A DNA stretch of 63,890 nt, filler included, from Myxococcota bacterium (GCA_023150835.1; 3 parts of 3 records of this genome joined end to end with filler, not necessarily neighbours in it), one strand, 5' to 3'. Positions 1 through 63,890 are shown, numbered from the whole stretch's first letter. Notes: generated by a model from the sequence alone, not told the origin. Made by a program: numbers and translations.

Positions 1-1743
1 GGTGGATTGGTTTGCGGTGTTGGAGGGGGTGTTGGTATTGGGGGGGTTGTTTGTGCTGTTGCCTTGTTGGGGAGGGTTCGAGGCGATCGGGCGAGGCAGG
101 GGTTGGAGCGGGACGTTTTGGTAAGTGTCGGAAGTGGCGGTCCAACTGTAAAGGTGTGGGAGGAATCCGTCTTTTCGGATCTGGATCTGGACTTTTCTTC
201 CGATGCGAACGCTGAGTTCTGCGGGAGTGGTATTTTCTTGTTTCTCGCCGCCGAGCCAGATCTCCGCGCCAGCGGGGACGCTGTGCAATTGGAGCTTGAC
301 GAAGATTTGTTTGTCGGGATCGACGCGAGGATCTTTGGTGGGGGTGGGGGGAAGGAAGACAAAGATTCCCGCACCCACGAGAAGCAAGACCACCACCACG
401 GCTCCGAAGATCAAGCCTTTGTGGGGGCCTGTGCCTTGGGGTTTGCCCTTTTTTTGGCCAACGAGTGTGACGTCGAGTGGATCGCGGCCTCCTGTCAAGG
501 CGCTTGCGGGGATGTTTGTATGTGCGGGGGGAGGGGCGGTGGGGAGGTGAGCAGAGCTTTGATAACCTCCGCTGGCGATTCCTGCGTTTCCATAAGCACC
601 CGAAGGGCTGCCATAAGGGGCAGCTTTGCGCTGTCCAAAGTTGTCCATCGCAACCATCAAGCCTTCGGCTTCGAGATCGATGCGTTGGGTTTGTGGGCCG
701 GTGTCGTAATCTTCTACGTCGTAGTCTTGGTTTGCGTTGCGGTGGACGACGGTGGCTTCGGAGGGTTCCAGTCCGAGGGGGTCATCGAAGCCGCTAAAGC
801 GGCCTGTGGCTTCGCCTTCTTCATCGTCGCCTTCTCCGAGCACGTTTGCAAAACGCTCGCGCAGAGCGTCTGCGAACTCTTGGGCGCTTGCGTAGCGGTG
901 GTTTGGGCGTTCTGCGAGGGCGTAGCGGAGGACATCTTCGAGGTCGAGCGAGAGCTTGCGTTCTTTTTCGAGGTCTGTGCAAACTTGTGCGAAGAAGTCT
1001 TTTTGTGCATCGCGCAGGCGTGCAAGAGAGCCATCAAACAGGCGTCTGCGCATCAGCATCTCGGCGAGGACGACGCCAGCGGCAAAGATATCGATGCGAT
1101 GATCAAGGAGTCCGTCGCCGTTCATCTGTTCGGGGGGTGTATAAAAGGCCGATTCGGGGGCGTATCCACCGGCTTTTCGCAAGCGATCATCCCACCACCA
1201 ATTTTGTCCGAAGTGAAGGATCTGGAGTTGATCGCGTTGGGTGGTTTCGGAGGGGCCGAGGATGATGTTGGCGAGGCGGAGATCTCCGTGGATGATCGAG
1301 GATTGGTGGAGTTTGTGTAGGCCGTCGAGCATCTCAAGAAATAGCGGGAGAGGCCGAAGTGGCGGGGGGATGACTTTTTGTTCGAGGACGCGATCGAGCG
1401 GATGGCCGGAGGCGTGTTCAAGGATGACGTAAAGGCCCGTCTGAGGGTCATGATCGGCGTGGTAGACCTGCGCGACGTGCTGGTGGCGAAACTGGATCAA
1501 GTAGGCGATGCCTTCGCGGTATCGGGTTTGTAGCTCATGCGAGCGGGTGTGTGGGGTGTGAAAGATCTTGATCCACGCGGGATAAGTGGTGTCTTCGTGG
1601 ACAGCTTCGTAAAGCGTCCCGAGTCGGTCTTTGGCGGCTTGTTGTTGGAGTCGGTAGCCACCGATTTGATATCGTTCCCATCGCTCGTCAACCATCTCTG
1701 GCTCCGTATCAGCAATCGTTCTGTGTTGTGACTGGTCCTGCAT
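1..1743 (-). CDS. Ser/Thr protein kinase-like protein with TM helix and PEGA domain (runs off the window edge)
   Basis: Hand translation from ATG 1743 (absent from the ORF track because it is open at position 1): IHGDLRLANIIL catalytic loop, YTPPEQ, IDIFAAGVVLAEML, RPNHRY, TM GLIFGAVVVVLLLVGAGIFVFL, PEGA-like HSVPAGAEIWLGG...TTPAEL. HFG replaces DFG. Confidence 0.85.
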   Translation of the reverse strand, partial: MQDQSQHRTIADTEPEMVDERWERYQIGGYRLQQQAAKDRLGTLYEAVHEDTTYPAWIKIFHTPHTRSHELQTRYREGIAYLIQFRHQHVAQVYHADHDPQTGLYVILEHASGHPLDRVLEQKVIPPPLRPLPLFLEMLDGLHKLHQSSIIHGDLRLANIILGPSETTQRDQLQILHFGQNWWWDDRLRKAGGYAPESAFYTPPEQMNGDGLLDHRIDIFAAGVVLAEMLMRRRLFDGSLARLRDAQKDFFAQVCTDLEKERKLSLDLEDVLRYALAERPNHRYASAQEFADALRERFANVLGEGDDEEGEATGRFSGFDDPLGLEPSEATVVHRNANQDYDVEDYDTGPQTQRIDLEAEGLMVAMDNFGQRKAAPYGSPSGAYGNAGIASGGYQSSAHLPTAPPPAHTNIPASALTGGRDPLDVTLVGQKKGKPQGTGPHKGLIFGAVVVVLLLVGAGIFVFLPPTPTKDPRVDPDKQIFVKLQLHSVPAGAEIWLGGEKQENTTPAELSVRIGRKVQIQIRKDGFLPHLYSWTATSDTYQNVPLQPLPRPIASNPPQQGNSTNNPPNTNTPSNTANQST

Positions 1744-2071
1744 GTAGCGTGAGGCGTTTGGTCGTGTTGCGTAGGGTAGCGAGAAGGGGGGTTCACGTCA
1801 ACAGGGGCGTTGTTTCCGAACCGTGACAGGCTTTGGGCATGCAGAAGACCCCGCGCCGCAGAATTTGAGTACATTCCTCAAGAAGTACAAGGGCAGTAGC
1901 AGATTTGGAGGGGGCGGAGGTTGAATGGGTTGGAGCTCGCGGGCTTCGGCGACATCCCCTGTTGTTTTGAGGGGTTGCGTCGAGGAAGCAGCGGAGGATG
2001 GGTGATCTGGAGAAGTGGAGGTGTTGTGTTGGGGGCGCAAGGCCCGAGGTGTCGGGTGTGGTGGGCAGCGG

Positions 2072-2401
2072 TCAGTAATAATCGCAGCGTTGGACGCAGA
2101 CAGGGCGCGTGCGGCAGCGTTGGACGGGATAGCAATGGTTGCGATAGCTGCAATTCGTGTAGGTGTTGCAGTTTCGGACATAACGGCAAACTTGGTAATC
2201 GCCGCTCCATGCGCAAACGCGACTAAGACCACAGCGGGTTTGCGGGTAGCAGTAGCGGCGTTGGTAGCAGCGGGTGGTGTTAAAACAGCGTTGGACGTTG
2301 GTGCAAACTGTGCGACAGTAAGTGTTTGCGCTGGCGGATGAGGGGAGCATCGATAGAGATCCCGCGCCAAGCACTACAGCCATCAAAAGCCACTTTTTCA
2401 T
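2072..2401 (-). CDS. Secreted cysteine-rich small protein (14 Cys, CX5C repeats)
   Basis: AAGGAGG RBS before ATG 2401; signal peptide MKKWLLMAVVLGAGSLSMLPSSASA; regular Cys spacing. Confidence 0.8.
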   Translation of the reverse strand: MKKWLLMAVVLGAGSLSMLPSSASANTYCRTVCTNVQRCFNTTRCYQRRYCYPQTRCGLSRVCAWSGDYQVCRYVRNCNTYTNCSYRNHCYPVQRCRTRPVCVQRCDYY

Positions 2402-2581
2402 GACATCCTCCTTTGGATGAGGTTTTGGGGCGGGACGGTGGCAGGGTGGGTCTGTCTTGTCGCGCCGGATGAACGTTTCGCCACCCCGAAGACGCCTTGT
2501 GCTTTCGGGGGTCGCGAGGGTTAGACGGTGGCGGGTGGAGTTTGTTTTCAAAAGATCCGCCATACCGTCAGGAGCGTTGGT

Positions 2582-3451
2582 TTAGAGCCATTGGCGTTGA
2601 AGGTAAGCCAGTTTGCCTGATTGTGCGAGGTCGAGGAGGATGAGATCCGCCATATGGAGCAGGGTTTTGTTTTCGAGTTGGACGCCGATGGCGTATTCTT
2701 CGCTCAGACCGAGGTTTTTAATGATCTTGTACTTTTTGGAGACGCTGCGGATCATGTGTAGGGCGATGGGGTGATCGGTGATCACATAGTCGATGCTGCC
2801 GCTTTCCATAGCGTAGATGACCTCTTTATAATTTTCAAAGAAGCGGATCTCTGCGTTAAACAGCGATTGTGCATCGGGGGTGGTGGTTCCGCGAACGATC
2901 GCCATGATGGGTTTTTTGCGGGTGGTTTCGGCAGAGACAAGGACTTTGCTGGTTTTGAGGTAGACTTTGGAGAAGCCGACGAGTTTGGCGCGGGCTTTGG
3001 TGCGCGAAAAGGCGGCGGCTACGATATCGCAGGTGTCTTGTTGGAGGCTAGAGATGCGGGTTCCTGCGTTGATGACGGTCCATTCGATGGTCAGGTTGCG
3101 TTTGTAGTAGACGCTCAAACGCCGGACGATCTGCTCGACGAGATCGATATCATAGCCGACGAGTCGGCGTCCGAGGAAGTAGCCAAAGGGCGGAACATCG
3201 GAGCGGACGCAAGCGCGCAGCACTTGGGATTGGAGGATGCGGGCGAGTTTGGTGCCTTCGGTGGCTTTGGGCATTTCGGGAGAATCGAGCAAGTAGAGCG
3301 GGGCGTCGGCTTCTTTGGGCTTGGCGGCTTCTTTGATCGTGGGCTGTGAGGCCGGTGGTGTGGGGGGTGCAGGTTTTTTGTTGTCTGCGTGGAGGTTTTG
3401 TTGGATCAGCCAGAAGGCGGCGAGCAGGAAAATGATCTTCTTCATGGGCAT
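2582..3451 (-). CDS. Amino-acid ABC-type substrate-binding protein (family 3)
   Basis: Signal peptide, DVPPFGY, GYDIDL, RTKARAKLVGFSKVY, YAIGV motifs. Confidence 0.85.
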   Translation of the reverse strand: MPMKKIIFLLAAFWLIQQNLHADNKKPAPPTPPASQPTIKEAAKPKEADAPLYLLDSPEMPKATEGTKLARILQSQVLRACVRSDVPPFGYFLGRRLVGYDIDLVEQIVRRLSVYYKRNLTIEWTVINAGTRISSLQQDTCDIVAAAFSRTKARAKLVGFSKVYLKTSKVLVSAETTRKKPIMAIVRGTTTPDAQSLFNAEIRFFENYKEVIYAMESGSIDYVITDHPIALHMIRSVSKKYKIIKNLGLSEEYAIGVQLENKTLLHMADLILLDLAQSGKLAYLQRQWL

Positions 3452-3704
3452 TCCTCATAGGTTCGGTCGATGGGGACAAAACATCGCTTGTAGGCATTTG
3501 GCTCAGCCAAGCGATGGGCAACGAGCAGGGGCAGCACAAAGGACAGAGAGAGAAAACGGATGCTGTGTGATATCGAGTGAGGTCTCTTGCGCGTTTGATA
3601 TGTTTTGCAGGATACATACGGGCATCTCCTTGTCAAGGGCAGCGAGTGGGTACACGAGTGGTTGTTTTAGGACGTGGTGGTTTCGGGAAAAAGGGAGCAT
3701 AACG

Positions 3705-4216
3705 TGATGGAGCCTTTGCTGTGGTATGCGCGAGAAGATATCGCGCAGGTGTGGAAAGATGCGTTGTTTTTTTATTTGGAGCATCGCGGGATGTTTGCCA
3801 ATGCGCTGTTGGTGGGTCCGACGTTGCCTGCTTCTGTCGAGGTGGCGTTGGGTCGTGAACTCGAACTACAGGGCTTTTTTTTTCGATCTCTGGCGATGCA
3901 AGCGCAAGCATCGGACGATTTTTTACCTTGGTTGTGGGGGGAGGTTTGTGAGACGGGGGGAGCGGTTCATGATCTTTCGCGTGTGGCGCTGTTGGTTCCG
4001 ATCTGTTCGCAGTTTGTGTTGGCGGGAGGGCGGGGGCTTCGAGCGGCTTGGGCGCGGCAGATCCCTTGCCCTGTGATCTTTCAGATCAGCCCACAAGAAG
4101 ATTGGCGGGGCTGGTGGCGTGAGCATCGTGTGTTGTTTGGTGGGATGCCGTCGGTGTTTTTGGCGGAGGGTACGTTTGCGTTGGCGGACTTGAACGCTGA
4201 TGGAGAGGTGTGGTAG
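3705..4216 (+). CDS. Hypothetical protein
   Basis: ORF with codon style matching its neighbours; GGAG upstream; start uncertain. Confidence 0.45.
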
Positions 4217-4263
4217 GAGTGTTTTTGGATGGATCATAGCGCAAAGAACGGGAGGATCTGCGA

Positions 4264-5198
4264 TGTGGTATCGTTGGCGAGGCGATGGGTGTTTGTGCGC
4301 GGTGTGGTGTTGGGTGGTGTGTTGGACGGTGTGTGGACAAGCCGAGGCGTATTCGCGCAGAAAAACCGAAGCGGGAGTGGCTGTTGCATGGAAGCGGATG
4401 CCTGTGCGTTTTGTGATCGACAATCGGGGGATGGGCGATTATTTCCGAAACTCCCCGACACGCGGTGCTGTCGGCTCGGAGCTTGCGGCGGCTCAACTGG
4501 CGTTTGATGTCTGGTCCAAGGCCACCTGCGTGGGCGGAAAAAAGACTTCGCTGAATTTTACGGACGGCGGTTTGGTGGGAGGAAAGAAGGTGGGGTACGA
4601 CAAGGCGTGTACCGATTGCAACACCAACTTGATCGTCTTCCATTCGTCCCAAGGTTCGTGGCCTTACGACAAGCTGTTGATCGAGCAAACCACCCTAAGC
4701 TACGACCAAAACACAGGCGAGCTTTTCGACATTGATACAGAGATCAACGCGGAACACTACGCTTTTTCGACGCAGACCGACAATACAGAAGAGATGCGCT
4801 ATGATCTGCAAAGCGTGTTGACGTTTGCCGTAGGCCGTTGGGTGGGCTTGGAAGAAGTCAAAGAGGCCGCCTTCAAAGAGTCCACCATGTACACCCAACT
4901 CGATCAAAAAGACACGAACAAGCGGACGCTTGCGGAGGATGATATCGGGGGGGTTTGCGCGATCTATCCACCCAAGGCCACCCCCAATGTCCCTGTGTAC
5001 CAGCAATCCGAGGCGTTCCGTGATGCGGGATGTTCGCAGATCCCACCTGTGTTTTCGTGGTGGTGGCTGGTGGGCGTGTTGGGGTTGTTTGGGTGGCGAA
5101 AACGCCGATCTTGCGGATATCGTATGCGGGTTGGATCGCGATGGGGCGAGCGACACGATCTGCACCACTGTTCGATGACAAACAATCGGTCGTTCTAA
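4264..5198 (+). CDS. Matrixin/M10-like secreted protein lacking zinc ligands, with MYXO-CTERM-like sorting tail
   Basis: AAFDVW-like segment (LAFDVWS), DTEIN, DLQSVLTFAVGRWVGLEE in place of HExGHxxGLxH, Met-turn STMY, RTLAEDDIGGVCAIYP, GC...WWWLVGVLGLFGWRKRR. Confidence 0.75.
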
Positions 5199-5238
5199 GA
5201 GAACAAACGAATGCTGTGTGCATCGCTCGGAGTATGAT

Positions 5239-5832
5239 TTAACGCAAGAGCTGTTGTTGGTAGGGGAGATGATCGCGCAGGGAGCCGAGAAAGCAGGTTG
5301 TGGTGACGCTGCTGTGGGCGTGTTCGGTGGTGCGGAGATTCATGCAGAGTTGGGTGGTGTGCATAACGCAGGCGGAGCCGAGGGCATCGAGATGTTCGAT
5401 CAGAGCGTGAGCGATCTGGTGGGTGGCGAGTTCTTGGAGGGTGAGGCGGTGGGTGAGGCAGCGGACGAGCAGGCCGAGTTGTGAAAAGCCGACGATACGG
5501 TGTTTGGGGAGGTAGGCAAGGTGTGCGACGCCAAAAAAGGGCAGAAGATGATGAGGGCAGATCCCATGAAAGCGGATATCGCGGACCACGATCAGACCGC
5601 CATCTTGGGCGGGAAAGTGATCGGCGAGCAGTCGGGCGGGATCGTATCGATACCCATCAAGGAGGTCTTCTTGCCAACAAGCGGCGACACGTTCGGGGGT
5701 TTCGCGCAAGTGAGGCGCATCAGGCGGAACCCCCAGACCTTCGAGAAAAAGGCGGATGCCTTGGAGTATACGCTGAGGATCGGGGGTGTTGACTTGGGGG
5801 ATGTATCCTTGTTCTTCGGGGGCTGAGGGCAT
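5239..5832 (-). CDS. folE: GTP cyclohydrolase I
   Basis: ETPERVA, CPHHLLPFFG, IVGFSQL, LTLQE, LCM motifs. Confidence 0.92.
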   Translation of the reverse strand: MPSAPEEQGYIPQVNTPDPQRILQGIRLFLEGLGVPPDAPHLRETPERVAACWQEDLLDGYRYDPARLLADHFPAQDGGLIVVRDIRFHGICPHHLLPFFGVAHLAYLPKHRIVGFSQLGLLVRCLTHRLTLQELATHQIAHALIEHLDALGSACVMHTTQLCMNLRTTEHAHSSVTTTCFLGSLRDHLPYQQQLLR

Positions 5833-5955
5833 CGGTCTCTCCGAATGGTCGGTGCTGTGGGCGGTCTTGTCGCACGATGGGGTCAGGGAGGTTTTGTGCG
5901 CGCTTGTTGGCGAAGCGGCTTTTGGTGTTGGGCGGTTCTTTGGGGTCTGTTCTTG

Positions 5956-6372
5956 TCAAGGAGGCTTTGTGCGCGCTTGTTGGCGAAGCTGTTGGAGTTT
6001 GGGTTGCAGCGGCGGTGGTAAGGATTCTTCGATCAGGAGATTCATCAGGAGATAGAATTGTTCGAGGTTTCCGAAGGATTTTTGTTTTTGTTTGTATTCT
6101 TCGATGTGTTGGAGGTTTGCGTGATAGGTTTCAAGGGAGATGGCGGGGAAGCGCAAGATCAAGAGGCGAAGGAGATCTTGGGGTTGTTCTTTTTCGCGGG
6201 GGTAGAGTTGATAAAAGGTGGTGCGAAGCCAGCGGATGCGTTGTTTTTGGGCGACTTGGGGGGCATGGAGCTCGTGGAGGGGGTGACGTGGACAGCCCTT
6301 CAAAAGAGGCATCCAAACAAGCAACAGACAGAAGACGAAGCGAGGCGGAGCAAAACAGCGTTGCATCGTCAA
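5956..6372 (-). CDS. Hypothetical protein, possible lipoprotein
   Basis: Hydrophobic N-terminus followed by LKGC; ATGA overlap with the upstream gene. Confidence 0.5.
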   Translation of the reverse strand: MTMQRCFAPPRFVFCLLLVWMPLLKGCPRHPLHELHAPQVAQKQRIRWLRTTFYQLYPREKEQPQDLLRLLILRFPAISLETYHANLQHIEEYKQKQKSFGNLEQFYLLMNLLIEESLPPPLQPKLQQLRQQARTKPP

Positions 6373-7787
6373 AGGGTGATGATCCCTTTTTGGAGGAGTT
6401 GATGGAGGAGGCGCAAAAAATGGAATTCGGGGAGATTGCTGAGGAGAAGGAGATCGCGGAGGTTGGTGCGTCCGTCGATTTGGGAGAGCAGGAAACCTGC
6501 GCGGTGATCGAGTTCGAGGCTGGAAAGCTGTTGGAAGGAGACGTTGAGGCGGGGGGTTTGGGAGGCATTGGAGATCAGGCCAACGTATTCTTCTTGGAGG
6601 AAGCGTTCGCAGCGTTCGCGGAGGCGTTGTGCGGTGTCGGAGAGTTTTCCCGAACTTTGGAGGATCTCGATCATCTCGATCGCGCCTTGATAATCCTCAA
6701 AGTGATACAAGTCTTCAGCGGCGGCGAGTAACATATCGCGTTCATCGCGAGGAGCAGAAGGGGTTTCTTCCCAGAGTTCGATATGGGGCGGATGTTGCGT
6801 GGCAGCAGAAGCAGCGTGCGGGGGCGCTGCTTGTGGAAAGGAAGTGTAATGCGGCGAACTTTCGGTCTCGGTGAGATGTGCGGAGAGTGCGGGCAACAGA
6901 TCGCGGCTAGAGCGTGGGGAGGGGCCTTCAAAAGGGGAAGCGAGAGGGGAAGGGGAAGCGAGATGCAGATCATCAAACAGCAAGTGAGCGTAGTCGCTGC
7001 TAGGCGGAGGGTTCAGAAAAGAGTCGTCCTCTTCATGGGAGGGGGGTTGTGAGGCGGGAGAGCGTTCTTGTTTTTGGAGGGGGGAATCAAACGATCCACC
7101 TCTGGAGACAGACTCGTTGTGGGAGTGTTCTTGTTTTTGGAGGTGGGAGACGCGTGCGACGAAGCTACTCGGGGGGGCTGAGAGAAAAGAGTCGTCGAAG
7201 TAGGCGTCTTCTTCGGGGAAAGAGGGCGGATCCATGCGACCCGAGGGGCGCATAGGTGGCGGGTTCATTTGATCGAAAGATGCGGATGTTTCGTGGAGAG
7301 GTGAGGGAGACGGCGAACCCGTCGGCCATGCAAAGAGGGCATCGATATCGGGATCGGTGTTGTGTTGATCGGCAGAGGTCAGGTGTTGTGCGAGGTCAGG
7401 TGCTTGATGTGTCGAGGTGACAGGGGATTTGCGTGAAGCCGACGCGAGGTTGGGTGCTGGATGGGTCGATGTGACGGGAGATTTGCGAGCGGGGGGCGCG
7501 GTGTGTGCAGAGGTCTCTGTCGATCTGTGAGAAGTGGGCGCTGGATGGGTCGATGTGACGGGAGATTTGTGAGAAGTGGGTGATGGGTGGGAGTGTTTGG
7601 TCGATGTTTGTGGGAGAGGGGGGGGCGAGTAGGGGAGTTGTTGAAGGAGAAAGAGAGCGTGGGGGTGGCGAGGGTCGACGCGCAAGACTTCTTGCCAGCA
7701 GCGTTGTGCTTCAAGCCAATCGCCGCTTTGGTAGAAGTGGCGTCCTTTCTCGATGAGGGTTAGGATACGGACTTGTGCGTCGGTCAT
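6369..7787 (-). CDS. TPR + Pro/Ser-rich linker + C-terminal DUF4388-like winged-helix protein
   Basis: N-terminal TPR (GRHFYQSGDWLEAQRCWQEVLRVDP), three KSPVTSTH repeats, C-terminal LDHRAGFLLSQIDG. Confidence 0.7.
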   Translation of the reverse strand: MTDAQVRILTLIEKGRHFYQSGDWLEAQRCWQEVLRVDPRHPHALFLLQQLPYSPPPLPQTSTKHSHPSPTSHKSPVTSTHPAPTSHRSTETSAHTAPPARKSPVTSTHPAPNLASASRKSPVTSTHQAPDLAQHLTSADQHNTDPDIDALFAWPTGSPSPSPLHETSASFDQMNPPPMRPSGRMDPPSFPEEDAYFDDSFLSAPPSSFVARVSHLQKQEHSHNESVSRGGSFDSPLQKQERSPASQPPSHEEDDSFLNPPPSSDYAHLLFDDLHLASPSPLASPFEGPSPRSSRDLLPALSAHLTETESSPHYTSFPQAAPPHAASAATQHPPHIELWEETPSAPRDERDMLLAAAEDLYHFEDYQGAIEMIEILQSSGKLSDTAQRLRERCERFLQEEYVGLISNASQTPRLNVSFQQLSSLELDHRAGFLLSQIDGRTNLRDLLLLSNLPEFHFLRLLHQLLQKGIITL

Positions 7788-7791
7788 CGGG

Positions 7792-9636
7792 TCAGGCTCC
7801 CTTTTGGGCGTGTTCGAGGAGCTGGTGAAAGATCTTGCGTGTGCGTTGGAGTGCAGCGATCTCCGAGATCAGTTGAGGGAGATCTTCGGCAGCGATGGCG
7901 TGATGGGTGCGTTCGATGATCTCGTTGGCTTTGCGCAAGGCATCTTGGCCGAGCGGTAGTTCGCCGACGATCTTTTGGACTTTGGTTTTCATACGTTGGA
8001 CGTATTCGATATCTTGCTCGGCGATCTCGCGTTGGCGGAGGAATTCTTTGGAAGTTTTGCTTGCGAGGGCGTGATCGCGGTTTTCTTCGATCATGCGCTG
8101 GATCTCTTCTTCGGTGAGGTGGTTGCTGGCTTCAACGATGATCGATTGCTGTTGACCTGTTTCGAGATCGCGGGCGGCGACGGAGACGATCCCATCGGCG
8201 GAGATCGAGAACTTGACTTCGACTTCGACTTCGCCGCGTGGGGCAGGGCGCAAGCCATCTAGCACAAAGGCTCCAAGCAATTGATTCTCTTCGGCGCGGA
8301 ATGATTCGCCTTGGAGGACGAGGATCTTGACTTGGGTTTGGTAGTCTTTGACGGTGGTGAAGATGTGGCTGCGTGAGCAGGGGACGGTGGTGTTTTTGTC
8401 GATCAGGATCTGAAAGAAGCCACCTGCGATCATAATGCCCAAAGTATGGGGCGTGACATCAAGGAGCAGGACGTTGTTGCGCTGTTCCATGAGGGAGGCA
8501 CCTTGGAGGGCCGCACCGAGGGCCACCACTTCGTCGGGGTGGACGTTGCGCGAGGGGGTACGTCCAAAGAAGGATGTCACGGCTTGTTGGACGCGGGGCA
8601 TCCGCGTCATGCCACCGACGAGGATCACTTCGTCGATGTGTTTGGGGGTGAGGTTGGCCGAATCAAGGGCAAATTGGCAGATCTTGATCGAGCGTTGGAT
8701 CAGGTCATCGCACAGAGACACAAGTTTTTCGCGGGTGAGTGTTTGTTGGAGGTTGTGGGTTTTCCCTGCGTTATCCGTGATCAGAAAGGGGAGGTTGACT
8801 TCGGTTTCTTGGATGGTGGAGAGATCCCATCGGGCTTTTTCGGCGGCTTCTTTGAGGCGTTGCATGGTCATGGGTTCGCGGCGCAGGTCCAGTTTGTTGG
8901 CTTTGGCGAACCCAAAGATCAGCCATTCGATCACGCGCTGATCGAAGTCCTCGCCACCGAGAAAGGTATCGCCTGCGGTGGAGATCACTTCAAACACACC
9001 ATCTTTGAGTTCAAGGATCGAGATATCGAAGGTGCCACCGCCTAGATCGTACACTGCGATGCACTTTTCATCTTCGTCTTGGCGTCCATGTCCGTAGGCG
9101 AGGGCTGCGGCGGTTGGCTCGTTGAGGATGCGCAAGACTTCGAGGCCGGCCATGCGTCCTGCGTCTTTGGTGGCTTGGCGCTGGGCATCGTTAAAGTACG
9201 CTGGGACGGTGATCACGGCATATTTGATGGTTTCGTCGAGTTGTTCTTCGGCGAGTTCTCGGAGTTCGGCGAGGATTACGCTGCCGATCTCGGCGGCGCT
9301 ATAAGCGTGGCCGTAGATCTCGATCCGAGCGTCGTTGTGGGGGCCTGAGATAATCTTGTAAGGAACGACCGTTTGCATGCGTTTGACGATCGGAGAATCC
9401 CATCGTTGGCCGATCAAGCGTTTGGAGGCGTACACGGTGTGGGTGGCGTTGACGATGGCTTGGCGTTTGGCGAGGTGTCCGACGAGTCGTTCGCCTTTGT
9501 TGGTCATGGCGACGATCGAGGGCATCGTGGTGTACCCTGCGCTGTTGGCGAGAACACGGGGGCGGCCTTGTTCGACGATAGCGACACAAGAGTTCGTGGT
9601 TCCAAGATCAATACCGATTACGCGGCCTGTTGTCAT
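7792..9636 (-). CDS. dnaK: Hsp70/DnaK family chaperone (paralog)
   Basis: [53 protein letters not shown]. Confidence 0.95.
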
Positions 9637-9765
9637 CGAGGCGCTCTCCGCTTGGGGGACACTGTGGGGGTGGGGGGAAAGAAAACTTCGGTGCGTGTGC
9701 TTGCTGCGGTATCTTGTGAAGAATCCTTGCGCATCATAGCGAAAAGGGCGGAGCGGAGCAAGGGC

Positions 9766-10401
9766 TTAGAGGTCTTTTTGAAGGATTCCGCCGATCTTGA
9801 GGGCCAAGGCGAGGTTGCCGTCGATGGCGACTTTCTTTTGTTTCCAAGCCTCTAGCGGATGGAGTTTGCGTTCTTGCATGGCGCGGGCTGTGGCGTAATC
9901 GGTGCGCAAGACAAACTCTGGGCTGCGGTCGAGCTGCTGCGTCCACAAGCCTGCTTTGAGCGAGAGGTTCCCTTCAGGGGAGCCTTCGAGGATGGCTTCA
10001 AAGACGACGGGGGTTTGGCGGAGGGCTTGGAGTTTGGCTTCTGTGAGGCGGGGGAGCTTACCGTTCTTTTTTTCTTCGTAGGCGATCAGTTTGTTGATGT
10101 ATTCTTCGGGTCCACCGGCTTCTTCGATCTCTTTGCATACGCGGTCGTACCACAGCGGAAGGGCGAGATCCCATTGTTGGCGGGTCGAGCGCACCGTCAA
10201 CAGCGGATCGCTGCTGCGGGTTTCTTTGGCGCTATAATCGCCTAGATCAAAGGTGAGTTTGCAAGACAGGCCACCTTCGCCTTGGATATCCAGTTGCACA
10301 TCAAAGCAGGCTTCTTCGAGAAGGGGTGGGGGGGAAAACACTTCTTTGGCCCAATCTGCGAGGATTTGAAAGAAGAATTCGCGGGGGGTGGGTTGAGGCA
10401 T
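9766..10401 (-). CDS. SCP2 sterol/lipid-binding domain protein
   Basis: C-terminal LHPLEAWKQKKVAIDGNLALALK typical of SCP2. Confidence 0.7.
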   Translation of the reverse strand: MPQPTPREFFFQILADWAKEVFSPPPLLEEACFDVQLDIQGEGGLSCKLTFDLGDYSAKETRSSDPLLTVRSTRQQWDLALPLWYDRVCKEIEEAGGPEEYINKLIAYEEKKNGKLPRLTEAKLQALRQTPVVFEAILEGSPEGNLSLKAGLWTQQLDRSPEFVLRTDYATARAMQERKLHPLEAWKQKKVAIDGNLALALKIGGILQKDL

Positions 10402-10479
10402 CTGATCGGCTCCTTGTGAGGTGAAGGTTGAGCGGCGTGAAGAGAGCGAGTGGATGTCGCGGTATTTGGTTGGCTTGGT

Positions 10480-11982
10480 TTAGCGCAGCCATTGGAGAAA
10501 GAATGTGGCTGCGCTGAGATAGATCAAGATCCCAGAGACATCATTGAGGGTGGTCACAAAAGGCCCCGAAGCGAGCGCTGGATCGATATTCAATCGTTCG
10601 AATACAGCGGGGATCAGTGTGCCCATGCTCGACGCTACCGTCATCGCCACAAACAGCGAACAGCCGACCAACAAGCCCAGATACGCATTTCCGTGCCAGA
10701 CCCAACTCACCAGCGTCAGCGCCACACCGCACAAAACGCCCATCAGTGCGCCAACGCGCATCTCTTTCCACAAAAATCGCTGGATGTTGTTGAGATCGAT
10801 ACGGCCTAGCGCAAAGCCCCGCACCGTCACACTTGCGGATTGTGTCCCCACGTTTCCGCCCATCCCTGTAATCACGGGAACGAACGTGACCAAGGCGATG
10901 ATCTGATCCAGCGTTGCTTTGTACATCCACATAAAATAGCCCGTTAGCAGCCCGCCAAAGAGGTTCGTCACCAGCCAAGGCAGTCGCAACATTGCGCTGC
11001 GTACGGTGCGATCCGCCACAAGATCTTCGCCTCCTACGCCTGCCATCTGCAAGATATCTTCGGAGGCTTCTTCTTTGATGACATCCACGATATCGTCGAT
11101 CGTGATCCGACCGAGGAGTTTGCGGTTGTTGTCGACGACCGGCAAAGAGATCAGGTTGTAGCGCTCGAATAGCGTGGCGACTTCTTCTTGATCCATCTCG
11201 GGTAAGGCCCAATGGATATCGGTTTCGAGTACATTGCGCAGCGGGACGTGGGGCTTGGCGGTGATCAGTGCTTCCAGAGACAACTGGCCTTGGAGGCGGT
11301 GTTCTTGATCGACCACAAACACTTCGTGGATATCGATGGTTCCTTCATGTTCGGTGATCTGCTGACGGATCTCTTGTAAGGCCGAGTCGGCGGTTCCGTC
11401 CAGATGAACCCACACCAACTCGGTCTGCATCAGCCCCCCTGCGCTGTCTTCGTCGTATTTGAGCAGCGCTTGGATCGGGGCGGCATCGTCCGCATCCATC
11501 TGACGGAGGATCTCTTGGGCTTCGTTGTGGGTGAGTTCCCCGAGGATATCGGCGGCATCGTCCGAATCCATCTCCGAGAGCAGATCGGGCAAGACTTGGC
11601 GCTCGATGTGTTCGAGAACCCGCTCTACTTCGGGTTCTTCGAGTTCGGCCAGTACCGCAGACATCTGCTCCCCATCAAGGAATTCCAGCAACGGACGCCA
11701 TTCTTGGGTGGGGAAGATGATCAGCAGATCGGCGATCGCAGACGGGTGCATGGCCATCAACAAACGGCGGCGCTGTGTGGTATCGCAAGCCGAGAGCAGG
11801 CTTTGCATCTCTTCGCGCTGGATAAATCGGACGAGGGGCTTGATCTCTTCGTCCAGCAGAACGGACAGATCTTCGGGGCGCAACAGCTTGACAAAGGCGC
11901 GGATCTCTTCTTCTTGCCCTGACTGGAGCAACCATTCGAGATCGCTTTGATCTTGTTGAGTTTGGGTCATCGAACGCTCCAA
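10480..11982 (-). CDS. mgtE: Magnesium transporter MgtE
   Basis: AGGLM, CBS pair, RLPWL, GMGGNVGTQS, DPALASGPFVTTLND. Confidence 0.95.
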   Translation of the reverse strand: MERSMTQTQQDQSDLEWLLQSGQEEEIRAFVKLLRPEDLSVLLDEEIKPLVRFIQREEMQSLLSACDTTQRRRLLMAMHPSAIADLLIIFPTQEWRPLLEFLDGEQMSAVLAELEEPEVERVLEHIERQVLPDLLSEMDSDDAADILGELTHNEAQEILRQMDADDAAPIQALLKYDEDSAGGLMQTELVWVHLDGTADSALQEIRQQITEHEGTIDIHEVFVVDQEHRLQGQLSLEALITAKPHVPLRNVLETDIHWALPEMDQEEVATLFERYNLISLPVVDNNRKLLGRITIDDIVDVIKEEASEDILQMAGVGGEDLVADRTVRSAMLRLPWLVTNLFGGLLTGYFMWMYKATLDQIIALVTFVPVITGMGGNVGTQSASVTVRGFALGRIDLNNIQRFLWKEMRVGALMGVLCGVALTLVSWVWHGNAYLGLLVGCSLFVAMTVASSMGTLIPAVFERLNIDPALASGPFVTTLNDVSGILIYLSAATFFLQWLR

Positions 11983-12089
11983 GATGTCGGAAAAATCGCG
12001 TGTTGGTTTGGTGAGGTAGGGGGGGGCGCAGCGAGCAGAAGAACCTCAATGCCGGATGCCTTGTGCAGCAAGCAGACGTTTGCGATCTG

Positions 12090-13112
12090 CTAGGGTTCTG
12101 TCGATGCGGCTGGGCGGGCTTGGGTGGGTGGTTTGCGTTTGAGGGCTTTTCGGCGAAGCGGAGCCTTTGAGGGGGCGGCGTTTGGGGAGCCGATCGCCGA
12201 GCGTTTTTTGAGTGCGCGTCGCCTTTTGGAGGGGCGGGGGGCTGTGGGTTGTCGGGGCGAACCTTTGCGCAGAAGCCGCTTGGTCGGGCCTTTGCGAAAA
12301 GGGCTAGGCCGTTTGAGGAGCAGGACGCGCCGAGGTGGTGTGGGGGTAGCCTCTTCTTCCTCTTCTTCTTTTTCTTCTGCGGGATCGCTTCCTGCGTCGG
12401 CGGGAGCGGCTTCGGCGGAGGGTTCGGCGGTGTTGGGTTCGGCGGTGTTGGGTTCGGTGGTGTTGGGTTCGGTCGTTGTCGAAGGTTCGTCCGCAGGGGC
12501 GGACTCTGCGGAAGGTTCGGTCGTTGCGGGAGCTCCTGCGTTGGGGGCGATGCGGGGCGATTTGGGGGCGGGCAGGGCGGGCAGCGGGGGGTGGGGGCGT
12601 TGTTTTCCTTGGATAGCGGGGGGGGAGGGCGGCCAGAGGGTTGCGCGCAAGAACCAAAGAGCCACGCCGACCGCGAAAAGAACGATCAACAAGGTCAGCA
12701 ACACCCACAAGAAGCCGCTGGTCTTGGGCGGCTGTTGGAGCAGATCTTCGGTCAGGCTTTCGGCGGGTAGGACGGTTTGAGGGAGTGGGCGCAACAACAA
12801 CCGATCCGCTTGTTGCAGGTTGGCTTGTGCAAAGGTCTGGTTGATGCGCAGGGGTTCATCGTGGCCGTTGCGTCGGACAAACGCTTGCCAGCGATTGCGG
12901 ACGGTCTTCGGGTCTAAAAACGCATCGACTTCGCGCAGGTGACCCAAGACAAAGGCTTCCATCAAGACGCGATCTAGCACGCGCCCGATCTCTTCGTCTT
13001 TGGAGGCGACGGTTCGGCGGATCAAGCACACATCGTCACCCAGTTGCCAAGAGACCGCGATCAAACTGGCATTGAAATTCTCGGGGAGCAGGGGGGATTC
13101 ACGTTCGGTCAT
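12090..13112 (-). CDS. Membrane protein with possible ubiquitin-like N-domain and low-complexity acidic-then-basic tail
   Basis: QTFAQANLQQADRLLL, TM FLWVLLTLLIVLFAVGVALWFL, EPNT repeats, poly-E, K/R-rich end. Confidence 0.6.
   Translation of the reverse strand: MTERESPLLPENFNASLIAVSWQLGDDVCLIRRTVASKDEEIGRVLDRVLMEAFVLGHLREVDAFLDPKTVRNRWQAFVRRNGHDEPLRINQTFAQANLQQADRLLLRPLPQTVLPAESLTEDLLQQPPKTSGFLWVLLTLLIVLFAVGVALWFLRATLWPPSPPAIQGKQRPHPPLPALPAPKSPRIAPNAGAPATTEPSAESAPADEPSTTTEPNTTEPNTAEPNTAEPSAEAAPADAGSDPAEEKEEEEEEATPTPPRRVLLLKRPSPFRKGPTKRLLRKGSPRQPTAPRPSKRRRALKKRSAIGSPNAAPSKAPLRRKALKRKPPTQARPAASTEP
12421..12475. repeat. 15-bp coding tandem repeat (about 3.7 copies)
   Basis: ggttcggcggtgttg units encoding (T/A)EPNT on the minus strand. 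Confidence 0.8.
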
Positions 13113-14068
13113 CGACAGAGCTCCGCATCCAAGGCTGTTGGCGATGGCGTCTCAAAGGCGATTTGATCGCCGCCTTGTTGTTGCGCGTGGTGGAGTTGTT
13201 TGTAGGCGGATTGCAAAAGCGAGAGGGGCAGATGAGCGGGGTGCGGGATCGTCGAAAGCATCCCGATCGACACGGTCAGACTACACCGTGCCGCATCGGT
13301 CGCCATCGCAAGCTGCTTTGTGGTCTGGCGGATGCGCTCGGCGACATGAAGCGCGCCTTCGTGGGGCGTTCCGCGAAGCAAGATCGCAAATTCATCGGCT
13401 CCTACACGCGCAAGCGTGTCTTCCCGACGAAGGCTTTGTTGCAACCGCTCGCTGTATTGGCACAGCAAGCGATCTCCTTGCGAAAACCCCCTCCTCTCGT
13501 TGTATTGCCGAAAACGATCGATATCCAAACACAAGATCGCGATCGGGTGTTGGTGCCGCTTGGCATACGACCACTCTTGGTCGAGAAGATCTTGAAAGTG
13601 TTTTGCGTTCGCGAGTTGCGTTAGCGGATCGTGGCTCGAAGACCGATAGATCTGTTCTTGGCAAGCGATCTCGTCTTCTTTTAGTTGCAAAAACTTGAAC
13701 GCCAAATATGGCCCGATCTGCAACCGATCGCCGTGTTGGAGTCGATGACGCTCCACGATCGGCTGCCCTTGGATCCGAAGGCTTTGAGGGGGGTGTACGT
13801 TTTCGAGGAAAAGCTGACCCGCCTCTACAAAGATACGCGCCTGTTCGGTCGCGATCTCTGGATACGCAAGGCAAAGATCCGCCCCCTCCCTTCGACCGAT
13901 CTGGATCGCCCCTTCTCGCGCTGGCAAGTAAAACAGCCGACCCGTCCCCACTCCCGATAACTGCACAAGGCATGGCTGGCTTTGGGTTGACTCCCCCATC
14001 GCCGCTTGGGGCGAAAACTCGTCCGTCGGTCGGTGCGCGTCGTGAAATCTTGTGTCTGTTCGTTGCAT
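13109..14068 (-). CDS. FHA-GGDEF diguanylate cyclase (GADEF variant)
   Basis: FHA IQIGR...LQHGDRLQIG; HDPLTQLAN, DIDRFRQYN, RREDTLARVGADEF. Confidence 0.88.
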   Translation of the reverse strand: MQRTDTRFHDAHRPTDEFSPQAAMGESTQSQPCLVQLSGVGTGRLFYLPAREGAIQIGRREGADLCLAYPEIATEQARIFVEAGQLFLENVHPPQSLRIQGQPIVERHRLQHGDRLQIGPYLAFKFLQLKEDEIACQEQIYRSSSHDPLTQLANAKHFQDLLDQEWSYAKRHQHPIAILCLDIDRFRQYNERRGFSQGDRLLCQYSERLQQSLRREDTLARVGADEFAILLRGTPHEGALHVAERIRQTTKQLAMATDAARCSLTVSIGMLSTIPHPAHLPLSLLQSAYKQLHHAQQQGGDQIAFETPSPTALDAELCR

Positions 14069-14271
14069 GCGAAACCCGCAAAGAAAGTGGATGGGTGGCT
14101 TTGCTCTCTTCGTGACTTATGCTATCGTTTTTTTGTTGCCTTGTACAGCGCTATCCTCTCCCCACAGAATGCGCTGTACCGTCCTCTCCGTGTCCTCTCT
14201 CCCTCTCCCACGAAGCGGACTCCCCACAACTTCCGTTCTTTGCACCCCTTATACCGAGAGGAAACATCACC

Positions 14272-14517
14272 ATGCGTATCTCGTCCATCCATCGCTCCGA
14301 ACGTAGCGTGTACGACCGCATCCAAGCCCTCCACGAACACGAAACCGCACAACGCCGCATCCGCGCCATCGACGCCCAAGAACTCAACCGCACCAACACT
14401 TCTTTTCCCCAAGTCATGCAACAACTTCAAGACCCTGAAGCCCCTCGAACCCTGCGCGTCATCGAAGTCCTTTTTGCTCCCGGACATCCCAATCCCCGAA
14501 CATATCGCCTTGGATAG
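14272..14517 (+). CDS. Small hypothetical protein
   Basis: GAGG upstream; C-rich codon style like the downstream genes. Confidence 0.5.
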   Translation: MRISSIHRSERSVYDRIQALHEHETAQRRIRAIDAQELNRTNTSFPQVMQQLQDPEAPRTLRVIEVLFAPGHPNPRTYRLG

Positions 14518-14577
14518 TCCTTCTCCCTCGAACAAAACCGCTTCGCCTTCGCGCTCGCCATCGGACAACATCACCCT

Positions 14578-15777
14578 ATGATCCGAATTAATAGCTTCCT
14601 TCATCGTCAGCGCCTTCTCGATATCACACGGCGTTGGTTCTACAACCAAATGGAAACGGGCGATGTCCCCGCCCTCAAGGCCATCATCAACTACAACAGC
14701 ATCTGGATGGGTCGCATCGGACGCAGCTTTTCCCAATGGCTTTTTGGGGCCTACGCGCAGCCTCCCATCGTCGAGCGTGTCGTCACCAGCAAAGGCGCTC
14801 TCAAAGACCTTTTGGTCGCCCACCCACCCTTTGAAAACCAGCGCATCCGCGAGCTTATCGAGCGTTATCGCGAACATCCTGAGCGCTACTTTCGCGAAAC
14901 CCCCTTCTCGGGCGTCATCTACGAAGGCGTTCGCAACGGCATCTCCACCTACGTCGGCTCTCGCCGTGTCAAGCGCGTCCGACGTATCGCTGAAAAGGGC
15001 GCCCGCCGCGTCAGCGATTATCTCTACGAACAGATCAAAGCTCGCGCCGATGCTCTTGCTCAACAGCGCGCTGATGCTCTCGGTGTCACCAAAAAAAATC
15101 TGATCACTTCCCCAAGCGAGATGGTCGTCGAGTTTGAACGCGCTGAACGCCGCATCGCCTCCGATATCCAACGTGGTCGCTTCTTTCGCGATGCCCTTGA
15201 GTTCGTCCTCGAAGATGTCTTCGGCATCAAGATCATCGTCGAAGATGAAGAACAGCCCGGCTTGATCCGCCTCCTCGAAGAATCACCACAATGCCAGATC
15301 CTTGAGATCGAACACCATCGCGGCCAATACAACGCAACCAACGTCGTCTTTCGCTACTTCCCCCGTACCGACGAGCTTTTGGCTGCGCCTCTCGAACCGG
15401 ATACCCTCCAACGCCTCGCCGCTCGCGGTATGAACCCCGCCGACGCCCAAAATGAGTTCCGCGACTTTGTCCTCAGCGGCGAAGATTCCATCCACATCGA
15501 ACTGATCATCTGCAACTTCGAACAAATGCTCGAATCCGAGATCGGCCGCACCATGCACGAAGATCGCATCGTCCGACAGCGCATCCAACAAGTTTATCGC
15601 GGCCCCCTCGCTCGAAACGTCAGCTATCTCATGGAATACATCTTTGCTTGCGGCATCTCGCCTCGCACCCACATCGATGCCATCCCGATCCATCTCTGGA
15701 ACCAGTATATGCCCGATTACTTCGATGAAGTGATCAAAGACCTCTTCCATATCCCAAACTTCCGTGAGATCGAATAG
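14578..15777 (+). CDS. Conserved protein with RelA/SpoT-synthetase-like nucleotidyltransferase motifs
   Basis: LEDVFGIKIIV, GQYNATN, IHIELII resemble the Syn2-Syn4 motifs in order. Confidence 0.5.
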   Translation: MIRINSFLHRQRLLDITRRWFYNQMETGDVPALKAIINYNSIWMGRIGRSFSQWLFGAYAQPPIVERVVTSKGALKDLLVAHPPFENQRIRELIERYREHPERYFRETPFSGVIYEGVRNGISTYVGSRRVKRVRRIAEKGARRVSDYLYEQIKARADALAQQRADALGVTKKNLITSPSEMVVEFERAERRIASDIQRGRFFRDALEFVLEDVFGIKIIVEDEEQPGLIRLLEESPQCQILEIEHHRGQYNATNVVFRYFPRTDELLAAPLEPDTLQRLAARGMNPADAQNEFRDFVLSGEDSIHIELIICNFEQMLESEIGRTMHEDRIVRQRIQQVYRGPLARNVSYLMEYIFACGISPRTHIDAIPIHLWNQYMPDYFDEVIKDLFHIPNFREIE

Positions 15778-15827
15778 TTTGTTCTCTCCTCGGAGCGCTC
15801 CCAAACATCCGCGAGATCGAATCACTG

Positions 15828-18413
15828 ATGCCTACTCAACACTCCTCTCCGACTGAAGCCTTGCCCTCGTTGAAAACAACACGTTTCTCCCGCCGATATC
15901 CTTTCGGATGGTGGGCTGTCTTGTCCTGTTTGTTCGGTGCGTTTGGCTTATTCGGTTTCGGGGCCGCATCGCGGGCTTGGGCGCAAGTCCCGCCCGAAGC
16001 GGGCATCGCCGCACCTTGGGGATCTGTGGCCGATACGGATCAACCTTCGGCTATCCGCTTGAATCCTGCTGCCTTGGGCTTTCAGTCGGCATGGGGGGTG
16101 CGCCTTACACACATCGATCAAGGCCAGCCCTTTGTCGGCGAGCGGGGCGATGGAGAAGCCCTTTTTGCCTCCTTCAAACCCTTGTCGATGCTTGGGCTTG
16201 GCGTGGGTATCCAATACCTTTGGCCTTACCAAGACAATGGCGCTCAAGTCGGTGGCATGGCGCGGATCTCTTTCGCAGGAGCCTTGCGCCTTGCCCCGTG
16301 GGTCGGCCTTGGCCTCAATCTTCACGGCTATCTGGGCCGCTCGCCCGAAGTCCAATCTCTCTTTAGCCTTGATCTCGGCCTGATCTTCCGTCCTTGGAAC
16401 TTCCTTTCGGTGGGCGTTCATGTGCGCGATCTCAATGCCCCTGCCTTGGGCGGAGCGTTGCTCTCGCGGATCTGGGATGTCGGCTTGGCTATCCGCCCCT
16501 TGCTCAACGATCGTTGGACGCTCTCGGCGGATCTTTCTGTCTCCGAAGACCTGCTCCGACAGCCGCTGCTTTTTCGTTATCGCACCGAGTTTGAGGCGCT
16601 GGATGGCTTGGTCTTGGGCGTGAGTTTGCAACATGGCCTTGATCTGCGCACGTTGGAGATCGGCGGCTTTTTGGCGTTTCGCTTTGGTCATGGCGGCCTT
16701 GACCTGTTTGGCAGCGGGCGCCTGCGCACCGATGGCGGCGCTGGAAGTGGCTTTGGCGCTTACTCGGCTTCGGCATGGGTCAGCGGAGCCAAACACCGCC
16801 CCATCTTCCAAGACGCTGGCATCATGCCGTTGTTGGATATCAGCGGCCCACTCCCCGAACGCGATCTGCGTCTGTCTTTGCGGGCGGGCGAACCCTCTTT
16901 CCTCAAGCTGCTCTTGGCCCTCCAGCGCGTCGAACAAGATCCCCGTGTCACGGGTCTTTTGCTGCGTATCGGCGCGCTCTCTTGCGGCTACGCCAAACTT
17001 CAAGAGATCCGCGCCATCCTCGAACGCATCCGCAAAAAGAACAAACGCATCGTTGTCTACATCACAGGCGGCGATCTCAAAGGCTATTATCTCGCCTCTG
17101 CCGCTGATCGCGTCTTTCTCCATCCTGCGGGTTCTTTGCTGCTTGGCGGCCTCGCTACCTCCCACTTGTTTTTCGCCCAAGCCCTCAAACGCATCGGGGT
17201 TCAGCCCCAGTTCATCAAGGTCGGGGCCTACAAAACCGCCCCCAACCGCTTTACCGAGTCTCAACTGACTCCCCCCCACCGCGAAGCCAACAAGCTGCTT
17301 CTCGACGACCTTTTTTCTCAGATCCTTGCCGATGTCACCCGCACCCGCAAGATCACTCTCCCCCAATTCCAATCCTCCTTCCAAACGGGCCTCTTTACCG
17401 CCAAAGAAGCCAAAGACCTCGGCTTGATCGATGACTTCTTTTTCTGGGAACAGATCGACGAAAAGATCGCCCAATCCACAGGCCGCGCCTTTCGCTTTGC
17501 ACCTGATTATTTTACCGCCAAACCCCAACCCGAACGCTGGCTTGGCTTCGATCAGATCGCGGTCTTGCACGTCGATGGCACCATCGTTTCAGGCGTTGAT
17601 GTCCACGACCCGATCTTTGGCGTCACCCTCTCCGGCACAAACACCTTGATCTCCGCACTCCGAAAAGCCCGCTCCGATGGCCGCATCAAGGCCGTTGTCT
17701 TGCGCATCAACTCCCCCGGCGGTGAAGTCCTTGCCTCCGATCTGATCTGGCGCGAAGTCGCCATGCTCGACCGCATCAAGCCTGTCGTCGTCTCAATGGG
17801 CGATGTCGCTGCTTCGGGCGGCTACTATATCGCCGCTGCTGCCCGTGAGATCTTCGCTTCTCCCGCGACCGTCACAGGCTCCATCGGCATCTTTGCCGGA
17901 AAGTTCGACTTTTCGGGATTGCTCCAAAAGATCGGTGTGCAGATCACTTTCCAACAACGCGGTGAGATGGCGTCTTTGTTCTCACCCCTCCAACCTTTCT
18001 CTCCCAACCAACAAAAACAGATGCAGCGATACATCCAACTCCGCTACGACCAATTCATCGACCGCATCGTCCAAGGCCGTAAACTGACGGCTACGGCGGT
18101 TCGCGCTGTCGGCGAAGGCCGTGTCTGGTCCGGCCAACGCGCTCTTCAACACAAGCTGGTCAACCATCTCGGCGGGCTTCTCGACGCCATCGAACGCGCC
18201 CGCTCTCTTGCTGACCTCTCCCCCGACACCCGCATCGAATACCTCTCCCTCCCGGGACGCCCCAACTGGCAAGTCTCTCTCTCCAATCTGCCCGGACTCT
18301 CCTCGCTTCTTGCTTCCCAACAGCTCGCGCAAACCCTCCAACAGCTCCGCCTCCTCGCTTCCCGCTTCCAATCTCTTCACCTCTGGGCTCTTTCCCCCTA
18401 CACTTCCCCCTAA
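15828..18413 (+). CDS. sppA: Signal peptide peptidase SppA (protease IV) with N-terminal beta-barrel-like domain
   Basis: YYLASAAD, VGAYKTA, LRINSPGG, SMGDVAASGGYYIA, TGSIG, GRVWSG; N-terminal NPAALG and alternating beta-strands. Confidence 0.9.
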   Translation: MPTQHSSPTEALPSLKTTRFSRRYPFGWWAVLSCLFGAFGLFGFGAASRAWAQVPPEAGIAAPWGSVADTDQPSAIRLNPAALGFQSAWGVRLTHIDQGQPFVGERGDGEALFASFKPLSMLGLGVGIQYLWPYQDNGAQVGGMARISFAGALRLAPWVGLGLNLHGYLGRSPEVQSLFSLDLGLIFRPWNFLSVGVHVRDLNAPALGGALLSRIWDVGLAIRPLLNDRWTLSADLSVSEDLLRQPLLFRYRTEFEALDGLVLGVSLQHGLDLRTLEIGGFLAFRFGHGGLDLFGSGRLRTDGGAGSGFGAYSASAWVSGAKHRPIFQDAGIMPLLDISGPLPERDLRLSLRAGEPSFLKLLLALQRVEQDPRVTGLLLRIGALSCGYAKLQEIRAILERIRKKNKRIVVYITGGDLKGYYLASAADRVFLHPAGSLLLGGLATSHLFFAQALKRIGVQPQFIKVGAYKTAPNRFTESQLTPPHREANKLLLDDLFSQILADVTRTRKITLPQFQSSFQTGLFTAKEAKDLGLIDDFFFWEQIDEKIAQSTGRAFRFAPDYFTAKPQPERWLGFDQIAVLHVDGTIVSGVDVHDPIFGVTLSGTNTLISALRKARSDGRIKAVVLRINSPGGEVLASDLIWREVAMLDRIKPVVVSMGDVAASGGYYIAAAAREIFASPATVTGSIGIFAGKFDFSGLLQKIGVQITFQQRGEMASLFSPLQPFSPNQQKQMQRYIQLRYDQFIDRIVQGRKLTATAVRAVGEGRVWSGQRALQHKLVNHLGGLLDAIERARSLADLSPDTRIEYLSLPGRPNWQVSLSNLPGLSSLLASQQLAQTLQQLRLLASRFQSLHLWALSPYTSP

Positions 18414-18423
18414 ACGCGCAATC
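18405..18423 (+). repeat. 19-bp direct repeat, copy 1
   Basis: tccccctaaacgcgcaatc, includes the sppA stop codon; identical at 19285-19303. Confidence 0.9.
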
Positions 18424-18448
18424 TGCGCAGAGACAACGGAGCCAACCA

Positions 18449-19060
18449 TTGAACTTTTTTAAAAAGGATCGCGTTCTTTTTGATTACCATAGGCTGATCG
18501 TCGGATTTCATGGCTGTGATCGCTCTGTTGTCGAGCAAGTGTTGTTGCAGGGAGGCTCTTTGCGTCACAGCGAGAACCCATTTGATTGGTTGGGAAAAGG
18601 CGTTTATTTTTGGGAGTATGCCCCCCAAAGAGCCTTAGACTTTGCTCACGAGCAACAACAGCGCGGAAAAATCGAGTTCCCTGCTGTTCTTGGGGCGTAC
18701 TTGCACCTTGGACGATGTTTCGATCTCACAGACACGTACAACACCGCTCAACTGTCCGAGGCTTTTGTGAGTTGGGAAGCCGTTCTTCGCTCCCAACATC
18801 TCGATCTTCCAGAAAATCGAAAAGGTAGCAAAAGAAGCGGAGACTTTTTGCTGCGTTTCCGTGATTGTGCTTTGCTGAATTGGTATATGGACTTGTTGGA
18901 CGCTTGTTCGTCGGGGTGTTATTATCAAACGGTGCGTGGAGTGTTTGTCGAAGGCGATCTGGCTTATCCGGGAGCCGCGATACATACCAAAACGCATACA
19001 CAAATCGCCGTAAGGGATCTTTCTTGTGTTCTTGGGTTTTTTCTCCCGAATCTTTCCTGA
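18449..19060 (+). CDS. Conserved hypothetical protein with ADP-ribosyltransferase-like motifs
   Basis: GFHGC, DWLGKGVYFWE, HTQIAVR; lower GC than flanks. Confidence 0.6.
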   Translation: MNFFKKDRVLFDYHRLIVGFHGCDRSVVEQVLLQGGSLRHSENPFDWLGKGVYFWEYAPQRALDFAHEQQQRGKIEFPAVLGAYLHLGRCFDLTDTYNTAQLSEAFVSWEAVLRSQHLDLPENRKGSKRSGDFLLRFRDCALLNWYMDLLDACSSGCYYQTVRGVFVEGDLAYPGAAIHTKTHTQIAVRDLSCVLGFFLPNLS

Positions 19061-19074
19061 TAAGGAGTTTTTTG

Positions 19075-19293
19075 ATGAATCGGATACGTACTACCAAGCT
19101 CGGCCAAGAAGTCATTCCTCGCGAGGAAACCGAAGAGTACAAATTTCATAAAGCCGCTTTGGAAGCCTTCCATGCTTTGAGCGATAAAGAAAAATTTGAG
19201 ACGTTTGTTCGGGCAGGCATCTACACCCAAGACGGCAAGCTTACCGAACAGTACGGTGGCACCGCTCCAAACCCAATCAAGGGCTCCCCCTAA
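19075..19293 (+). CDS. Small protein, possible antitoxin partner
   Basis: TAAGGAG RBS; 72 aa; RAGIYTQDGKLTEQY. Confidence 0.65.
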   Translation: MNRIRTTKLGQEVIPREETEEYKFHKAALEAFHALSDKEKFETFVRAGIYTQDGKLTEQYGGTAPNPIKGSP

Positions 19294-19303
19294 ACGCGCA
19301 ATC
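19285..19303 (+). repeat. 19-bp direct repeat, copy 2
   Basis: tccccctaaacgcgcaatc. Confidence 0.9.
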
Positions 19304-19872
19304 GCTCAAAAAAGATTCGGGACTTCCCACGACTGCGCATAACGGTTCAACACCGAGCTGCTCGCGCAAGTCCCCATCCTCGCCCCCCAAGCTCGTGGAC
19401 GTATTGTCCCAGCACTGTCTCTGTGTCTCGCTCCATCTTGCGGATATGCCCCCCCATCAACGGCACTCGAAAAAAATCTGCCCAACTGCCGCACACGCCA
19501 CCGATCATCCCCACGATCTCGCGGATCTCCCCCCGCATATCCGCCAACATCTTCGCTTCGTTCTCCCCCACGAAAAATCATTATGTCCCCGTCACTTACA
19601 CAGGCATCGCTTGCTTCAACTTTAATTGTCCAGATTCAGGCATCTTATGGAGAGCCCCATCCCTTGTCAAACAAGCTGACCCGCGATGGGCCTGCATCTT
19701 GGAATCTCCCTGCGCCGCTCTTTGCGCTCTTGCCTTTTGGCTGTTTTTGCGATACACACCCCATTCATCGCTCCCTTGTGTATGCTTCTTTTGTATTGCC
19801 CTTTCGCGTTCGCTCTCACGCTTCCCTTTGACAAAAGCCCGCCGACTCTCGCGGGCTAGGACGGAAACACCG

Positions 19873-20907
19873 ATGGCCAAGATCTCTTCCAAAACCAAAG
19901 CCGCCTCCTCCGACGCCTCCACCGAGTCGGCTCCCCCAAAAAACGCCGCACCCCAAAAATCCACTTCCTCCAAAAAAGCGGCCTCCACCGAAGCACCTTC
20001 CAAAAAATCGGCCTCCTCTGCCGCCTCCAAAACTTCCAAGATGCCTCCGCCCCCCACCGATCCCGCACAGATATCCGCTGCCGCCACACTTCAACAGTCC
20101 TTTCAGGCTTTGCTTGCCGCCGAAGGCTTGTCTGATCATCTCCCTTCTCTCCACGAACAGGCTCTACAACAGGCTTATCAGCGCGTATTGCCTCGGCTCA
20201 ACGCTCTTTCTGTCAAAGAGATCCTGAACCCTGCGTTGCCTGTTGCCGACGCTGTGGTCTTGGGCTTTCAGCTCTATCTCCAGATCCAAAAAGACCTCCC
20301 CCGACTCAAAAAATTGGTCTCTATCGGCGAACTCTCTGCCGAATGCCTTGAGCAGCTTGAGACGCTGGTCTTGGCCTTGCTGTATGCCGAACTCTTGTGG
20401 CAAAACGCACGCGCCCTCAAACTCCCCAAATCCGAAAAAGCAGATGTCTCCAGCGCCAAGTTCGCCCGCCAAGAACTGCTTTCGGCTGCCGATTATGTTT
20501 GGCGTCACGACGAGCGCACCAAAAAATACCTCAAACAGATCCGCGAAGGTTCCAGCCTACAAGACCTTGCCGATGATCTCTCTGCTCTTGTGATCTTGTT
20601 TCGCCAGTCTTGGGATCTGATCGCCGGCCAATCCCAGATCACTCTCGAAGACCTTGAGAGCGCCAGCCAACACGCCGAACGTGTCCTCCACACCGTCCTG
20701 CTCAAAGAACAACAAGAAACCCATCAACAACGCAACCGCGCTTACACTCTCTTTCACCTCGCCTACCAAAGCCTCTTCGCTGCGGGTCGCTTTCTCCATC
20801 ACTTCGAAAAACAGTCTGCGCTCTTGTACCCCGCGCTTCGCCCCTTGGCCCCTCGAACCAAAGGCGCTCCCGCTTCTTCTGTCCCTATCCCTCCCGCTCA
20901 ATCCTAG
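19873..20907 (+). CDS. Hypothetical helical protein with K/S/A-rich N-terminus
   Basis: ATG 19873; long ORF with consistent codon bias; RNRAYTLF near the C-terminus. Confidence 0.7.
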   Translation: MAKISSKTKAASSDASTESAPPKNAAPQKSTSSKKAASTEAPSKKSASSAASKTSKMPPPPTDPAQISAAATLQQSFQALLAAEGLSDHLPSLHEQALQQAYQRVLPRLNALSVKEILNPALPVADAVVLGFQLYLQIQKDLPRLKKLVSIGELSAECLEQLETLVLALLYAELLWQNARALKLPKSEKADVSSAKFARQELLSAADYVWRHDERTKKYLKQIREGSSLQDLADDLSALVILFRQSWDLIAGQSQITLEDLESASQHAERVLHTVLLKEQQETHQQRNRAYTLFHLAYQSLFAAGRFLHHFEKQSALLYPALRPLAPRTKGAPASSVPIPPAQS

Positions 20908-20997
20908 CTACAAACAACAGCGTTGCGTACTCTTGCTGCTGAACAAGGGGGAAGGGGGCGAAGAACTCTGTTCTCCAACGGGAGGTTTTGTTTTTCG

Positions 20998-21357
20998 ATG
21001 AAGAGTGTTGATTTGTTTGCGGGGGCGGGTGGCTTGTCGTGCGGTCTCCAACTGGCGGGCTTTACCCCCCTGTTGGCGAACGAGTGGGTGCCTCAGTACG
21101 CCGAAACCTATAAGCTAAACCATCCAAACACAGAGGTGATCGTCGGGGATGTGCGCGAAGTCAGCGAAACCGATTTGAAGCGTAAACTCGGTGTGGTCGA
21201 GGGCGAGATCGATCTGGTTGCTGGTGGGCCGCCATGCCAAGGCTTCTCGATCAACGCCCCCATACGCAGTTTGGGGGATGAACGCAACCACTTGATGAGA
21301 TTCCGAACGGTGTTTCTTGGCATACGGCACTTGCAGCGTCACGACTGCTTTTGGTGA
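20998..21357 (+). pseudogene. Truncated DNA (cytosine-5) methyltransferase
   Basis: Motif I DLFAGAGG, motif IV GGPPCQGFS, DERNHL, then homology stops before ENV. Confidence 0.88.
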
Positions 21358-21637
21358 CCGCATCATCTGTCCCAATCGCCTTTACGAACGCGACTACGCT
21401 GTGTTGCGATCGGTGGCTGAAGACGCTTTTGGCGAGGAACTCAGGTTCGTTTTGTTTGACGACTACACTTACGATCTGTCCGCTTCGGTGGGGCACGGAA
21501 AACAACGCACGTTGGTTGATAATCGGAGAATTCGCGTTGGTTTGGATGAATTTGCACAGCGCTTCATCTCTGGGCCTAACCTGCCTTCGGGGGAAGATTT
21601 GGATGAGGCCGTCAAGCGGGTTCTGGGGTGCGTTTGA
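21317..21637 (+). pseudogene. NotI-family restriction endonuclease fragment
   Basis: GTCSV...IICPNRLY resembles the NotI-family Cys motif; both termini missing. Confidence 0.55.
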
Positions 21638-21662
21638 GTATGCTCTTGGTCTTTTGTGGCGG

Positions 21663-21905
21663 TGGTGGACGCAAAAAAGCGACGGCCCAAAGCCGCCAAC
21701 CTTGGTGGACGCAAAAAAGCGACGGCCCAAAGCCGCCAACCTTGGTGGACGCAAAAAAGCGACGGCCCAAAGCCGCCAACCTTGGTGGACGCAAAAAAAG
21801 CGACGGCAAAAAGCTGCCAATCGTGGTGGACGCAAAAAAAGCGACGGCAAAAAGCTGCCAATCGTGGTGGACGCAAAAAAAGCGATGGCCCAAAGCCGCC
21901 AACCG
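21663..21905. repeat. Tandem repeat, six units of 40-41 bp
   Basis: tggtggacgcaaaaaagcgacggcccaaagccgccaacct x3, then two 41-bp variants and one more unit; no spacers. Confidence 0.95.
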
Positions 21906-21949
21906 TGGTGGGCGCGAAGACGCGCAGGGCGCGGAAAGAAGGGGAGCAG

Positions 21950-22459
21950 GTGAAGAAAAGCAAGCACACGTTGAGCGAGGAACAAAAACAGATGCTTTCG
22001 GCGGCGTTGCGGCATACGAGAGATGCGCGGACGTTGCTTGTAGAGCGGGGAGGTTGTGTGGCTTCACCAGATCAGTCGTGGCATTTGGCAGGGTTTGGTC
22101 TGGAGTGTTTGCGCAAGGCGTGTTTGTTTGAGCGGTGGGCAGACAGGGAGTCTCAGGCGAGATCGAAAAAGGCACCGAAGGATGCTGCGGATTTGAGGAT
22201 GGCGTTGGGGCATACTCTCGAAGAGACCGATCTTTTGGACCTGTTTTTGTCGTTGGATGCGCACGCTTGGCGGTATCGATTGCAGTTAAACGAAACGGCG
22301 GATGTGGTGGGGGAGTGGCATCCCGAGGCGCGTTATGCGCGAACAGGGACGCATCAGGAGCCAAAAGTGCGGAGATTGGTTGACTTTGTGGAGAAAAACG
22401 TGGAGGTTGTGACGGCGTTGTTGTGGGCGGATGGCCGCTTGCTTGACCCAGAGATTTGA
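21950..22459 (+). CDS. HEPN-like protein
   Basis: AALRHTRDARTLL, WHLAGFGLECLRKA, GHTL, WHPEARY pattern of HEPN helical bundles. Confidence 0.65.
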   Translation: MKKSKHTLSEEQKQMLSAALRHTRDARTLLVERGGCVASPDQSWHLAGFGLECLRKACLFERWADRESQARSKKAPKDAADLRMALGHTLEETDLLDLFLSLDAHAWRYRLQLNETADVVGEWHPEARYARTGTHQEPKVRRLVDFVEKNVEVVTALLWADGRLLDPEI

Positions 22460-22612
22460 GGACGAGGGTTGTCGCCTTCTGAGTTCGGAGGTTGATGGAC
22501 GTGACGAAAAACAAAAGACCGAGACACCCGAGAGTTTGGCGGTCAGATGCGTCACCTTCGGCATCGACCCATACAAGCGCGTCGCCGATCCGTCGAAAGA
22601 GACCGAACAGTG

Positions 22613-24001
22613 ATGAGCCTTCATTTTGATACTGTGTTGCCTGCATTGATGGGGATCGTGAGCCGTAGCCCGCTGTTTCAGGAGGGAATGGAAAAGATCT
22701 GTGTGATCCGTGATCTTCGGGGTTGCTTGCGGCTGGTGCTCCATCTCAAGGAATCCACAAAGCGCGGATCGGAGATACCAGATTTAGAGAAAGAACTGCG
22801 TGGGCAGTTAGGGATTTGGTTTCAAGGGCCGATCTTGACGAATTGTGTGGATGAATCGATGGCGCGGAGGCGTACCGCCGAGGTCCTGATGGAAAGGGCC
22901 TGTAGGCAAAAGATCGGTTGGCCTCCCCATTGGCCGCAAGAGGTGGAGGGGGAACTTGGAGCAAAGAGGCCGATTGAGCAGGAGCGCTGGTGCTCTTTGG
23001 AGCGGGTACAAAGCAAAGAAACATGGTTATCGCGGACGTCGGGAGAGCCGCCGTGGGGGTTGGAACAGGGAAATCCTGCGATCGTGTCGTTTTATTCGTT
23101 TAAGGGTGGGGTGGGGCGGACCACTTGTATGGGTGTACTCGCGTACCAGCTTGCGAAAGCGGGAAAGAAAGTGGTCTGTGTGGATCTTGATCTGGAAGCC
23201 CCTGGAGTGGCGGATGTGTTGGGGTTGGCGGTGCCGGAACTTGGTTTGATGGACTATCTGCTGTCCTCGCTGGTTGGGGAAGGGACGGCAACGCTGCAAC
23301 TCTCCGATATCTGTCGGCGGGTTGCGTTGCATGGTGTGCCTGTGTGGGTTGTTCCGGCGGGGAAATCGGATGCTGTTGCGTACGTCGAAAAGTTGGCACG
23401 TTTGGATTATTTGTCGGGGATAGATCTGGCGAGCGAGACACAAAGCCCAGTTGCGAAGGGGATGACAAACCTCTTGAGGGCGATAAAAGGGCAAGAGAAG
23501 CCTGATTTTGTGTTTTTGGACTGCCGCGCAGGATTCCATGATCTGGGGGGTTTGGGGTTGCACGATCTCGCGCACGTCGAAGTCCTTGTGGGTCGTGCTT
23601 CGTTGCAGACGCGACATGGTTTGGAAGTGATCTTGGCGCTCCAAAAACAGCGCAGAAAAGAGCAGCAGCGACGTATTTGTTTGGTGCATACCTTTGCTTC
23701 GGCGGACAAGGACGAGCGTGCGGGGCAGCATGAAAGGTGGCGAGGACAGTTGTACGAACTCTTTCAAGCGAATCAGATGTACAGCGGCGCATCGGAGATC
23801 CCGCAGGAAGCAGACGATCAAGCCGCCCATTTCCCTTGGACCATCGAATTCAACCAAAGCGTCGGGTATGCCGCTTCGCTTGCCGATGCGGATCTTCGTT
23901 TGTTGTTGGAGGATCCAGACAGCAGCTACGCGAGGCTGCGCCGTCGCGTGGAAGAACTGTGCGAAGCGGAACAACCTGCGGATGGGGAGGTGGGGCGGTG
24001 A
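22613..24001 (+). CDS. ParA/MinD-like ATPase (KGGVGR variant)
   Basis: SFYSFKGGVGRTT, VDLDLEAPG, FLDCRAG; N-terminal IRDLRG. Confidence 0.88.
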   Translation: MSLHFDTVLPALMGIVSRSPLFQEGMEKICVIRDLRGCLRLVLHLKESTKRGSEIPDLEKELRGQLGIWFQGPILTNCVDESMARRRTAEVLMERACRQKIGWPPHWPQEVEGELGAKRPIEQERWCSLERVQSKETWLSRTSGEPPWGLEQGNPAIVSFYSFKGGVGRTTCMGVLAYQLAKAGKKVVCVDLDLEAPGVADVLGLAVPELGLMDYLLSSLVGEGTATLQLSDICRRVALHGVPVWVVPAGKSDAVAYVEKLARLDYLSGIDLASETQSPVAKGMTNLLRAIKGQEKPDFVFLDCRAGFHDLGGLGLHDLAHVEVLVGRASLQTRHGLEVILALQKQRRKEQQRRICLVHTFASADKDERAGQHERWRGQLYELFQANQMYSGASEIPQEADDQAAHFPWTIEFNQSVGYAASLADADLRLLLEDPDSSYARLRRRVEELCEAEQPADGEVGR

Positions 24002-25599
24002 ACGAGTTGTTGGAACAACGCGAGCGGTATTTGTGGGCGCTGCGCGACATCACCAGCCCCGAAGAGCGAAGCGAGCCACAGGAACGCCGCCGCCGATTTT
24101 TGTGGTTGCCGGAGTATCGAGAGGCGCTCGATCCGCGTGTTCTTGTGGTGCGGGGCGAACGGGGCGCAGGAAAAACAGCGCTTTTTCATGTGTTTTCCAT
24201 GTTTGCTTCTCGTGAGGGGCGGTTAGAAAGCGTTGAGGTGCCTGCTTGGATGCGTTGGGAGTCGTCTTTTTCGTTGGAGAAAAATCGGTGGCTAGTTGGA
24301 TTTTCGGAAGAAGGGACGCAACACCCCTCTCCGTTGGTGTTGGCGACGTTTTATCGTGAGGCTCCACAAGACTCTGAACGGCTACGCCATTTTTGGTTCG
24401 GTTCTTTGGTGGGGCTGTTGGGGGAGTGGAGTTTGGGGGAGGATGCGGAAAGAAAAGCAGCGATGTGGGAAAAGCTGTCGCCGTTTTGGGAAGTCTGGCG
24501 TGCAGCGCGTCATGCTCCGTCGGTGTGGGCTCCTGCGGTGGGGGCGCAAGTCTCGTTGTTGCTGGGGGTGTTGGACGAGATCGAGCAAAGATTGGAGAGA
24601 GAGGGGCGGTATCTGTTTGTGGTGTACGATCAGCTTGATCGCATCGGCTTGGGTGATGCGGTGATGCAGAAAGAATCGATCAAGATCTTGTTGCAGATCT
24701 GGCAGTCGTTTTCGAGCCGATACAAACGCCTGCGAGCGAAGATCTTTTTGCGTGAAGACCTTTATCAATCGGTGAGCCGAAGTTATACGGATGCAGGGAA
24801 GTTGGAAAGCCTGTCTTGTTCGATGCGTTGGTCGGTCGAGAACTTGTACCGAGTGTTGTACCGACGGATGTTGGCGTCAGAGGAGCTTCGGGGGTGGTTG
24901 GTCGCGTTGGGGTTCCCTGTTGGAATAGAAGATCCTGAGTGGGGTGCGTATCCGCCGTCTATGCCGCCCGAGACAGAAGACGACCCACAGCTATCGATCC
25001 CCGAAGTTCTGGAAGGTGCGCAGGGGAGAAGTGAGAAGCTTCGTTCGGTTTCTCAGCTTTCTTTGATGGAAGCGATGGTGGGGCGAACGATGGGGGCTGG
25101 TGTGAACAAGGGTTATGTGCATCGTTGGATCCCCAACCATCTTTCGGACGCCAACAAAGCGATCGTGCCGCGTTCGATGCTGAACTTGTTTTATTTTGCA
25201 GCGAGTGACGCTTTGAAGCGGATGCCGAGAGTGCAAGAAGGGCATCTGTTGCACCACACCGCGTTGATGGAAGGTCTGAGAGAAGCGTCCGTGTATCGGA
25301 TGAAGGAACTGCAAGAAGAATATCTGTTCGTTCAACGCCTTGGGTTGTTGCGTGGGATGACGCTGTTTGCAGCCCAAGAAGAGGTTGAACAAAAGCTGTC
25401 AGGTCTTCCGCTTGATGGGAAAGAGGATGGCTATGGGAGCGATGGAAAGCGTGTGTTTGCGGAGCTTGAACGATTGGGGATCTTGAAGGTGCGCAAAGAA
25501 AGGAGGGCGGGTATGCCCGATGAGAGGCGGGTGGATATGCCCGATCTGTATCGTTTGGGTCTGGAGATCAAGCGGCGCGGCGGCGTAGCGAGGGGGTGA
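23998..25599 (+). CDS. P-loop ATPase (Sll1717-like)
   Basis: VVRGERGAGKTAL, VVYDQLD, KIFLREDL, PRSML; GTGA overlap with the ParA-like gene. Confidence 0.85.
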   Translation: MNELLEQRERYLWALRDITSPEERSEPQERRRRFLWLPEYREALDPRVLVVRGERGAGKTALFHVFSMFASREGRLESVEVPAWMRWESSFSLEKNRWLVGFSEEGTQHPSPLVLATFYREAPQDSERLRHFWFGSLVGLLGEWSLGEDAERKAAMWEKLSPFWEVWRAARHAPSVWAPAVGAQVSLLLGVLDEIEQRLEREGRYLFVVYDQLDRIGLGDAVMQKESIKILLQIWQSFSSRYKRLRAKIFLREDLYQSVSRSYTDAGKLESLSCSMRWSVENLYRVLYRRMLASEELRGWLVALGFPVGIEDPEWGAYPPSMPPETEDDPQLSIPEVLEGAQGRSEKLRSVSQLSLMEAMVGRTMGAGVNKGYVHRWIPNHLSDANKAIVPRSMLNLFYFAASDALKRMPRVQEGHLLHHTALMEGLREASVYRMKELQEEYLFVQRLGLLRGMTLFAAQEEVEQKLSGLPLDGKEDGYGSDGKRVFAELERLGILKVRKERRAGMPDERRVDMPDLYRLGLEIKRRGGVARG

Positions 25600-25881
25600 T
25601 ACGAGATCCGCCCGTTGTGTGATTGTAAGGATGTAGGGGCAGACCCCATAGGCGTTAGGTGAAGCGGAGGAAAGCCCCCCACCCCGCCCTCCCCCGTGAA
25701 CAGGGGAGGGAGCGAAAGTCGGAAGCATCGGGGATTTTGTTTTTTCATGACACACGCTGTATGCACGACGCGCAGACGCTGCCCGTTCCAACTTCCCCCC
25801 GTTCACGGGGGGATTGAGGGGGGGAGAAAAAAAAGGCGATCAAGACCGACTCTACGAGGTTTCCACCTTAACAAGGCGCGT
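25599..25881 (+). repeat. REP/MITE-like element (GTAGGGGC end, internal hairpins)
   Basis: gtaggggcagaccccata; hairpin ccctcccccgtgaacaggggaggg; 25685-25881 is near-identical to 51941-52139. Confidence 0.8.
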
Positions 25882-25981
25882 NNNNNNNNNNNNNNNNNNN
25901 NNNNNNNNNNNNNNNNNNNNNNNNNTTAATTAATTAANNNNNNNNNNNNNNNNNNNNNNNNNNNNNNNNNNNNNNNNNNNN
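25882..25981. other. Assembly gap / artificial contig spacer
   Basis: N-run with TTAATTAATTAA. Confidence 0.97.
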
Positions 25982-27084
25982 ACCCGAAGAATTGGCTTTT
26001 GTGCTGGCCTGTATATGCGTTCGATCTCCTCGGCGTGTTCGTCGGAAACGATATGCCCGTAAGTGTCGACAATCAACTTGATCGTTGAGTGACCCATCAA
26101 CTTCTGCACCTTCTCCATCCCGATCCCTGCCCGAAGTTGCCAAGCCGCAAACGTATGGCGCAACACGTGAGGAGAGCAGTCAAAGCCTTTCTCCTGATCC
26201 GCCCAAGGATAGAACCTTCCTTCCAACCGACCATCCACCGTCACGCGAACAGGTCTCCCCCGAAGAACTCGCATAAACACATACTCCCCTAACCTCTCCA
26301 GACCTTCCAATGCTTCATTCACTTCTGGCAACAAAGGTATGATACGGTCTCTCCCACCTTTGGACACCTGCCCTCGAAACCTCACCCGCCTTGCTTCCAG
26401 ATCCACATCCGTCCAAAGCAGTCCCCTTGTCTCTCCCCATCTTGCCCCTGTATGTAGCAAGAACAAAAACAAAGCACGCCACATCGGCCCTCTCTCAGAA
26501 GCTGCATCCAAAGCGATCCCAGCCTCTTCACGAGAAAGGAATCGCGCAGAGCGCCGATCTTTCTCAGAAAGCTTTTTAAACTTGGGGGGACGATGGGGAA
26601 GATAATCAAGATCGTGGGCGACGCTGAGAAGGTGAGCGAGCTGGCCCATTTCGAGATTCACACTGCGCGAAGAAACGCCCTCAGCTTTTCGTTCGGTGGC
26701 AAAGCGAGAAACGTTGGCTTTCGTGATATCTTCCATGCGGATATCCCAAAACCAACGAGCCAATTCTTGTAGTGCTTTTGCTTTGCGCTTGAGCGTTGGC
26801 GCACGATTATCCGCGCTACAGTGCTCCATGTAGAGCGGCGCAAACTCACCAACGGTCAAGGATCGCTGCAGCTCTTTCTCTTGCTGACGCTCCTCTAGCC
26901 ACATCAGATTGCCCAATCTGTCGGCCTCTCGAAGTTTGTTTAGGTACTCTTTTGCCTGTGAAAGTGTTGTTCCCTTGGGAAGACGCTCTCGATACATCTC
27001 TCCGGGTCGTGTGTGGCGACTGCTGAACTGTATCCGATACCCTTGCAAGGTCTCGGTCAGCCCACGAGGCAATTTCTTTGCCAT
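25982..27084 (-). CDS. Tyrosine integrase (3' end lost in gap)
   Basis: GGAGG RBS; HTGARWGE, SKGG, HVLRHT, MGHS...TYGH catalytic residues. Confidence 0.93.
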
Positions 27085-27253
27085 CTGGAACCTCCGTAAA
27101 TTTGTGTGGCAAGTAAAACCAAAACCGCCCTTCCTTATAGCAAGAACCTTTTGGCAAAAAACCACGGTCACGAGCTTTGCGAAGCGCCTCTGCGCTCGGA
27201 TAGCCAAGCATCTTGGCTGTTTCATCGGAGTGTCGGAGTCTAAGCGGCAGCAT
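26846..27253 (-). CDS. Excisionase-like HTH protein (frame extends over the integrase start)
   Basis: SDETAKMLGYPSAEALRKARDRGFLP...KEGRFWFY is a Xis/MerR-type winged HTH pattern directly upstream of int. Confidence 0.55.
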   Translation of the reverse strand: MLPLRLRHSDETAKMLGYPSAEALRKARDRGFLPKGSCYKEGRFWFYLPHKFTEVPDGKEIASWADRDLARVSDTVQQSPHTTRRDVSRASSQGNNTFTGKRVPKQTSRGRQIGQSDVARGASARERAAAILDRW

Positions 27254-27692
27254 CGACGTGCATCTCCTCAGCGCGTTGGCGCTTCAACTCTTTGGACTGC
27301 AAATATTTTTTCATGTGGTCTTTAAGGCGAACCAACGCCGCGCATGGATGGGCATCCCACGCATCACGCAACGCCGCGATGTGTTTTGCCCCAAGAAGCC
27401 TCACCACCGCATCCAACACGCGCTGCTCCAACGTCCGAAACGACCACTCCACCGGCAACAACGACTTGATACCAGCGTGATCCAACCCCGCTTCCTTTGC
27501 AGCAGCATGAATGCGCGCAAGTGTCTTGTGGCGGCTCTTTGGTGTGTCCTCTGGGGCGCACTCTTCCGCATGTTGCGGATTTTTCTTTTCTTCTTGTGCT
27601 GCTTCGCACTTGGTTGAAAACATACTTTCGTCGTCGATAGAAAAGAGAAAGTCTCCCTGCTCACCCGCCATCGCCAAAAAGACCCAATCCAT
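27240..27692 (-). CDS. Hypothetical early protein (start uncertain)
   Basis: RHKTLARIHAAAKEAGLD segment; overlaps the xis start. Confidence 0.5.
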   Translation of the reverse strand: MDWVFLAMAGEQGDFLFSIDDESMFSTKCEAAQEEKKNPQHAEECAPEDTPKSRHKTLARIHAAAKEAGLDHAGIKSLLPVEWSFRTLEQRVLDAVVRLLGAKHIAALRDAWDAHPCAALVRLKDHMKKYLQSKELKRQRAEEMHVDAAA

Positions 27693-27945
27693 CACAGCTT
27701 CCGACTCTTCACGACTCTTTGTTGAAACCAAAAAGCTATCATGCGAAAGAGCCGAAACGCCTTTGTTTAGGATCAGCTCGATGCGATGTTCGTTGTGCTC
27801 AGAAAAGGTCTTCGCTGCTTGAAGCCTGCTTGTATCCACGAGCAAAATCGGGGTCTTTTCGCGTTTTAACAAAAGAACCTTGTTGGCGATGGTCGCACAA
27901 AGTCGGCCCGTCTTTTGGCGGGGCAACGTGGCCACCGTCAAAAGT

Positions 27946-28560
27946 TTAGCGGCGCACATCGCATATCTCCATCTCTTCGGGGGTTGCGAGCGAATCAAGC
28001 GCAGATACAGCTTGGGGAGAGGGTTTGGGGAGCGGATCAAAGTCGGGAGAGGATTTGGGGAGCGGATCAAAGCGAGGGCATCCACTCGCGGGTGCGCGGC
28101 TCCCAACAGAATCGTCCACGTAAAAGCAGTATCCACGGTGTTCTTCCACACCAGTTCTCTCGATACGGAAGTTCGCGCACTCTCCGCAAGTTCGGGACTC
28201 GTCGAGGCGAAGTTCCACCCAGCCTTGCTCGTTGCCCTGCTCTTTGACGGGGATCGAGGCGATGGCAGGAGTCGGCGGAGGTGGCGGAGGAACAGGCGCA
28301 GGGGGAATGGATGAAGGGGCCGAGACCGTCGGAGGAATCGGCTGAAGGCCAAGACGAAGACGGTTGCGCCATGAGACTTCTGCGCGGCGTTGGATCTCTG
28401 CGTGGATATCCACGAGCGTTTGGCGTGTTGCGCTCAAATTCTTGGTGATAACCACTTTCTGTCGGACGAGTTCGTCTGACTGCCGACGTGCCTCTTCCAT
28501 CCATGCGATCAACAAAGATGCAGGAATGTGGCGGTAAGTCGGGGAGGATAACGGATTCAT
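27946..28560 (-). CDS. Hypothetical early protein with Pro-rich linker and Cys4 motif
   Basis: AGGAGG RBS; CGECANF...GYC...GCPRF. Confidence 0.6.
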   Translation of the reverse strand: MNPLSSPTYRHIPASLLIAWMEEARRQSDELVRQKVVITKNLSATRQTLVDIHAEIQRRAEVSWRNRLRLGLQPIPPTVSAPSSIPPAPVPPPPPPTPAIASIPVKEQGNEQGWVELRLDESRTCGECANFRIERTGVEEHRGYCFYVDDSVGSRAPASGCPRFDPLPKSSPDFDPLPKPSPQAVSALDSLATPEEMEICDVRR

Positions 28561-28618
28561 GGAGCCTCCTATGCAGTTAAGGGATTGCGTCGGATGACGC
28601 ACTGCGACATAGGAGAAT

Positions 28619-28670
28619 GTATGCCTAAAGAATACAAGACTGTCAAGGGAAAAGTATGCCAAAGGAATAC
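28619..28670 (-). promoter_or_regulatory. Leftward promoter/operator pair
   Basis: Two GTAT-N9-ATAC palindromes (28619, 28654) around TTGACA on the minus strand (tgtcaa 28641-28646). Confidence 0.8.
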
Positions 28671-28745
28671 TCTGTTGACAACGCAACAATATCCTGTACT
28701 TATGGATAATAGATACGGATAGACAGATAACAAAAGGACAGTGTT

Positions 28746-28970
28746 ATGCGGGAAGTCAACGATCAGAAAGTGGGAAAGATACAGGGGGCGATGGAGAGAA
28801 TGAGCCTAAAGAACGCCAGAATGCTCAGGCGTCTTGTAGATTCTCTGCAAGGCGAACAAGCAAGTCCAGCTTCTCATCGGTTAGGGTTCGAGCCTTCTCC
28901 AAAACATGCGAAATCTCTACAAGCCGAGCAACCTCGATTTGAAGATCTAGAAGAAGGCCCGGAGAAATAG
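28746..28970 (+). CDS. Small hypothetical protein
   Basis: AAGGA RBS, TTGACA upstream at 28675; overlaps the repressor 3' end antisense. Confidence 0.35.
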   Translation: MREVNDQKVGKIQGAMERMSLKNARMLRRLVDSLQGEQASPASHRLGFEPSPKHAKSLQAEQPRFEDLEEGPEK

Positions 28971-29133
28971 AGAATACCTCAGCAATCTTCGCCAAAGTGT
29001 CCAAGCTGGGTTGTTTGATGCCTCTCTCTATGTTCGATATAGACCCTTTGGTGAGGTCTACCTTGTCTGCCAGATCTTGAATTGTCCATCCACGACGTTT
29101 CCTCAACTCCCGAATTCGGGTGCCGATCTCCAT
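28825..29133 (-). CDS. XRE-family HTH repressor (CI-like)
   Basis: AGGAGG RBS; IGTRIRELRKRRGWTIQDLADKVDLTKGSISNIERG. Confidence 0.92.
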   Translation of the reverse strand: MEIGTRIRELRKRRGWTIQDLADKVDLTKGSISNIERGIKQPSLDTLAKIAEVFSISPGLLLDLQIEVARLVEISHVLEKARTLTDEKLDLLVRLAENLQDA

Positions 29134-29198
29134 TTGCCTCCTCCTTACCAGAAACAATGTTCCCTATCACTATACACCCCCATTCGCTATAACAAGGA

Positions 29199-29250
29199 GT
29201 ATTCCTCAAGAAAACTTTTCGCTTGACACGCCAGTATTCCTTTAGCATAC
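29199..29250 (+). promoter_or_regulatory. Rightward promoter/operator pair
   Basis: GTAT-N9-AAAC (29199) and GTAT-N9-ATAC (29234) around TTGACA (29223). Confidence 0.8.
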
Positions 29251-29276
29251 ATTTACTCTTCAGGAGGCAAATAAAA

Positions 29277-29552
29277 ATGACGCTAAAGGAATACCTAGAG
29301 ACAACAAGAATAACACAAACGGATCTTGCCCGTACGGTGGGAGTATTCCGCGGAACGATACACAACATCGTTACAGGGCGAAAGGCTCCATCGATAGAAC
29401 TCGCACTCAAGATCCAAGACGCGACGGATGGGGCTGTGACGGTGCGCGATCTTCTCCCCACGAACCATCCTGCTCTGCGTCTTCTGAGCGAGAAGGATCA
29501 AGGATCGAACAGACTACGCCCCGCGATGACAAGCAAAAGCCTCGGTAGGTAG
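29277..29552 (+). CDS. Cro-like HTH regulator
   Basis: AGGAGG RBS; MTLKEYL...QTDLARTVGV...IQDATDGAVTVRDL; divergent from the repressor. Confidence 0.88.
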   Translation: MTLKEYLETTRITQTDLARTVGVFRGTIHNIVTGRKAPSIELALKIQDATDGAVTVRDLLPTNHPALRLLSEKDQGSNRLRPAMTSKSLGR

Positions 29553-29652
29553 GAAGAAATCCCCTCGGTTCGAGTCCGAGCGAGGCAGAAGTATATGGGG
29601 CCGCACCCCAAACAGCCCAGCCATCGTGCGGCATGGCGGGTAAGGAAAACCA

Positions 29653-32600
29653 ATGACTCCCAAGCAAGGGCAACCCGCCCGAAAGCACACGAACATTTCC
29701 ACGATCCTGAGCCGTCTGGAAAGTGTCAAACCCACCCAAAAGCACGGACAATGGGAAGCCAAATGCCCCTCCCATGACGACAAGCACCGCTCGCTTTCTA
29801 TCGGAACCAGCACCGATGGCAACATCCTGTTGTTTTGCCACGCAGGTTGTTCTTTCGAGGACATCCTTTCGGACTTGCACTTGCCGAACGCGCCGTCCTC
29901 ACCCCACGACCGACCGATCAAACAGCCCGAAGGCAAGGCATTTTCCACGGCCAACGAAGCGATCCAGCATTACCCTTGGGGCAAGCCTTCGGGAACGTGG
30001 ATCTACATGCGAGAAGGCCAACCCGCCTGTGTGGTGTGCCGATGGGAAGGGCGTGATGATAATAAAATCATCCGCCCTGTCTCGAAGATCGGTGATCTCT
30101 GGTATCAAGCGCAGCTCGAAGGGCCGCGCCCGCTCTACCAAAACGAAGTACTCCCTCCAAACGGCCCGATCTATGTCGTCGAAGGCGAGAAAAAGTGCGT
30201 TGCAAACACCCAACAGGGCTTGTTTTCGGTGACGAGCGCAGGGGGCGCAAACGCCGCAAGATTAACCGATTGGACTCCGCTCCAAGGCCGCGACATCGTG
30301 ATCCTCCCAGATGCCGATGTCTCAGGACAAAAATATGCACAAGAAGTGACGGAGATCCTCAAAGGGGTTGGCGTACGAACGATCAAGATCGTCGAGCTTC
30401 CTGATCTCGAAAAGGGCGAAGATGTCTACGATTGGTATCACCGACTTGGCCGAACATCCGAGCAGATCAAGCAACTTGTGGCGGCAACCCCCTTTGTCTT
30501 CGAGGATACCGCTGGTCTTTCTGGCTCCGCTGACAAGGGGGCTTTTGAGAACTTCAAGCGTTGGCCGGAGCTTTATCGCATCGCGCAAGGTCTGCCGATG
30601 GATCCCCTGCCCATTGTTCCAGAACGCCCGAAGGCTGGGGAGTTTCCACAGATCTCCCTCCATCCCGTGATCGAAGCGATCCACGAGATCACCCGCGCAC
30701 CGTATGTTCTTTGCGCGCAGTCTGTTCTGGCCGCAACAGCGGTCGCAACGCAGCACATCGCCGACATCTCCATACCGGGTCTCGGTGGCCCCGAGACTTC
30801 TTCGCAGCCCACTTCGTGCTTTTTCGTCTCAGTCGCCCAATCCGGCGAGCGGAAGACTGCGATTGATCGTCTCGCAACACTCGGCATCCACGAGTATCAA
30901 CAACAGTTGAAAGCCAACTATAAGCAAGAACTATTGGACTACAACGATGCGTTATGGCGTTGGCAAACCAGCGAAAAAGAACGCTTACGCAACGAAAGTG
31001 GGCCACCCACCGAACCACCGAAACCACCGAAACAGCCGATCCTACAGGTCAAAGAACCTACGCAAGAGGGCTTGTTTCGCATCCTCAAGGTCGGACAGCT
31101 TGCCCAAGGTCTCTTAAACGACGAAGGCGGTACGTTTCTCGGTGGTTTCTCGATGTCAAAAGAACAACGGATGCGTACCGTGAGCACGCTCAATAAGCTG
31201 TGGGATGGCGGGGATCTGGATCGCCCAAGAGCCGCAGATTACGAAGTGTTGAGTGGGCGGCGCTTGTCGTTGCATTTGCAGATCCAGCCGAAAGCCAGCG
31301 CCGATCTGCTTGCGGATGGGATGTTGACGGATCTGGGGTTTTCGGCGCGTTGTTTGGTGGCCGATCCCGAAAGCACCATCGGAACGCGCTTTTTACGACC
31401 CACTCCAGAGGTTGCACATCGTTGGGTGCGATGGTTTGCGGACAGGTTGAAGGTCTCTCTCCAACACAAAGCGACGCTGGACGAAGACGGAGATCTCCGC
31501 CCTCCCACGTTGCAGCTAGAAGGCGAAGCGTTGCGCTTGTGGGGGGCCTTCCACGACGAGATCGAAGCGATGATGCCGAAGCATCGTGAGATCATGGGGT
31601 GGTTGGGGAAAGCACCGCAACATGCGCTGCGTTTGGCGGCCCTGTTGACGGTGTTTCAAGACCCACGTGCGACGCATCTTCCAGCAGCGGCCATCGAGGA
31701 GGGGATCGCGCTTGTGCGCTTCTATCTGAGCGAGCAACTACGCGCCAATGCAGCACGACCCACCGAACAAGAAGAACTCGCGGATCTTTTGCTGCGATGG
31801 CTGCACGAAAAATGGGGTGAGCAAAAGATCTCAGCGCGGGATATCTGTCGCAAAGGCCCAACGAAGCTACGCAAGACCGCTGTGGCAAAACATACGATCA
31901 TGCTGCTGGTGGAGCGGGGATATCTTCAACCGCTGTCAGGCTCGCATCTGATCCAAGGCGAAAAACGCAATCAATGTTTTGCCATCACGGATGGTTTTTC
32001 GGGGGGGGTTGCTCCTGTCGCAAATGGCGCAGCAAGCGTCGCGGAAGGTGTCGCAAATCGCGTCGCGGAAGGTGTCGCAAAAAGACCAATCGAAAAACAT
32101 CAAGAGAAACAAGAGAATAGCGGTCGTGTCGCAAGTGTCGCAGGTGTCGCAACACACAGCGGGCTTTCGGGGATGGATGGGTCATACACGACCTCTTTAC
32201 AGCCATCGGTCAGAGGCGTCGCAACACACCGTGAGCCTTCGGGGTTGGAAGCTGCTATGGGTGGTGTCGCAGCACCTGTCACGATTGTCGCAAACAGCGT
32301 CGCAATGTTTCCATCGGAAAAAGTGCAACAAAAGCAAACTGATAGAGAAGGTGTCGCAGGTGTCGCAACTGTCGCAACACACGGCGCTACTTCGGAATCA
32401 AGAGATCCGCTCCTTTCCTTGGCAACTGGGAGCGTGGGTTCTGTCGCAAGCAGTGTCGCAAACCGTGTCGCAAAGGTAATGATGCAAAAGACCCACTCTC
32501 TGCAAGGCGAAGCAGGAAGTGTCGCAAGTGTCGCGGGCGTCGCGCAACTTTCCGAGACGACGGGTTCGGTAGCCTTCCAATCCAAGTATCGAGGGAATCA

Positions 32601-32859
32601 TAAAGAGACCTCTTCGGAACGTGATATCGAAACCTTTGCGACAGTTGCGACAGTTGCGACAGAACATCCGATACTTCCCGCAAGTCCTTCTGCTACAAGC
32701 CTTTTCTTGCGCTCAGAAAGAGAGCGTGGGGTTGCGACAGAGCTTGCGACGGTCGCGACAGAGCTTGCGACGGTCGCGACAGAGCTTGCGACAGCGTTTG
32801 CGGATGAGGTGTGGGAAATCGAAAGCTCCATCGATGACGGGAGGTGGGGTCGTGGCTAA
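29653..32859 (+). CDS. Primase-helicase: Zn-finger + TOPRIM + DUF3987/YfjI-like
   Basis: AKCPSHDD...CHAGC, VVEGEK, PDAD, AQSGERKT, NDEGG, LWDG, GFSARCL; low-complexity VA/AT tail. Confidence 0.88.
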   Translation: MTPKQGQPARKHTNISTILSRLESVKPTQKHGQWEAKCPSHDDKHRSLSIGTSTDGNILLFCHAGCSFEDILSDLHLPNAPSSPHDRPIKQPEGKAFSTANEAIQHYPWGKPSGTWIYMREGQPACVVCRWEGRDDNKIIRPVSKIGDLWYQAQLEGPRPLYQNEVLPPNGPIYVVEGEKKCVANTQQGLFSVTSAGGANAARLTDWTPLQGRDIVILPDADVSGQKYAQEVTEILKGVGVRTIKIVELPDLEKGEDVYDWYHRLGRTSEQIKQLVAATPFVFEDTAGLSGSADKGAFENFKRWPELYRIAQGLPMDPLPIVPERPKAGEFPQISLHPVIEAIHEITRAPYVLCAQSVLAATAVATQHIADISIPGLGGPETSSQPTSCFFVSVAQSGERKTAIDRLATLGIHEYQQQLKANYKQELLDYNDALWRWQTSEKERLRNESGPPTEPPKPPKQPILQVKEPTQEGLFRILKVGQLAQGLLNDEGGTFLGGFSMSKEQRMRTVSTLNKLWDGGDLDRPRAADYEVLSGRRLSLHLQIQPKASADLLADGMLTDLGFSARCLVADPESTIGTRFLRPTPEVAHRWVRWFADRLKVSLQHKATLDEDGDLRPPTLQLEGEALRLWGAFHDEIEAMMPKHREIMGWLGKAPQHALRLAALLTVFQDPRATHLPAAAIEEGIALVRFYLSEQLRANAARPTEQEELADLLLRWLHEKWGEQKISARDICRKGPTKLRKTAVAKHTIMLLVERGYLQPLSGSHLIQGEKRNQCFAITDGFSGGVAPVANGAASVAEGVANRVAEGVAKRPIEKHQEKQENSGRVASVAGVATHSGLSGMDGSYTTSLQPSVRGVATHREPSGLEAAMGGVAAPVTIVANSVAMFPSEKVQQKQTDREGVAGVATVATHGATSESRDPLLSLATGSVGSVASSVANRVAKVMMQKTHSLQGEAGSVASVAGVAQLSETTGSVAFQSKYRGNHKETSSERDIETFATVATVATEHPILPASPSATSLFLRSERERGVATELATVATELATVATELATAFADEVWEIESSIDDGRWGRG
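32016..32795. repeat. Iteron-like convergent heptamer array inside the primase 3' end
   Basis: About 20 (T/C)GTCGC(A/G) copies to 32545, then about 9 reverse-complement (T/C)GCGAC(A/G) copies from 32636. Confidence 0.8.
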
Positions 32860-33274
32860 ACGGTATCTCAAAGGGCTGCACTTGACCGCTGCGGATCTCG
32901 CATCGGGGATCAAGGCGGCAAGTCGTCGCCCCTCTCCAGAGTCGGCGGCATTTCTCAAGGTTCTCGAAACGGCGTCGGGTGTTTGTGGTGAAACGGCGTT
33001 GTTGAACAGGTTGAGGGAGGGATGGCGGCCAAGCCTCGATAACCTCCTTGATGCGGGCCTCGATGCTTTGGCTTTGCGTTGGATGCCTGAAGGAGCCATC
33101 GAGATCAAGATCGACGGTCGGAGTGTGAGGATCAGCAGTCATCGTTTTGTCGATGTCATGCACCAGATCGCCGAATTACCTGCGCACGAACGCCAAGAGT
33201 GGTTGGTGGAATTCGTGCGCGTGCAGTCCCTTCTACCCGGATGTATACGTCGACTACAAAGAGTATCTATTTGA
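32852..33274 (+). CDS. Hypothetical protein
   Basis: GTG start overlapping the primase stop; GGAGG upstream. Confidence 0.55.
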   Translation: MAKRYLKGLHLTAADLASGIKAASRRPSPESAAFLKVLETASGVCGETALLNRLREGWRPSLDNLLDAGLDALALRWMPEGAIEIKIDGRSVRISSHRFVDVMHQIAELPAHERQEWLVEFVRVQSLLPGCIRRLQRVSI

Positions 33275-33995
33275 TTGGTTTATATTATTTATATAGAGAA
33301 CATATTTACATGAACAAATAGCCAGTATTCTACGCAGAAACAACACAATCGACTTGCGTCCGCTCATCCGCAGATTGCAGCAAGCGAATTTCCAGATCTC
33401 TATCGCCCATGACGAAGTACCGTCTGTCCCAAAGAGGATGCGATCACTCGGCGGTTGTATTCCTTCACAGCATCGATCAGGTAGGGTGTGGGTTCTTCGT
33501 CGAACAAGTCTTGCACTTTTTGCACGTCTTCAATAGGAAGGCTCGCCGTTTCTTGTAAAGCGTCGATGTAAAACGCAAAGGTATCTTCTTTGACTGACTC
33601 AGCCTCGATTAATTCTGACACCTCTAGGCTTTTCTTGGCGTTTGGTGGCAAGAGTTCCATCCGCATACTCCATTATGGGTCAAATTGACAGCGTGGGGCG
33701 CAAGAAGCGAACCCGTCACAGAAGAAAAGAACGGCACCAAGCATGGGTTCACCTCGCGGGCCTCGCAAGTCCGTATAGCGCTAGACCACGTAGACTTGCA
33801 AGGGCTAAACGTTTTTTGACTCGCGCCCTCTCTCCTTGGAAGAAAAGGCTACGATCTCTCCCAAACAACCTTTCTCTTGCTCTGATTCACCGCCTTGACT
33901 TTGCACTTTGCTTGGGTATCCTCAAGCGATTGAATCGACGTGAAAGATCTGTTACCTCACGGAGCAGACCGCGCCAAGCGTGATGGAGGCGGTAC

Positions 33996-36908
33996 ATGAC
34001 CATCGACACCGTTCAAAGTAAGGCCAATCCACAGCAGCTCGAAGCGATTCTCGCAACAGATGGCCCTGTTCTGATTATCGCAGGCCCCGGCTCTGGCAAA
34101 ACATTTACACTTGTTGAGCGGATTGTTTACCTTATCACGCACAAAGGTGTTGCTCCTGAGTCATTGCTTGTTGTGACTTTTACGGACAAGGCTGCTCGCG
34201 AACTTACGACACGCATCTCGAATCGACTGTCCGAGTTGGGTGTCCACTTCAACCTCAACGAGATGTACCTCGGAACCTTCCACTCGATCTGTCTGCGCTT
34301 GCTCGAAGATTACCGCGAGTTCACGCGACTCAAGCGCAGCTTTACGCTGTTCGATGAGTTCGACCAACAGTACTTCCTTTACCAGCACATCAAGGACTTC
34401 CGTTCGTTGCCCGATGCTCGACTTGTGATGGGTGAAGAGCAATCTGGCCGATGGACGCAATCAGAAAACCTCCTCAAATGGCTGAATAAGGTAAGAGAGG
34501 AAGCACTCAACCCCGATACGTTGGCGGCAGCCCCCGAAGCGGAGATCCGAGCGCTCTCCGCATGCTTCGCGAAATACCAACAGATGCTGCTCGAACATAA
34601 CTCGCTCGACTTTTCCGGCATCCAGTACGAAGCGCTGCAACTCTTAGAAAAGCATCCGCATGTGCTCGCGCAGCTACGCGAAAAGCTAACGTATCTGATG
34701 GTCGATGAGTACCAAGACACCAACACCATCCAAGAACGTATCCTTTTGTTGCTTGCAGGTGAGCGCCGAAATCTGTGTGTGGTGGGTGACGACGATCAAG
34801 GCTTGTATCGCTTTCGTGGAGCGACGATCCGTAACATTCTGGAATTTCCCTCCTTGTTTCCCGATACACCGTGTAAACGGGTCAAACTCACCGTCAATTA
34901 TCGCTCACACCCAGATATCATCCGTTTCTACAACAAGTGGATGCGTGCGCAAGACTGGGGCGATGGGACGCAAGTGTTTCGTTTTGCCAAAGAGATCGTG
35001 CCGCGTCACGGTACATTTCCCGAAGTTCCCACGACGTTGCGTTTGGCCGCAAAAGACGAAAAGGACGAGACCACAAGTTGGCACGGTGAGGTACTCGCAT
35101 TCCTTCATGGCTTACAAGCATCAGGGCGATTGGCTGACTGGAATCAGGTCGCTTTCCTCTTTCGTTCCGTGAAAAATGACAGGGTCGTCGCTCTTGCGCG
35201 TTTCCTCGAAGAGCAAGGCATCCCAGTGTTCTCACCCCGTTCCAATATGTTCTTTGATCGAGAAGAGATCCGCTTGATGATCGGTGCCTTGATTTTCCTT
35301 TTCCCGCAATTCTCGGCGGTGCGGGTTTGGGCCGAAGGAGCAAAGTTAGCCGTCTGGGACTACTACGATCACCAGTGCTTCAAGCCTTTTACGGATGAAC
35401 TGCGAAAGCCTGAAAACAAAGCGTTGTGGGACTGGGCGAGACCGCTGGCAAAACGCCACTTGGCGTTGACACAGAACACGGACTATGCCTTCTCAGGCTT
35501 GTTTTACCAACTTCTCCAATTCCCTTTGTTCTCGCGATTTCTGACCGAAGAAGCCATCCTCGGCGTGGACAAAGGCCGCGCAGCACGCAATCTCGGTACT
35601 TTTTCCAAGCTGATCACCAAATTCGAATACTTGCACCACATCAGCGTCTTGAGTACCGAATACCTCGAAAAAAACATCCGCGATCTATTCAACCAATTTC
35701 TACGCTTCCTTGCGGACGGAGGGATCGGCGAATACGAAGACGAGGCCGAGTACGTCCCCAAAGGTTGCGTGTCTTTTCTCACGATCCACCAATCCAAGGG
35801 GCTGGAATTTCCGATTGTGGTGTGTGGCTCGCTGGAGGCCGTACCACGCAAACAATACAGCGACTTGGACGTTTTGCTCGAAAACGGCGACTACCTCTCC
35901 AAAAAACGCTTTGAGCCATTGGATGACATCAAGTTCTTTGATTTCTGGCGATTGTTTTATACAGCCTTTTCTCGTGCACAAAACCTGTTGGTCTTGGCTG
36001 CTCAGGAACGACAAGGACACGGAAAGTCGCCCTCCAAGTATTTCGAGCCGTTGTTTTACGAGCTACCCAGTTGGCGCGACTTGGATCTCTCGGTGCTGAC
36101 TTTCGAGGCGATCAAGCAGATGAACCTAAAGCGCGAATACTCGTTCACTTCGCACATCACGGTGTTTGAGAACTGTGCGGAACAGTACCGCTTTTTCAAA
36201 GAGTTGGAATTTACTCCCATCCGCGAAAGCCCGATGTTGTTTGGAACTTTGGTACACCAAACCATCGAGGACATCCACAAGGCCGTTTTGCGCGGTGAAG
36301 AATCCACCGTAGACACCGACGCAATCAACGTCTGGTTCTCAGCCAACTACGCGATGCTTTCCAAAAAAGAACGTGTGTACCTCGCTCCAAGCTCGCAAAA
36401 GGCGGCGCTTGAGCATGTTCTGCGCTACTACAAGCGCGAAAACGGCAATTGGGAACGCATCAAGGAAGCCGAAGTCGAGATATCGTTGGTCAAAGAGCAA
36501 TACATCTTGAGAGGAAACGTCGACTTGATCCGTGGTGAGCATGGAACGGTTGAGATCGTCGACTTTAAGTCGGAGAAAAAACCCGACATGGACAAAGATC
36601 GAGAGCGTCTCAAGCAGTACCAACACCAACTGGAAGTGTACGCCCACCTTGTTGAACAACGCACAGGCCAAAAGGTCAGCCGAATGCACCTGTACTACAC
36701 GGGCGAAGACAGCGGCAATCCCTATGTTTCGTTCACGAAAGACGACCGTTCTATCGGCAAAACCATCGCACGATTCGATGATATCGTGGCGCGTATCGAG
36801 CATCAGGACTACCAGATCGCCGCACGACCAGCCAAATTGTGCACCAACTGCGATATGCGTGCGTATTGTGATTCCAAAAATTGGAAATTTAGGAAAAAGA
36901 ATCCATGA
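33996..36908 (+). CDS. UvrD/REP helicase fused to PD-(D/E)XK nuclease with Cys cluster
   Basis: AGPGSGKT, VDEYQD, GDDDQ, NYRS, TIHQSKGLE, VDLI...IVDFKS, QLEVY, CTNCDMRAYC. Confidence 0.93.
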   Translation: MTIDTVQSKANPQQLEAILATDGPVLIIAGPGSGKTFTLVERIVYLITHKGVAPESLLVVTFTDKAARELTTRISNRLSELGVHFNLNEMYLGTFHSICLRLLEDYREFTRLKRSFTLFDEFDQQYFLYQHIKDFRSLPDARLVMGEEQSGRWTQSENLLKWLNKVREEALNPDTLAAAPEAEIRALSACFAKYQQMLLEHNSLDFSGIQYEALQLLEKHPHVLAQLREKLTYLMVDEYQDTNTIQERILLLLAGERRNLCVVGDDDQGLYRFRGATIRNILEFPSLFPDTPCKRVKLTVNYRSHPDIIRFYNKWMRAQDWGDGTQVFRFAKEIVPRHGTFPEVPTTLRLAAKDEKDETTSWHGEVLAFLHGLQASGRLADWNQVAFLFRSVKNDRVVALARFLEEQGIPVFSPRSNMFFDREEIRLMIGALIFLFPQFSAVRVWAEGAKLAVWDYYDHQCFKPFTDELRKPENKALWDWARPLAKRHLALTQNTDYAFSGLFYQLLQFPLFSRFLTEEAILGVDKGRAARNLGTFSKLITKFEYLHHISVLSTEYLEKNIRDLFNQFLRFLADGGIGEYEDEAEYVPKGCVSFLTIHQSKGLEFPIVVCGSLEAVPRKQYSDLDVLLENGDYLSKKRFEPLDDIKFFDFWRLFYTAFSRAQNLLVLAAQERQGHGKSPSKYFEPLFYELPSWRDLDLSVLTFEAIKQMNLKREYSFTSHITVFENCAEQYRFFKELEFTPIRESPMLFGTLVHQTIEDIHKAVLRGEESTVDTDAINVWFSANYAMLSKKERVYLAPSSQKAALEHVLRYYKRENGNWERIKEAEVEISLVKEQYILRGNVDLIRGEHGTVEIVDFKSEKKPDMDKDRERLKQYQHQLEVYAHLVEQRTGQKVSRMHLYYTGEDSGNPYVSFTKDDRSIGKTIARFDDIVARIEHQDYQIAARPAKLCTNCDMRAYCDSKNWKFRKKNP

Positions 36909-38779
36909 CAAAAACAACCGTCCCAAATCAGACCGCGCTACCACTCGCTGCACCGAACCAAGGCGCCACCAACGTCGAGAAGTTCGAATTCGAGCCGATC
37001 AAAGGCTATCCGATGCTGAATTGGCGCGGCAAACGTCCGTTCACTTCAACACAGTATTACCCAGCGCAACTAAAGGAAGTCCACGGCGAAGAAGTCGACG
37101 GCTGGCGCAACAAAATTTTCTGGGGCGACAACCTTCAAGTGATGAGCCATCTGCTTAAAGAATTTCGGGGAAAGGTTGATTTAATCTATATCGACCCTCC
37201 TTTCGATTCTAAAGCTGATTACAAAATGACAGTCACCACAAAAGGAAAATCAATATCTAATAATTGGTTATCCTTTGAAGAAAAACAGTACGGTGATATT
37301 TGGGTAAACGATGAATACTTACAATTCATGTTTGATCGTATTGTCATCGCACGAGAGCTTATTTCTTCTTCCGGTGCATTTTTTATGCATTGTGACTGGC
37401 ATAAGTCTCATCATTTACGTTGCCTATTGGATGAAATCTTTGGTTTTTCAAATTTCAGAAACGAAATTATTTGGGCATATCCAGGTCGAGAAATGCATAT
37501 AGAGAAAAAATATAACTCAAAACACGACACGATTCTATTCTATGCAAAATCAGAAAGTACTCGCGTGTATATGAAGCAAATTGCCATTACATACGACCGC
37601 GAAGAGAGGCTGAGAACTTTGCGAAGAAAAGTCCACCAAGATGTTGACGGGCGAGAATGGGTGTGGGAGACGCGTGGTCAAGCGACAGGACAAGAACCAT
37701 ACAAACGTTATATCGACGAAATTCTTGAAGATGGCAAAGCTATAAACGATTACTGGAACGACATTGAATATTCCGGGATAGATGATTGTTGGGATGACAT
37801 TCAATTTCTTCGCGGAAACGACCCAAAAAGAACTGGATACCCAACTCAAAAACCCGAGTCTCTTCTAGAGCGGATTGTAAAAGGGCATACACAGGAGGGA
37901 GGGCTAGTCTTCGATTGCTTTATGGGTTCGGGGACAACGCAGGCTGTTGCGATGAAGCTTGGGCGTCGCTTCATCGGAGCGGACATCAATTTGGGAGCGA
38001 TCCAAACAACGACAAAACGACTCATCAGCGTTGGCGGCGAAATCACACAAAGATCGCTGGATAACCAGACCAAACACTTTACAGGATTCGAGGTGTACAA
38101 CGTCAACCACTACGACATCTTCCGCAACCCTGTTCAAGCCAAGGAGTTGCTGATCGAGGCATTGGAGGTGCAGACGCTGGAGTTCAGTACCGTGTTTGAT
38201 GGCGAAAAGGACGGTCGCATGGTCAAGATCATGCCGATCAATCGGATCGCAACGCGGGCGGATTTGAACGAGTTAATTGCAGGCTTTGACTACAAAACAT
38301 GGGAACAAAAGCAGATCGAAAGTCCAAATCGTTCCGTCGAAAAACTTACGCTTGTCTGTATGGGACACGAACCCGATCTGGCTGCCCAACTGGAATTGGC
38401 CGTCAAGCCGTTCAAGATCGACGTCGAAGTGGTGGATATCCTGCGGGACAAAGCTGATTTGGAATTCAAACGCGATTCCCAAGCCCAACTCGCCATCAAG
38501 GGAGGCAAGCTGATTATCGAGAAGTTCTACCCGATGAACCTCCTACAAAAACTCTCTCTTCAAAAAGAGGCGGTGGAGGATTGGAAAGAGTTGGTCGAGT
38601 CTGTGCTGGTGGATTGGAATTACGATGGTGCGGTGCTTCAACCAGCAGAGTTGGACATTCCCGACAAAAACGAACTGGTCAAGGGCGAGTACAAGATACC
38701 AAAAGACGCGGGAACGATTCGCGTGAAGATCACAGACTTGCTCTCGGAGTCATGGGAAGGAAGCATCGACAATGGCTAA
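36905..38779 (+). CDS. mod: Type III R-M modification subunit (adenine MTase)
   Basis: WGDNL, IYIDPPF, YPTQKPE, DCFMGSGTT. Confidence 0.9.
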   Translation: MTKTTVPNQTALPLAAPNQGATNVEKFEFEPIKGYPMLNWRGKRPFTSTQYYPAQLKEVHGEEVDGWRNKIFWGDNLQVMSHLLKEFRGKVDLIYIDPPFDSKADYKMTVTTKGKSISNNWLSFEEKQYGDIWVNDEYLQFMFDRIVIARELISSSGAFFMHCDWHKSHHLRCLLDEIFGFSNFRNEIIWAYPGREMHIEKKYNSKHDTILFYAKSESTRVYMKQIAITYDREERLRTLRRKVHQDVDGREWVWETRGQATGQEPYKRYIDEILEDGKAINDYWNDIEYSGIDDCWDDIQFLRGNDPKRTGYPTQKPESLLERIVKGHTQEGGLVFDCFMGSGTTQAVAMKLGRRFIGADINLGAIQTTTKRLISVGGEITQRSLDNQTKHFTGFEVYNVNHYDIFRNPVQAKELLIEALEVQTLEFSTVFDGEKDGRMVKIMPINRIATRADLNELIAGFDYKTWEQKQIESPNRSVEKLTLVCMGHEPDLAAQLELAVKPFKIDVEVVDILRDKADLEFKRDSQAQLAIKGGKLIIEKFYPMNLLQKLSLQKEAVEDWKELVESVLVDWNYDGAVLQPAELDIPDKNELVKGEYKIPKDAGTIRVKITDLLSESWEGSIDNG

Positions 38780-41594
38780 ACGCTCAAAGTCCAAAGCCGT
38801 CGCATCACTCGACTTTGCTTTTTTTCAAGCGCTGTGGTTTTTCTATCAAGACAACCGTGGAACCATTCGGAAACACTACAAAGAACTCACGAAAAAGTTT
38901 TTGGATTTTAACAATCCTGAAAGAAATCCGAAGGCATTTCTTCGGCAACCGCAATTCGAAGCACTTGAGATCTATATCTTTCTGAAAGAGTTTCTTGATA
39001 ATGCCAAAATAGAAGAGATACTTCATCAATGGTTTGAGAAAAAAGGCTCATTCGCAGAGCGCAAGGAAGGCGGTATTGCATCGAATCAAGGAAGCTTCTT
39101 CGATTTTGTAAATCGGGAACAATATGAAGCGGTGTTTGCTGCGATGCGTAAAAACTCTCGCACATACCCAAACTACATCTTCGCGCTGACGATGGGAACG
39201 GGTAAAACCATCTTGATGGCGACCTGCATTTTCTATGAGTTTCTTTTGGGAAATAAGTTCAGCAAAGATACACGTTATTGCCACAATGCTTTGGTGTTTG
39301 CACCAGACAAAACGGTGCTTCAGTCTCTAAAAGAAATCGAATCCTTCGATCTGACTCGCGTTGTGCCACCTGAATACGTGAACTTCCTCACTTCTCATCT
39401 GCGCTTTCATTATCTCGAAGATGCCGGAACTTCGCTGGATACGTTAGATCATTCTCGCTTCAATATCATCGTTTCCAACACCCAAAAGATCATCCTCAAG
39501 CGTCGCCACAAAGACAAAACGGCTACGGATAAACTGTTTGGCGCGACGGGCGAGATACTGGCAACGGGTGTTTATGCCGATGCAGCCGATCTCTATAACC
39601 TCGATCAGCCCGAAGAAGAGGGAGAACTGACAACAAACCAACGCTTCGAAAAGCTGCGCCGTTTGGAACAGCTTGGTATTTATGTGGACGAGGCCCACCA
39701 CGCCTTCGGAAAAGCTCTTGCCAAAGATATGGGCGTGGGGGCAAAGGATACGGATACGAGTCTACGCACAACCATCGACACCCTCGCTGCGAGCCTCAAC
39801 AAATCGGGTACGCGTGTCGTCGCTTGCTACAACTACACTGGAACGCCTTACGTGGGCCGCGAAGTCCTACCGGAAGTGGTCTATGCTTATGGACTCAAAG
39901 AAGCCATCGAAAAGGGGTTTCTTAAGAAAGTGATGTTGCATGGCTACACCAACCCCCGAACCAACGAGTTTGTCGATATCGCCATCGAAACCTTCTTAAA
40001 AGAATCTCCGACAACTCCGCCCGAAGGGTTGCTACCGAAGCTGGCCTTTTTTGCATCCACCATCGAAGAACTGACGGAGGAACTCAAACCAGCCGTAGAG
40101 CGGGCGCTTGTGAAGCACAACATCCCAACGTCGCGCATTTTGGTGAACGTTGGGGACGATAAGATCACAAAAAACGATGATTTAAGAGAGTTCTACCGTT
40201 TGGATCAGCCAGATTCGGAAAAGCAATTCATTCTTTTGGTCAACAAAGGCCGCGAAGGTTGGAATTGTCGCTCTTTGTTCGGTGTTGGACTGTTCCGCGA
40301 ACCCAAATCAAAGGTGTTTGTGCTTCAAGCGACGATGCGTTGCCTACGATCCATTGGACAGGCTCAATACACCGGCCACGTCTTCCTTTCCGAAAGCAAC
40401 CTCAACATACTCAACGATGAGCTTCAACAGAACTTCCACATCAGCGCGGATGAGCTACAAACGGTTGCGAGCGACAAAGTACGTGTCCAAGTCCGCGTGA
40501 CGGAACCTACCGTCAAGATCAAGTTGGTGCGGGTACGCAAGCGTTACGAGATCAAAGAGAAACGGCTCACAGCAGGGCAAGCGTTGGGTCTTGATCGTTC
40601 AAACAAAGAGGCTTGGAAAGCCCTCGTTGAAAAGTACCTTTTTCTTGAGATACAGCAGGCGGGGTTGACCGCTGCGGATGCCGCTCGATCTCGATCCAGC
40701 CGAACCTTCGACTTGACCGAGCGCCGCGAAAAGCGAACATTCTCACGGATGACGCTTGTGGCCGAGATCGCTCGCTATCTGAACCGAAGCCCGTTGGAGA
40801 TCGAAGATCTGCTGGACAAAACGAAGGAAGGGACGGAGGAATTGGTCGCGATGGTCAACGAGTACAACGAGTTGTTGTACGACGAGGTGATCCCGCGCTT
40901 GTTTCACCAACTGTATGATCTTATCGAGGAACAACAAAAAGAAGAACACGAAGTCGATCTGGTCAAAAGCCCCCCAAACGGCTATTACGAGGTGACAGCG
41001 GCCAGAGACAAGATTGTTTACAGGGATATCTTTGCTCTTTCTCGTGAAGAGCGCGCAAAACTCTTACCGAACGGCGAGTACGCGGCGACGGCTGCTGAGG
41101 GCGATACCGCGTACCTAAAAAACTTGGAGATCATCGATCAAGAGCGCGAAAAAAGTTTTCACCTCGATCCTTACTGCTTTGATTCAGGTTCGGAAAAGTC
41201 GCTTTTCTTGGATTTATTGCGCGAGCAGCGTGTGAAGAAGATCTACTTTACCGGGATGTTAACTCACGGCCAATCAGACTTTTTTATTCAGTACATCGAT
41301 CCAGACTCGAATACGGTGCGTAGCTACTATCCAGACTTTATCTTCCAACGTGAAGAAGAAGATGGAAGCCACAAGTACGTCCTTGTGGAAGTGAAAGCCG
41401 ACAACCAGATCGAAAAAGCCGTGGTACAGGCAAAGAAGTCTTTTGCGCAGCAGATCGCGGTGGCAAGCGGCATGGAGTATCAGATCCTTAAATCTACCGA
41501 TGCGGATAAAAAAGCCTACCAAAGCCTTCTTTCGCCACCCACAGAGGACTCTCCACAGGGAAGCGGTCACTCCAAGCCTGACTTATTCTCTTGA
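38772..41594 (+). CDS. res: Type III R-M restriction subunit (DEAH helicase + PD-(D/E)XK)
   Basis: MGTGKT, DEAHH, TGTP, REGW, QATMRCLR, YYPDF...VEVK. Confidence 0.88.
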   Translation: MAKRSKSKAVASLDFAFFQALWFFYQDNRGTIRKHYKELTKKFLDFNNPERNPKAFLRQPQFEALEIYIFLKEFLDNAKIEEILHQWFEKKGSFAERKEGGIASNQGSFFDFVNREQYEAVFAAMRKNSRTYPNYIFALTMGTGKTILMATCIFYEFLLGNKFSKDTRYCHNALVFAPDKTVLQSLKEIESFDLTRVVPPEYVNFLTSHLRFHYLEDAGTSLDTLDHSRFNIIVSNTQKIILKRRHKDKTATDKLFGATGEILATGVYADAADLYNLDQPEEEGELTTNQRFEKLRRLEQLGIYVDEAHHAFGKALAKDMGVGAKDTDTSLRTTIDTLAASLNKSGTRVVACYNYTGTPYVGREVLPEVVYAYGLKEAIEKGFLKKVMLHGYTNPRTNEFVDIAIETFLKESPTTPPEGLLPKLAFFASTIEELTEELKPAVERALVKHNIPTSRILVNVGDDKITKNDDLREFYRLDQPDSEKQFILLVNKGREGWNCRSLFGVGLFREPKSKVFVLQATMRCLRSIGQAQYTGHVFLSESNLNILNDELQQNFHISADELQTVASDKVRVQVRVTEPTVKIKLVRVRKRYEIKEKRLTAGQALGLDRSNKEAWKALVEKYLFLEIQQAGLTAADAARSRSSRTFDLTERREKRTFSRMTLVAEIARYLNRSPLEIEDLLDKTKEGTEELVAMVNEYNELLYDEVIPRLFHQLYDLIEEQQKEEHEVDLVKSPPNGYYEVTAARDKIVYRDIFALSREERAKLLPNGEYAATAAEGDTAYLKNLEIIDQEREKSFHLDPYCFDSGSEKSLFLDLLREQRVKKIYFTGMLTHGQSDFFIQYIDPDSNTVRSYYPDFIFQREEEDGSHKYVLVEVKADNQIEKAVVQAKKSFAQQIAVASGMEYQILKSTDADKKAYQSLLSPPTEDSPQGSGHSKPDLFS

Positions 41595-42240
41595 TAGCGG
41601 CGGTCGGTCGAACGCGCGATAACAAGAAGATCGAACACCCGAAAGATTCGATGTGTTTTTCTCCTCCGTTCGACTGGTGGATCATAGTCGCCCTTCTTAT
41701 GAGCAATGATTCGAGATTGGAAGGTTGACAGGTATGCCATGGGGCTATCGGTTACGGAAGAGAAAAAAAGGGCGCTTATCGAAACAGGGTCAATTATGAA
41801 GCTTTTGGGTGTGGTGGAGGAACAAACTTTGTGGATCGTCTCTCAGCAGAGGATACAAACGAGGGGAATCTAGATGCTTCGTTGAAATCTATGCTCATTA
41901 CTACCTACGAGAAGCAAGATCTTCATGGGTTTTTCTTTTTAGGAAGTCAGTATCCTAAATCACGTAAACTTGTGGAAGAAGTATGGAAGCAAGAAACCCA
42001 CCAAACATGGGCGAAAGACTTAACTTTTGTTTGTGGAAGCTGGTTAAGCCGCTTGCGACATCAAGCCTTGCAGATGAAAATTTTCCCTCAAGAAGTTGAG
42101 CAAATCAAAAAATTAAAAATTGTTTCAGAGAAAAAACTCATGGACTATCTCGCGGATCTTATCTTGTTGAAAGATACGAGTACAGGTGGTTTTACACCAA
42201 CGATGATGGAAGAAAATAAAAATATGATATTTTGGTAGTC

Positions 42241-42670
42241 TTAAGCATGTAATGATGCGTTGTAATGATGGATGAAAAGCCAGAGAGCACCGAGATGATT
42301 CTCGAATTTCTTGGAGAAAGAAAGTGTTTTTCGAACAAGTCTTGCGACCCTCTGGCGAAGCGTACAGTTCCATCGTTCGATACCATTGGTCTTTCCGCTG
42401 TCTTTGCCAACAGCGTGGTGTCTTTGTGAGGGTAAGACTTGTTTGTAAGCTTCCCAAAAATCCGTATGGCAGACGGCGCGCTCACGATAACTTTCTGGTA
42501 AAGAGTCCCAAAGTGCCTGAGCGCTTGTGCGGCTTCGATCTCCGACGTGCATCCCGACGATTTCCTTGGAGTCTGCGTCGAATGCCAGCCAAATCCATTG
42601 TTTGTTCTCCTTGTTTTGCACAAACGACCAAGCCTCGTCGAGTTGGAGCCTTAGCGGGCCGTTTTTTTTT
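42241..42670 (-). CDS. insB: IS1 InsB (DDE; reached by frameshift)
   Basis: LDEAWSFV, TDFWEAY, IERWNCTLRQR, RKTLSFSK. Confidence 0.9.
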
Positions 42671-42950
42671 CCGCGATCGCGGCTTGCTTCGGCACTTCTT
42701 TGAAGACGCGGTTGACGTAACGTTGAACCCAAACATCCGAGATGCCTGTCACGCGGGCGATACCGGCCATCGGAACTCTTTCCAAGAGCAGCTTGTCGAC
42801 AAGTGCCCATGTTTCGGATGGAATTCTTTTGACGGTCGGGTTCTCGATAAACTGCCGCCCGCAAGAACGGCAAAGATAGCGCTGTTTACCGTTGTGAATC
42901 TTACCGTTCCGCACGATGGTCGTTCCGTTGCACTCTGGACAGTTTGGCAT
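42651..42950 (-). CDS. insA: IS1 InsA (Zn ribbon + HTH)
   Basis: CPEC...RNG...QRYLCRSCGRQF; A9C slippery site at 42661-42670. Confidence 0.9.
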   Translation of the reverse strand: MPNCPECNGTTIVRNGKIHNGKQRYLCRSCGRQFIENPTVKRIPSETWALVDKLLLERVPMAGIARVTGISDVWVQRYVNRVFKEVPKQAAIAEKKTAR

Positions 42951-43760
42951 CTTTCCTCCTTGCCTCTTGGCTTACAAAGGAGGCATTCTACACCATCATT
43001 ACAGATTGGTCACTACCATATTTTATAGAATAAGTGGGAACGAAAAAATGAAAGCTATGAATCGATACGAACAAGCAAGAGAATGTGATTCCAGAGGGGA
43101 CTACGAAACAGCAGCCCTACATATGAAGCGCGCAATAGAACTTCAGCCTGAAAATGCAACATTTCATTACCTCTACGGGGCTTATTTAGGACATTTATGT
43201 AAAAATGCAAGGGGCCTCCGACAAGAAGAACTTTTGATTGAGGCTATCCAAGAATGTGAAATTGCGGCGAATCTACCAGAAGGTACAGGCGTCGAACCAG
43301 ATAAGCCGCATGTCGAACCCGGAATTATTCTCGCAAACATCGGTCGCTATGAAGAAGCCGTACGTTATCTAGAAAGTATCGAAAAGAAGACTGGAAAAAC
43401 TCCTTGGTTCATGCTCTCGCTTGGCGGAGCGCGTTACTTACTTGAAGACTTTGCAGGAGCTTGGGATTGCTTGCAAATGGCGATAAAGTTCTTCACAGAC
43501 GACGCTATCGCTCTGGAGAGGGCGGGTCACTGCTGTTTTGAGTTGGGATTAAAGAAAGAAGGAGCCGAATTTCTAAAACGCGCTAACTTCTTGGGACAAT
43601 CAAGAGTATATGATTTTTGGCAAGCAGGTGGGTTCAAAACGGCTCTCATACAAACGAAACGATGAAACCCAGCTTCCACAGGGGGTGATCGACAAGAAGA
43701 GGATTTTTTGGTAGGGTAGCCGCTTCGTTTGTCAAGGAAAGAGAAGAACGAGGCAAGAAG

Positions 43761-44018
43761 GTGGGCTATCGGACAAAAAAGTTGGAGCATCTAGAGATTG
43801 TGGCAAGGATCTGCGAACGAATTCAGCTTGTTGAGCAGATCGACTCTTTCTTCCCTGAAAAAGACAGGAAAGTCTCTGTGGGCTTGGTTGTCAAAGCCAT
43901 GCTCTTGAATGCTTTGGGCTTTTCCTCTCCCCTCTTTACCTCTCCTCCGAGTTCTTTGAGAACAAACCTGTGGAAACTCTTTTGGGCCAAGGACTTGAAG
44001 CCTCCGATCTCAGATTGA
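43761..44018 (+). pseudogene. IS1634/DUF4277-type transposase N-terminal remnant
   Basis: LEHLEIVARIC...VKAMLLNALGF, then frameshifted PLYLSSEFFENKPVETLLG; truncated. Confidence 0.75.
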
Positions 44019-44343
44019 GAGTTTGGCCCGTCAATCCGCTCGCGCTCTTACAGTATGCTCGCCACGACGTGTACGCCACATACCAAAAAAGTGTCACCAT
44101 GCCACTTTTTTGTCAACCAAAGCAGGCCAGCCGATATGACGTGAGAACGTCGTAAAAGGCGACCAAACTGTAATTGGCATGAGCGCCCATCGTGGATGAT
44201 CGATCACGCATAAACGATCTCCCCGTCTGCTCATTCTGCAACAACGCCCCACAATACGCACAACACGACCCCACAAAAAACTGCAAACGCTCCCCCCCGC
44301 CACACGCGGCCTCCTGATTGTAACGCAACGACAGGAGCAACCG

Positions 44344-45615
44344 ATGTCCCTCAAAGGCAAATCGAACCAAGGGGAACTCCCCATCAAGGCCCAAAGCAAT
44401 CCAACCCCAGTGACGGGCTACTTTGTCAATGGCGAATCGCACCGCTCCGTGTCTATCGATTCTCTCACCCCAAACAAGGGGAAGAACATGAACAGCGGAA
44501 CGGGTAAAAAGCCCCCATCCAAGCCATCAACCAAGCCCACAAAATCCCCAAGCAAGGGCTACAAGTCCAATCCAGACGGCGATGCCTCTTCTGGCTTCAC
44601 GGTGAAGATCAAAGAGTCCATGCAGAACATCAAGGACTTCGCCAAGTCACTCGAACCCGCCAAGCGCGGGCGAAAGCAGGGACGAATTGCAGAAGCGGCC
44701 CAAGAGACGCTTTCATCCACGGAGAAGTTTCTCAAGAAAACGGCTTCTCTCGCGGGTGGAAACGCCGAAAAGATGGCCAAAGAAGTGCAAGCATATACCG
44801 AAGATCTCAAGTCCTTTATGAAAAAGTCCATCGCTGCCGCCAAAGACACCCCAGAAAAACAACTCGCTGAGTGTAAAGAGCAGCTCAAGTCCTGCGACTC
44901 TGGTTCTTCGGTAGAAGGAGTTGGCAAATCGACAGGCTCCAAAGATGTGGACGGTCTCGTTTTGAAGATCGGCGACAGCGTGATCCGCTCCGATGACGCC
45001 CGATACCGAAACAACTACGGCACAGTGATCGGTGTGGCCAAAAATGAGCGCGTGATCGTTCGTTGGTCGGACAAGGCGATCACCAACCACAAGGCCCACC
45101 AAAGCCTCCGCCGTGCGGCTCCCTACAAGTCCAACCCCAATAGCGCTTGGGGCGAGATGTTCAAGCAAGTAGGCGCTGGACTCGGCTCCTTCTCCTTGGC
45201 CGGTTTGATGCACGCAGGATTGCGCGCACTCTTCGATAAGTTCGCGCCGCAGATGATCCAAAATTACGAAGGCATCGTGGATACAGGCATCAGCCTCGTC
45301 TCCATCGGTGGGACGGGCGCTATCGCACTTCATCCCAAACTTGAACAGGTTCGCCCCGGTTTCTGGTCATTCTTGGCCTTGCGTTTTATCAACCATGCTG
45401 GGCGGCATCTTCCCAAGAACCTGCCACCCGCCTATCCGCAACTTCTCGGTGCCGGGGCAACCTCTACGCTCGACGGCCTCATCGATCTCGACGGTGTTCT
45501 GGGTGGTTCCGAGGTGGTGGTGGATGTATTTGACCCAAGCGGACACCTCCCTTTACCAAGACCTTCTCGACGCTCTCTCGCTCCCCAAGATTGGGAACGA
45601 CGGGCGCTTCTCTAG
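44344..45615 (+). CDS. Putative virion membrane-associated protein
   Basis: AGGAG RBS; basic N-terminus, repeated (K/Q)SNP, Gly-rich hydrophobic helices, GLIDLDG; first gene of the late operon. Confidence 0.6.
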   Translation: MSLKGKSNQGELPIKAQSNPTPVTGYFVNGESHRSVSIDSLTPNKGKNMNSGTGKKPPSKPSTKPTKSPSKGYKSNPDGDASSGFTVKIKESMQNIKDFAKSLEPAKRGRKQGRIAEAAQETLSSTEKFLKKTASLAGGNAEKMAKEVQAYTEDLKSFMKKSIAAAKDTPEKQLAECKEQLKSCDSGSSVEGVGKSTGSKDVDGLVLKIGDSVIRSDDARYRNNYGTVIGVAKNERVIVRWSDKAITNHKAHQSLRRAAPYKSNPNSAWGEMFKQVGAGLGSFSLAGLMHAGLRALFDKFAPQMIQNYEGIVDTGISLVSIGGTGAIALHPKLEQVRPGFWSFLALRFINHAGRHLPKNLPPAYPQLLGAGATSTLDGLIDLDGVLGGSEVVVDVFDPSGHLPLPRPSRRSLAPQDWERRALL

Positions 45616-45664
45616 CCTGCGCGGTGCGTAAACAACGCCAAAACGAGACAAGGAAACGACGACG

Positions 45665-46684
45665 ATGGCAAATAAAAAACAACCCCGCGCTGAAGAAACA
45701 CCTCAAATGCCGCAAGAACATAGCAACACCAAGAAGTTTTTCGCAGCCCTTGGCGGTCTTTTGCTGGGTCAAGTCACAGGCGCGGTCGCTGCACAAGCCT
45801 CCACCAAGTGGGGGAGCCTCTTTTCGACGGTCGCAAGCGGTCTCGTCGGTGGAGAGGGCGCTGCAGTGGCCAACCGCAACGGCAATCCGCTTGGACACGC
45901 CGCAGGCTTCGGGATGATGGGAAGCGCGATCCTCAACGGACTCAAGGCACTCTTGGGCCTGAGCAAGAACAACATGTTACGCGATGTCGGCTCTTTGGAG
46001 CGAGCAGTACAAACCGCCCCAAGCACAACATCCACCACGACAAACGCCGCGAATGCTGCGAACACAACAGGCACAACGCCCGCTGCTCTTCCTAGCGGCC
46101 AAGGCGCAGCCACGACACCGCCCGCAAGTGGCGGCGTCAAAGAGCCTCCATCGTCTGCCCAAACAACAGGTGCAGCGCCCGCCAAGAAGACGCTTGAAGT
46201 CAAAGCATACGTTGAAGGCGAAACGATGCGATTCAAGACGCCGGGCGGATTCGTGCAAGAAAACGTGATCGAGATCCAAGAGGACGGATGGATCGCCACC
46301 AAAACGGGCAATGATATCCACCTCCTGATCGACAAGGAGCGCATGGCTTGGAAGGCCGAGGACGGCATGGTCATCCTCAAAGGACACGCCATCTACAACA
46401 TCGAGTTTGCCAGCGACGAAGAGAAAAAAGTGGGCGTCGAAAAACCCTTCTACTTCTTCGACGACAGCCAAGGCGTGAGCGGATTCATCGACTTGGACGA
46501 CGGCATCAGCGGATTCATCGACTTAAACGACGGCATCAGCGGCCTTGTGGATCTCGATAGCGGTGAGATGAGCGGCCTTGTGGATCTCGATAGCGGCGAT
46601 GTCGGCGGATTGATCGAATTGAACGACGATCCTCTCGATGGCTACGCAGATCCTTATGACGATGACGAAGAATACGACGATTAA
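45665..46684 (+). CDS. Putative virion membrane protein with acidic C-terminal repeats
   Basis: Gly/Ala-rich helices, T/A/P linker, five xxG(F/L)(I/V)(D/E)L(D/N) repeats. Confidence 0.65.
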   Translation: MANKKQPRAEETPQMPQEHSNTKKFFAALGGLLLGQVTGAVAAQASTKWGSLFSTVASGLVGGEGAAVANRNGNPLGHAAGFGMMGSAILNGLKALLGLSKNNMLRDVGSLERAVQTAPSTTSTTTNAANAANTTGTTPAALPSGQGAATTPPASGGVKEPPSSAQTTGAAPAKKTLEVKAYVEGETMRFKTPGGFVQENVIEIQEDGWIATKTGNDIHLLIDKERMAWKAEDGMVILKGHAIYNIEFASDEEKKVGVEKPFYFFDDSQGVSGFIDLDDGISGFIDLNDGISGLVDLDSGEMSGLVDLDSGDVGGLIELNDDPLDGYADPYDDDEEYDD

Positions 46685-46690
46685 GCGAAG

Positions 46691-46748
46691 TTTCGCACAA
46701 ATATAAACTTGGCTTTCGTACAAGCATAAACTTGGCTTTCGCACAAGT
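46691..46748 (+). repeat. 23-bp period direct repeat upstream of the putative capsid gene
   Basis: ataaacttggctttcgyacaag x2; core tttcgyacaa at 46691, 46714, 46737. Confidence 0.85.
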
Positions 46749-46807
46749 AAGCAGAAAGCCTTCCAACGGTCGGCAATATGCCCAAAGACCAAAAGGAAAA
46801 AAGGCCC

Positions 46808-47497
46808 ATGACCCAGAAGATTACCCAAGCCCACAGCGGCAACCGCATCAAGAACCGCAGCCCTCAAAGTCCCCGTGGTGTTGCGATGGTGGAAGACATC
46901 ATCCTCCGCGACACTCCCCTCTACCAAGACAAAGGCGAGACCGAGGTGGGTACGGGCCTTGTCTTATTCAAAAACCAAGATCGCATTGGCGAATCCAAGC
47001 AGTTTCTCTGCAATCTCGAAGAAGCTGGCAAAGTCCCTTCGGGTCACGACTTGGAAGTGCGCGAACTCTCGTGTTATCTGAACTTCCGCGACGACTTCCC
47101 TCTCGTCGATGACGTACCTACCCCAACAGCAGGCAAAGCCACATCCGAAGAACTCTACGATCTCGTGATGAACTGCGGTTACATCAAGATCACGAAAGCG
47201 GGCAAGTTGACGGTCGCCGAGATCCCCATGCGTCTGATCCCTCAAATCAACGGCGTGATCGGCTCGGCGGGTGCTGCGGGTGAAGCGAAGTACACCAACG
47301 GTCGCGGCAAACTCAAGCTCAAAGAACCCATCGAACTCAAAGCGGGCGAGACTTTCGAGGTCGTTTTCAAATTCTTCGACGAAGACAATGGTGCGGGATA
47401 CACCCCCAGCACCCGCTTCGATGCGGCGGATGAAGTCGTGAAAAACTTCAGCTTCCACATGCACTGTGTCCGTGTTGCTGAGCCTGTGATCGGCTGA
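46808..47497 (+). CDS. Putative single jelly-roll major capsid protein
   Basis: 229 aa, beta-rich; PLYQD...LF...NLEEAGKVP...LEV, EIPMRLIP, EPIELKAGETFEVVFKF, terminal beta-strand; recognised by pattern only. Confidence 0.55.
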   Translation: MTQKITQAHSGNRIKNRSPQSPRGVAMVEDIILRDTPLYQDKGETEVGTGLVLFKNQDRIGESKQFLCNLEEAGKVPSGHDLEVRELSCYLNFRDDFPLVDDVPTPTAGKATSEELYDLVMNCGYIKITKAGKLTVAEIPMRLIPQINGVIGSAGAAGEAKYTNGRGKLKLKEPIELKAGETFEVVFKFFDEDNGAGYTPSTRFDAADEVVKNFSFHMHCVRVAEPVIG

Positions 47498-47627
47498 TCC
47501 CATCTCGACGTGAATAACCGCGAGGGGCAGGGAGCCTGTATCTCTGGCCCTCATCCTGCCTTCTGCTCGTCCCGCCCCCTCGCTCATACATCGAAAAATC
47601 CCGTCCTTCGGGCCATAGGAAAAAGAG

Positions 47628-48305
47628 ATGAGCGATCAAAAAATCACCCTCCAAGAATTGCGTCAAATGCAACGCGAACTGGCTGAATTGAAAAAGTCAG
47701 TGTCCCAAGAAAGACCCGCCCACCAAGTGATCTCCATCGGTCGATTGGGGCGCGAGTTGTTTCCGAGACACTTCGTGCGCGAGTCGACTCTGTCAGCCAC
47801 ACTCAAGGCGGGCAAAGAAAACGAATTCTTTGGGGACACAGAAGCCGAAGTCAGCGCAGAGATCGACATCCCATCCAACGAACACTTGTTTCTGTGGGGG
47901 GTTGGATTTGGCCAATGGAAAAGTGCTGAAGATCCGAACGTCGGGCTGCGAAATACATGGCTTCCGTTGAGCGGCGAGGATGTCTCGCTGTATCCGCACA
48001 CCACGCCCGAAACGGAGATCGATTGGCGCTATACAGGCCGCGATTTTGAATGGGCAATGTCGGAAAATGCGGGTAAAGCAAACCTTCAAAACAGTTGGAG
48101 GCCAAGCTCCGATGTCAAGGGGCCATACGGCTACATTTTGGCCGAAGAGATGTTTTTGAAATCCGGTACGAAATTCGTTGTGAAGGCCCGCCCGCTGGGT
48201 TCGATCAATATGTGGCTTCCCGATGGAACGCAGCAAAACTACACGCTCAATGTGTATCTGCGCTGCTACGAGATGGTCAAACCACTCAACAAGCGGGGGG
48301 TTTGA
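47628..48305 (+). CDS. Second putative jelly-roll capsid protein
   Basis: IPSNEHLFLWGV and EEMFLKSGTKFVVKA...LNVYLRCY parallel the previous gene. Confidence 0.45.
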   Translation: MSDQKITLQELRQMQRELAELKKSVSQERPAHQVISIGRLGRELFPRHFVRESTLSATLKAGKENEFFGDTEAEVSAEIDIPSNEHLFLWGVGFGQWKSAEDPNVGLRNTWLPLSGEDVSLYPHTTPETEIDWRYTGRDFEWAMSENAGKANLQNSWRPSSDVKGPYGYILAEEMFLKSGTKFVVKARPLGSINMWLPDGTQQNYTLNVYLRCYEMVKPLNKRGV

Positions 48306-48306
48306 G

Positions 48307-49917
48307 ATGTCGTGCTGCAAAAGTTGCGAACAAGGCTTGCCCTGCGAAGGCAACGAACCAACGTACCAAACAAACCCCTGTGAGCCATGCAGCCGAAGAT
48401 ATCGCGAGAACCCCGCCCCCGCGTGGCTTGGGTGGACGTTTGGAGTGTTTGCTGCAACGGCACTTTTTGGCGGAACAGCCGCCGCAGTGATCGCCCATCA
48501 ACGGAAGCAAGCAGCCCTCGCTCTCCAGCAGCAAACGTCGGCCCTTCCGCCGCCTCCGCCTGATCCGAAAAAGTCTCTTGCTCCATCCGTGACACAGCGA
48601 GAGAAACTGCTACGTCAAGGCATCCAAACCCTCACGCCATCCGCACAAAAGAGTGTGTCTCTCGGCGCGCATCTCTCAAAAACAAGCGTCACTTTGCTTG
48701 GTGGCGCGAATCCGTTTGTGATCACGCTCTCGCAAGCAGAAGCCAGCGCCCGAAGCGTGTTGGATGCGCTCAAAAAAGACGGAGCGCCGCTCTCGGATAT
48801 GCGGACGAAAACGATCTACATCCACACATGGCAAGACGTGGAGGAGCTGGCAGCGATGATGCAGACCTTGTTGCTCCACACACTCAAGCCCACGAAAGAA
48901 GGGGCTGAGATGGCCCAACACCTCCGCTCTTTCTTCCTTCGTAACCGTTGGACAGTGCAGACATCGAGCGAAGTACACCAAGATCAGAAGCTCGTGTTGG
49001 ATTACTTGACCCCACGAGATGGGCGCCAAGTAATCGACGCTGCTATACGGGTGCGCGAACAAGCATGGGCGGGGGAAGTGGAATCGAGCAACGATTATAT
49101 CCCCCAAACGCTCGACTATATCCGCCATCTCGGTTGTATCCCCAAGTGGCTTCCTCCGCTAAGTGACGCCAACCGCGAAAAAGTACCTCATGTTTTGAGC
49201 GATGGACTCTTGCTGATCTTCGAACATGCCTTGATCAAGACCGGTAACTTTCTCGCTGTGATGATGGCCAACCCCAAGGCGATCCCCGGACTCGAAGCCA
49301 AGCTGTTGAGCGTGGCTGCTCCGTTGTTGATCGCAGGGGCCAAGGTCGGTGTCGCTGCGGTGATCGGTGGGGCCGCTGCTGCTTCCTCTGCGGTTCCTGT
49401 CGCGGGGTGGATTACGGCTGCTGTAGGGGCAGTCGCTGCGGGTGTTGCCGCACTTGTTGAGTTAATCGGATCTTTCAACAAGCGAGAAGAGGCCAACCTT
49501 GCTTGGCAGCAAACTCTTCAGAATGCGGCGGAAGACTTGTGGACAAAAGGCTTGAGTCGTCGGCCCTTGCGAGAATCTTTGTTGGGCTATCAGCTTGGTT
49601 TGATCTCGGAGGATCCGAGCTACAAAGAAGGTGACTCTCGCACAAGAGCACCGTGGCTTCGCAACTTCTGCCTCGTGCGTGGTGAGCCTTGGGGATCTCC
49701 GTGCGCAGAGCGCATCTTTCCGCAGATACCGTTGCTGGTGCGCCAAATCAAGCAAGGTGCAGTGGTGCAGTTTGGCATCGGTCGAGACGCCATCCGCACC
49801 GTGAACACTGCGCGTGCTTGGATGGCCCCGAACAAGCGCCTGATCATGGGTTGGCAACTTCACGATATCGAGTTCGAGAAACTGCCCAACAACCTCGGAT
49901 TTTTGGGGGTGGTGTGA
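48307..49917 (+). CDS. Membrane-anchored late protein (possible spike/entry protein)
   Basis: Cys-rich start, RENP, TM WLGWTFGVFAATALFG, long Ala/Gly/Val stretch with VPVAGWI. Confidence 0.6.
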   Translation: MSCCKSCEQGLPCEGNEPTYQTNPCEPCSRRYRENPAPAWLGWTFGVFAATALFGGTAAAVIAHQRKQAALALQQQTSALPPPPPDPKKSLAPSVTQREKLLRQGIQTLTPSAQKSVSLGAHLSKTSVTLLGGANPFVITLSQAEASARSVLDALKKDGAPLSDMRTKTIYIHTWQDVEELAAMMQTLLLHTLKPTKEGAEMAQHLRSFFLRNRWTVQTSSEVHQDQKLVLDYLTPRDGRQVIDAAIRVREQAWAGEVESSNDYIPQTLDYIRHLGCIPKWLPPLSDANREKVPHVLSDGLLLIFEHALIKTGNFLAVMMANPKAIPGLEAKLLSVAAPLLIAGAKVGVAAVIGGAAAASSAVPVAGWITAAVGAVAAGVAALVELIGSFNKREEANLAWQQTLQNAAEDLWTKGLSRRPLRESLLGYQLGLISEDPSYKEGDSRTRAPWLRNFCLVRGEPWGSPCAERIFPQIPLLVRQIKQGAVVQFGIGRDAIRTVNTARAWMAPNKRLIMGWQLHDIEFEKLPNNLGFLGVV

Positions 49918-50447
49918 TGTGCCATGAGATGCCCGAAGGTGCGACGCCCTTCATTCATTCGACGATCTGGAGTTCGGGCGATCCTGCCGATCTTCCTGAG
50001 GAAGTGAAGCCCAAGAGCTTGTCGCGGTTTTCCGTGAACAAAAGGATCTATCATATCACGGTGTATGGTTGCGTTGTGTACGCGATGGAGCCGACATCTT
50101 GGGGCGAGATGGCACTTGTGGAACAACCACCCTTGCGCTTCTTGGGTCGCCATCAATGGAAGCTCGTCGGCACAAAGGTAAGCGCAGAAACAGACGGATT
50201 GAAAGAGGCGATAGACAACTTTCCATCCTCTCCCGATGCACCGAAGAAATGGGAAGGGTTGATGGAGTTCCGCGTCTTTTCGGTCGCTGAGGGGTATCCC
50301 GCGCTGATCGCCGCAGAGAACGAGGTCTACATTAAGGTCGAGTACGGGAAGTATCTCGGTGTGGTGTCTCCTCCACCCACTCCATACAATCGGCTTTTTT
50401 ACAAGACGGTCTTGGCGGGGTACTGGCTGCCAAGGGGAGTCTCGTAA
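49917..50447 (+). CDS. Third putative jelly-roll protein
   Basis: IYHITVYG, YPALIAAENEVYIKVEY...YKTVLAGY; translationally coupled. Confidence 0.4.
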   Translation: MCHEMPEGATPFIHSTIWSSGDPADLPEEVKPKSLSRFSVNKRIYHITVYGCVVYAMEPTSWGEMALVEQPPLRFLGRHQWKLVGTKVSAETDGLKEAIDNFPSSPDAPKKWEGLMEFRVFSVAEGYPALIAAENEVYIKVEYGKYLGVVSPPPTPYNRLFYKTVLAGYWLPRGVS

Positions 50448-50552
50448 GGGCCGCTCTTATCCTCTGGCAAAAGTATGCGTTCCAGCGAGATGCCCCCCTT
50501 TGTGGGCAGATATCGCCTGCTTTTTCCTCTTCTTCGAAAGGATTGTTGAAAC

Positions 50553-51026
50553 ATGAGTACAACACAACAAAACAAAGAGACCGAACCCACAGGACAACCC
50601 ATGCCTTGTGTGGAGTCTCGCGCTCCTTTCACCTCTTTCCATGTCCTTTGGGCGCTTTTGCTAGCCAACATCGGAAAAGTATTGATCTTGGGGATTCCAG
50701 CCGTTGGGACGGCCACTTTTGGCGCGTTCTGGCTGTTTTCCCGCGCTTCGATCTCAGACGTTCAAAAACTCCAAGAACGCACCGACAAAGAGATGAACGC
50801 TCTACGCGAACAAACCAACAAGACGCTCCAAGAGCATCGAGATCGCACGGATAGCGCCATCAAACGCACGAACAAGGCGATCCAAGAGCTGCGTGTGGCG
50901 TTGCGCGACCTGCGTATCAACATCCGCAAGGACATTAGCGAGTTGTTGAAAGAAGCCCTTGATCCTCTCAGAGAGCGGATACGCCGAAACGAACAGACGC
51001 TCGACGCTTACCGCAAAAAGGAATGA
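50553..51026 (+). CDS. TM + coiled-coil protein (lysis or membrane role possible)
   Basis: Hydrophobic 30-62, then heptad-rich C-terminus. Confidence 0.65.
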   Translation: MSTTQQNKETEPTGQPMPCVESRAPFTSFHVLWALLLANIGKVLILGIPAVGTATFGAFWLFSRASISDVQKLQERTDKEMNALREQTNKTLQEHRDRTDSAIKRTNKAIQELRVALRDLRINIRKDISELLKEALDPLRERIRRNEQTLDAYRKKE

Positions 51027-51029
51027 GCG

Positions 51030-51287
51030 ATGCAAGGCCCAAGATACGAAGAACAAGTCGTCCCCTCCGCAAGATCGGCGTTGATGGTCGTGCGGGGGGA
51101 GCCTTGGGGATGGGCTTATGCGGCGAGAGATCTGACGCTACGGGCCTCTGTGATCGGCGTGGGGTTATGGCTGGCTGGGGAGCGTGAACCCGCCCCGCTC
51201 GCAAAGAAGGCGCTCGCGGGGTCTGCTGCTATCGAGGTGGTTGTGTTGGCGCTCGCTGCGAGAAAGGAGGCTGCGCGAAATGGTTGA
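51030..51287 (+). CDS. Small membrane protein
   Basis: Two hydrophobic segments; coupled to both neighbours. Confidence 0.6.
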   Translation: MQGPRYEEQVVPSARSALMVVRGEPWGWAYAARDLTLRASVIGVGLWLAGEREPAPLAKKALAGSAAIEVVVLALAARKEAARNG

Positions 51288-51792
51288 AATCGACGCTGCA
51301 AGGAGGCTTTACGAGGTTTGGTCGCGCAAGAAGTCCCATCGCACCAAGAAAGTACGCTTTGCTTGGCCTGCACCGATGGTCTTGTTTGGGTTAGCCACCA
51401 AGATCACCTACCGTTCGGACAAATGGAATCTCGATGGTGTGGAGGAAAAGTACATCCACACCTTCAAACATCCCCAAACGCGAATCCTTGTAAACCCTCC
51501 ACAAGATCACTCCAAAGAAGCTGTCCGATTGCGAAAAGTGCCTATCTTTGGCGGTATGTCGTCTCCCAAGCAGAATTCCTCATTCACTTGGTTGGCTCAC
51601 TGCATGCACCTTGAATATCGGGAAACACCCAACGGGCCGCTCAAATACTGGCAGTTTCCCGTGGATGAACAACCCATGCTTGCCGTCGATCCTGACCGTC
51701 AAAACGAGCTACTTTTGGTATGGCACAACGAACCTTGTTGGGTCGTGACCTCACCCATCTTGCGTGTGACCGCACGCGGCATCCTCTACTAG
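51280..51792 (+). CDS. Hypothetical late protein
   Basis: AAGGAGG RBS; ITYRSDKW...YIHTF...VTARGI. Confidence 0.65.
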   Translation: MVEIDAARRLYEVWSRKKSHRTKKVRFAWPAPMVLFGLATKITYRSDKWNLDGVEEKYIHTFKHPQTRILVNPPQDHSKEAVRLRKVPIFGGMSSPKQNSSFTWLAHCMHLEYRETPNGPLKYWQFPVDEQPMLAVDPDRQNELLLVWHNEPCWVVTSPILRVTARGILY

Positions 51793-51840
51793 CCTTCCGA
51801 CTTTCTTCTAAAATTCCGAACAAAATCCATCTCTCAAACG

Positions 51841-51940
51841 NNNNNNNNNNNNNNNNNNNNNNNNNNNNNNNNNNNNNNNNNNNNTTAATTAATTAANNNN
51901 NNNNNNNNNNNNNNNNNNNNNNNNNNNNNNNNNNNNNNNN
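51841..51940. other. Assembly gap / artificial contig spacer
   Basis: N-run with TTAATTAATTAA. Confidence 0.97.
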
Positions 51941-52157
51941 CGCCCTCCCCCGTGAACAGGGGAGGGAGCGAAAGTCGGAAGCATCGGGGATTTTGTTTTT
52001 TCATGACGCACGCTGTATGCACGACGCGCAGACGCTGCCCGTTCCAACTTCCCCCCGTTCACGGGGGGATTGAGGGGGGGAGAACAAAAAAAGGCGATCA
52101 AGACCGACTCTACGAGGTTTCCACCTTAACAAGGCGCGTATGGGGCAGCGCCCCACA
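51941..52157 (+). repeat. REP/MITE-like element, second copy
   Basis: Near-identical to 25685-25881; ends tatggggcagcgccccac, an inverted match to gtaggggcagaccccata. Confidence 0.85.
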
Positions 52158-52217
52158 AAACCAACCAAATGCGTCAAGCCCCACAGCACCATTCGACTGC
52201 ATAAAGTCTGAGGGCGT

Positions 52218-54620
52218 TCAAGGAAAAATAAGCTGCGTGGAGTCGACTTCTTCGACGACACCCAACAGCGCGTCGTATCGCCCCTGCCAAAGGCACAGAT
52301 CACCAGCGATCGGCTTGATCAGTTGACGTTGCTGGGCTTGCAAAAAGCTGTGCTGATAAAGCTGCACCACAAAGGGCTGAAACACCCGCATCAACGAAGC
52401 AGAAGGCATCTGCGGTGCGTGTTGAAGGATCTGCAATGCCTCTAGCGCGGCTTGAACAGCCCGATCAAACGCCTCGAAAAAAGCCGCGATCGGCTCGGAT
52501 TCTTGGACCATCTGCTCGCGTTGTGTTTGGAGTACGCGTTGAAGATCCACAGGGTGAACAAAAACAGGCCGCGTATCTTCGGGGATCATCCGATATCTTT
52601 CGGAACTGGAAGCAAAGGCAAACTCGCGCTCAAGCCGCCGGATATCGAACGGATCAGTATTCACGGAGTGATAGACTTGGCGGAAATACTGTTGGAAGAT
52701 GGCGGGATCGTGAAAGTCTGAGGCCCGAAGAGACCGCAACATCAACCGCGTCTGATCTGTGGCTGTGGTGTAGATCCCTTGGGGAAGATGCGCTTCTTGA
52801 AGCTCGACGATATGGGTTGTTCCCGAGGCGAGGCGAGCTTCGCGATTGCACCGCCCTGCGGCTTGGATCAGGCTATCCAACGGCCCCATCACGCGAAACA
52901 CCACAGGAAAATCCAGATCCACGCCGGCTTCGACGACTTGGGTGGCGACAAGACGACAATCCCGCTGCGATCGTCCAAGAACAAACTGAACAGCCTGAAG
53001 CACAAAACTCCGATGCAACGGGCACAATCGACTGGACAGGTGAAAACACCCCTCCATCCCCGAGACTTCTTCGAGCAGCTTCCGTGCGTCTTTGATCGTG
53101 TTGAGGATCGCAAGACAACGTGGGGTTTCTGCGATCTCCTCCGCAAGTTCCTCAAAAGACCAGCGCGGCTCGCCATCTATTGGAAAAGAAAATTCGACTC
53201 TTCCCAGCGCTCGGAAATGATCGGCTGGATCACGAACGATCTCACGAATACCCGTCAAGGGCGTGAGTTCTTTTGAGGGACGAAGAACCTGATCCGAGAA
53301 AGCGGGCTGTGTCGCCGTACAAAAAATCACCGAGCATCCGAACTCACGGACAAGATAACGCAGCATATCCAAAGTCGGGGCCAACAGCTTGGTGGGTAGC
53401 ATCTGCACTTCATCAAGGATGATTACGGAGCGCGGGATATTGTGCAACTTGCGTAGTTTGCTGTTTCTCGAAGCAAAAAGGCTCTCGAACAATTGGACGT
53501 TGGTTGTGACCACGATCGGAGCATCCCAGTTCTCAGCGGCAAGGCGCTGCCAACGCTCGATGGCGTCGATCACTTCGGCATCGTGAGAGGTTTCGTTGTG
53601 TTCGCGGCGGCTGCTGTGATGTTCAAGAACATAGGCCGCCCCAAAGATCTCCCGATACACCGAGGCATTCTGCTCGATGATGCTGGTGTACGGGATCGCC
53701 ACGATCACTCGACGCATCCGATGTTTTTGAGCGTGTGCGAGTGCAAACGCCATCGAAGATCGGGTCTTCCCTCCGCCCGTAGGTACCGTCATTGAAAAAA
53801 AGCCGGGGGATTGGTTCGCTGCATCCAGCGCATCTCGATAGATCTGCTGGCGATGCGCATACAACTCGCCTTGTTGAGGCGTAGCTCCCGAAGGCAACAC
53901 AAACGCTTGTTGTGCTGCTTGCAAGCGCTGAAAAAGCCATGAGACCGCTCCCTCCGTTGGTTCGCCTCGAAGCCGCGCTATTTCGGGGCGATCATGTGCT
54001 TGTTCGCTTCGAAGCCGCGATGTTTCGGGGCGATCATGTGCTTCTGTGTCCAAACAATCCGCATCCACAAGGCACGAATGTAACAAACGCCACGCCAGCG
54101 CGACACTCCCTTCCGCATCTTTGCGCATCATATCAAGAGACGTCGGTAGCTGCGGAGGCTCTAGGGGAACGTACGCCTCCCACGCTTGGCGCCCCTCTGT
54201 TGCGATCTCTCGGATCCAAGTCTGCTCGGCTGCACGGCGCACCCGCGAACCCAGATCTGCCTTCACGTCCTGCAATCCGCGATGATGGCAGTCCATCAGA
54301 TAGGCCAACAGCAGATAGCGCTTGTCTGAAAAGGCATCCAAAAAAAGCTGCAACGCGACGATCGCATGTTCCAGCTTTTTGCTCGGCTTTCCAGCAACAC
54401 GCTCCCGAAGATAGTTCTGCCATGCGGGGTTCAACTTCCCGACATCGTGCCAAAATCCGATCAATCGGGCGGCTTCACTTGCATCGATCGCTTCTGCAAA
54501 GCACGCAGCGCGCTCCGAGACCCCAAGAAGATGCTCCAAAAGACCATGCCATCGCCCTGATGCGTTAGGGCCATGCGCAACGGCCTGCTCGCTATCGATT
54601 GAACTCCTCTGTTGTGACAT
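52218..54620 (-). CDS. cas3: CRISPR-associated HD nuclease-helicase Cas3 (type I-C-like)
   Basis: LLEHL, WHDVGK, HH, LVDAD, VPTGGGKT, PYTSIIEQ, DEVQ, TATQP, QAAGRCNR. Confidence 0.95.
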   Translation of the reverse strand: MSQQRSSIDSEQAVAHGPNASGRWHGLLEHLLGVSERAACFAEAIDASEAARLIGFWHDVGKLNPAWQNYLRERVAGKPSKKLEHAIVALQLFLDAFSDKRYLLLAYLMDCHHRGLQDVKADLGSRVRRAAEQTWIREIATEGRQAWEAYVPLEPPQLPTSLDMMRKDAEGSVALAWRLLHSCLVDADCLDTEAHDRPETSRLRSEQAHDRPEIARLRGEPTEGAVSWLFQRLQAAQQAFVLPSGATPQQGELYAHRQQIYRDALDAANQSPGFFSMTVPTGGGKTRSSMAFALAHAQKHRMRRVIVAIPYTSIIEQNASVYREIFGAAYVLEHHSSRREHNETSHDAEVIDAIERWQRLAAENWDAPIVVTTNVQLFESLFASRNSKLRKLHNIPRSVIILDEVQMLPTKLLAPTLDMLRYLVREFGCSVIFCTATQPAFSDQVLRPSKELTPLTGIREIVRDPADHFRALGRVEFSFPIDGEPRWSFEELAEEIAETPRCLAILNTIKDARKLLEEVSGMEGCFHLSSRLCPLHRSFVLQAVQFVLGRSQRDCRLVATQVVEAGVDLDFPVVFRVMGPLDSLIQAAGRCNREARLASGTTHIVELQEAHLPQGIYTTATDQTRLMLRSLRASDFHDPAIFQQYFRQVYHSVNTDPFDIRRLEREFAFASSSERYRMIPEDTRPVFVHPVDLQRVLQTQREQMVQESEPIAAFFEAFDRAVQAALEALQILQHAPQMPSASLMRVFQPFVVQLYQHSFLQAQQRQLIKPIAGDLCLWQGRYDALLGVVEEVDSTQLIFP

Positions 54621-55290
54621 TGCACACTCCTGCGATGTATGAATTCCCGACCGCTGCCGATGCCTTCAAACGTACCACCGCCGATGCCTTCAAGCGCACT
54701 GCTGTCGACGTTCTCCCCGCCATTTCCTAGGTTCGTATCCAAACAACGATGGTAGACCTTCAAACGTACCACTGCCAACGCTCTCCTCGCCATCGGCGTA
54801 AACCACGCGGAGGATCGCGCAAGATCGTCGGAATGATCGGCCACAACCGCCCGGGTTGTTTGCGCAGCGGAACATAAAAAGCTTTATCGTTATAGTCCAA
54901 CAAGTAGATCGGCTGCGCTTGATGGTCATACATCTGGATGCCGATGATCTGATGGTGCTTGTTGATCTGCGACTTACAAAACAAGATGATCAGCTCGTCT
55001 GGTATATCCGCAACAAATGTCCGAAAACGCTCCATCGCATGAGGTGTCACAAAACAGCACATCCAAACCTCCGCTCGGTTTTGCTCGTTCCGAATTTGTA
55101 AGACAGCAACCCAAAGCCTTACTCGCAATCCCTGTAAAACAACCGCACCCAGTTTTAGCAAACGTCGCTGAAAAACGACAAGGGGCAAACTTTTCTGACG
55201 CTCTTGTTTCTTTTGGCACTTCGGATTACCATCCACCCCAAAAATGCGCTCCCAGACCTCACCCTCCCCAACCACAACAAGGACGACAAG

Positions 55291-56481
55291 ATGACCGAGC
55301 AACGGTGGGAACTCTATATCGACGAATCTGGAAACTTCTCTGATCCAAACGATGAAGTCGTGGTCGCCGGACTGTTGGTTCACACCGAGAAAGCCGGCCT
55401 TGACGGGCGTGAGATCGCCCAAGCCATCCACACCACGCTCCCTCACATCCCCCTGCCACTTCACGCCTCGTTTCTCAAACGCCCCAGCTACGGGATCTTT
55501 TGCTACGCTTCTGCCCAACAACCCAAAACAGCCCACCACACCCGCCAACTCGACCCCAAGCGCATCAAAACCTACGAACAAGCCCTCCAAATCTTAGGCA
55601 AAAAAGCCCAAAAAACGCTCACACAAATGACCGACACGCTTCGACGCGGAAGAAGTCTTTCTGCCTATTACAACGAACTGCACTCATGGGAGACCCAACT
55701 CAAACCCCACCCCGATCTCTATAAACAACTCAAACACGACCAAGAACTCGATCTCGCGCACATCGCTCGGATCATCCGCGATCTCAACGAAACAACCGAT
55801 GCCAACCACGCGCTCTTGCTGTTTGCCGCCGAAGAAACACGCGCAAGCGCCGTCCAGCCCAAACAAGATCGCTATCTCCTCCTCCTCCTCGCCCTTATCG
55901 AACGTGCGTACCGTGTCCTCCACATACGCACACAAGGACACTTCCGCCTCGAAATCAAAGTCGCCACACGCGACGTTTACTACGCTCCCTTCAACATCAA
56001 CATCCGCCTCTCCAACCCGATCTTCAAAGAACTCGAAGCCCACCTCCGCGCTTGGCTTGGAGCCTTTACCTCTTCAACCGACCACGGCGTGCCCAAATCT
56101 CCAGAATGTCCCTTCTCTTTCCATCCTCCCATGCGGTACGACCTAGAGATCCCCACTGCACTCGCGCTCGCCGATATCTTTTCCAACACCGCCTACAGCA
56201 CCCTCCGCAACGGACTCAAGAAACACAAACAACACCTCTCCCTCGCTCTCTGGAAAACTGCCATCGCCCAACTCATCGGCCAATGGCCGCTCTCCAGCCT
56301 TCCGCCTCACTCTCCTGCGGGCCTTTCTCCGCGTAGCCACTTCGCCGCAAGCCCCCATATCGCCGACGCTTTGCGTCAAGCCATCCATACCGAACACACC
56401 ACACAAACCTTCGAACAAGACCCCCGTACACAGAACATCCGCCTCTGGGCCAAAGAACAAGCCCTCTCTTGGCTCCCCTAG
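55291..56481 (+). CDS. DUF3800-like RNase H-fold protein
   Basis: LYIDESGN at the N-terminus, LALADIFSN near the C-terminus. Confidence 0.65.
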   Translation: MTEQRWELYIDESGNFSDPNDEVVVAGLLVHTEKAGLDGREIAQAIHTTLPHIPLPLHASFLKRPSYGIFCYASAQQPKTAHHTRQLDPKRIKTYEQALQILGKKAQKTLTQMTDTLRRGRSLSAYYNELHSWETQLKPHPDLYKQLKHDQELDLAHIARIIRDLNETTDANHALLLFAAEETRASAVQPKQDRYLLLLLALIERAYRVLHIRTQGHFRLEIKVATRDVYYAPFNINIRLSNPIFKELEAHLRAWLGAFTSSTDHGVPKSPECPFSFHPPMRYDLEIPTALALADIFSNTAYSTLRNGLKKHKQHLSLALWKTAIAQLIGQWPLSSLPPHSPAGLSPRSHFAASPHIADALRQAIHTEHTTQTFEQDPRTQNIRLWAKEQALSWLP

Positions 56482-56569
56482 ATCCGAGACCATCGCTTCG
56501 ACATCCCCGTCACATCCCTTTGTTGAAACGTTTGCGCCCAAAACCTCATCCGCTCGGAGAACACACACC

Positions 56570-57313
56570 ATGCCACTTCACCTCGCACTTCTGACCCTAC
56601 AACGCTGGCAATTGGGACTCCCTTACAACAGCGAAGAACTATCCCACGCTTGCAAGACTTTTCAGAAAGCCATTCAAAGTGTATGTCGCCGAAAATCGGC
56701 TTTTTCTGCGCTATCTTCTTCCGACAAAGAAGAAGTCGAATCTGATCTTTTTTCCGTTCTACTCTCTCGACTGAAGCAAGACAAAGATTTCCCCACCGAA
56801 AACAAAGCCTACGGATGGCTGATCCTAAGCATCGGCGGGTTCTTGAAAGATCGCTACGACAAACAAAAACACTTGACCTTTTTCGCTGACTTCCGAAACG
56901 ACGAACACTCCGATCAAGAACCCGAGTGGCAAGACGATTCATCCCCCAATCCCGAAGAGCTACTCGAACAACTCCAACAAACCACCGCACTCGCTGCTTT
57001 CCAAAAACAAAAAGATGCCTTTATTGCGAGTTTCTTACAAACACTCAGCGAACAAAAACGCCCACAAAAACGCCAAACCATCAAAGAGATGGAAGACATC
57101 CACTTTTACCAGACCTGCACGGCTGAAGAACTCGCACAGCAAAGCGGAAAGAAGACAAATACGCTCCACCAACGCCACTGTCGCTTGCGCGCCGACCTGC
57201 AAGCCCACCTGCACGGCCCCCCATGCCAACAGATACCAGCGCACGAGAGACAGACGCTCTTTGCTTGGCTCGCACTTCTCGACGGAAAACCCGGCATCAA
57301 GTACGACCCCTAA
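56570..57313 (+). CDS. ECF-type sigma factor (CalpS-like position)
   Basis: Region-2-like DKEEVESDLF...AYGWL; region-4 HTH TAEELAQQSGKKTNTLHQRHCRLR. Confidence 0.7.
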   Translation: MPLHLALLTLQRWQLGLPYNSEELSHACKTFQKAIQSVCRRKSAFSALSSSDKEEVESDLFSVLLSRLKQDKDFPTENKAYGWLILSIGGFLKDRYDKQKHLTFFADFRNDEHSDQEPEWQDDSSPNPEELLEQLQQTTALAAFQKQKDAFIASFLQTLSEQKRPQKRQTIKEMEDIHFYQTCTAEELAQQSGKKTNTLHQRHCRLRADLQAHLHGPPCQQIPAHERQTLFAWLALLDGKPGIKYDP

Positions 57314-57459
57314 ACATTTTTTTGCTTCTTGTCAGAAACCTGACGCTACTGACGTCTTTGAAATAACTGTTGGATACGCACACGCTAGGACTCTTGTTCA
57401 TTCAAGCCCACTCCTCCAATCCCGCGTATCTGAAATCTCGATCAATAGGATAGAATCGT

Positions 57460-59172
57460 ATGTTTACGCTGCCATCTCTCTTTCCAGATCTCCCTCTCAA
57501 AGCTTCCACTTCGCCCTTGGCGTGGGACGATCTACCACAAATCCCCGAAAGTCGAACCCTCCAAGCAGCTCTCTCTCTGCACGGCTTCGATGACCCAAAA
57601 CTCGAACAGTGGACCCAAAAGCTCGCAGAGGCCGACCCCGATCATACGCATCTTCGCCGTTCCATCGCCCTTTTGACGGGACTCTCGTGCTTTGTCGACC
57701 AAGTCGACGAGACATGGCTGCTCTGTCTCCAAGCCCCCAAAGGTCGTGCCTTGCAGACGCATATCCTCCACGCCCAAGCAGACGCCGTGTTGCAAAATGA
57801 CACCCAAGACACGCTCGTCCTCCCCAGCTTCAAACCACCCCAAGCTCTCTGTGTCCATGATGACCTTGGGATCGGCCTTTTGCTCCAATGTGTAGACGGC
57901 GCTCTCCAATTCACGCCCATCGCTCGCACACAGCCACAACAGGTCCACACGCAAAAGCTCGATGCGTCCGTTCTTTTTGAAGCATTGCCAGAAATCCGCT
58001 CCACTGATCCACAGCTAGGACAATGGGTCGAAGAAAAAATCCAACAAGGAGACGATTGGTCCACAGCCGTTGCTGCGGGCATGATCGCACGTCTCCCTCA
58101 TCCTCCAAAAGGTGCTGCCGCTCGCCAGCTTCTTCAATCACTCTTACAGGGCACTCCGCCTCCGCCTGCCTCGTGGCAGCTTTTCGTCCAAAGCTGGACA
58201 GACCCACAGATCCGATGGATTCAAGCTCTTTTCCAAACCAAGCTCGCTTCCCTCGCCGAAGAAATCGACCGCTTGATGCTGGCCGACTTCGAGGAATACA
58301 CCGATGAATCCGAAGCTTCCGACCGCGATGTACCTGTGGACTTGCAAGAACCCCACTCGATCCACCAAACGACCCAAGCATCCGCCTCTTCCGTTCCTGA
58401 TGATAAAGAGGGTTCGCCGCTCTCGAACAACGATGCTCTCGATCTGTTGCTGCGCCGCGACGAACTCGCAAGTGTCAGTCTTCTTTTACGCGCTCGCGAA
58501 TCTTTCTCAACATTTTCCGAGCCTCTCGATCTTCTCGATCAAACAGGCTCCGCATGGGTCCATAGCCTAGACATGACCTCCGATATCTCGCAACATCCGA
58601 TGCTTCAGCGCATCCTCCAACACGACCCCACTGCATGGTGGGCCTATCCCGCCGCCACTCGCATCCTCCCCGATATATCGGCTCTCTTGCCCCAAAAACA
58701 GATCACCATTCCCTCCGTCACTCGATCAGCCCGTACTCCCAAAAAACACCCAAAACAAACCACCCCTCTCACCCCTTCTCCGTTGCTGCTCGACCCCGAC
58801 GTTCTCACCCCTGATCTTGCCCGCCTCTACTGCATCCCCGTCGCGGCCCCCTCCCTAACGCAACGCTATCTCGCACCCCACGCACGCTCCGCTCCTCCCG
58901 CGATTTTCTCTGATTCTATCGCCTACAACAAGTCGCAGGAACTCACCCTCCAATCGACACCACACCCCCGCCTCTTTGTGTTCGAAAGCTTCTCCCCAAA
59001 ACTCAAGAGTTCCGAGATCATGCGCCTCTTCTTCGCAAAACAGATGCTCTACGAAGGCCCCCCACAAGAACGCCTTCTTCTCGACTGTTCCTCATGGCAA
59101 ATCGACTCCGCTGGATCGTTGAACCTCGATATCTTTTGCAACGCCCTCCGCGTCGAATGGAGCACCTCATGA
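57460..59172 (+). CDS. Large protein in the CalpT (anti-sigma / protease target) position
   Basis: Between sigma and Lon-SAVED, ATGA-coupled to the latter; Pro-rich linker then small beta-rich C-domain. Confidence 0.55.
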   Translation: MFTLPSLFPDLPLKASTSPLAWDDLPQIPESRTLQAALSLHGFDDPKLEQWTQKLAEADPDHTHLRRSIALLTGLSCFVDQVDETWLLCLQAPKGRALQTHILHAQADAVLQNDTQDTLVLPSFKPPQALCVHDDLGIGLLLQCVDGALQFTPIARTQPQQVHTQKLDASVLFEALPEIRSTDPQLGQWVEEKIQQGDDWSTAVAAGMIARLPHPPKGAAARQLLQSLLQGTPPPPASWQLFVQSWTDPQIRWIQALFQTKLASLAEEIDRLMLADFEEYTDESEASDRDVPVDLQEPHSIHQTTQASASSVPDDKEGSPLSNNDALDLLLRRDELASVSLLLRARESFSTFSEPLDLLDQTGSAWVHSLDMTSDISQHPMLQRILQHDPTAWWAYPAATRILPDISALLPQKQITIPSVTRSARTPKKHPKQTTPLTPSPLLLDPDVLTPDLARLYCIPVAAPSLTQRYLAPHARSAPPAIFSDSIAYNKSQELTLQSTPHPRLFVFESFSPKLKSSEIMRLFFAKQMLYEGPPQERLLLDCSSWQIDSAGSLNLDIFCNALRVEWSTS

Positions 59173-60716
59173 TCCTGCACATCATCAAACGCTACCGCGA
59201 AACCCAACGCCCCGATCTTCTCGACCAGATACTCGCCACTCTCCGAGAACCTTGCTCGATAAAAGATTTATGCGAAATATTCGCTTTATTCTCAGAACAA
59301 GATATTTATCAAGAGCAGCTTTTTTTTGCTTTATTTCTCCATCTCCGACAATTTTCTTTGCATTACCCCCCCCCACAACTCGCCGAACTTTGCGGCCTCG
59401 ATACGCCCTTTGCGTCACAGATCTTTTCTTCTCCTCCCTCCATTCTCCGAAAGATCACTTTCCCTATCGCCAACGAACAACAAGCCGACCTCTGCACCGC
59501 CTACATCATCCCGCTCCAAGACGACGGACCATCCGTCTTGTGGGGGCCTGTCTCCACACACACCACCTTACAAAAACGCGACCAAGACCTCCAGCGCATC
59601 CAAACCGCCACCCAAAAACGCTTTTTCGTAGCTTTCGACAAAGACTTCACAGATCGCTCTTTTATGCTCGCCCTCGCTGCGGCTTTGTTGCTAGACCGAC
59701 CCGATCAATGGGACCCATTCGCTTTTTCCGGTGAGATCGACCACGCAGGCCATATCCTCGACGTTGGCTACATGGAAGCCAAACAAGCCGTCTGCAAAAA
59801 ACACCACAAAAAACTCCTCTCCGCCCAAATCTTCCAACACCTCGACGAGATCCGCTTCTGGCTCTCGGGTTCCCCTCTCCCTCTTCCCTCCCTCTTCTTA
59901 GCCAAGTCCCTTTCCCACGGGCAAAACGCCCTTCAAACCATCGAAAAGACGATCCAACGAAGATATCCTTTCTTTCGGATCGATACGCTTTGCGCTCTCT
60001 TTGGCTTTCAACGCCAAGACTTCTTGCTCTGCCACGAAGACCGCCTCCCCGACGATCCCGAATATTGGAAGCGCTATCTACAAAACGGCGTGCGTCTGCA
60101 CTTTGAACGCCTACTTTATACGGCTCCTGATCACTCGTTTGTCTTGCACGCCGCGTCTTCCATTATCGCTCTTACTGTAGGCATCGGCTCCCTGCTTGGC
60201 GCAAAACGACCGATCGTCCTCTACCACTTCCAAAACAACGACTACTACCCCGTCATCGACCTTTCACAAAACAACATCCGCGAACTCAAAGCCATCCTCC
60301 CCGAAACATCGGATGAATCACGCCTCCTTTGCATCCAGCCACAAGCCGACGGCCCAAAGCACATCGTCGGGATCTACCTCGCAAGCCACGATCCCTTCGG
60401 TGCTTGCAATACCATGCTGCAACAATACGGAGACGGATGGGGTTTCACCTTTCTCTCCCCTCCCCAACATCAAGGAAATCTCCCACTCTCCGCCGATTGG
60501 CTCCCTTATGTCCGCGAGATCTACTCATTTCTCAACCGCCTCAGCCGCTCAAGCGTAAGTGAAATGCACCTTGTCCTCAGTGTTCCTATCCCCATCTCCT
60601 ACGCTTTGGGCATGGCCTGTGGGCATTTTTTTCATGCCTATGTCTATAATTTTAACCCGACAACCAAAGAATACACCCGCGTCCTCGCCCTCCACGAACA
60701 CCCCAGCCCCTTTTAA
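59169..60716 (+). CDS. calpL: Lon protease-SAVED fusion (CalpL-like type III CRISPR effector)
   Basis: Lon dyad FTDRSFMLALAAA and FSGEID...VGYMEAK; SAVED-like LGAKRPIVLYHF and HLVLSVPIPISYALG...VYNF. Confidence 0.82.
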   Translation: MILHIIKRYRETQRPDLLDQILATLREPCSIKDLCEIFALFSEQDIYQEQLFFALFLHLRQFSLHYPPPQLAELCGLDTPFASQIFSSPPSILRKITFPIANEQQADLCTAYIIPLQDDGPSVLWGPVSTHTTLQKRDQDLQRIQTATQKRFFVAFDKDFTDRSFMLALAAALLLDRPDQWDPFAFSGEIDHAGHILDVGYMEAKQAVCKKHHKKLLSAQIFQHLDEIRFWLSGSPLPLPSLFLAKSLSHGQNALQTIEKTIQRRYPFFRIDTLCALFGFQRQDFLLCHEDRLPDDPEYWKRYLQNGVRLHFERLLYTAPDHSFVLHAASSIIALTVGIGSLLGAKRPIVLYHFQNNDYYPVIDLSQNNIRELKAILPETSDESRLLCIQPQADGPKHIVGIYLASHDPFGACNTMLQQYGDGWGFTFLSPPQHQGNLPLSADWLPYVREIYSFLNRLSRSSVSEMHLVLSVPIPISYALGMACGHFFHAYVYNFNPTTKEYTRVLALHEHPSPF

Positions 60717-60730
60717 CTTCATAGCGACTT

Positions 60731-61055
60731 ATACGAAATCCGCCCATTGTGTGATCGTAAAACGTAGGGGCAGACAGGTGTGGCTGCCCAACCGTAGGGC
60801 ATCTACGCACTATCCTTCGATCACACATCTTGCGGATATCGTATTATGCAATTCGGTAGATATGTGGGGCATTGCCCCTCGCCCCACAAAGCGTGATGGC
60901 CCCCTTGACCCCGTATTGGCGAAAAGACCTATCGTTTTCCGCCCAACAACTCTGTCGCTTGATGCCGCACGAACACGGCTTTTTTTTCAACTTTTTATAC
61001 GAAATCTGCTCGTTGTGTGATAAGAATATGTAGGGGCAGCCCCCTGTGGCTGCCC
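60731..61055 (+). repeat. Cluster of GTAG-type REP-like repeats
   Basis: atacgaratcygcycrttgtgtgat...gtaggggcag at 60731 and 60997 (also 25599); GTGGGG-type unit at 60864. Confidence 0.75.
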
Positions 61056-61159
61056 AACAACAGGACCGCGACAGCAAACCGTGGCGACGTTTCGCATACA
61101 CCTCTCTCGGATATCGGGCGATCTGTGTTTTCGTGTTGGTGCGAGACTTCCCGACAGCC

Positions 61160-62278
61160 TCAATGTAGCCCTTCGCCAAGCTCCAATAGCACGATCTGAG
61201 AGCCCAAGTCTTGACAAAACACTCTTTCCGCAGAACCGTCCGCCCACGCATCAAACTCATGCGTCGCGGGTGGACGTGGGTTGCCTTGGAGCGATTTGTA
61301 GTCCAAACGCCGAATCGATCTCTGACGATTTCCGTAAACATAACGCGCCAGATCGTCTATGCGCTCGTTCAACATCACCCTGCGATCTTCCGCCAAGCCT
61401 CTTGTACTTCTAAGAAAATGAGATCCAAAGACGATCGTTTCGAGCGGAGCAGCAAAAACCTCCGTCCGATAAATGGTTTTTTTCGTCTCGTTCCACACCA
61501 ATTGGCCCCACGCTGAAAGCGTTGCGTCATCGCCTACAAACAACAACAACGTTTCCGCGATGCCCTCACAAGACTCTCGCGGATACTGGCCAAATGCCGA
61601 CAAGCAGCGAAATGCGTTCAGATGTTCCCGAACATGATGCTCAAAATCCAACCGCACAGGCAGCTTCGGGAGTCGCAAAAGTTCTTGCCCTGATTCGAAA
61701 ATGTAGATGCTCTCGTCCGCATAAAACATCGCCAAACTTTGCAAAAATCCTTGAATACTTTTGAATCCACCCGTCAAATTAAACAAGATCCGATAACCAT
61801 TTTCCCGATAAGCCACCAATTCCGTTGCGCACCATTGCGCAAGATCCGCCATCCCTGCCTGAAATCCTTCGAGGCTGTCTGTGCGCAAACCACCGATATC
61901 TTCTTTGAACACCACTTGATGCCCTTGCGCCTCAAGCCAAGCCGCCACCACTCGCGCTGATTGCCGACCCAGCCATGTATCCGTGCATAGCAAACAATGG
62001 ATATCTGGACGGCCTTTGCGACCTGCGACTTTTTCCTCTTCAAGCCTGTTGAGCGCGTTTAATTCCGCACTCAAGCGGCAAGCATCCCCAACAGTCGCTT
62101 CCCGAAATCTCTCCCGCCGCTTTTCGATATGTTCCTCCAATCTCCCTCGCACCTCCTCAGATATCTCTTCGCCTGATCTCGCATTGGCATTCGCAAAAAT
62201 CGCCGAGCGCAATTCATTGGAGACATCATTCGTCAAAGAACTCGTCCCACACGGTGAAAGAATAAACTTTGCAAACAT
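61160..62278 (-). CDS. cami1: CARF (APE2256-type)-wHTH-RelE protein (Cami1-like)
   Basis: SPCGTS, LSAELNAL, TDT, NLTGGFK, YIFE; RelE-like tail DYKSLQG...HEFDAW...ERVFC...GLH. Confidence 0.8.
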   Translation of the reverse strand: MFAKFILSPCGTSSLTNDVSNELRSAIFANANARSGEEISEEVRGRLEEHIEKRRERFREATVGDACRLSAELNALNRLEEEKVAGRKGRPDIHCLLCTDTWLGRQSARVVAAWLEAQGHQVVFKEDIGGLRTDSLEGFQAGMADLAQWCATELVAYRENGYRILFNLTGGFKSIQGFLQSLAMFYADESIYIFESGQELLRLPKLPVRLDFEHHVREHLNAFRCLSAFGQYPRESCEGIAETLLLFVGDDATLSAWGQLVWNETKKTIYRTEVFAAPLETIVFGSHFLRSTRGLAEDRRVMLNERIDDLARYVYGNRQRSIRRLDYKSLQGNPRPPATHEFDAWADGSAERVFCQDLGSQIVLLELGEGLH

Positions 62279-62354
62279 TTTCCTCTCCTTTTCTTCTTCT
62301 TTGTTTCAGTCTTCTTTTGTTTTCTGCTTGGGCGGACGTATTTGGGTTTGATCG

Positions 62355-62480
62355 GTGGGGTTCCACACCACGCCCCGCAAGGGAGCAAAGCCCCCTTGAC
62401 CCCGTATTGGCGGGACAATCCGACGTGTTTCAAATCAACAGCTCTGCCGCTTGAACTTCCTCGAACTCGGGGTTCTTGTC
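62355..62480 (+). repeat. REP-like repeat, direct copy of 60864-60985
   Basis: Shared gcccccttgaccccgtattggcg (60899-60921, 62390-62412) and similar flanks. Confidence 0.8.
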
Positions 62481-62515
62481 AACCACGCAAATCCGACGGC
62501 TTATCAAAAAGAGCC

Positions 62516-63322
62516 TTACCCGCGCTCAGCCGCCGCCGATGTTTGCTGGTTTTCTCTCGGCCTTTTTTGTACACGCCATATCAGCGTCGGTCCATAACGA
62601 TGCCCCGCAAGGCCCTCACAATCAAACGAGCATCCATACGCACGAAAAGACTGGACTCTCGCCAACAATGCCTCGTCGCTTTCTCTTTCGCTTCCGTACC
62701 TCAGTCGATACCGAATGAATTCTTCGCGATTTTTGTAAGAATCGCTATTCGATCCATCCGTCACCAAAAGACCCCCATCCACCAGCTTATTCAACACTTG
62801 GTAGATCTTCGGTGGCTTCAACCAACCGATCCCGCTGCCTCCTTCACCCCAGCTATCCCCCCGATAAAAAAACACATCCACAGCCTCCAAATGATGACGA
62901 AAAGTGTACTCTCCCAGCCCTTTTTTGCGGATCACTTTGATCTTTCGGCCTGTTTCAACGTGTTGATAGATCTGCTCCAACCAGCGAGGCGAAAAACGCC
63001 GACGCATCTGTCCTCGAAACATATACTCCGATCGAGCTTCCACTCTCTTCTCCACCGAACGGATCAGCCGCATCTTGAGATGCTCCGCCATCCATCGCTC
63101 AAATCCTCCCTCAATCCCCGGCACCGTCCCACGATCCACAAACCAAAACACCTCGCAATCATCCACAAAATACCGCATCGGATCGGCCAGATCATGCCCA
63201 CAACACGGGTAGTACAACAACTTTGGCCGCTCCCTCTCGCTTGTTCGCGCTGTCCCTCCTTGCACGCTCTCGCCCCCCACTTCGCTCCCATCAACCGTCC
63301 GATGATTCGACTGATTTGGCAT
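62516..63322 (-). CDS. Conserved hypothetical protein, possibly Rossmann-like
   Basis: LYYPCCGHD, FWFVD, VFFYRGDSWGEGGSG, GGLLVTDGSN; start uncertain. Confidence 0.65.
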   Translation of the reverse strand: MPNQSNHRTVDGSEVGGESVQGGTARTSERERPKLLYYPCCGHDLADPMRYFVDDCEVFWFVDRGTVPGIEGGFERWMAEHLKMRLIRSVEKRVEARSEYMFRGQMRRRFSPRWLEQIYQHVETGRKIKVIRKKGLGEYTFRHHLEAVDVFFYRGDSWGEGGSGIGWLKPPKIYQVLNKLVDGGLLVTDGSNSDSYKNREEFIRYRLRYGSERESDEALLARVQSFRAYGCSFDCEGLAGHRYGPTLIWRVQKRPRENQQTSAAAERG

Positions 63323-63470
63323 GGCTCTCGCCCTTTCTCACGCAACGCGCTCTTTCTTGGCCGCGACTCTTCCGCTCACCAACAAGCGCCGCTCCTCCCC
63401 TCTAAACGCTCTCGCTCTCCCGTCTCTGACAAATTTTTCTGCCGCGCCCCTTTCTCCCCCAAAAAAACAC

Positions 63471-63757
63471 CTAGCCCTCTTGGACCAAGTTCAAAAATGT
63501 GTCGTAAAGTTCGGAGCTTAAACGAAAACCAGATCGTTGAACAAGCTCGTCTAATAACGGTTTTGCCAAAGGAACAAAGCCCTTGTGTTTTGCTTCGATC
63601 AATATGCCCAACACCCCGATCACATTCAAATTACATCGTTTCGCAACCTGTCTTCCCCGCCTTTCATCCATCAACAAAAGTCCCGCGTTTAATTCTGTGG
63701 CGAGAACGATCGCTTCCGCTTCGCCTCTGTCCAATTCTCCTTCGAGTGCTCTTACTG
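63471..63757 (-). pseudogene. DUF3368/PIN-domain protein, 5' part missing
   Basis: [12 protein letters not shown]...LMDERRGR...[10 protein letters not shown]; frame closed at about 63760 by foreign sequence. Confidence 0.8.
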
Positions 63758-63890
63758 GTTAGCCCGTAAAGCCCAAGAGCTTTAGCCTTGGGATATAAGG
63801 GGTTTATACGCTTTAGCGGCTTTAGCCCATGTTCAGGGTTGACAAATCGAAGTTCATTGCCTAGTCTACCTCGAACAATACGTGACAGTC
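63758..63890. mobile_element. Probable IS200/IS605-superfamily element end
   Basis: Subterminal hairpin cccaag-agctttagc-cttggg, repeated gctttagc; interrupts the PIN gene. Confidence 0.5.

Follow-up and report, generated by a model that had tools for sequence, protein, structure and literature searches.

In the CalpL–CalpT–CalpS systems of type III CRISPR, a Lon-SAVED protease activated by cA4 (CalpL) is combined with CalpT, which is an anti-sigma factor, and with CalpS, a sigma factor of the ECF-like type. In the RseA-type cascades, a signal leads to the site-specific cutting of an anti-sigma factor, what is left of it is degraded, and an ECF sigma factor is thereby set free. Csx30 is a sigma-binding protein of the ~560-aa class. 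Here we describe a locus of a Myxococcota bacterium (GCA_023150835.1) that on balance probably encodes a cyclic-oligoadenylate-gated protease-to-sigma-factor switch of the CalpL–CalpT–CalpS kind, with a different and larger CalpT. The window, i.e., the whole stretch of DNA analysed, comprises 63,890 nucleotides, with three parts of three records joined by filler.

Organization of the locus

The three genes named by the sequence-only reading, encoding a sigma factor, a 570-aa protein and a Lon-SAVED protease, are all present where that reading had placed them, all on the plus strand (Table 1). The stop codon of the middle gene (59170–59172) is overlapped (ATGA) by the in-frame ATGs 59157 and 59169 of the protease gene, and the coupling that had been noted for the latter is real. 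The family profiles start to match the long protease ORF only at about residue 55, from which the true CalpL is taken to be ~515–519 aa. The gene order is that of three of the five other sampled CalpL loci, in which a ~205-aa gene, a 263–305-aa gene and CalpL follow each other in the same direction, their ends overlapping or directly adjoining.

The genes of the locus are not chance ORFs, because a 570-aa protein (P0005) that is 94% identical to the middle protein recurs in other assemblies. The differences between the two cluster in the insert of residues 281–322 (60% identity), which is missing from relatives of ~350 aa; outside the insert the identity is 92–100%, and the linker and the C-terminal domain are 100% identical. 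A genome of the same genus keeps cas3, the sigma gene and the middle gene in identical order. Contigs from RNA libraries (four runs, one sample, one study) match the locus with 0 differences and bridge both the sigma/middle junction (57156–57838) and the middle/CalpL junction (58011–59208), though such contigs may include DNA and do not prove a single transcript.

Table 1. Features of the locus and its neighbourhood, in window coordinates
Feature	Position	Strand	Basis or remark
Sigma factor, ECF-like, 247 aa, in the position of CalpS	56570..57313	+	ORF call, NCBIfam profiles
Middle protein, 570 aa, chimeric CalpT analogue (presumed cleavable anti-sigma)	57460..59172	+	ORF call
Ig-like beta-sandwich, residues 64–155	57649..57924	+	AF2 strands, pLDDT 62–84
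Helical 'AWW' domain, residues 170–410	57967..58689	+	AF2, pLDDT 90–98
Acidic, variable, disordered insert in helical domain, residues 281–322	58300..58425	+	pLDDT below 50
Pro-rich linker, residues 411–484	58690..58911	+	Low pLDDT; 14 Pro, 8 Ala, 14 Ser+Thr in 74 residues
Candidate CalpL cleavage segment, residues 461–481 (VAAPSLTQRYLAPHARSAPPA)	58840..58902	+	Position just before T10-like domain
CalpT10-like beta domain, presumed CalpL-docking, residues 485–570	58912..59169	+	AF2 model, Foldseek, VIA-align
CalpL (Lon-SAVED) ORF, 540 aa as opened	59094..60716	+	ORF call
CalpL with likely start ATG 59157 or 59169	59157..60716	+	Profiles, PDB match, ATG/stop overlap
SAVED sensor domain of CalpL	60150..60689	+	Pfam PF18145 8e-12, residues 353–532; NCBIfam SAVED 1.3e-17
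CARF-RelE protein (Cami1-like), cOA-type effector adjoining calpL	61160..62278	-	PADLOC, Pfam
Cas3 (type I-C-like), context at contig start	52218..54620	-	PADLOC, NCBIfam

The protease and the sigma factor

Judged by its sequence, the third gene product is clearly CalpL, the CRISPR Lon-SAVED protease. It matches the PADLOC models SAVED4--SAVED_LON_TM (1.4e-93) and CRISPR-Lon (8.6e-77), and a sequence search of the PDB returns the CalpL entries 7qda/8b0u (1.5e-47) and 9eyi (2.7e-34). Ser189 (TCT, 59658–59660) and Lys230 (AAA, 59781–59783) align with S152 and K193 of Sulfurihydrogenibium CalpL, reported as its Ser/Lys dyad (bioRxiv 10.1101/2021.12.06.471393), and the dyad is thus intact, as had been claimed. 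Of the seven SAVED residues listed for Ss CalpL in PMC11417357, five are kept in a hand-mapped PDB alignment: His378, Arg396, Ser431, His432 and Ser496 correspond to H345, R361, S391, H392 and S451. The other two are changed (S325 to Ile358 and H474 to Asn519), and ligand specificity is not readable from these residues.

The first gene product is matched by NCBIfam NF041236 (III-E RpoE-like; 1e-6, 28.8 bits versus a cut-off of 100, residues 26–214) and by TIGR02937 (sigma70-ECF; 2.7e-6, 27.1 bits versus a cut-off of 42.9, residues 29–213). Both profiles match over the full length, but both scores lie under the curated cut-offs, and there is no Pfam match; nor was a PDB relative found by sequence. 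The support for an ECF sigma factor is thus weaker than the sequence-only reading had suggested. We regard the protein as a weak, full-length match to ECF-like sigma factors. It has five relatives at 42–80% identity, and hhalign pairs it with the sigma of acidobacterial gene triads (see below) with a probability of 90.9% and an E of 1.1e-6 over 211 columns.

A CalpT10 fold at the C-terminus of the middle protein

The middle protein has no match in Pfam, NCBIfam or PADLOC. In its AF2 model (mean pLDDT 74), in which residues 1–63 are of low confidence, the protein is a chimera, with an N-terminal module of another family, a Pro-rich linker and a C-terminal domain of the CalpT10 fold. The sequence-only reading had taken the protein for a substrate of unknown type; its C-terminus is CalpT-like in fold, so it is not wholly of unknown type, and no end-to-end alignment with CalpT is seen. 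What that reading proposed as a whole, a CalpS-T-L-like cascade with a new module replacing the MazF-like part, is supported by the CalpT10 fold of the C-domain, the position of the Ala-containing linker and the separate family of the N-terminal part, whose members recur next to sigma and Lon-type genes.

The small beta domain anticipated at the C-terminus is modelled at residues ~485–569 and has the fold of CalpT10, the Ig-like (DUF2080-like) C-terminal domain of ~10 kDa with which CalpT binds CalpL. Foldseek matches it to chain C of 8b0u, the CalpL/T10 complex, with a probability of 1.00 and a TM(target) of 0.64, and VIA-align superposes residues 480–569 on the same chain with a Z of 7.8 and an rmsd of 2.6 Å, aligning 75 of 76 residues. 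This chain ranks first of 993 when the Foldseek matches are re-scored with VIA-align, the next match to this domain having a Z of 3.8. In a search independent of Foldseek, it ranks first of 48,161 PDB representative chains and alone, among the matches listed, covers residues 480–569. The match is at the level of the fold, with 5% identity, a Z below 8 and a common Ig-like kind of fold. No match was found by hhalign between the C-terminal part and three presumed canonical CalpTs, and Pfam DUF2080 matches neither the middle protein nor those three; at the sequence level, P0007 and P0008 have the same domain. We note that docking on CalpL is the presumed role of this domain, as modelled.

The Pro-rich linker with Ala sites that had been pointed out is found, with VAAPS at residues 461–465 and ARSAPP at 475–480. 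The stretch APHARSAPPA (472–481) leads into the T10-like domain, whose residue 480 superposes on CalpT10 residue 195. The P1 residue of CalpT is reported as Ala194 (bioRxiv 10.1101/2021.12.06.471393) and CCaCalpT as cleaved within LAAA (bioRxiv 10.1101/2024.05.08.593097), with A194 and A204 as the P1 residues known from the two preprints. An Ala-containing segment of the linker is located where CalpT is cut, and this feature of the sequence makes it a candidate cut segment. Similar small-residue stretches are present at the candidate cut position in P0007 and P0033.

The N-terminal module and its relatives

The remaining ~400 residues had been claimed to be mostly helical and without MazF likeness. 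The latter agrees with our searches, in which no MazF/PemK family in Pfam, NCBIfam or PADLOC matches this part and no MazF chain is among the fold matches listed. The former is right for residues 170–410, but residues 64–155 are modelled as an Ig-like sandwich, with only generic Ig-like structural matches (Z about 4). The best structural matches of the helical domain are generic three-helix bundles (Z 5.9–7.6). In alignment A2 (41 sequences), W393 and W394 are invariant, and D183, G207, R211, W253, R333, L343, D360, G363 and R384 are conserved in at least 90%.

A search of 1.84 billion representatives gives 56 relatives of the module, mostly of 320–365 aa. One metagenomic protein of 1088 aa (P0015) matches the N-module with residues 120–409 (E 1e-10) and CalpL with residues 694–1085 (E 1e-29, Ser and Lys kept), and is, by these matches, a natural fusion of the N-module to Lon-SAVED. 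In a genome of the same genus (64% complete), a sigma gene is paired with an N-module that lacks a T10 domain, and no CalpL is nearby, so the module does not always depend on CalpL. In acidobacterial loci, a ~580-aa Lon-like gene lies directly downstream of the N-module family gene in 12 of the 12 examined, and a sigma-like gene upstream in 11. The ~350-aa acidobacterial members are without the T10 domain, so they have no T10 route to their Lon-like neighbour. No description of these sigma–'AWW' protein–Lon-like triads was found in the literature.

It is unlikely, in our view, that the N-module is an effector rather than an anti-sigma factor, such that cleavage would free a toxic or otherwise active fragment of 45–50 kDa while the sigma factor regulates the operon or acts independently. 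The first CalpT report did take the large fragment of CalpT for a MazF-like toxin in latent form (bioRxiv 10.1101/2021.12.06.471393), no recognisable anti-sigma fold is among the structural matches of the module, and its invariant polar or aromatic residues (R211, R333, D360, R384, W393 and W394) could equally serve an activity. However, no enzyme family matches it, and it is positioned directly downstream of a homologous sigma factor both in those 11 acidobacterial loci and in all three genomes of this genus, which is the pattern of sigma/anti-sigma pairs.

Genomic context and the source of the signal

The genome has a type III-B operon (contig C111) and a type III-D operon (contig C44), both on contigs other than that of calpL. 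Cas10b and Cas10d each have the cyclase motif GGDD, and an HD motif was not seen in the first 120 residues of either; Csx1 and CARF-RelE effectors are also encoded in the genome. The CARF-RelE protein adjoining calpL matches PADLOC CARF7--CARF_RelE (2.8e-117) and Pfam Cas_APE2256 (1.9e-30). On the calpL contig (11,950 nt), the sole cas gene is the type I-C-like cas3 (PADLOC Cas3c, 1e-182; NCBIfam cas3_core, 2.2e-36), with no type III gene there. Linkage to type III cannot be seen, because the contig ends 280 nt past cas3 and 120 nt past the last ORF.

With this neighbourhood, the cascade might be uncoupled from CRISPR here, CalpL answering a nucleotide from another source or the whole module being orphaned or in decay next to a type I-C locus. 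The two changed SAVED residues would fit such an account, as would the acidobacterial relatives of the N-module, for which none of five genomes with triads gives a match to the Cas10 palm above the cut-off. We nevertheless consider it rather improbable: the three ORFs are intact, the domains are 92–100% identical in the relative from other assemblies, the genes are covered by RNA-library contigs, the genome has two GGDD Cas10 genes besides its effectors, and the ends of the contig lie too near for its lack of type III genes to weigh heavily.

Proposed mechanism

In the switch that we favour, the N-module, a regular partner of this sigma family, would hold the sigma factor inactive, while the CalpT10-like domain would pre-dock the middle protein on CalpL. 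On meeting foreign RNA, Cas10 of III-B and/or III-D would make cA4, which would bind the SAVED domain and lead CalpL to oligomerise and to cut the linker near residues 475–481. The N-module–sigma complex would then leave CalpL, the N-module would be degraded, and the freed sigma factor would redirect RNA polymerase. The elements that we infer are the binding of the sigma factor, the docking, the site of the cut, the nucleotide that activates CalpL, and the regulon. That the middle protein is no CalpL substrate, its gene merely lying between sigma and protease and its C-domain being generically Ig-like, is very improbable: although a Z of 7.8 is 'middling' by the tool's own scale and the protein does not resemble CalpT in sequence, the best of the 48,161 chains is the only domain for which binding to CalpL is known, the middle-gene stop overlaps the CalpL start, the gene order matches other CalpL loci, and P0015 joins the N-module to Lon-SAVED. 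In the proposed switch, the known docking domain is kept and the known sigma-holding part is swapped for another family, suggesting that gene switches gated by a protease form a broader class.

Comparison with known systems

Like the CalpL–CalpT–CalpS loci of Sulfurihydrogenibium sp. YO3AOP1 and Ca. Cloacimonas acidaminovorans, the locus has the order sigma, target, protease. Its protease is a homologue of CalpL (1.5e-47 to 7qda) that keeps the Ser/Lys dyad and SAVED, and an Ala-containing flexible linker precedes the T10-fold C-domain, as in CalpT. A Cami1-like CARF-RelE gene adjoins calpL, and cami1 is reported beside calpL in Ca. Cloacimonas (bioRxiv 10.1101/2024.05.08.593097). Unlike here, where the middle protein has 570 aa, CalpT has 263–305 aa (263, 280 and 305 in three sampled loci), and 271 aa as given for the type system (bioRxiv 10.1101/2021.12.06.471393). 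The sigma-binding N-terminal part of CalpT is MazF-like and ~23 kDa, whereas here a ~400-aa module from another family, Ig-like and helical, takes its place. The sigma factor, of 247 aa, is closer to that of the acidobacterial triads, and CalpL systems sit in or beside type III loci, whereas the contig here has no type III genes.

The triads of Vicinamibacteria/Acidobacteriota share a homologous N-module (A2 profile versus the middle protein, 2.4e-82), a homologous sigma factor and a Ser/Lys Lon-type protease directly downstream. Their ~580-aa protease, however, has the Lon motif in its canonical form (GPS...K), a helical C-terminal half and no SAVED match, in contrast to Lon-SAVED here, and a profile of it (A4) has no match in a six-frame translation of the genome of the window. 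Their middle protein, of ~350 aa, ends at the AWW motif.

With type III-E Craspase (gRAMP/TPR-CHAT), Csx30 and CASP-sigma (RpoE), the proposed switch shares the logic of a CRISPR-controlled protease that cuts a sigma-binding protein and thereby frees an ECF-like sigma factor, and the best NCBIfam match of the sigma factor is the below-cut-off III-E RpoE-like model. No NCBIfam or PADLOC model of Csx30 matches the middle protein, and no Csx30 structure is among the fold matches listed. The Craspase protease is a CHAT caspase activated by contact with an RNA-bound complex, whereas Lon-SAVED here is predicted to be activated by a nucleotide. The RseA-type cascades have the same logic as that proposed here, where, in contrast, all components are cytoplasmic and the trigger would be an immune second messenger.

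Organization of the locus

The sigma gene, the gene for the 570-aa middle protein and calpL lie wholly within contig C114 (11,950 nt) of a 7.56-Mb MAG (239 contigs, 93% complete), and physical linkage in the assembly ends at window positions 51940 and 63889. The flanking genes and the domains of the middle protein are collected in the table. Upstream, the 425-aa ORF separates the sigma gene from the gene on the cas3 side. A same-genus genome with otherwise conserved synteny lacks it, only ~33 residues matching at that locus, so the ORF looks like an insertion. Downstream, the 475-aa ORF matches nothing in Pfam, NCBIfam or PADLOC and may be one more accessory gene that has escaped recognition. 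GC skew on the + strand is strongly negative (-0.19 to -0.37) over window 55000-63000, differs in the rest of the window, and stays negative through the minus-strand CARF-RelE gene. In a scan for promoters and terminators, neither was more frequent than expected from shuffled sequence.

Features of the locus in window coordinates and of the middle protein in residue numbers
Feature	Position	Strand	Basis or remark
cas3, type I-C-like	52218-54620	-	PADLOC Cas3c, 1e-182
ORF without assigned family	54760-55590	-	
425-aa ORF	55204-56481		Faint DUF3800 match
Sigma gene (247 aa)	56570-57313	+	
Middle gene (570 aa)	57460-59172	+	
CalpL (Lon-SAVED) ORF	59094-60716	+	
Intergenic repeat	60717-61100		
CARF-RelE (Cami1-like) gene	61160-62278	-	2.8e-117
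475-aa ORF	62342-63769		Next to CARF-RelE gene
Middle protein, N terminus	1-63		Low confidence, AF2
Middle protein, beta-sandwich	64-155		AF2
Middle protein, helical domain	170-410		Very confident, AF2
Middle protein, acidic insert	281-322		Disordered, inside helical domain, AF2
Middle protein, Pro-rich linker	411-484		AF2
Middle protein, beta domain	485-569		AF2

The other two contigs, C32 (1-25881) and C33 (25981-51839), are separated from each other and from C114 (51940-63889) by short N runs (176 N in total), and their genes are unlinked to the sigma-calpL locus. C33 holds a probable defence or mobile block at 29653-41594, which encodes a DUF3987 and Toprim protein (1068 aa), a UvrD helicase fused to a PD-(D/E)XK nuclease (970 aa), an N6/N4 DNA methylase (624 aa), and a ResIII helicase with a TnsA-like endonuclease domain (940 aa). 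A tandem repeat with a 41-nt unit (6.3 copies, 93% matches) occupies window 21662-21915.

A CalpT10-like domain predicted in the middle protein

The middle protein is recognised by no family library searched (Pfam, NCBIfam and PADLOC). In the AF2 model, built on 56 sequences (mean pLDDT 74), the best PDB match of the C-terminal beta domain is the sole fragment known to sit on CalpL, namely CalpT10 in 8b0u chain C ('Structure of the CalpL/T10 complex'). Foldseek against the PDB returns this chain with a probability of 1.00 and a TM of 0.64 on the target, and VIA-align superimposes model residues 480-569 on residues 195-270 of 8b0u_C, with 75/76 residues aligned, a Z of 7.8 and an rmsd of 2.6 Å. 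The chain ranks first among the 993 chains re-examined after Foldseek, and again when the model is compared, independently of Foldseek, with 48,161 representative chains, where the other rows listed all concern the helical domain. Because identity is only 5% and Z stays below 8, the likeness is a fold-level match; neither hhalign nor hmmsearch matched the domain to any of three presumed canonical CalpTs. We regard this domain as likely to be the CalpL-docking element of the protein.

The linker in front of the domain contains candidate cleavage sites. The P1 residue of CalpT is Ala194, according to a preprint (bioRxiv 10.1101/2021.12.06.471393), and 8b0u_C starts at residue 195; the Cloacimonas CalpT is cleaved inside LAAA, according to a second preprint (bioRxiv 10.1101/2024.05.08.593097). 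The stretch that corresponds to the CalpT cut region here is LAPHARSAPPA (residues 471-481), with VAAPS at residues 461-465. Compared with a 94%-identical relative from other assemblies, the linker and the C-terminal domain are 100% identical, whereas the acidic insert is only 60% identical.

The N-terminal module defines a family of its own

The beta-sandwich and helical domain, which carries the invariant Trp393 and Trp394, form the N-terminal (AWW) module. Among 1.84 billion representatives, searched exhaustively with HMMER, 56 relatives of the middle protein reach E <= 0.001, five of them <= 1e-10; a word-based protein search yields only one. Most of the 56 are 320-365 aa long; their alignment covers residues ~70-400, and their C terminus falls a few residues past the invariant WW. 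The C-terminal domain is common by sequence only to the relatives P0007 and P0008, plus the near-identical P0005 and P0065. A natural fusion is found in P0015 (1088 aa), of which residues 120-409 match the N-terminal module (E 1e-10) and residues 694-1085 match CalpL with 28% identity (E 1e-29; PADLOC SAVED_LON 4.8e-66), the Ser and Lys being kept. In P0015, P0033 and P0034, a T10-like domain is not demonstrable by sequence. A related-locus search over metagenome contigs with two relatives (P0064 and P0008) found no relative.

Folded alone, the N-terminal module has no convincing solved relative in fold searches; its best rows (Z 5.9) are generic three-helix or spectrin-type matches, together with Ig-like sandwiches. 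MazF, Csx30 and anti-sigma chains do not occur among the fold matches listed, which is not proof of their absence. The ESM Atlas contains no usable match to the module, and our profile A1, searched against PDB sequences, matched only SAVED chains, by way of the fused member P0015.

The partner gene is faintly sigma-like by profile. Its 247-aa product has no Pfam match, and matches two NCBIfam models near full-length and below their curated cut-offs (III-E RpoE-like, 1e-6; sigma70-ECF, 2.7e-6). A match just as faint (Sigma70_r2, 3.2e-5) is given by the presumed CalpS at another of the CalpL loci sampled. Residues around 57-70, 80-96 and 183-209 are presumably regions 2.2, 2.4 and 4.2, as judged from the ECF consensus. 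The sigma profile A5 found nothing meaningful among PDB sequences. We think it rather probable that the N-terminal module binds this sigma factor.

CalpL retains its catalytic dyad

The calpL ORF matches CRISPR Lon-SAVED models over its full length (1.4e-93 and 8.6e-77), and a PDB sequence search pairs it with the crystallised CalpLs of Sulfurihydrogenibium (7qda/8b0u, 1.5e-47) and Ca. Cloacimonas (9eyi, 2.7e-34). Ser189 and Lys230 align opposite the catalytic Ser152 and Lys193 of Sulfurihydrogenibium, the dyad whose S152A mutation abolishes activity, according to the preprint (bioRxiv 10.1101/2021.12.06.471393). Seven SAVED residues are discussed for the same enzyme in PMC11417357; by hand mapping of these, H345, R361, S391, H392 and S451 are kept here, S325 is replaced by Ile, and H474 by Asn.

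Matches to the CalpL family profiles start only near residue 55 in the long ORF, and the middle-gene stop codon (59170-59172) is overlapped by in-frame ATGs (59157 and 59169). The real CalpL is therefore ~515-519 aa long, with its start overlapping the middle-gene stop. A frameshift as the cause of the 79-nt ORF overlap was rejected, as these in-frame ATGs account for it. A related-locus search with CalpL over genome contigs found no relative, and a word-based protein search found no long fused CalpL forms.

RNA-contig cover and candidate sources of the signal

RNA contigs from four metatranscriptomic runs, all on one sample in a single study, show no difference from the locus. Their cover bridges the gap between sigma and middle gene (57156-57838) and the overlap of middle gene and calpL (58011-59208); it is compatible with transcription and co-transcription and proves neither, and in some runs parts of the sigma gene and of the flanks have no RNA-contig cover. 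The intergenic DNA between calpL and the CARF-RelE gene is built from a repeat with hundreds of genome copies (1,737 blastn matches, up to ~700 over one position) and holds the hairpin GGGCAGCC...GGCTGCCC. Over this repeat, the RNA-library contigs reach summed depths of 450-1,470, compared with ~5 on genes, with many alternative joints.

The genome has at least five CRISPR-Cas gene sets (III-B, III-D, I-C and two I-B) and four large arrays of 13-85 repeats. Of its two Cas10 genes, one belongs to a III-B operon on contig C111 (with Cmr1, Cmr3-6 and a Cas6) and the other to a III-D operon on C44. Both Cas10 proteins carry GGDD, and no HD motif is seen in the first 120 residues of either. A block of Csx1, Cas6, RT, PrimPol, Cas1 and Cas2 lies beside a 42-repeat array on C183. 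The I-B system on C237 is complete, and a second set, seen in part, consists of Cas8b, Cas1 and Cas4 genes beside an array on C138. The I-C operon on C149 has no cas3, and we infer that it may adjoin the cas3 end of C114.

Ordinary CalpL loci and same-genus genomes

The Lon-SAVED family occurs in 5 of 401 sampled genomes, the present genome included. At three of five other CalpL loci, a ~205-aa gene, a 263-305-aa gene and a CalpL of 479-489 aa follow each other on the same strand, their ends overlapping or abutting; the remaining two lack such a trio within 1.5-kb flanks, and one of them has csx1 upstream. The present locus has its genes in the order of the trio, with a middle gene of twice the length. 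The 263-305-aa proteins, presumed CalpTs by position and size only, likewise have no Pfam match.

In a phylum set of six genomes, CalpL was found in the present genome only. One same-genus genome keeps cas3, the sigma gene and the middle gene, and its contig stops inside the latter. A second (64% complete) encodes a 27-29%-identical sigma and a 409-aa AWW protein without the T10 domain, after which an M23 peptidase gene follows.

Acidobacterial sigma-AWW-Lon triads

A degenerate DNA pattern for the RDDLEGVxLLL motif, searched in species-representative genomes, occurs at 17 places, six of which encode an AWW-family member (Vicinamibacteria, Luteitalea, other Acidobacteriota and two uncultured bins). 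Within the class of one pattern-search genome, the family is present in 7 of 121 genomes, two of them already known; with six new loci examined, 12 loci are available (L013, L014, L017, L018, L022, L024, L040, L041 and L044-L047, where L040 and L041 look near-identical). In 12/12 loci, a ~580-aa gene lies directly downstream of the AWW gene by profile match, which is circular for the four loci from which the profile was built and independent for the other eight. Directly upstream, a ~260-aa sigma-like gene is found in 11/12 (best scores up to 5e-6 for TIGR02937 and up to 6e-5 for Sigma70_r2).

The downstream protein bears a canonical Lon motif (consensus VDGPSFG...GGLRxK), with weak matches to Lon_C and LonB (1.6e-4 and 1e-6). 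Its helical C-half has no SAVED match, and hhalign of these Lon-like proteins, whose profiles are shallow, gave no match to CalpL. The Cas10 palm family exceeds the cut-off in none of five triad genomes tested. The window sigma and the acidobacterial sigma align with an hhalign probability of 90.9% (E 1.1e-6, 211 columns). Sigma and AWW protein are therefore an old, co-inherited couple. Outside the window, the couple is joined to a different Lon-type protease, without sign of CRISPR linkage.

Discussion

Our preferred reading of the locus is a CalpL-T-S cascade whose sigma/anti-sigma cargo was swapped for another pair. The docking domain and cleavable linker would have been retained or acquired while the cargo was exchanged. 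We hold such a switch, taken as a whole, to be the probable mechanism, with appreciable room for doubt.

More tentatively, the AWW module may represent a new class of anti-sigma factors that reside in the cytoplasm under the control of dedicated Lon-type proteases. The majority would then act in CRISPR-independent sigma-AWW-Lon triads, the window pair would be wired into type III CRISPR signalling via the added CalpT10 docking domain, and the fused AWW-Lon-SAVED form would be a further step. Docking domains could thus serve as exchangeable adaptors that set which protease, and hence which signal, frees a given sigma. The finding ties a CRISPR system to wider uncharacterised sigma/Lon-protease triads of soil and sludge bacteria, and the 570-aa protein offers a direct experimental handle on both the docking/cargo and the triad questions. 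In the literature covered by full-text searches, with the first CalpL paper covered as preprint text, neither a CalpT of this length nor the acidobacterial triads are described.

To our knowledge, CalpL-T-S is the sole CRISPR second messenger route that acts via a transcription switch, and we know of only one described type of CalpL target, the MazF-like CalpT. A second, unrelated sigma-holding module with the same docking domain would show that docking domain and cargo are separable, and would provide a rule from nature for designing proteolytic switches under cOA control.
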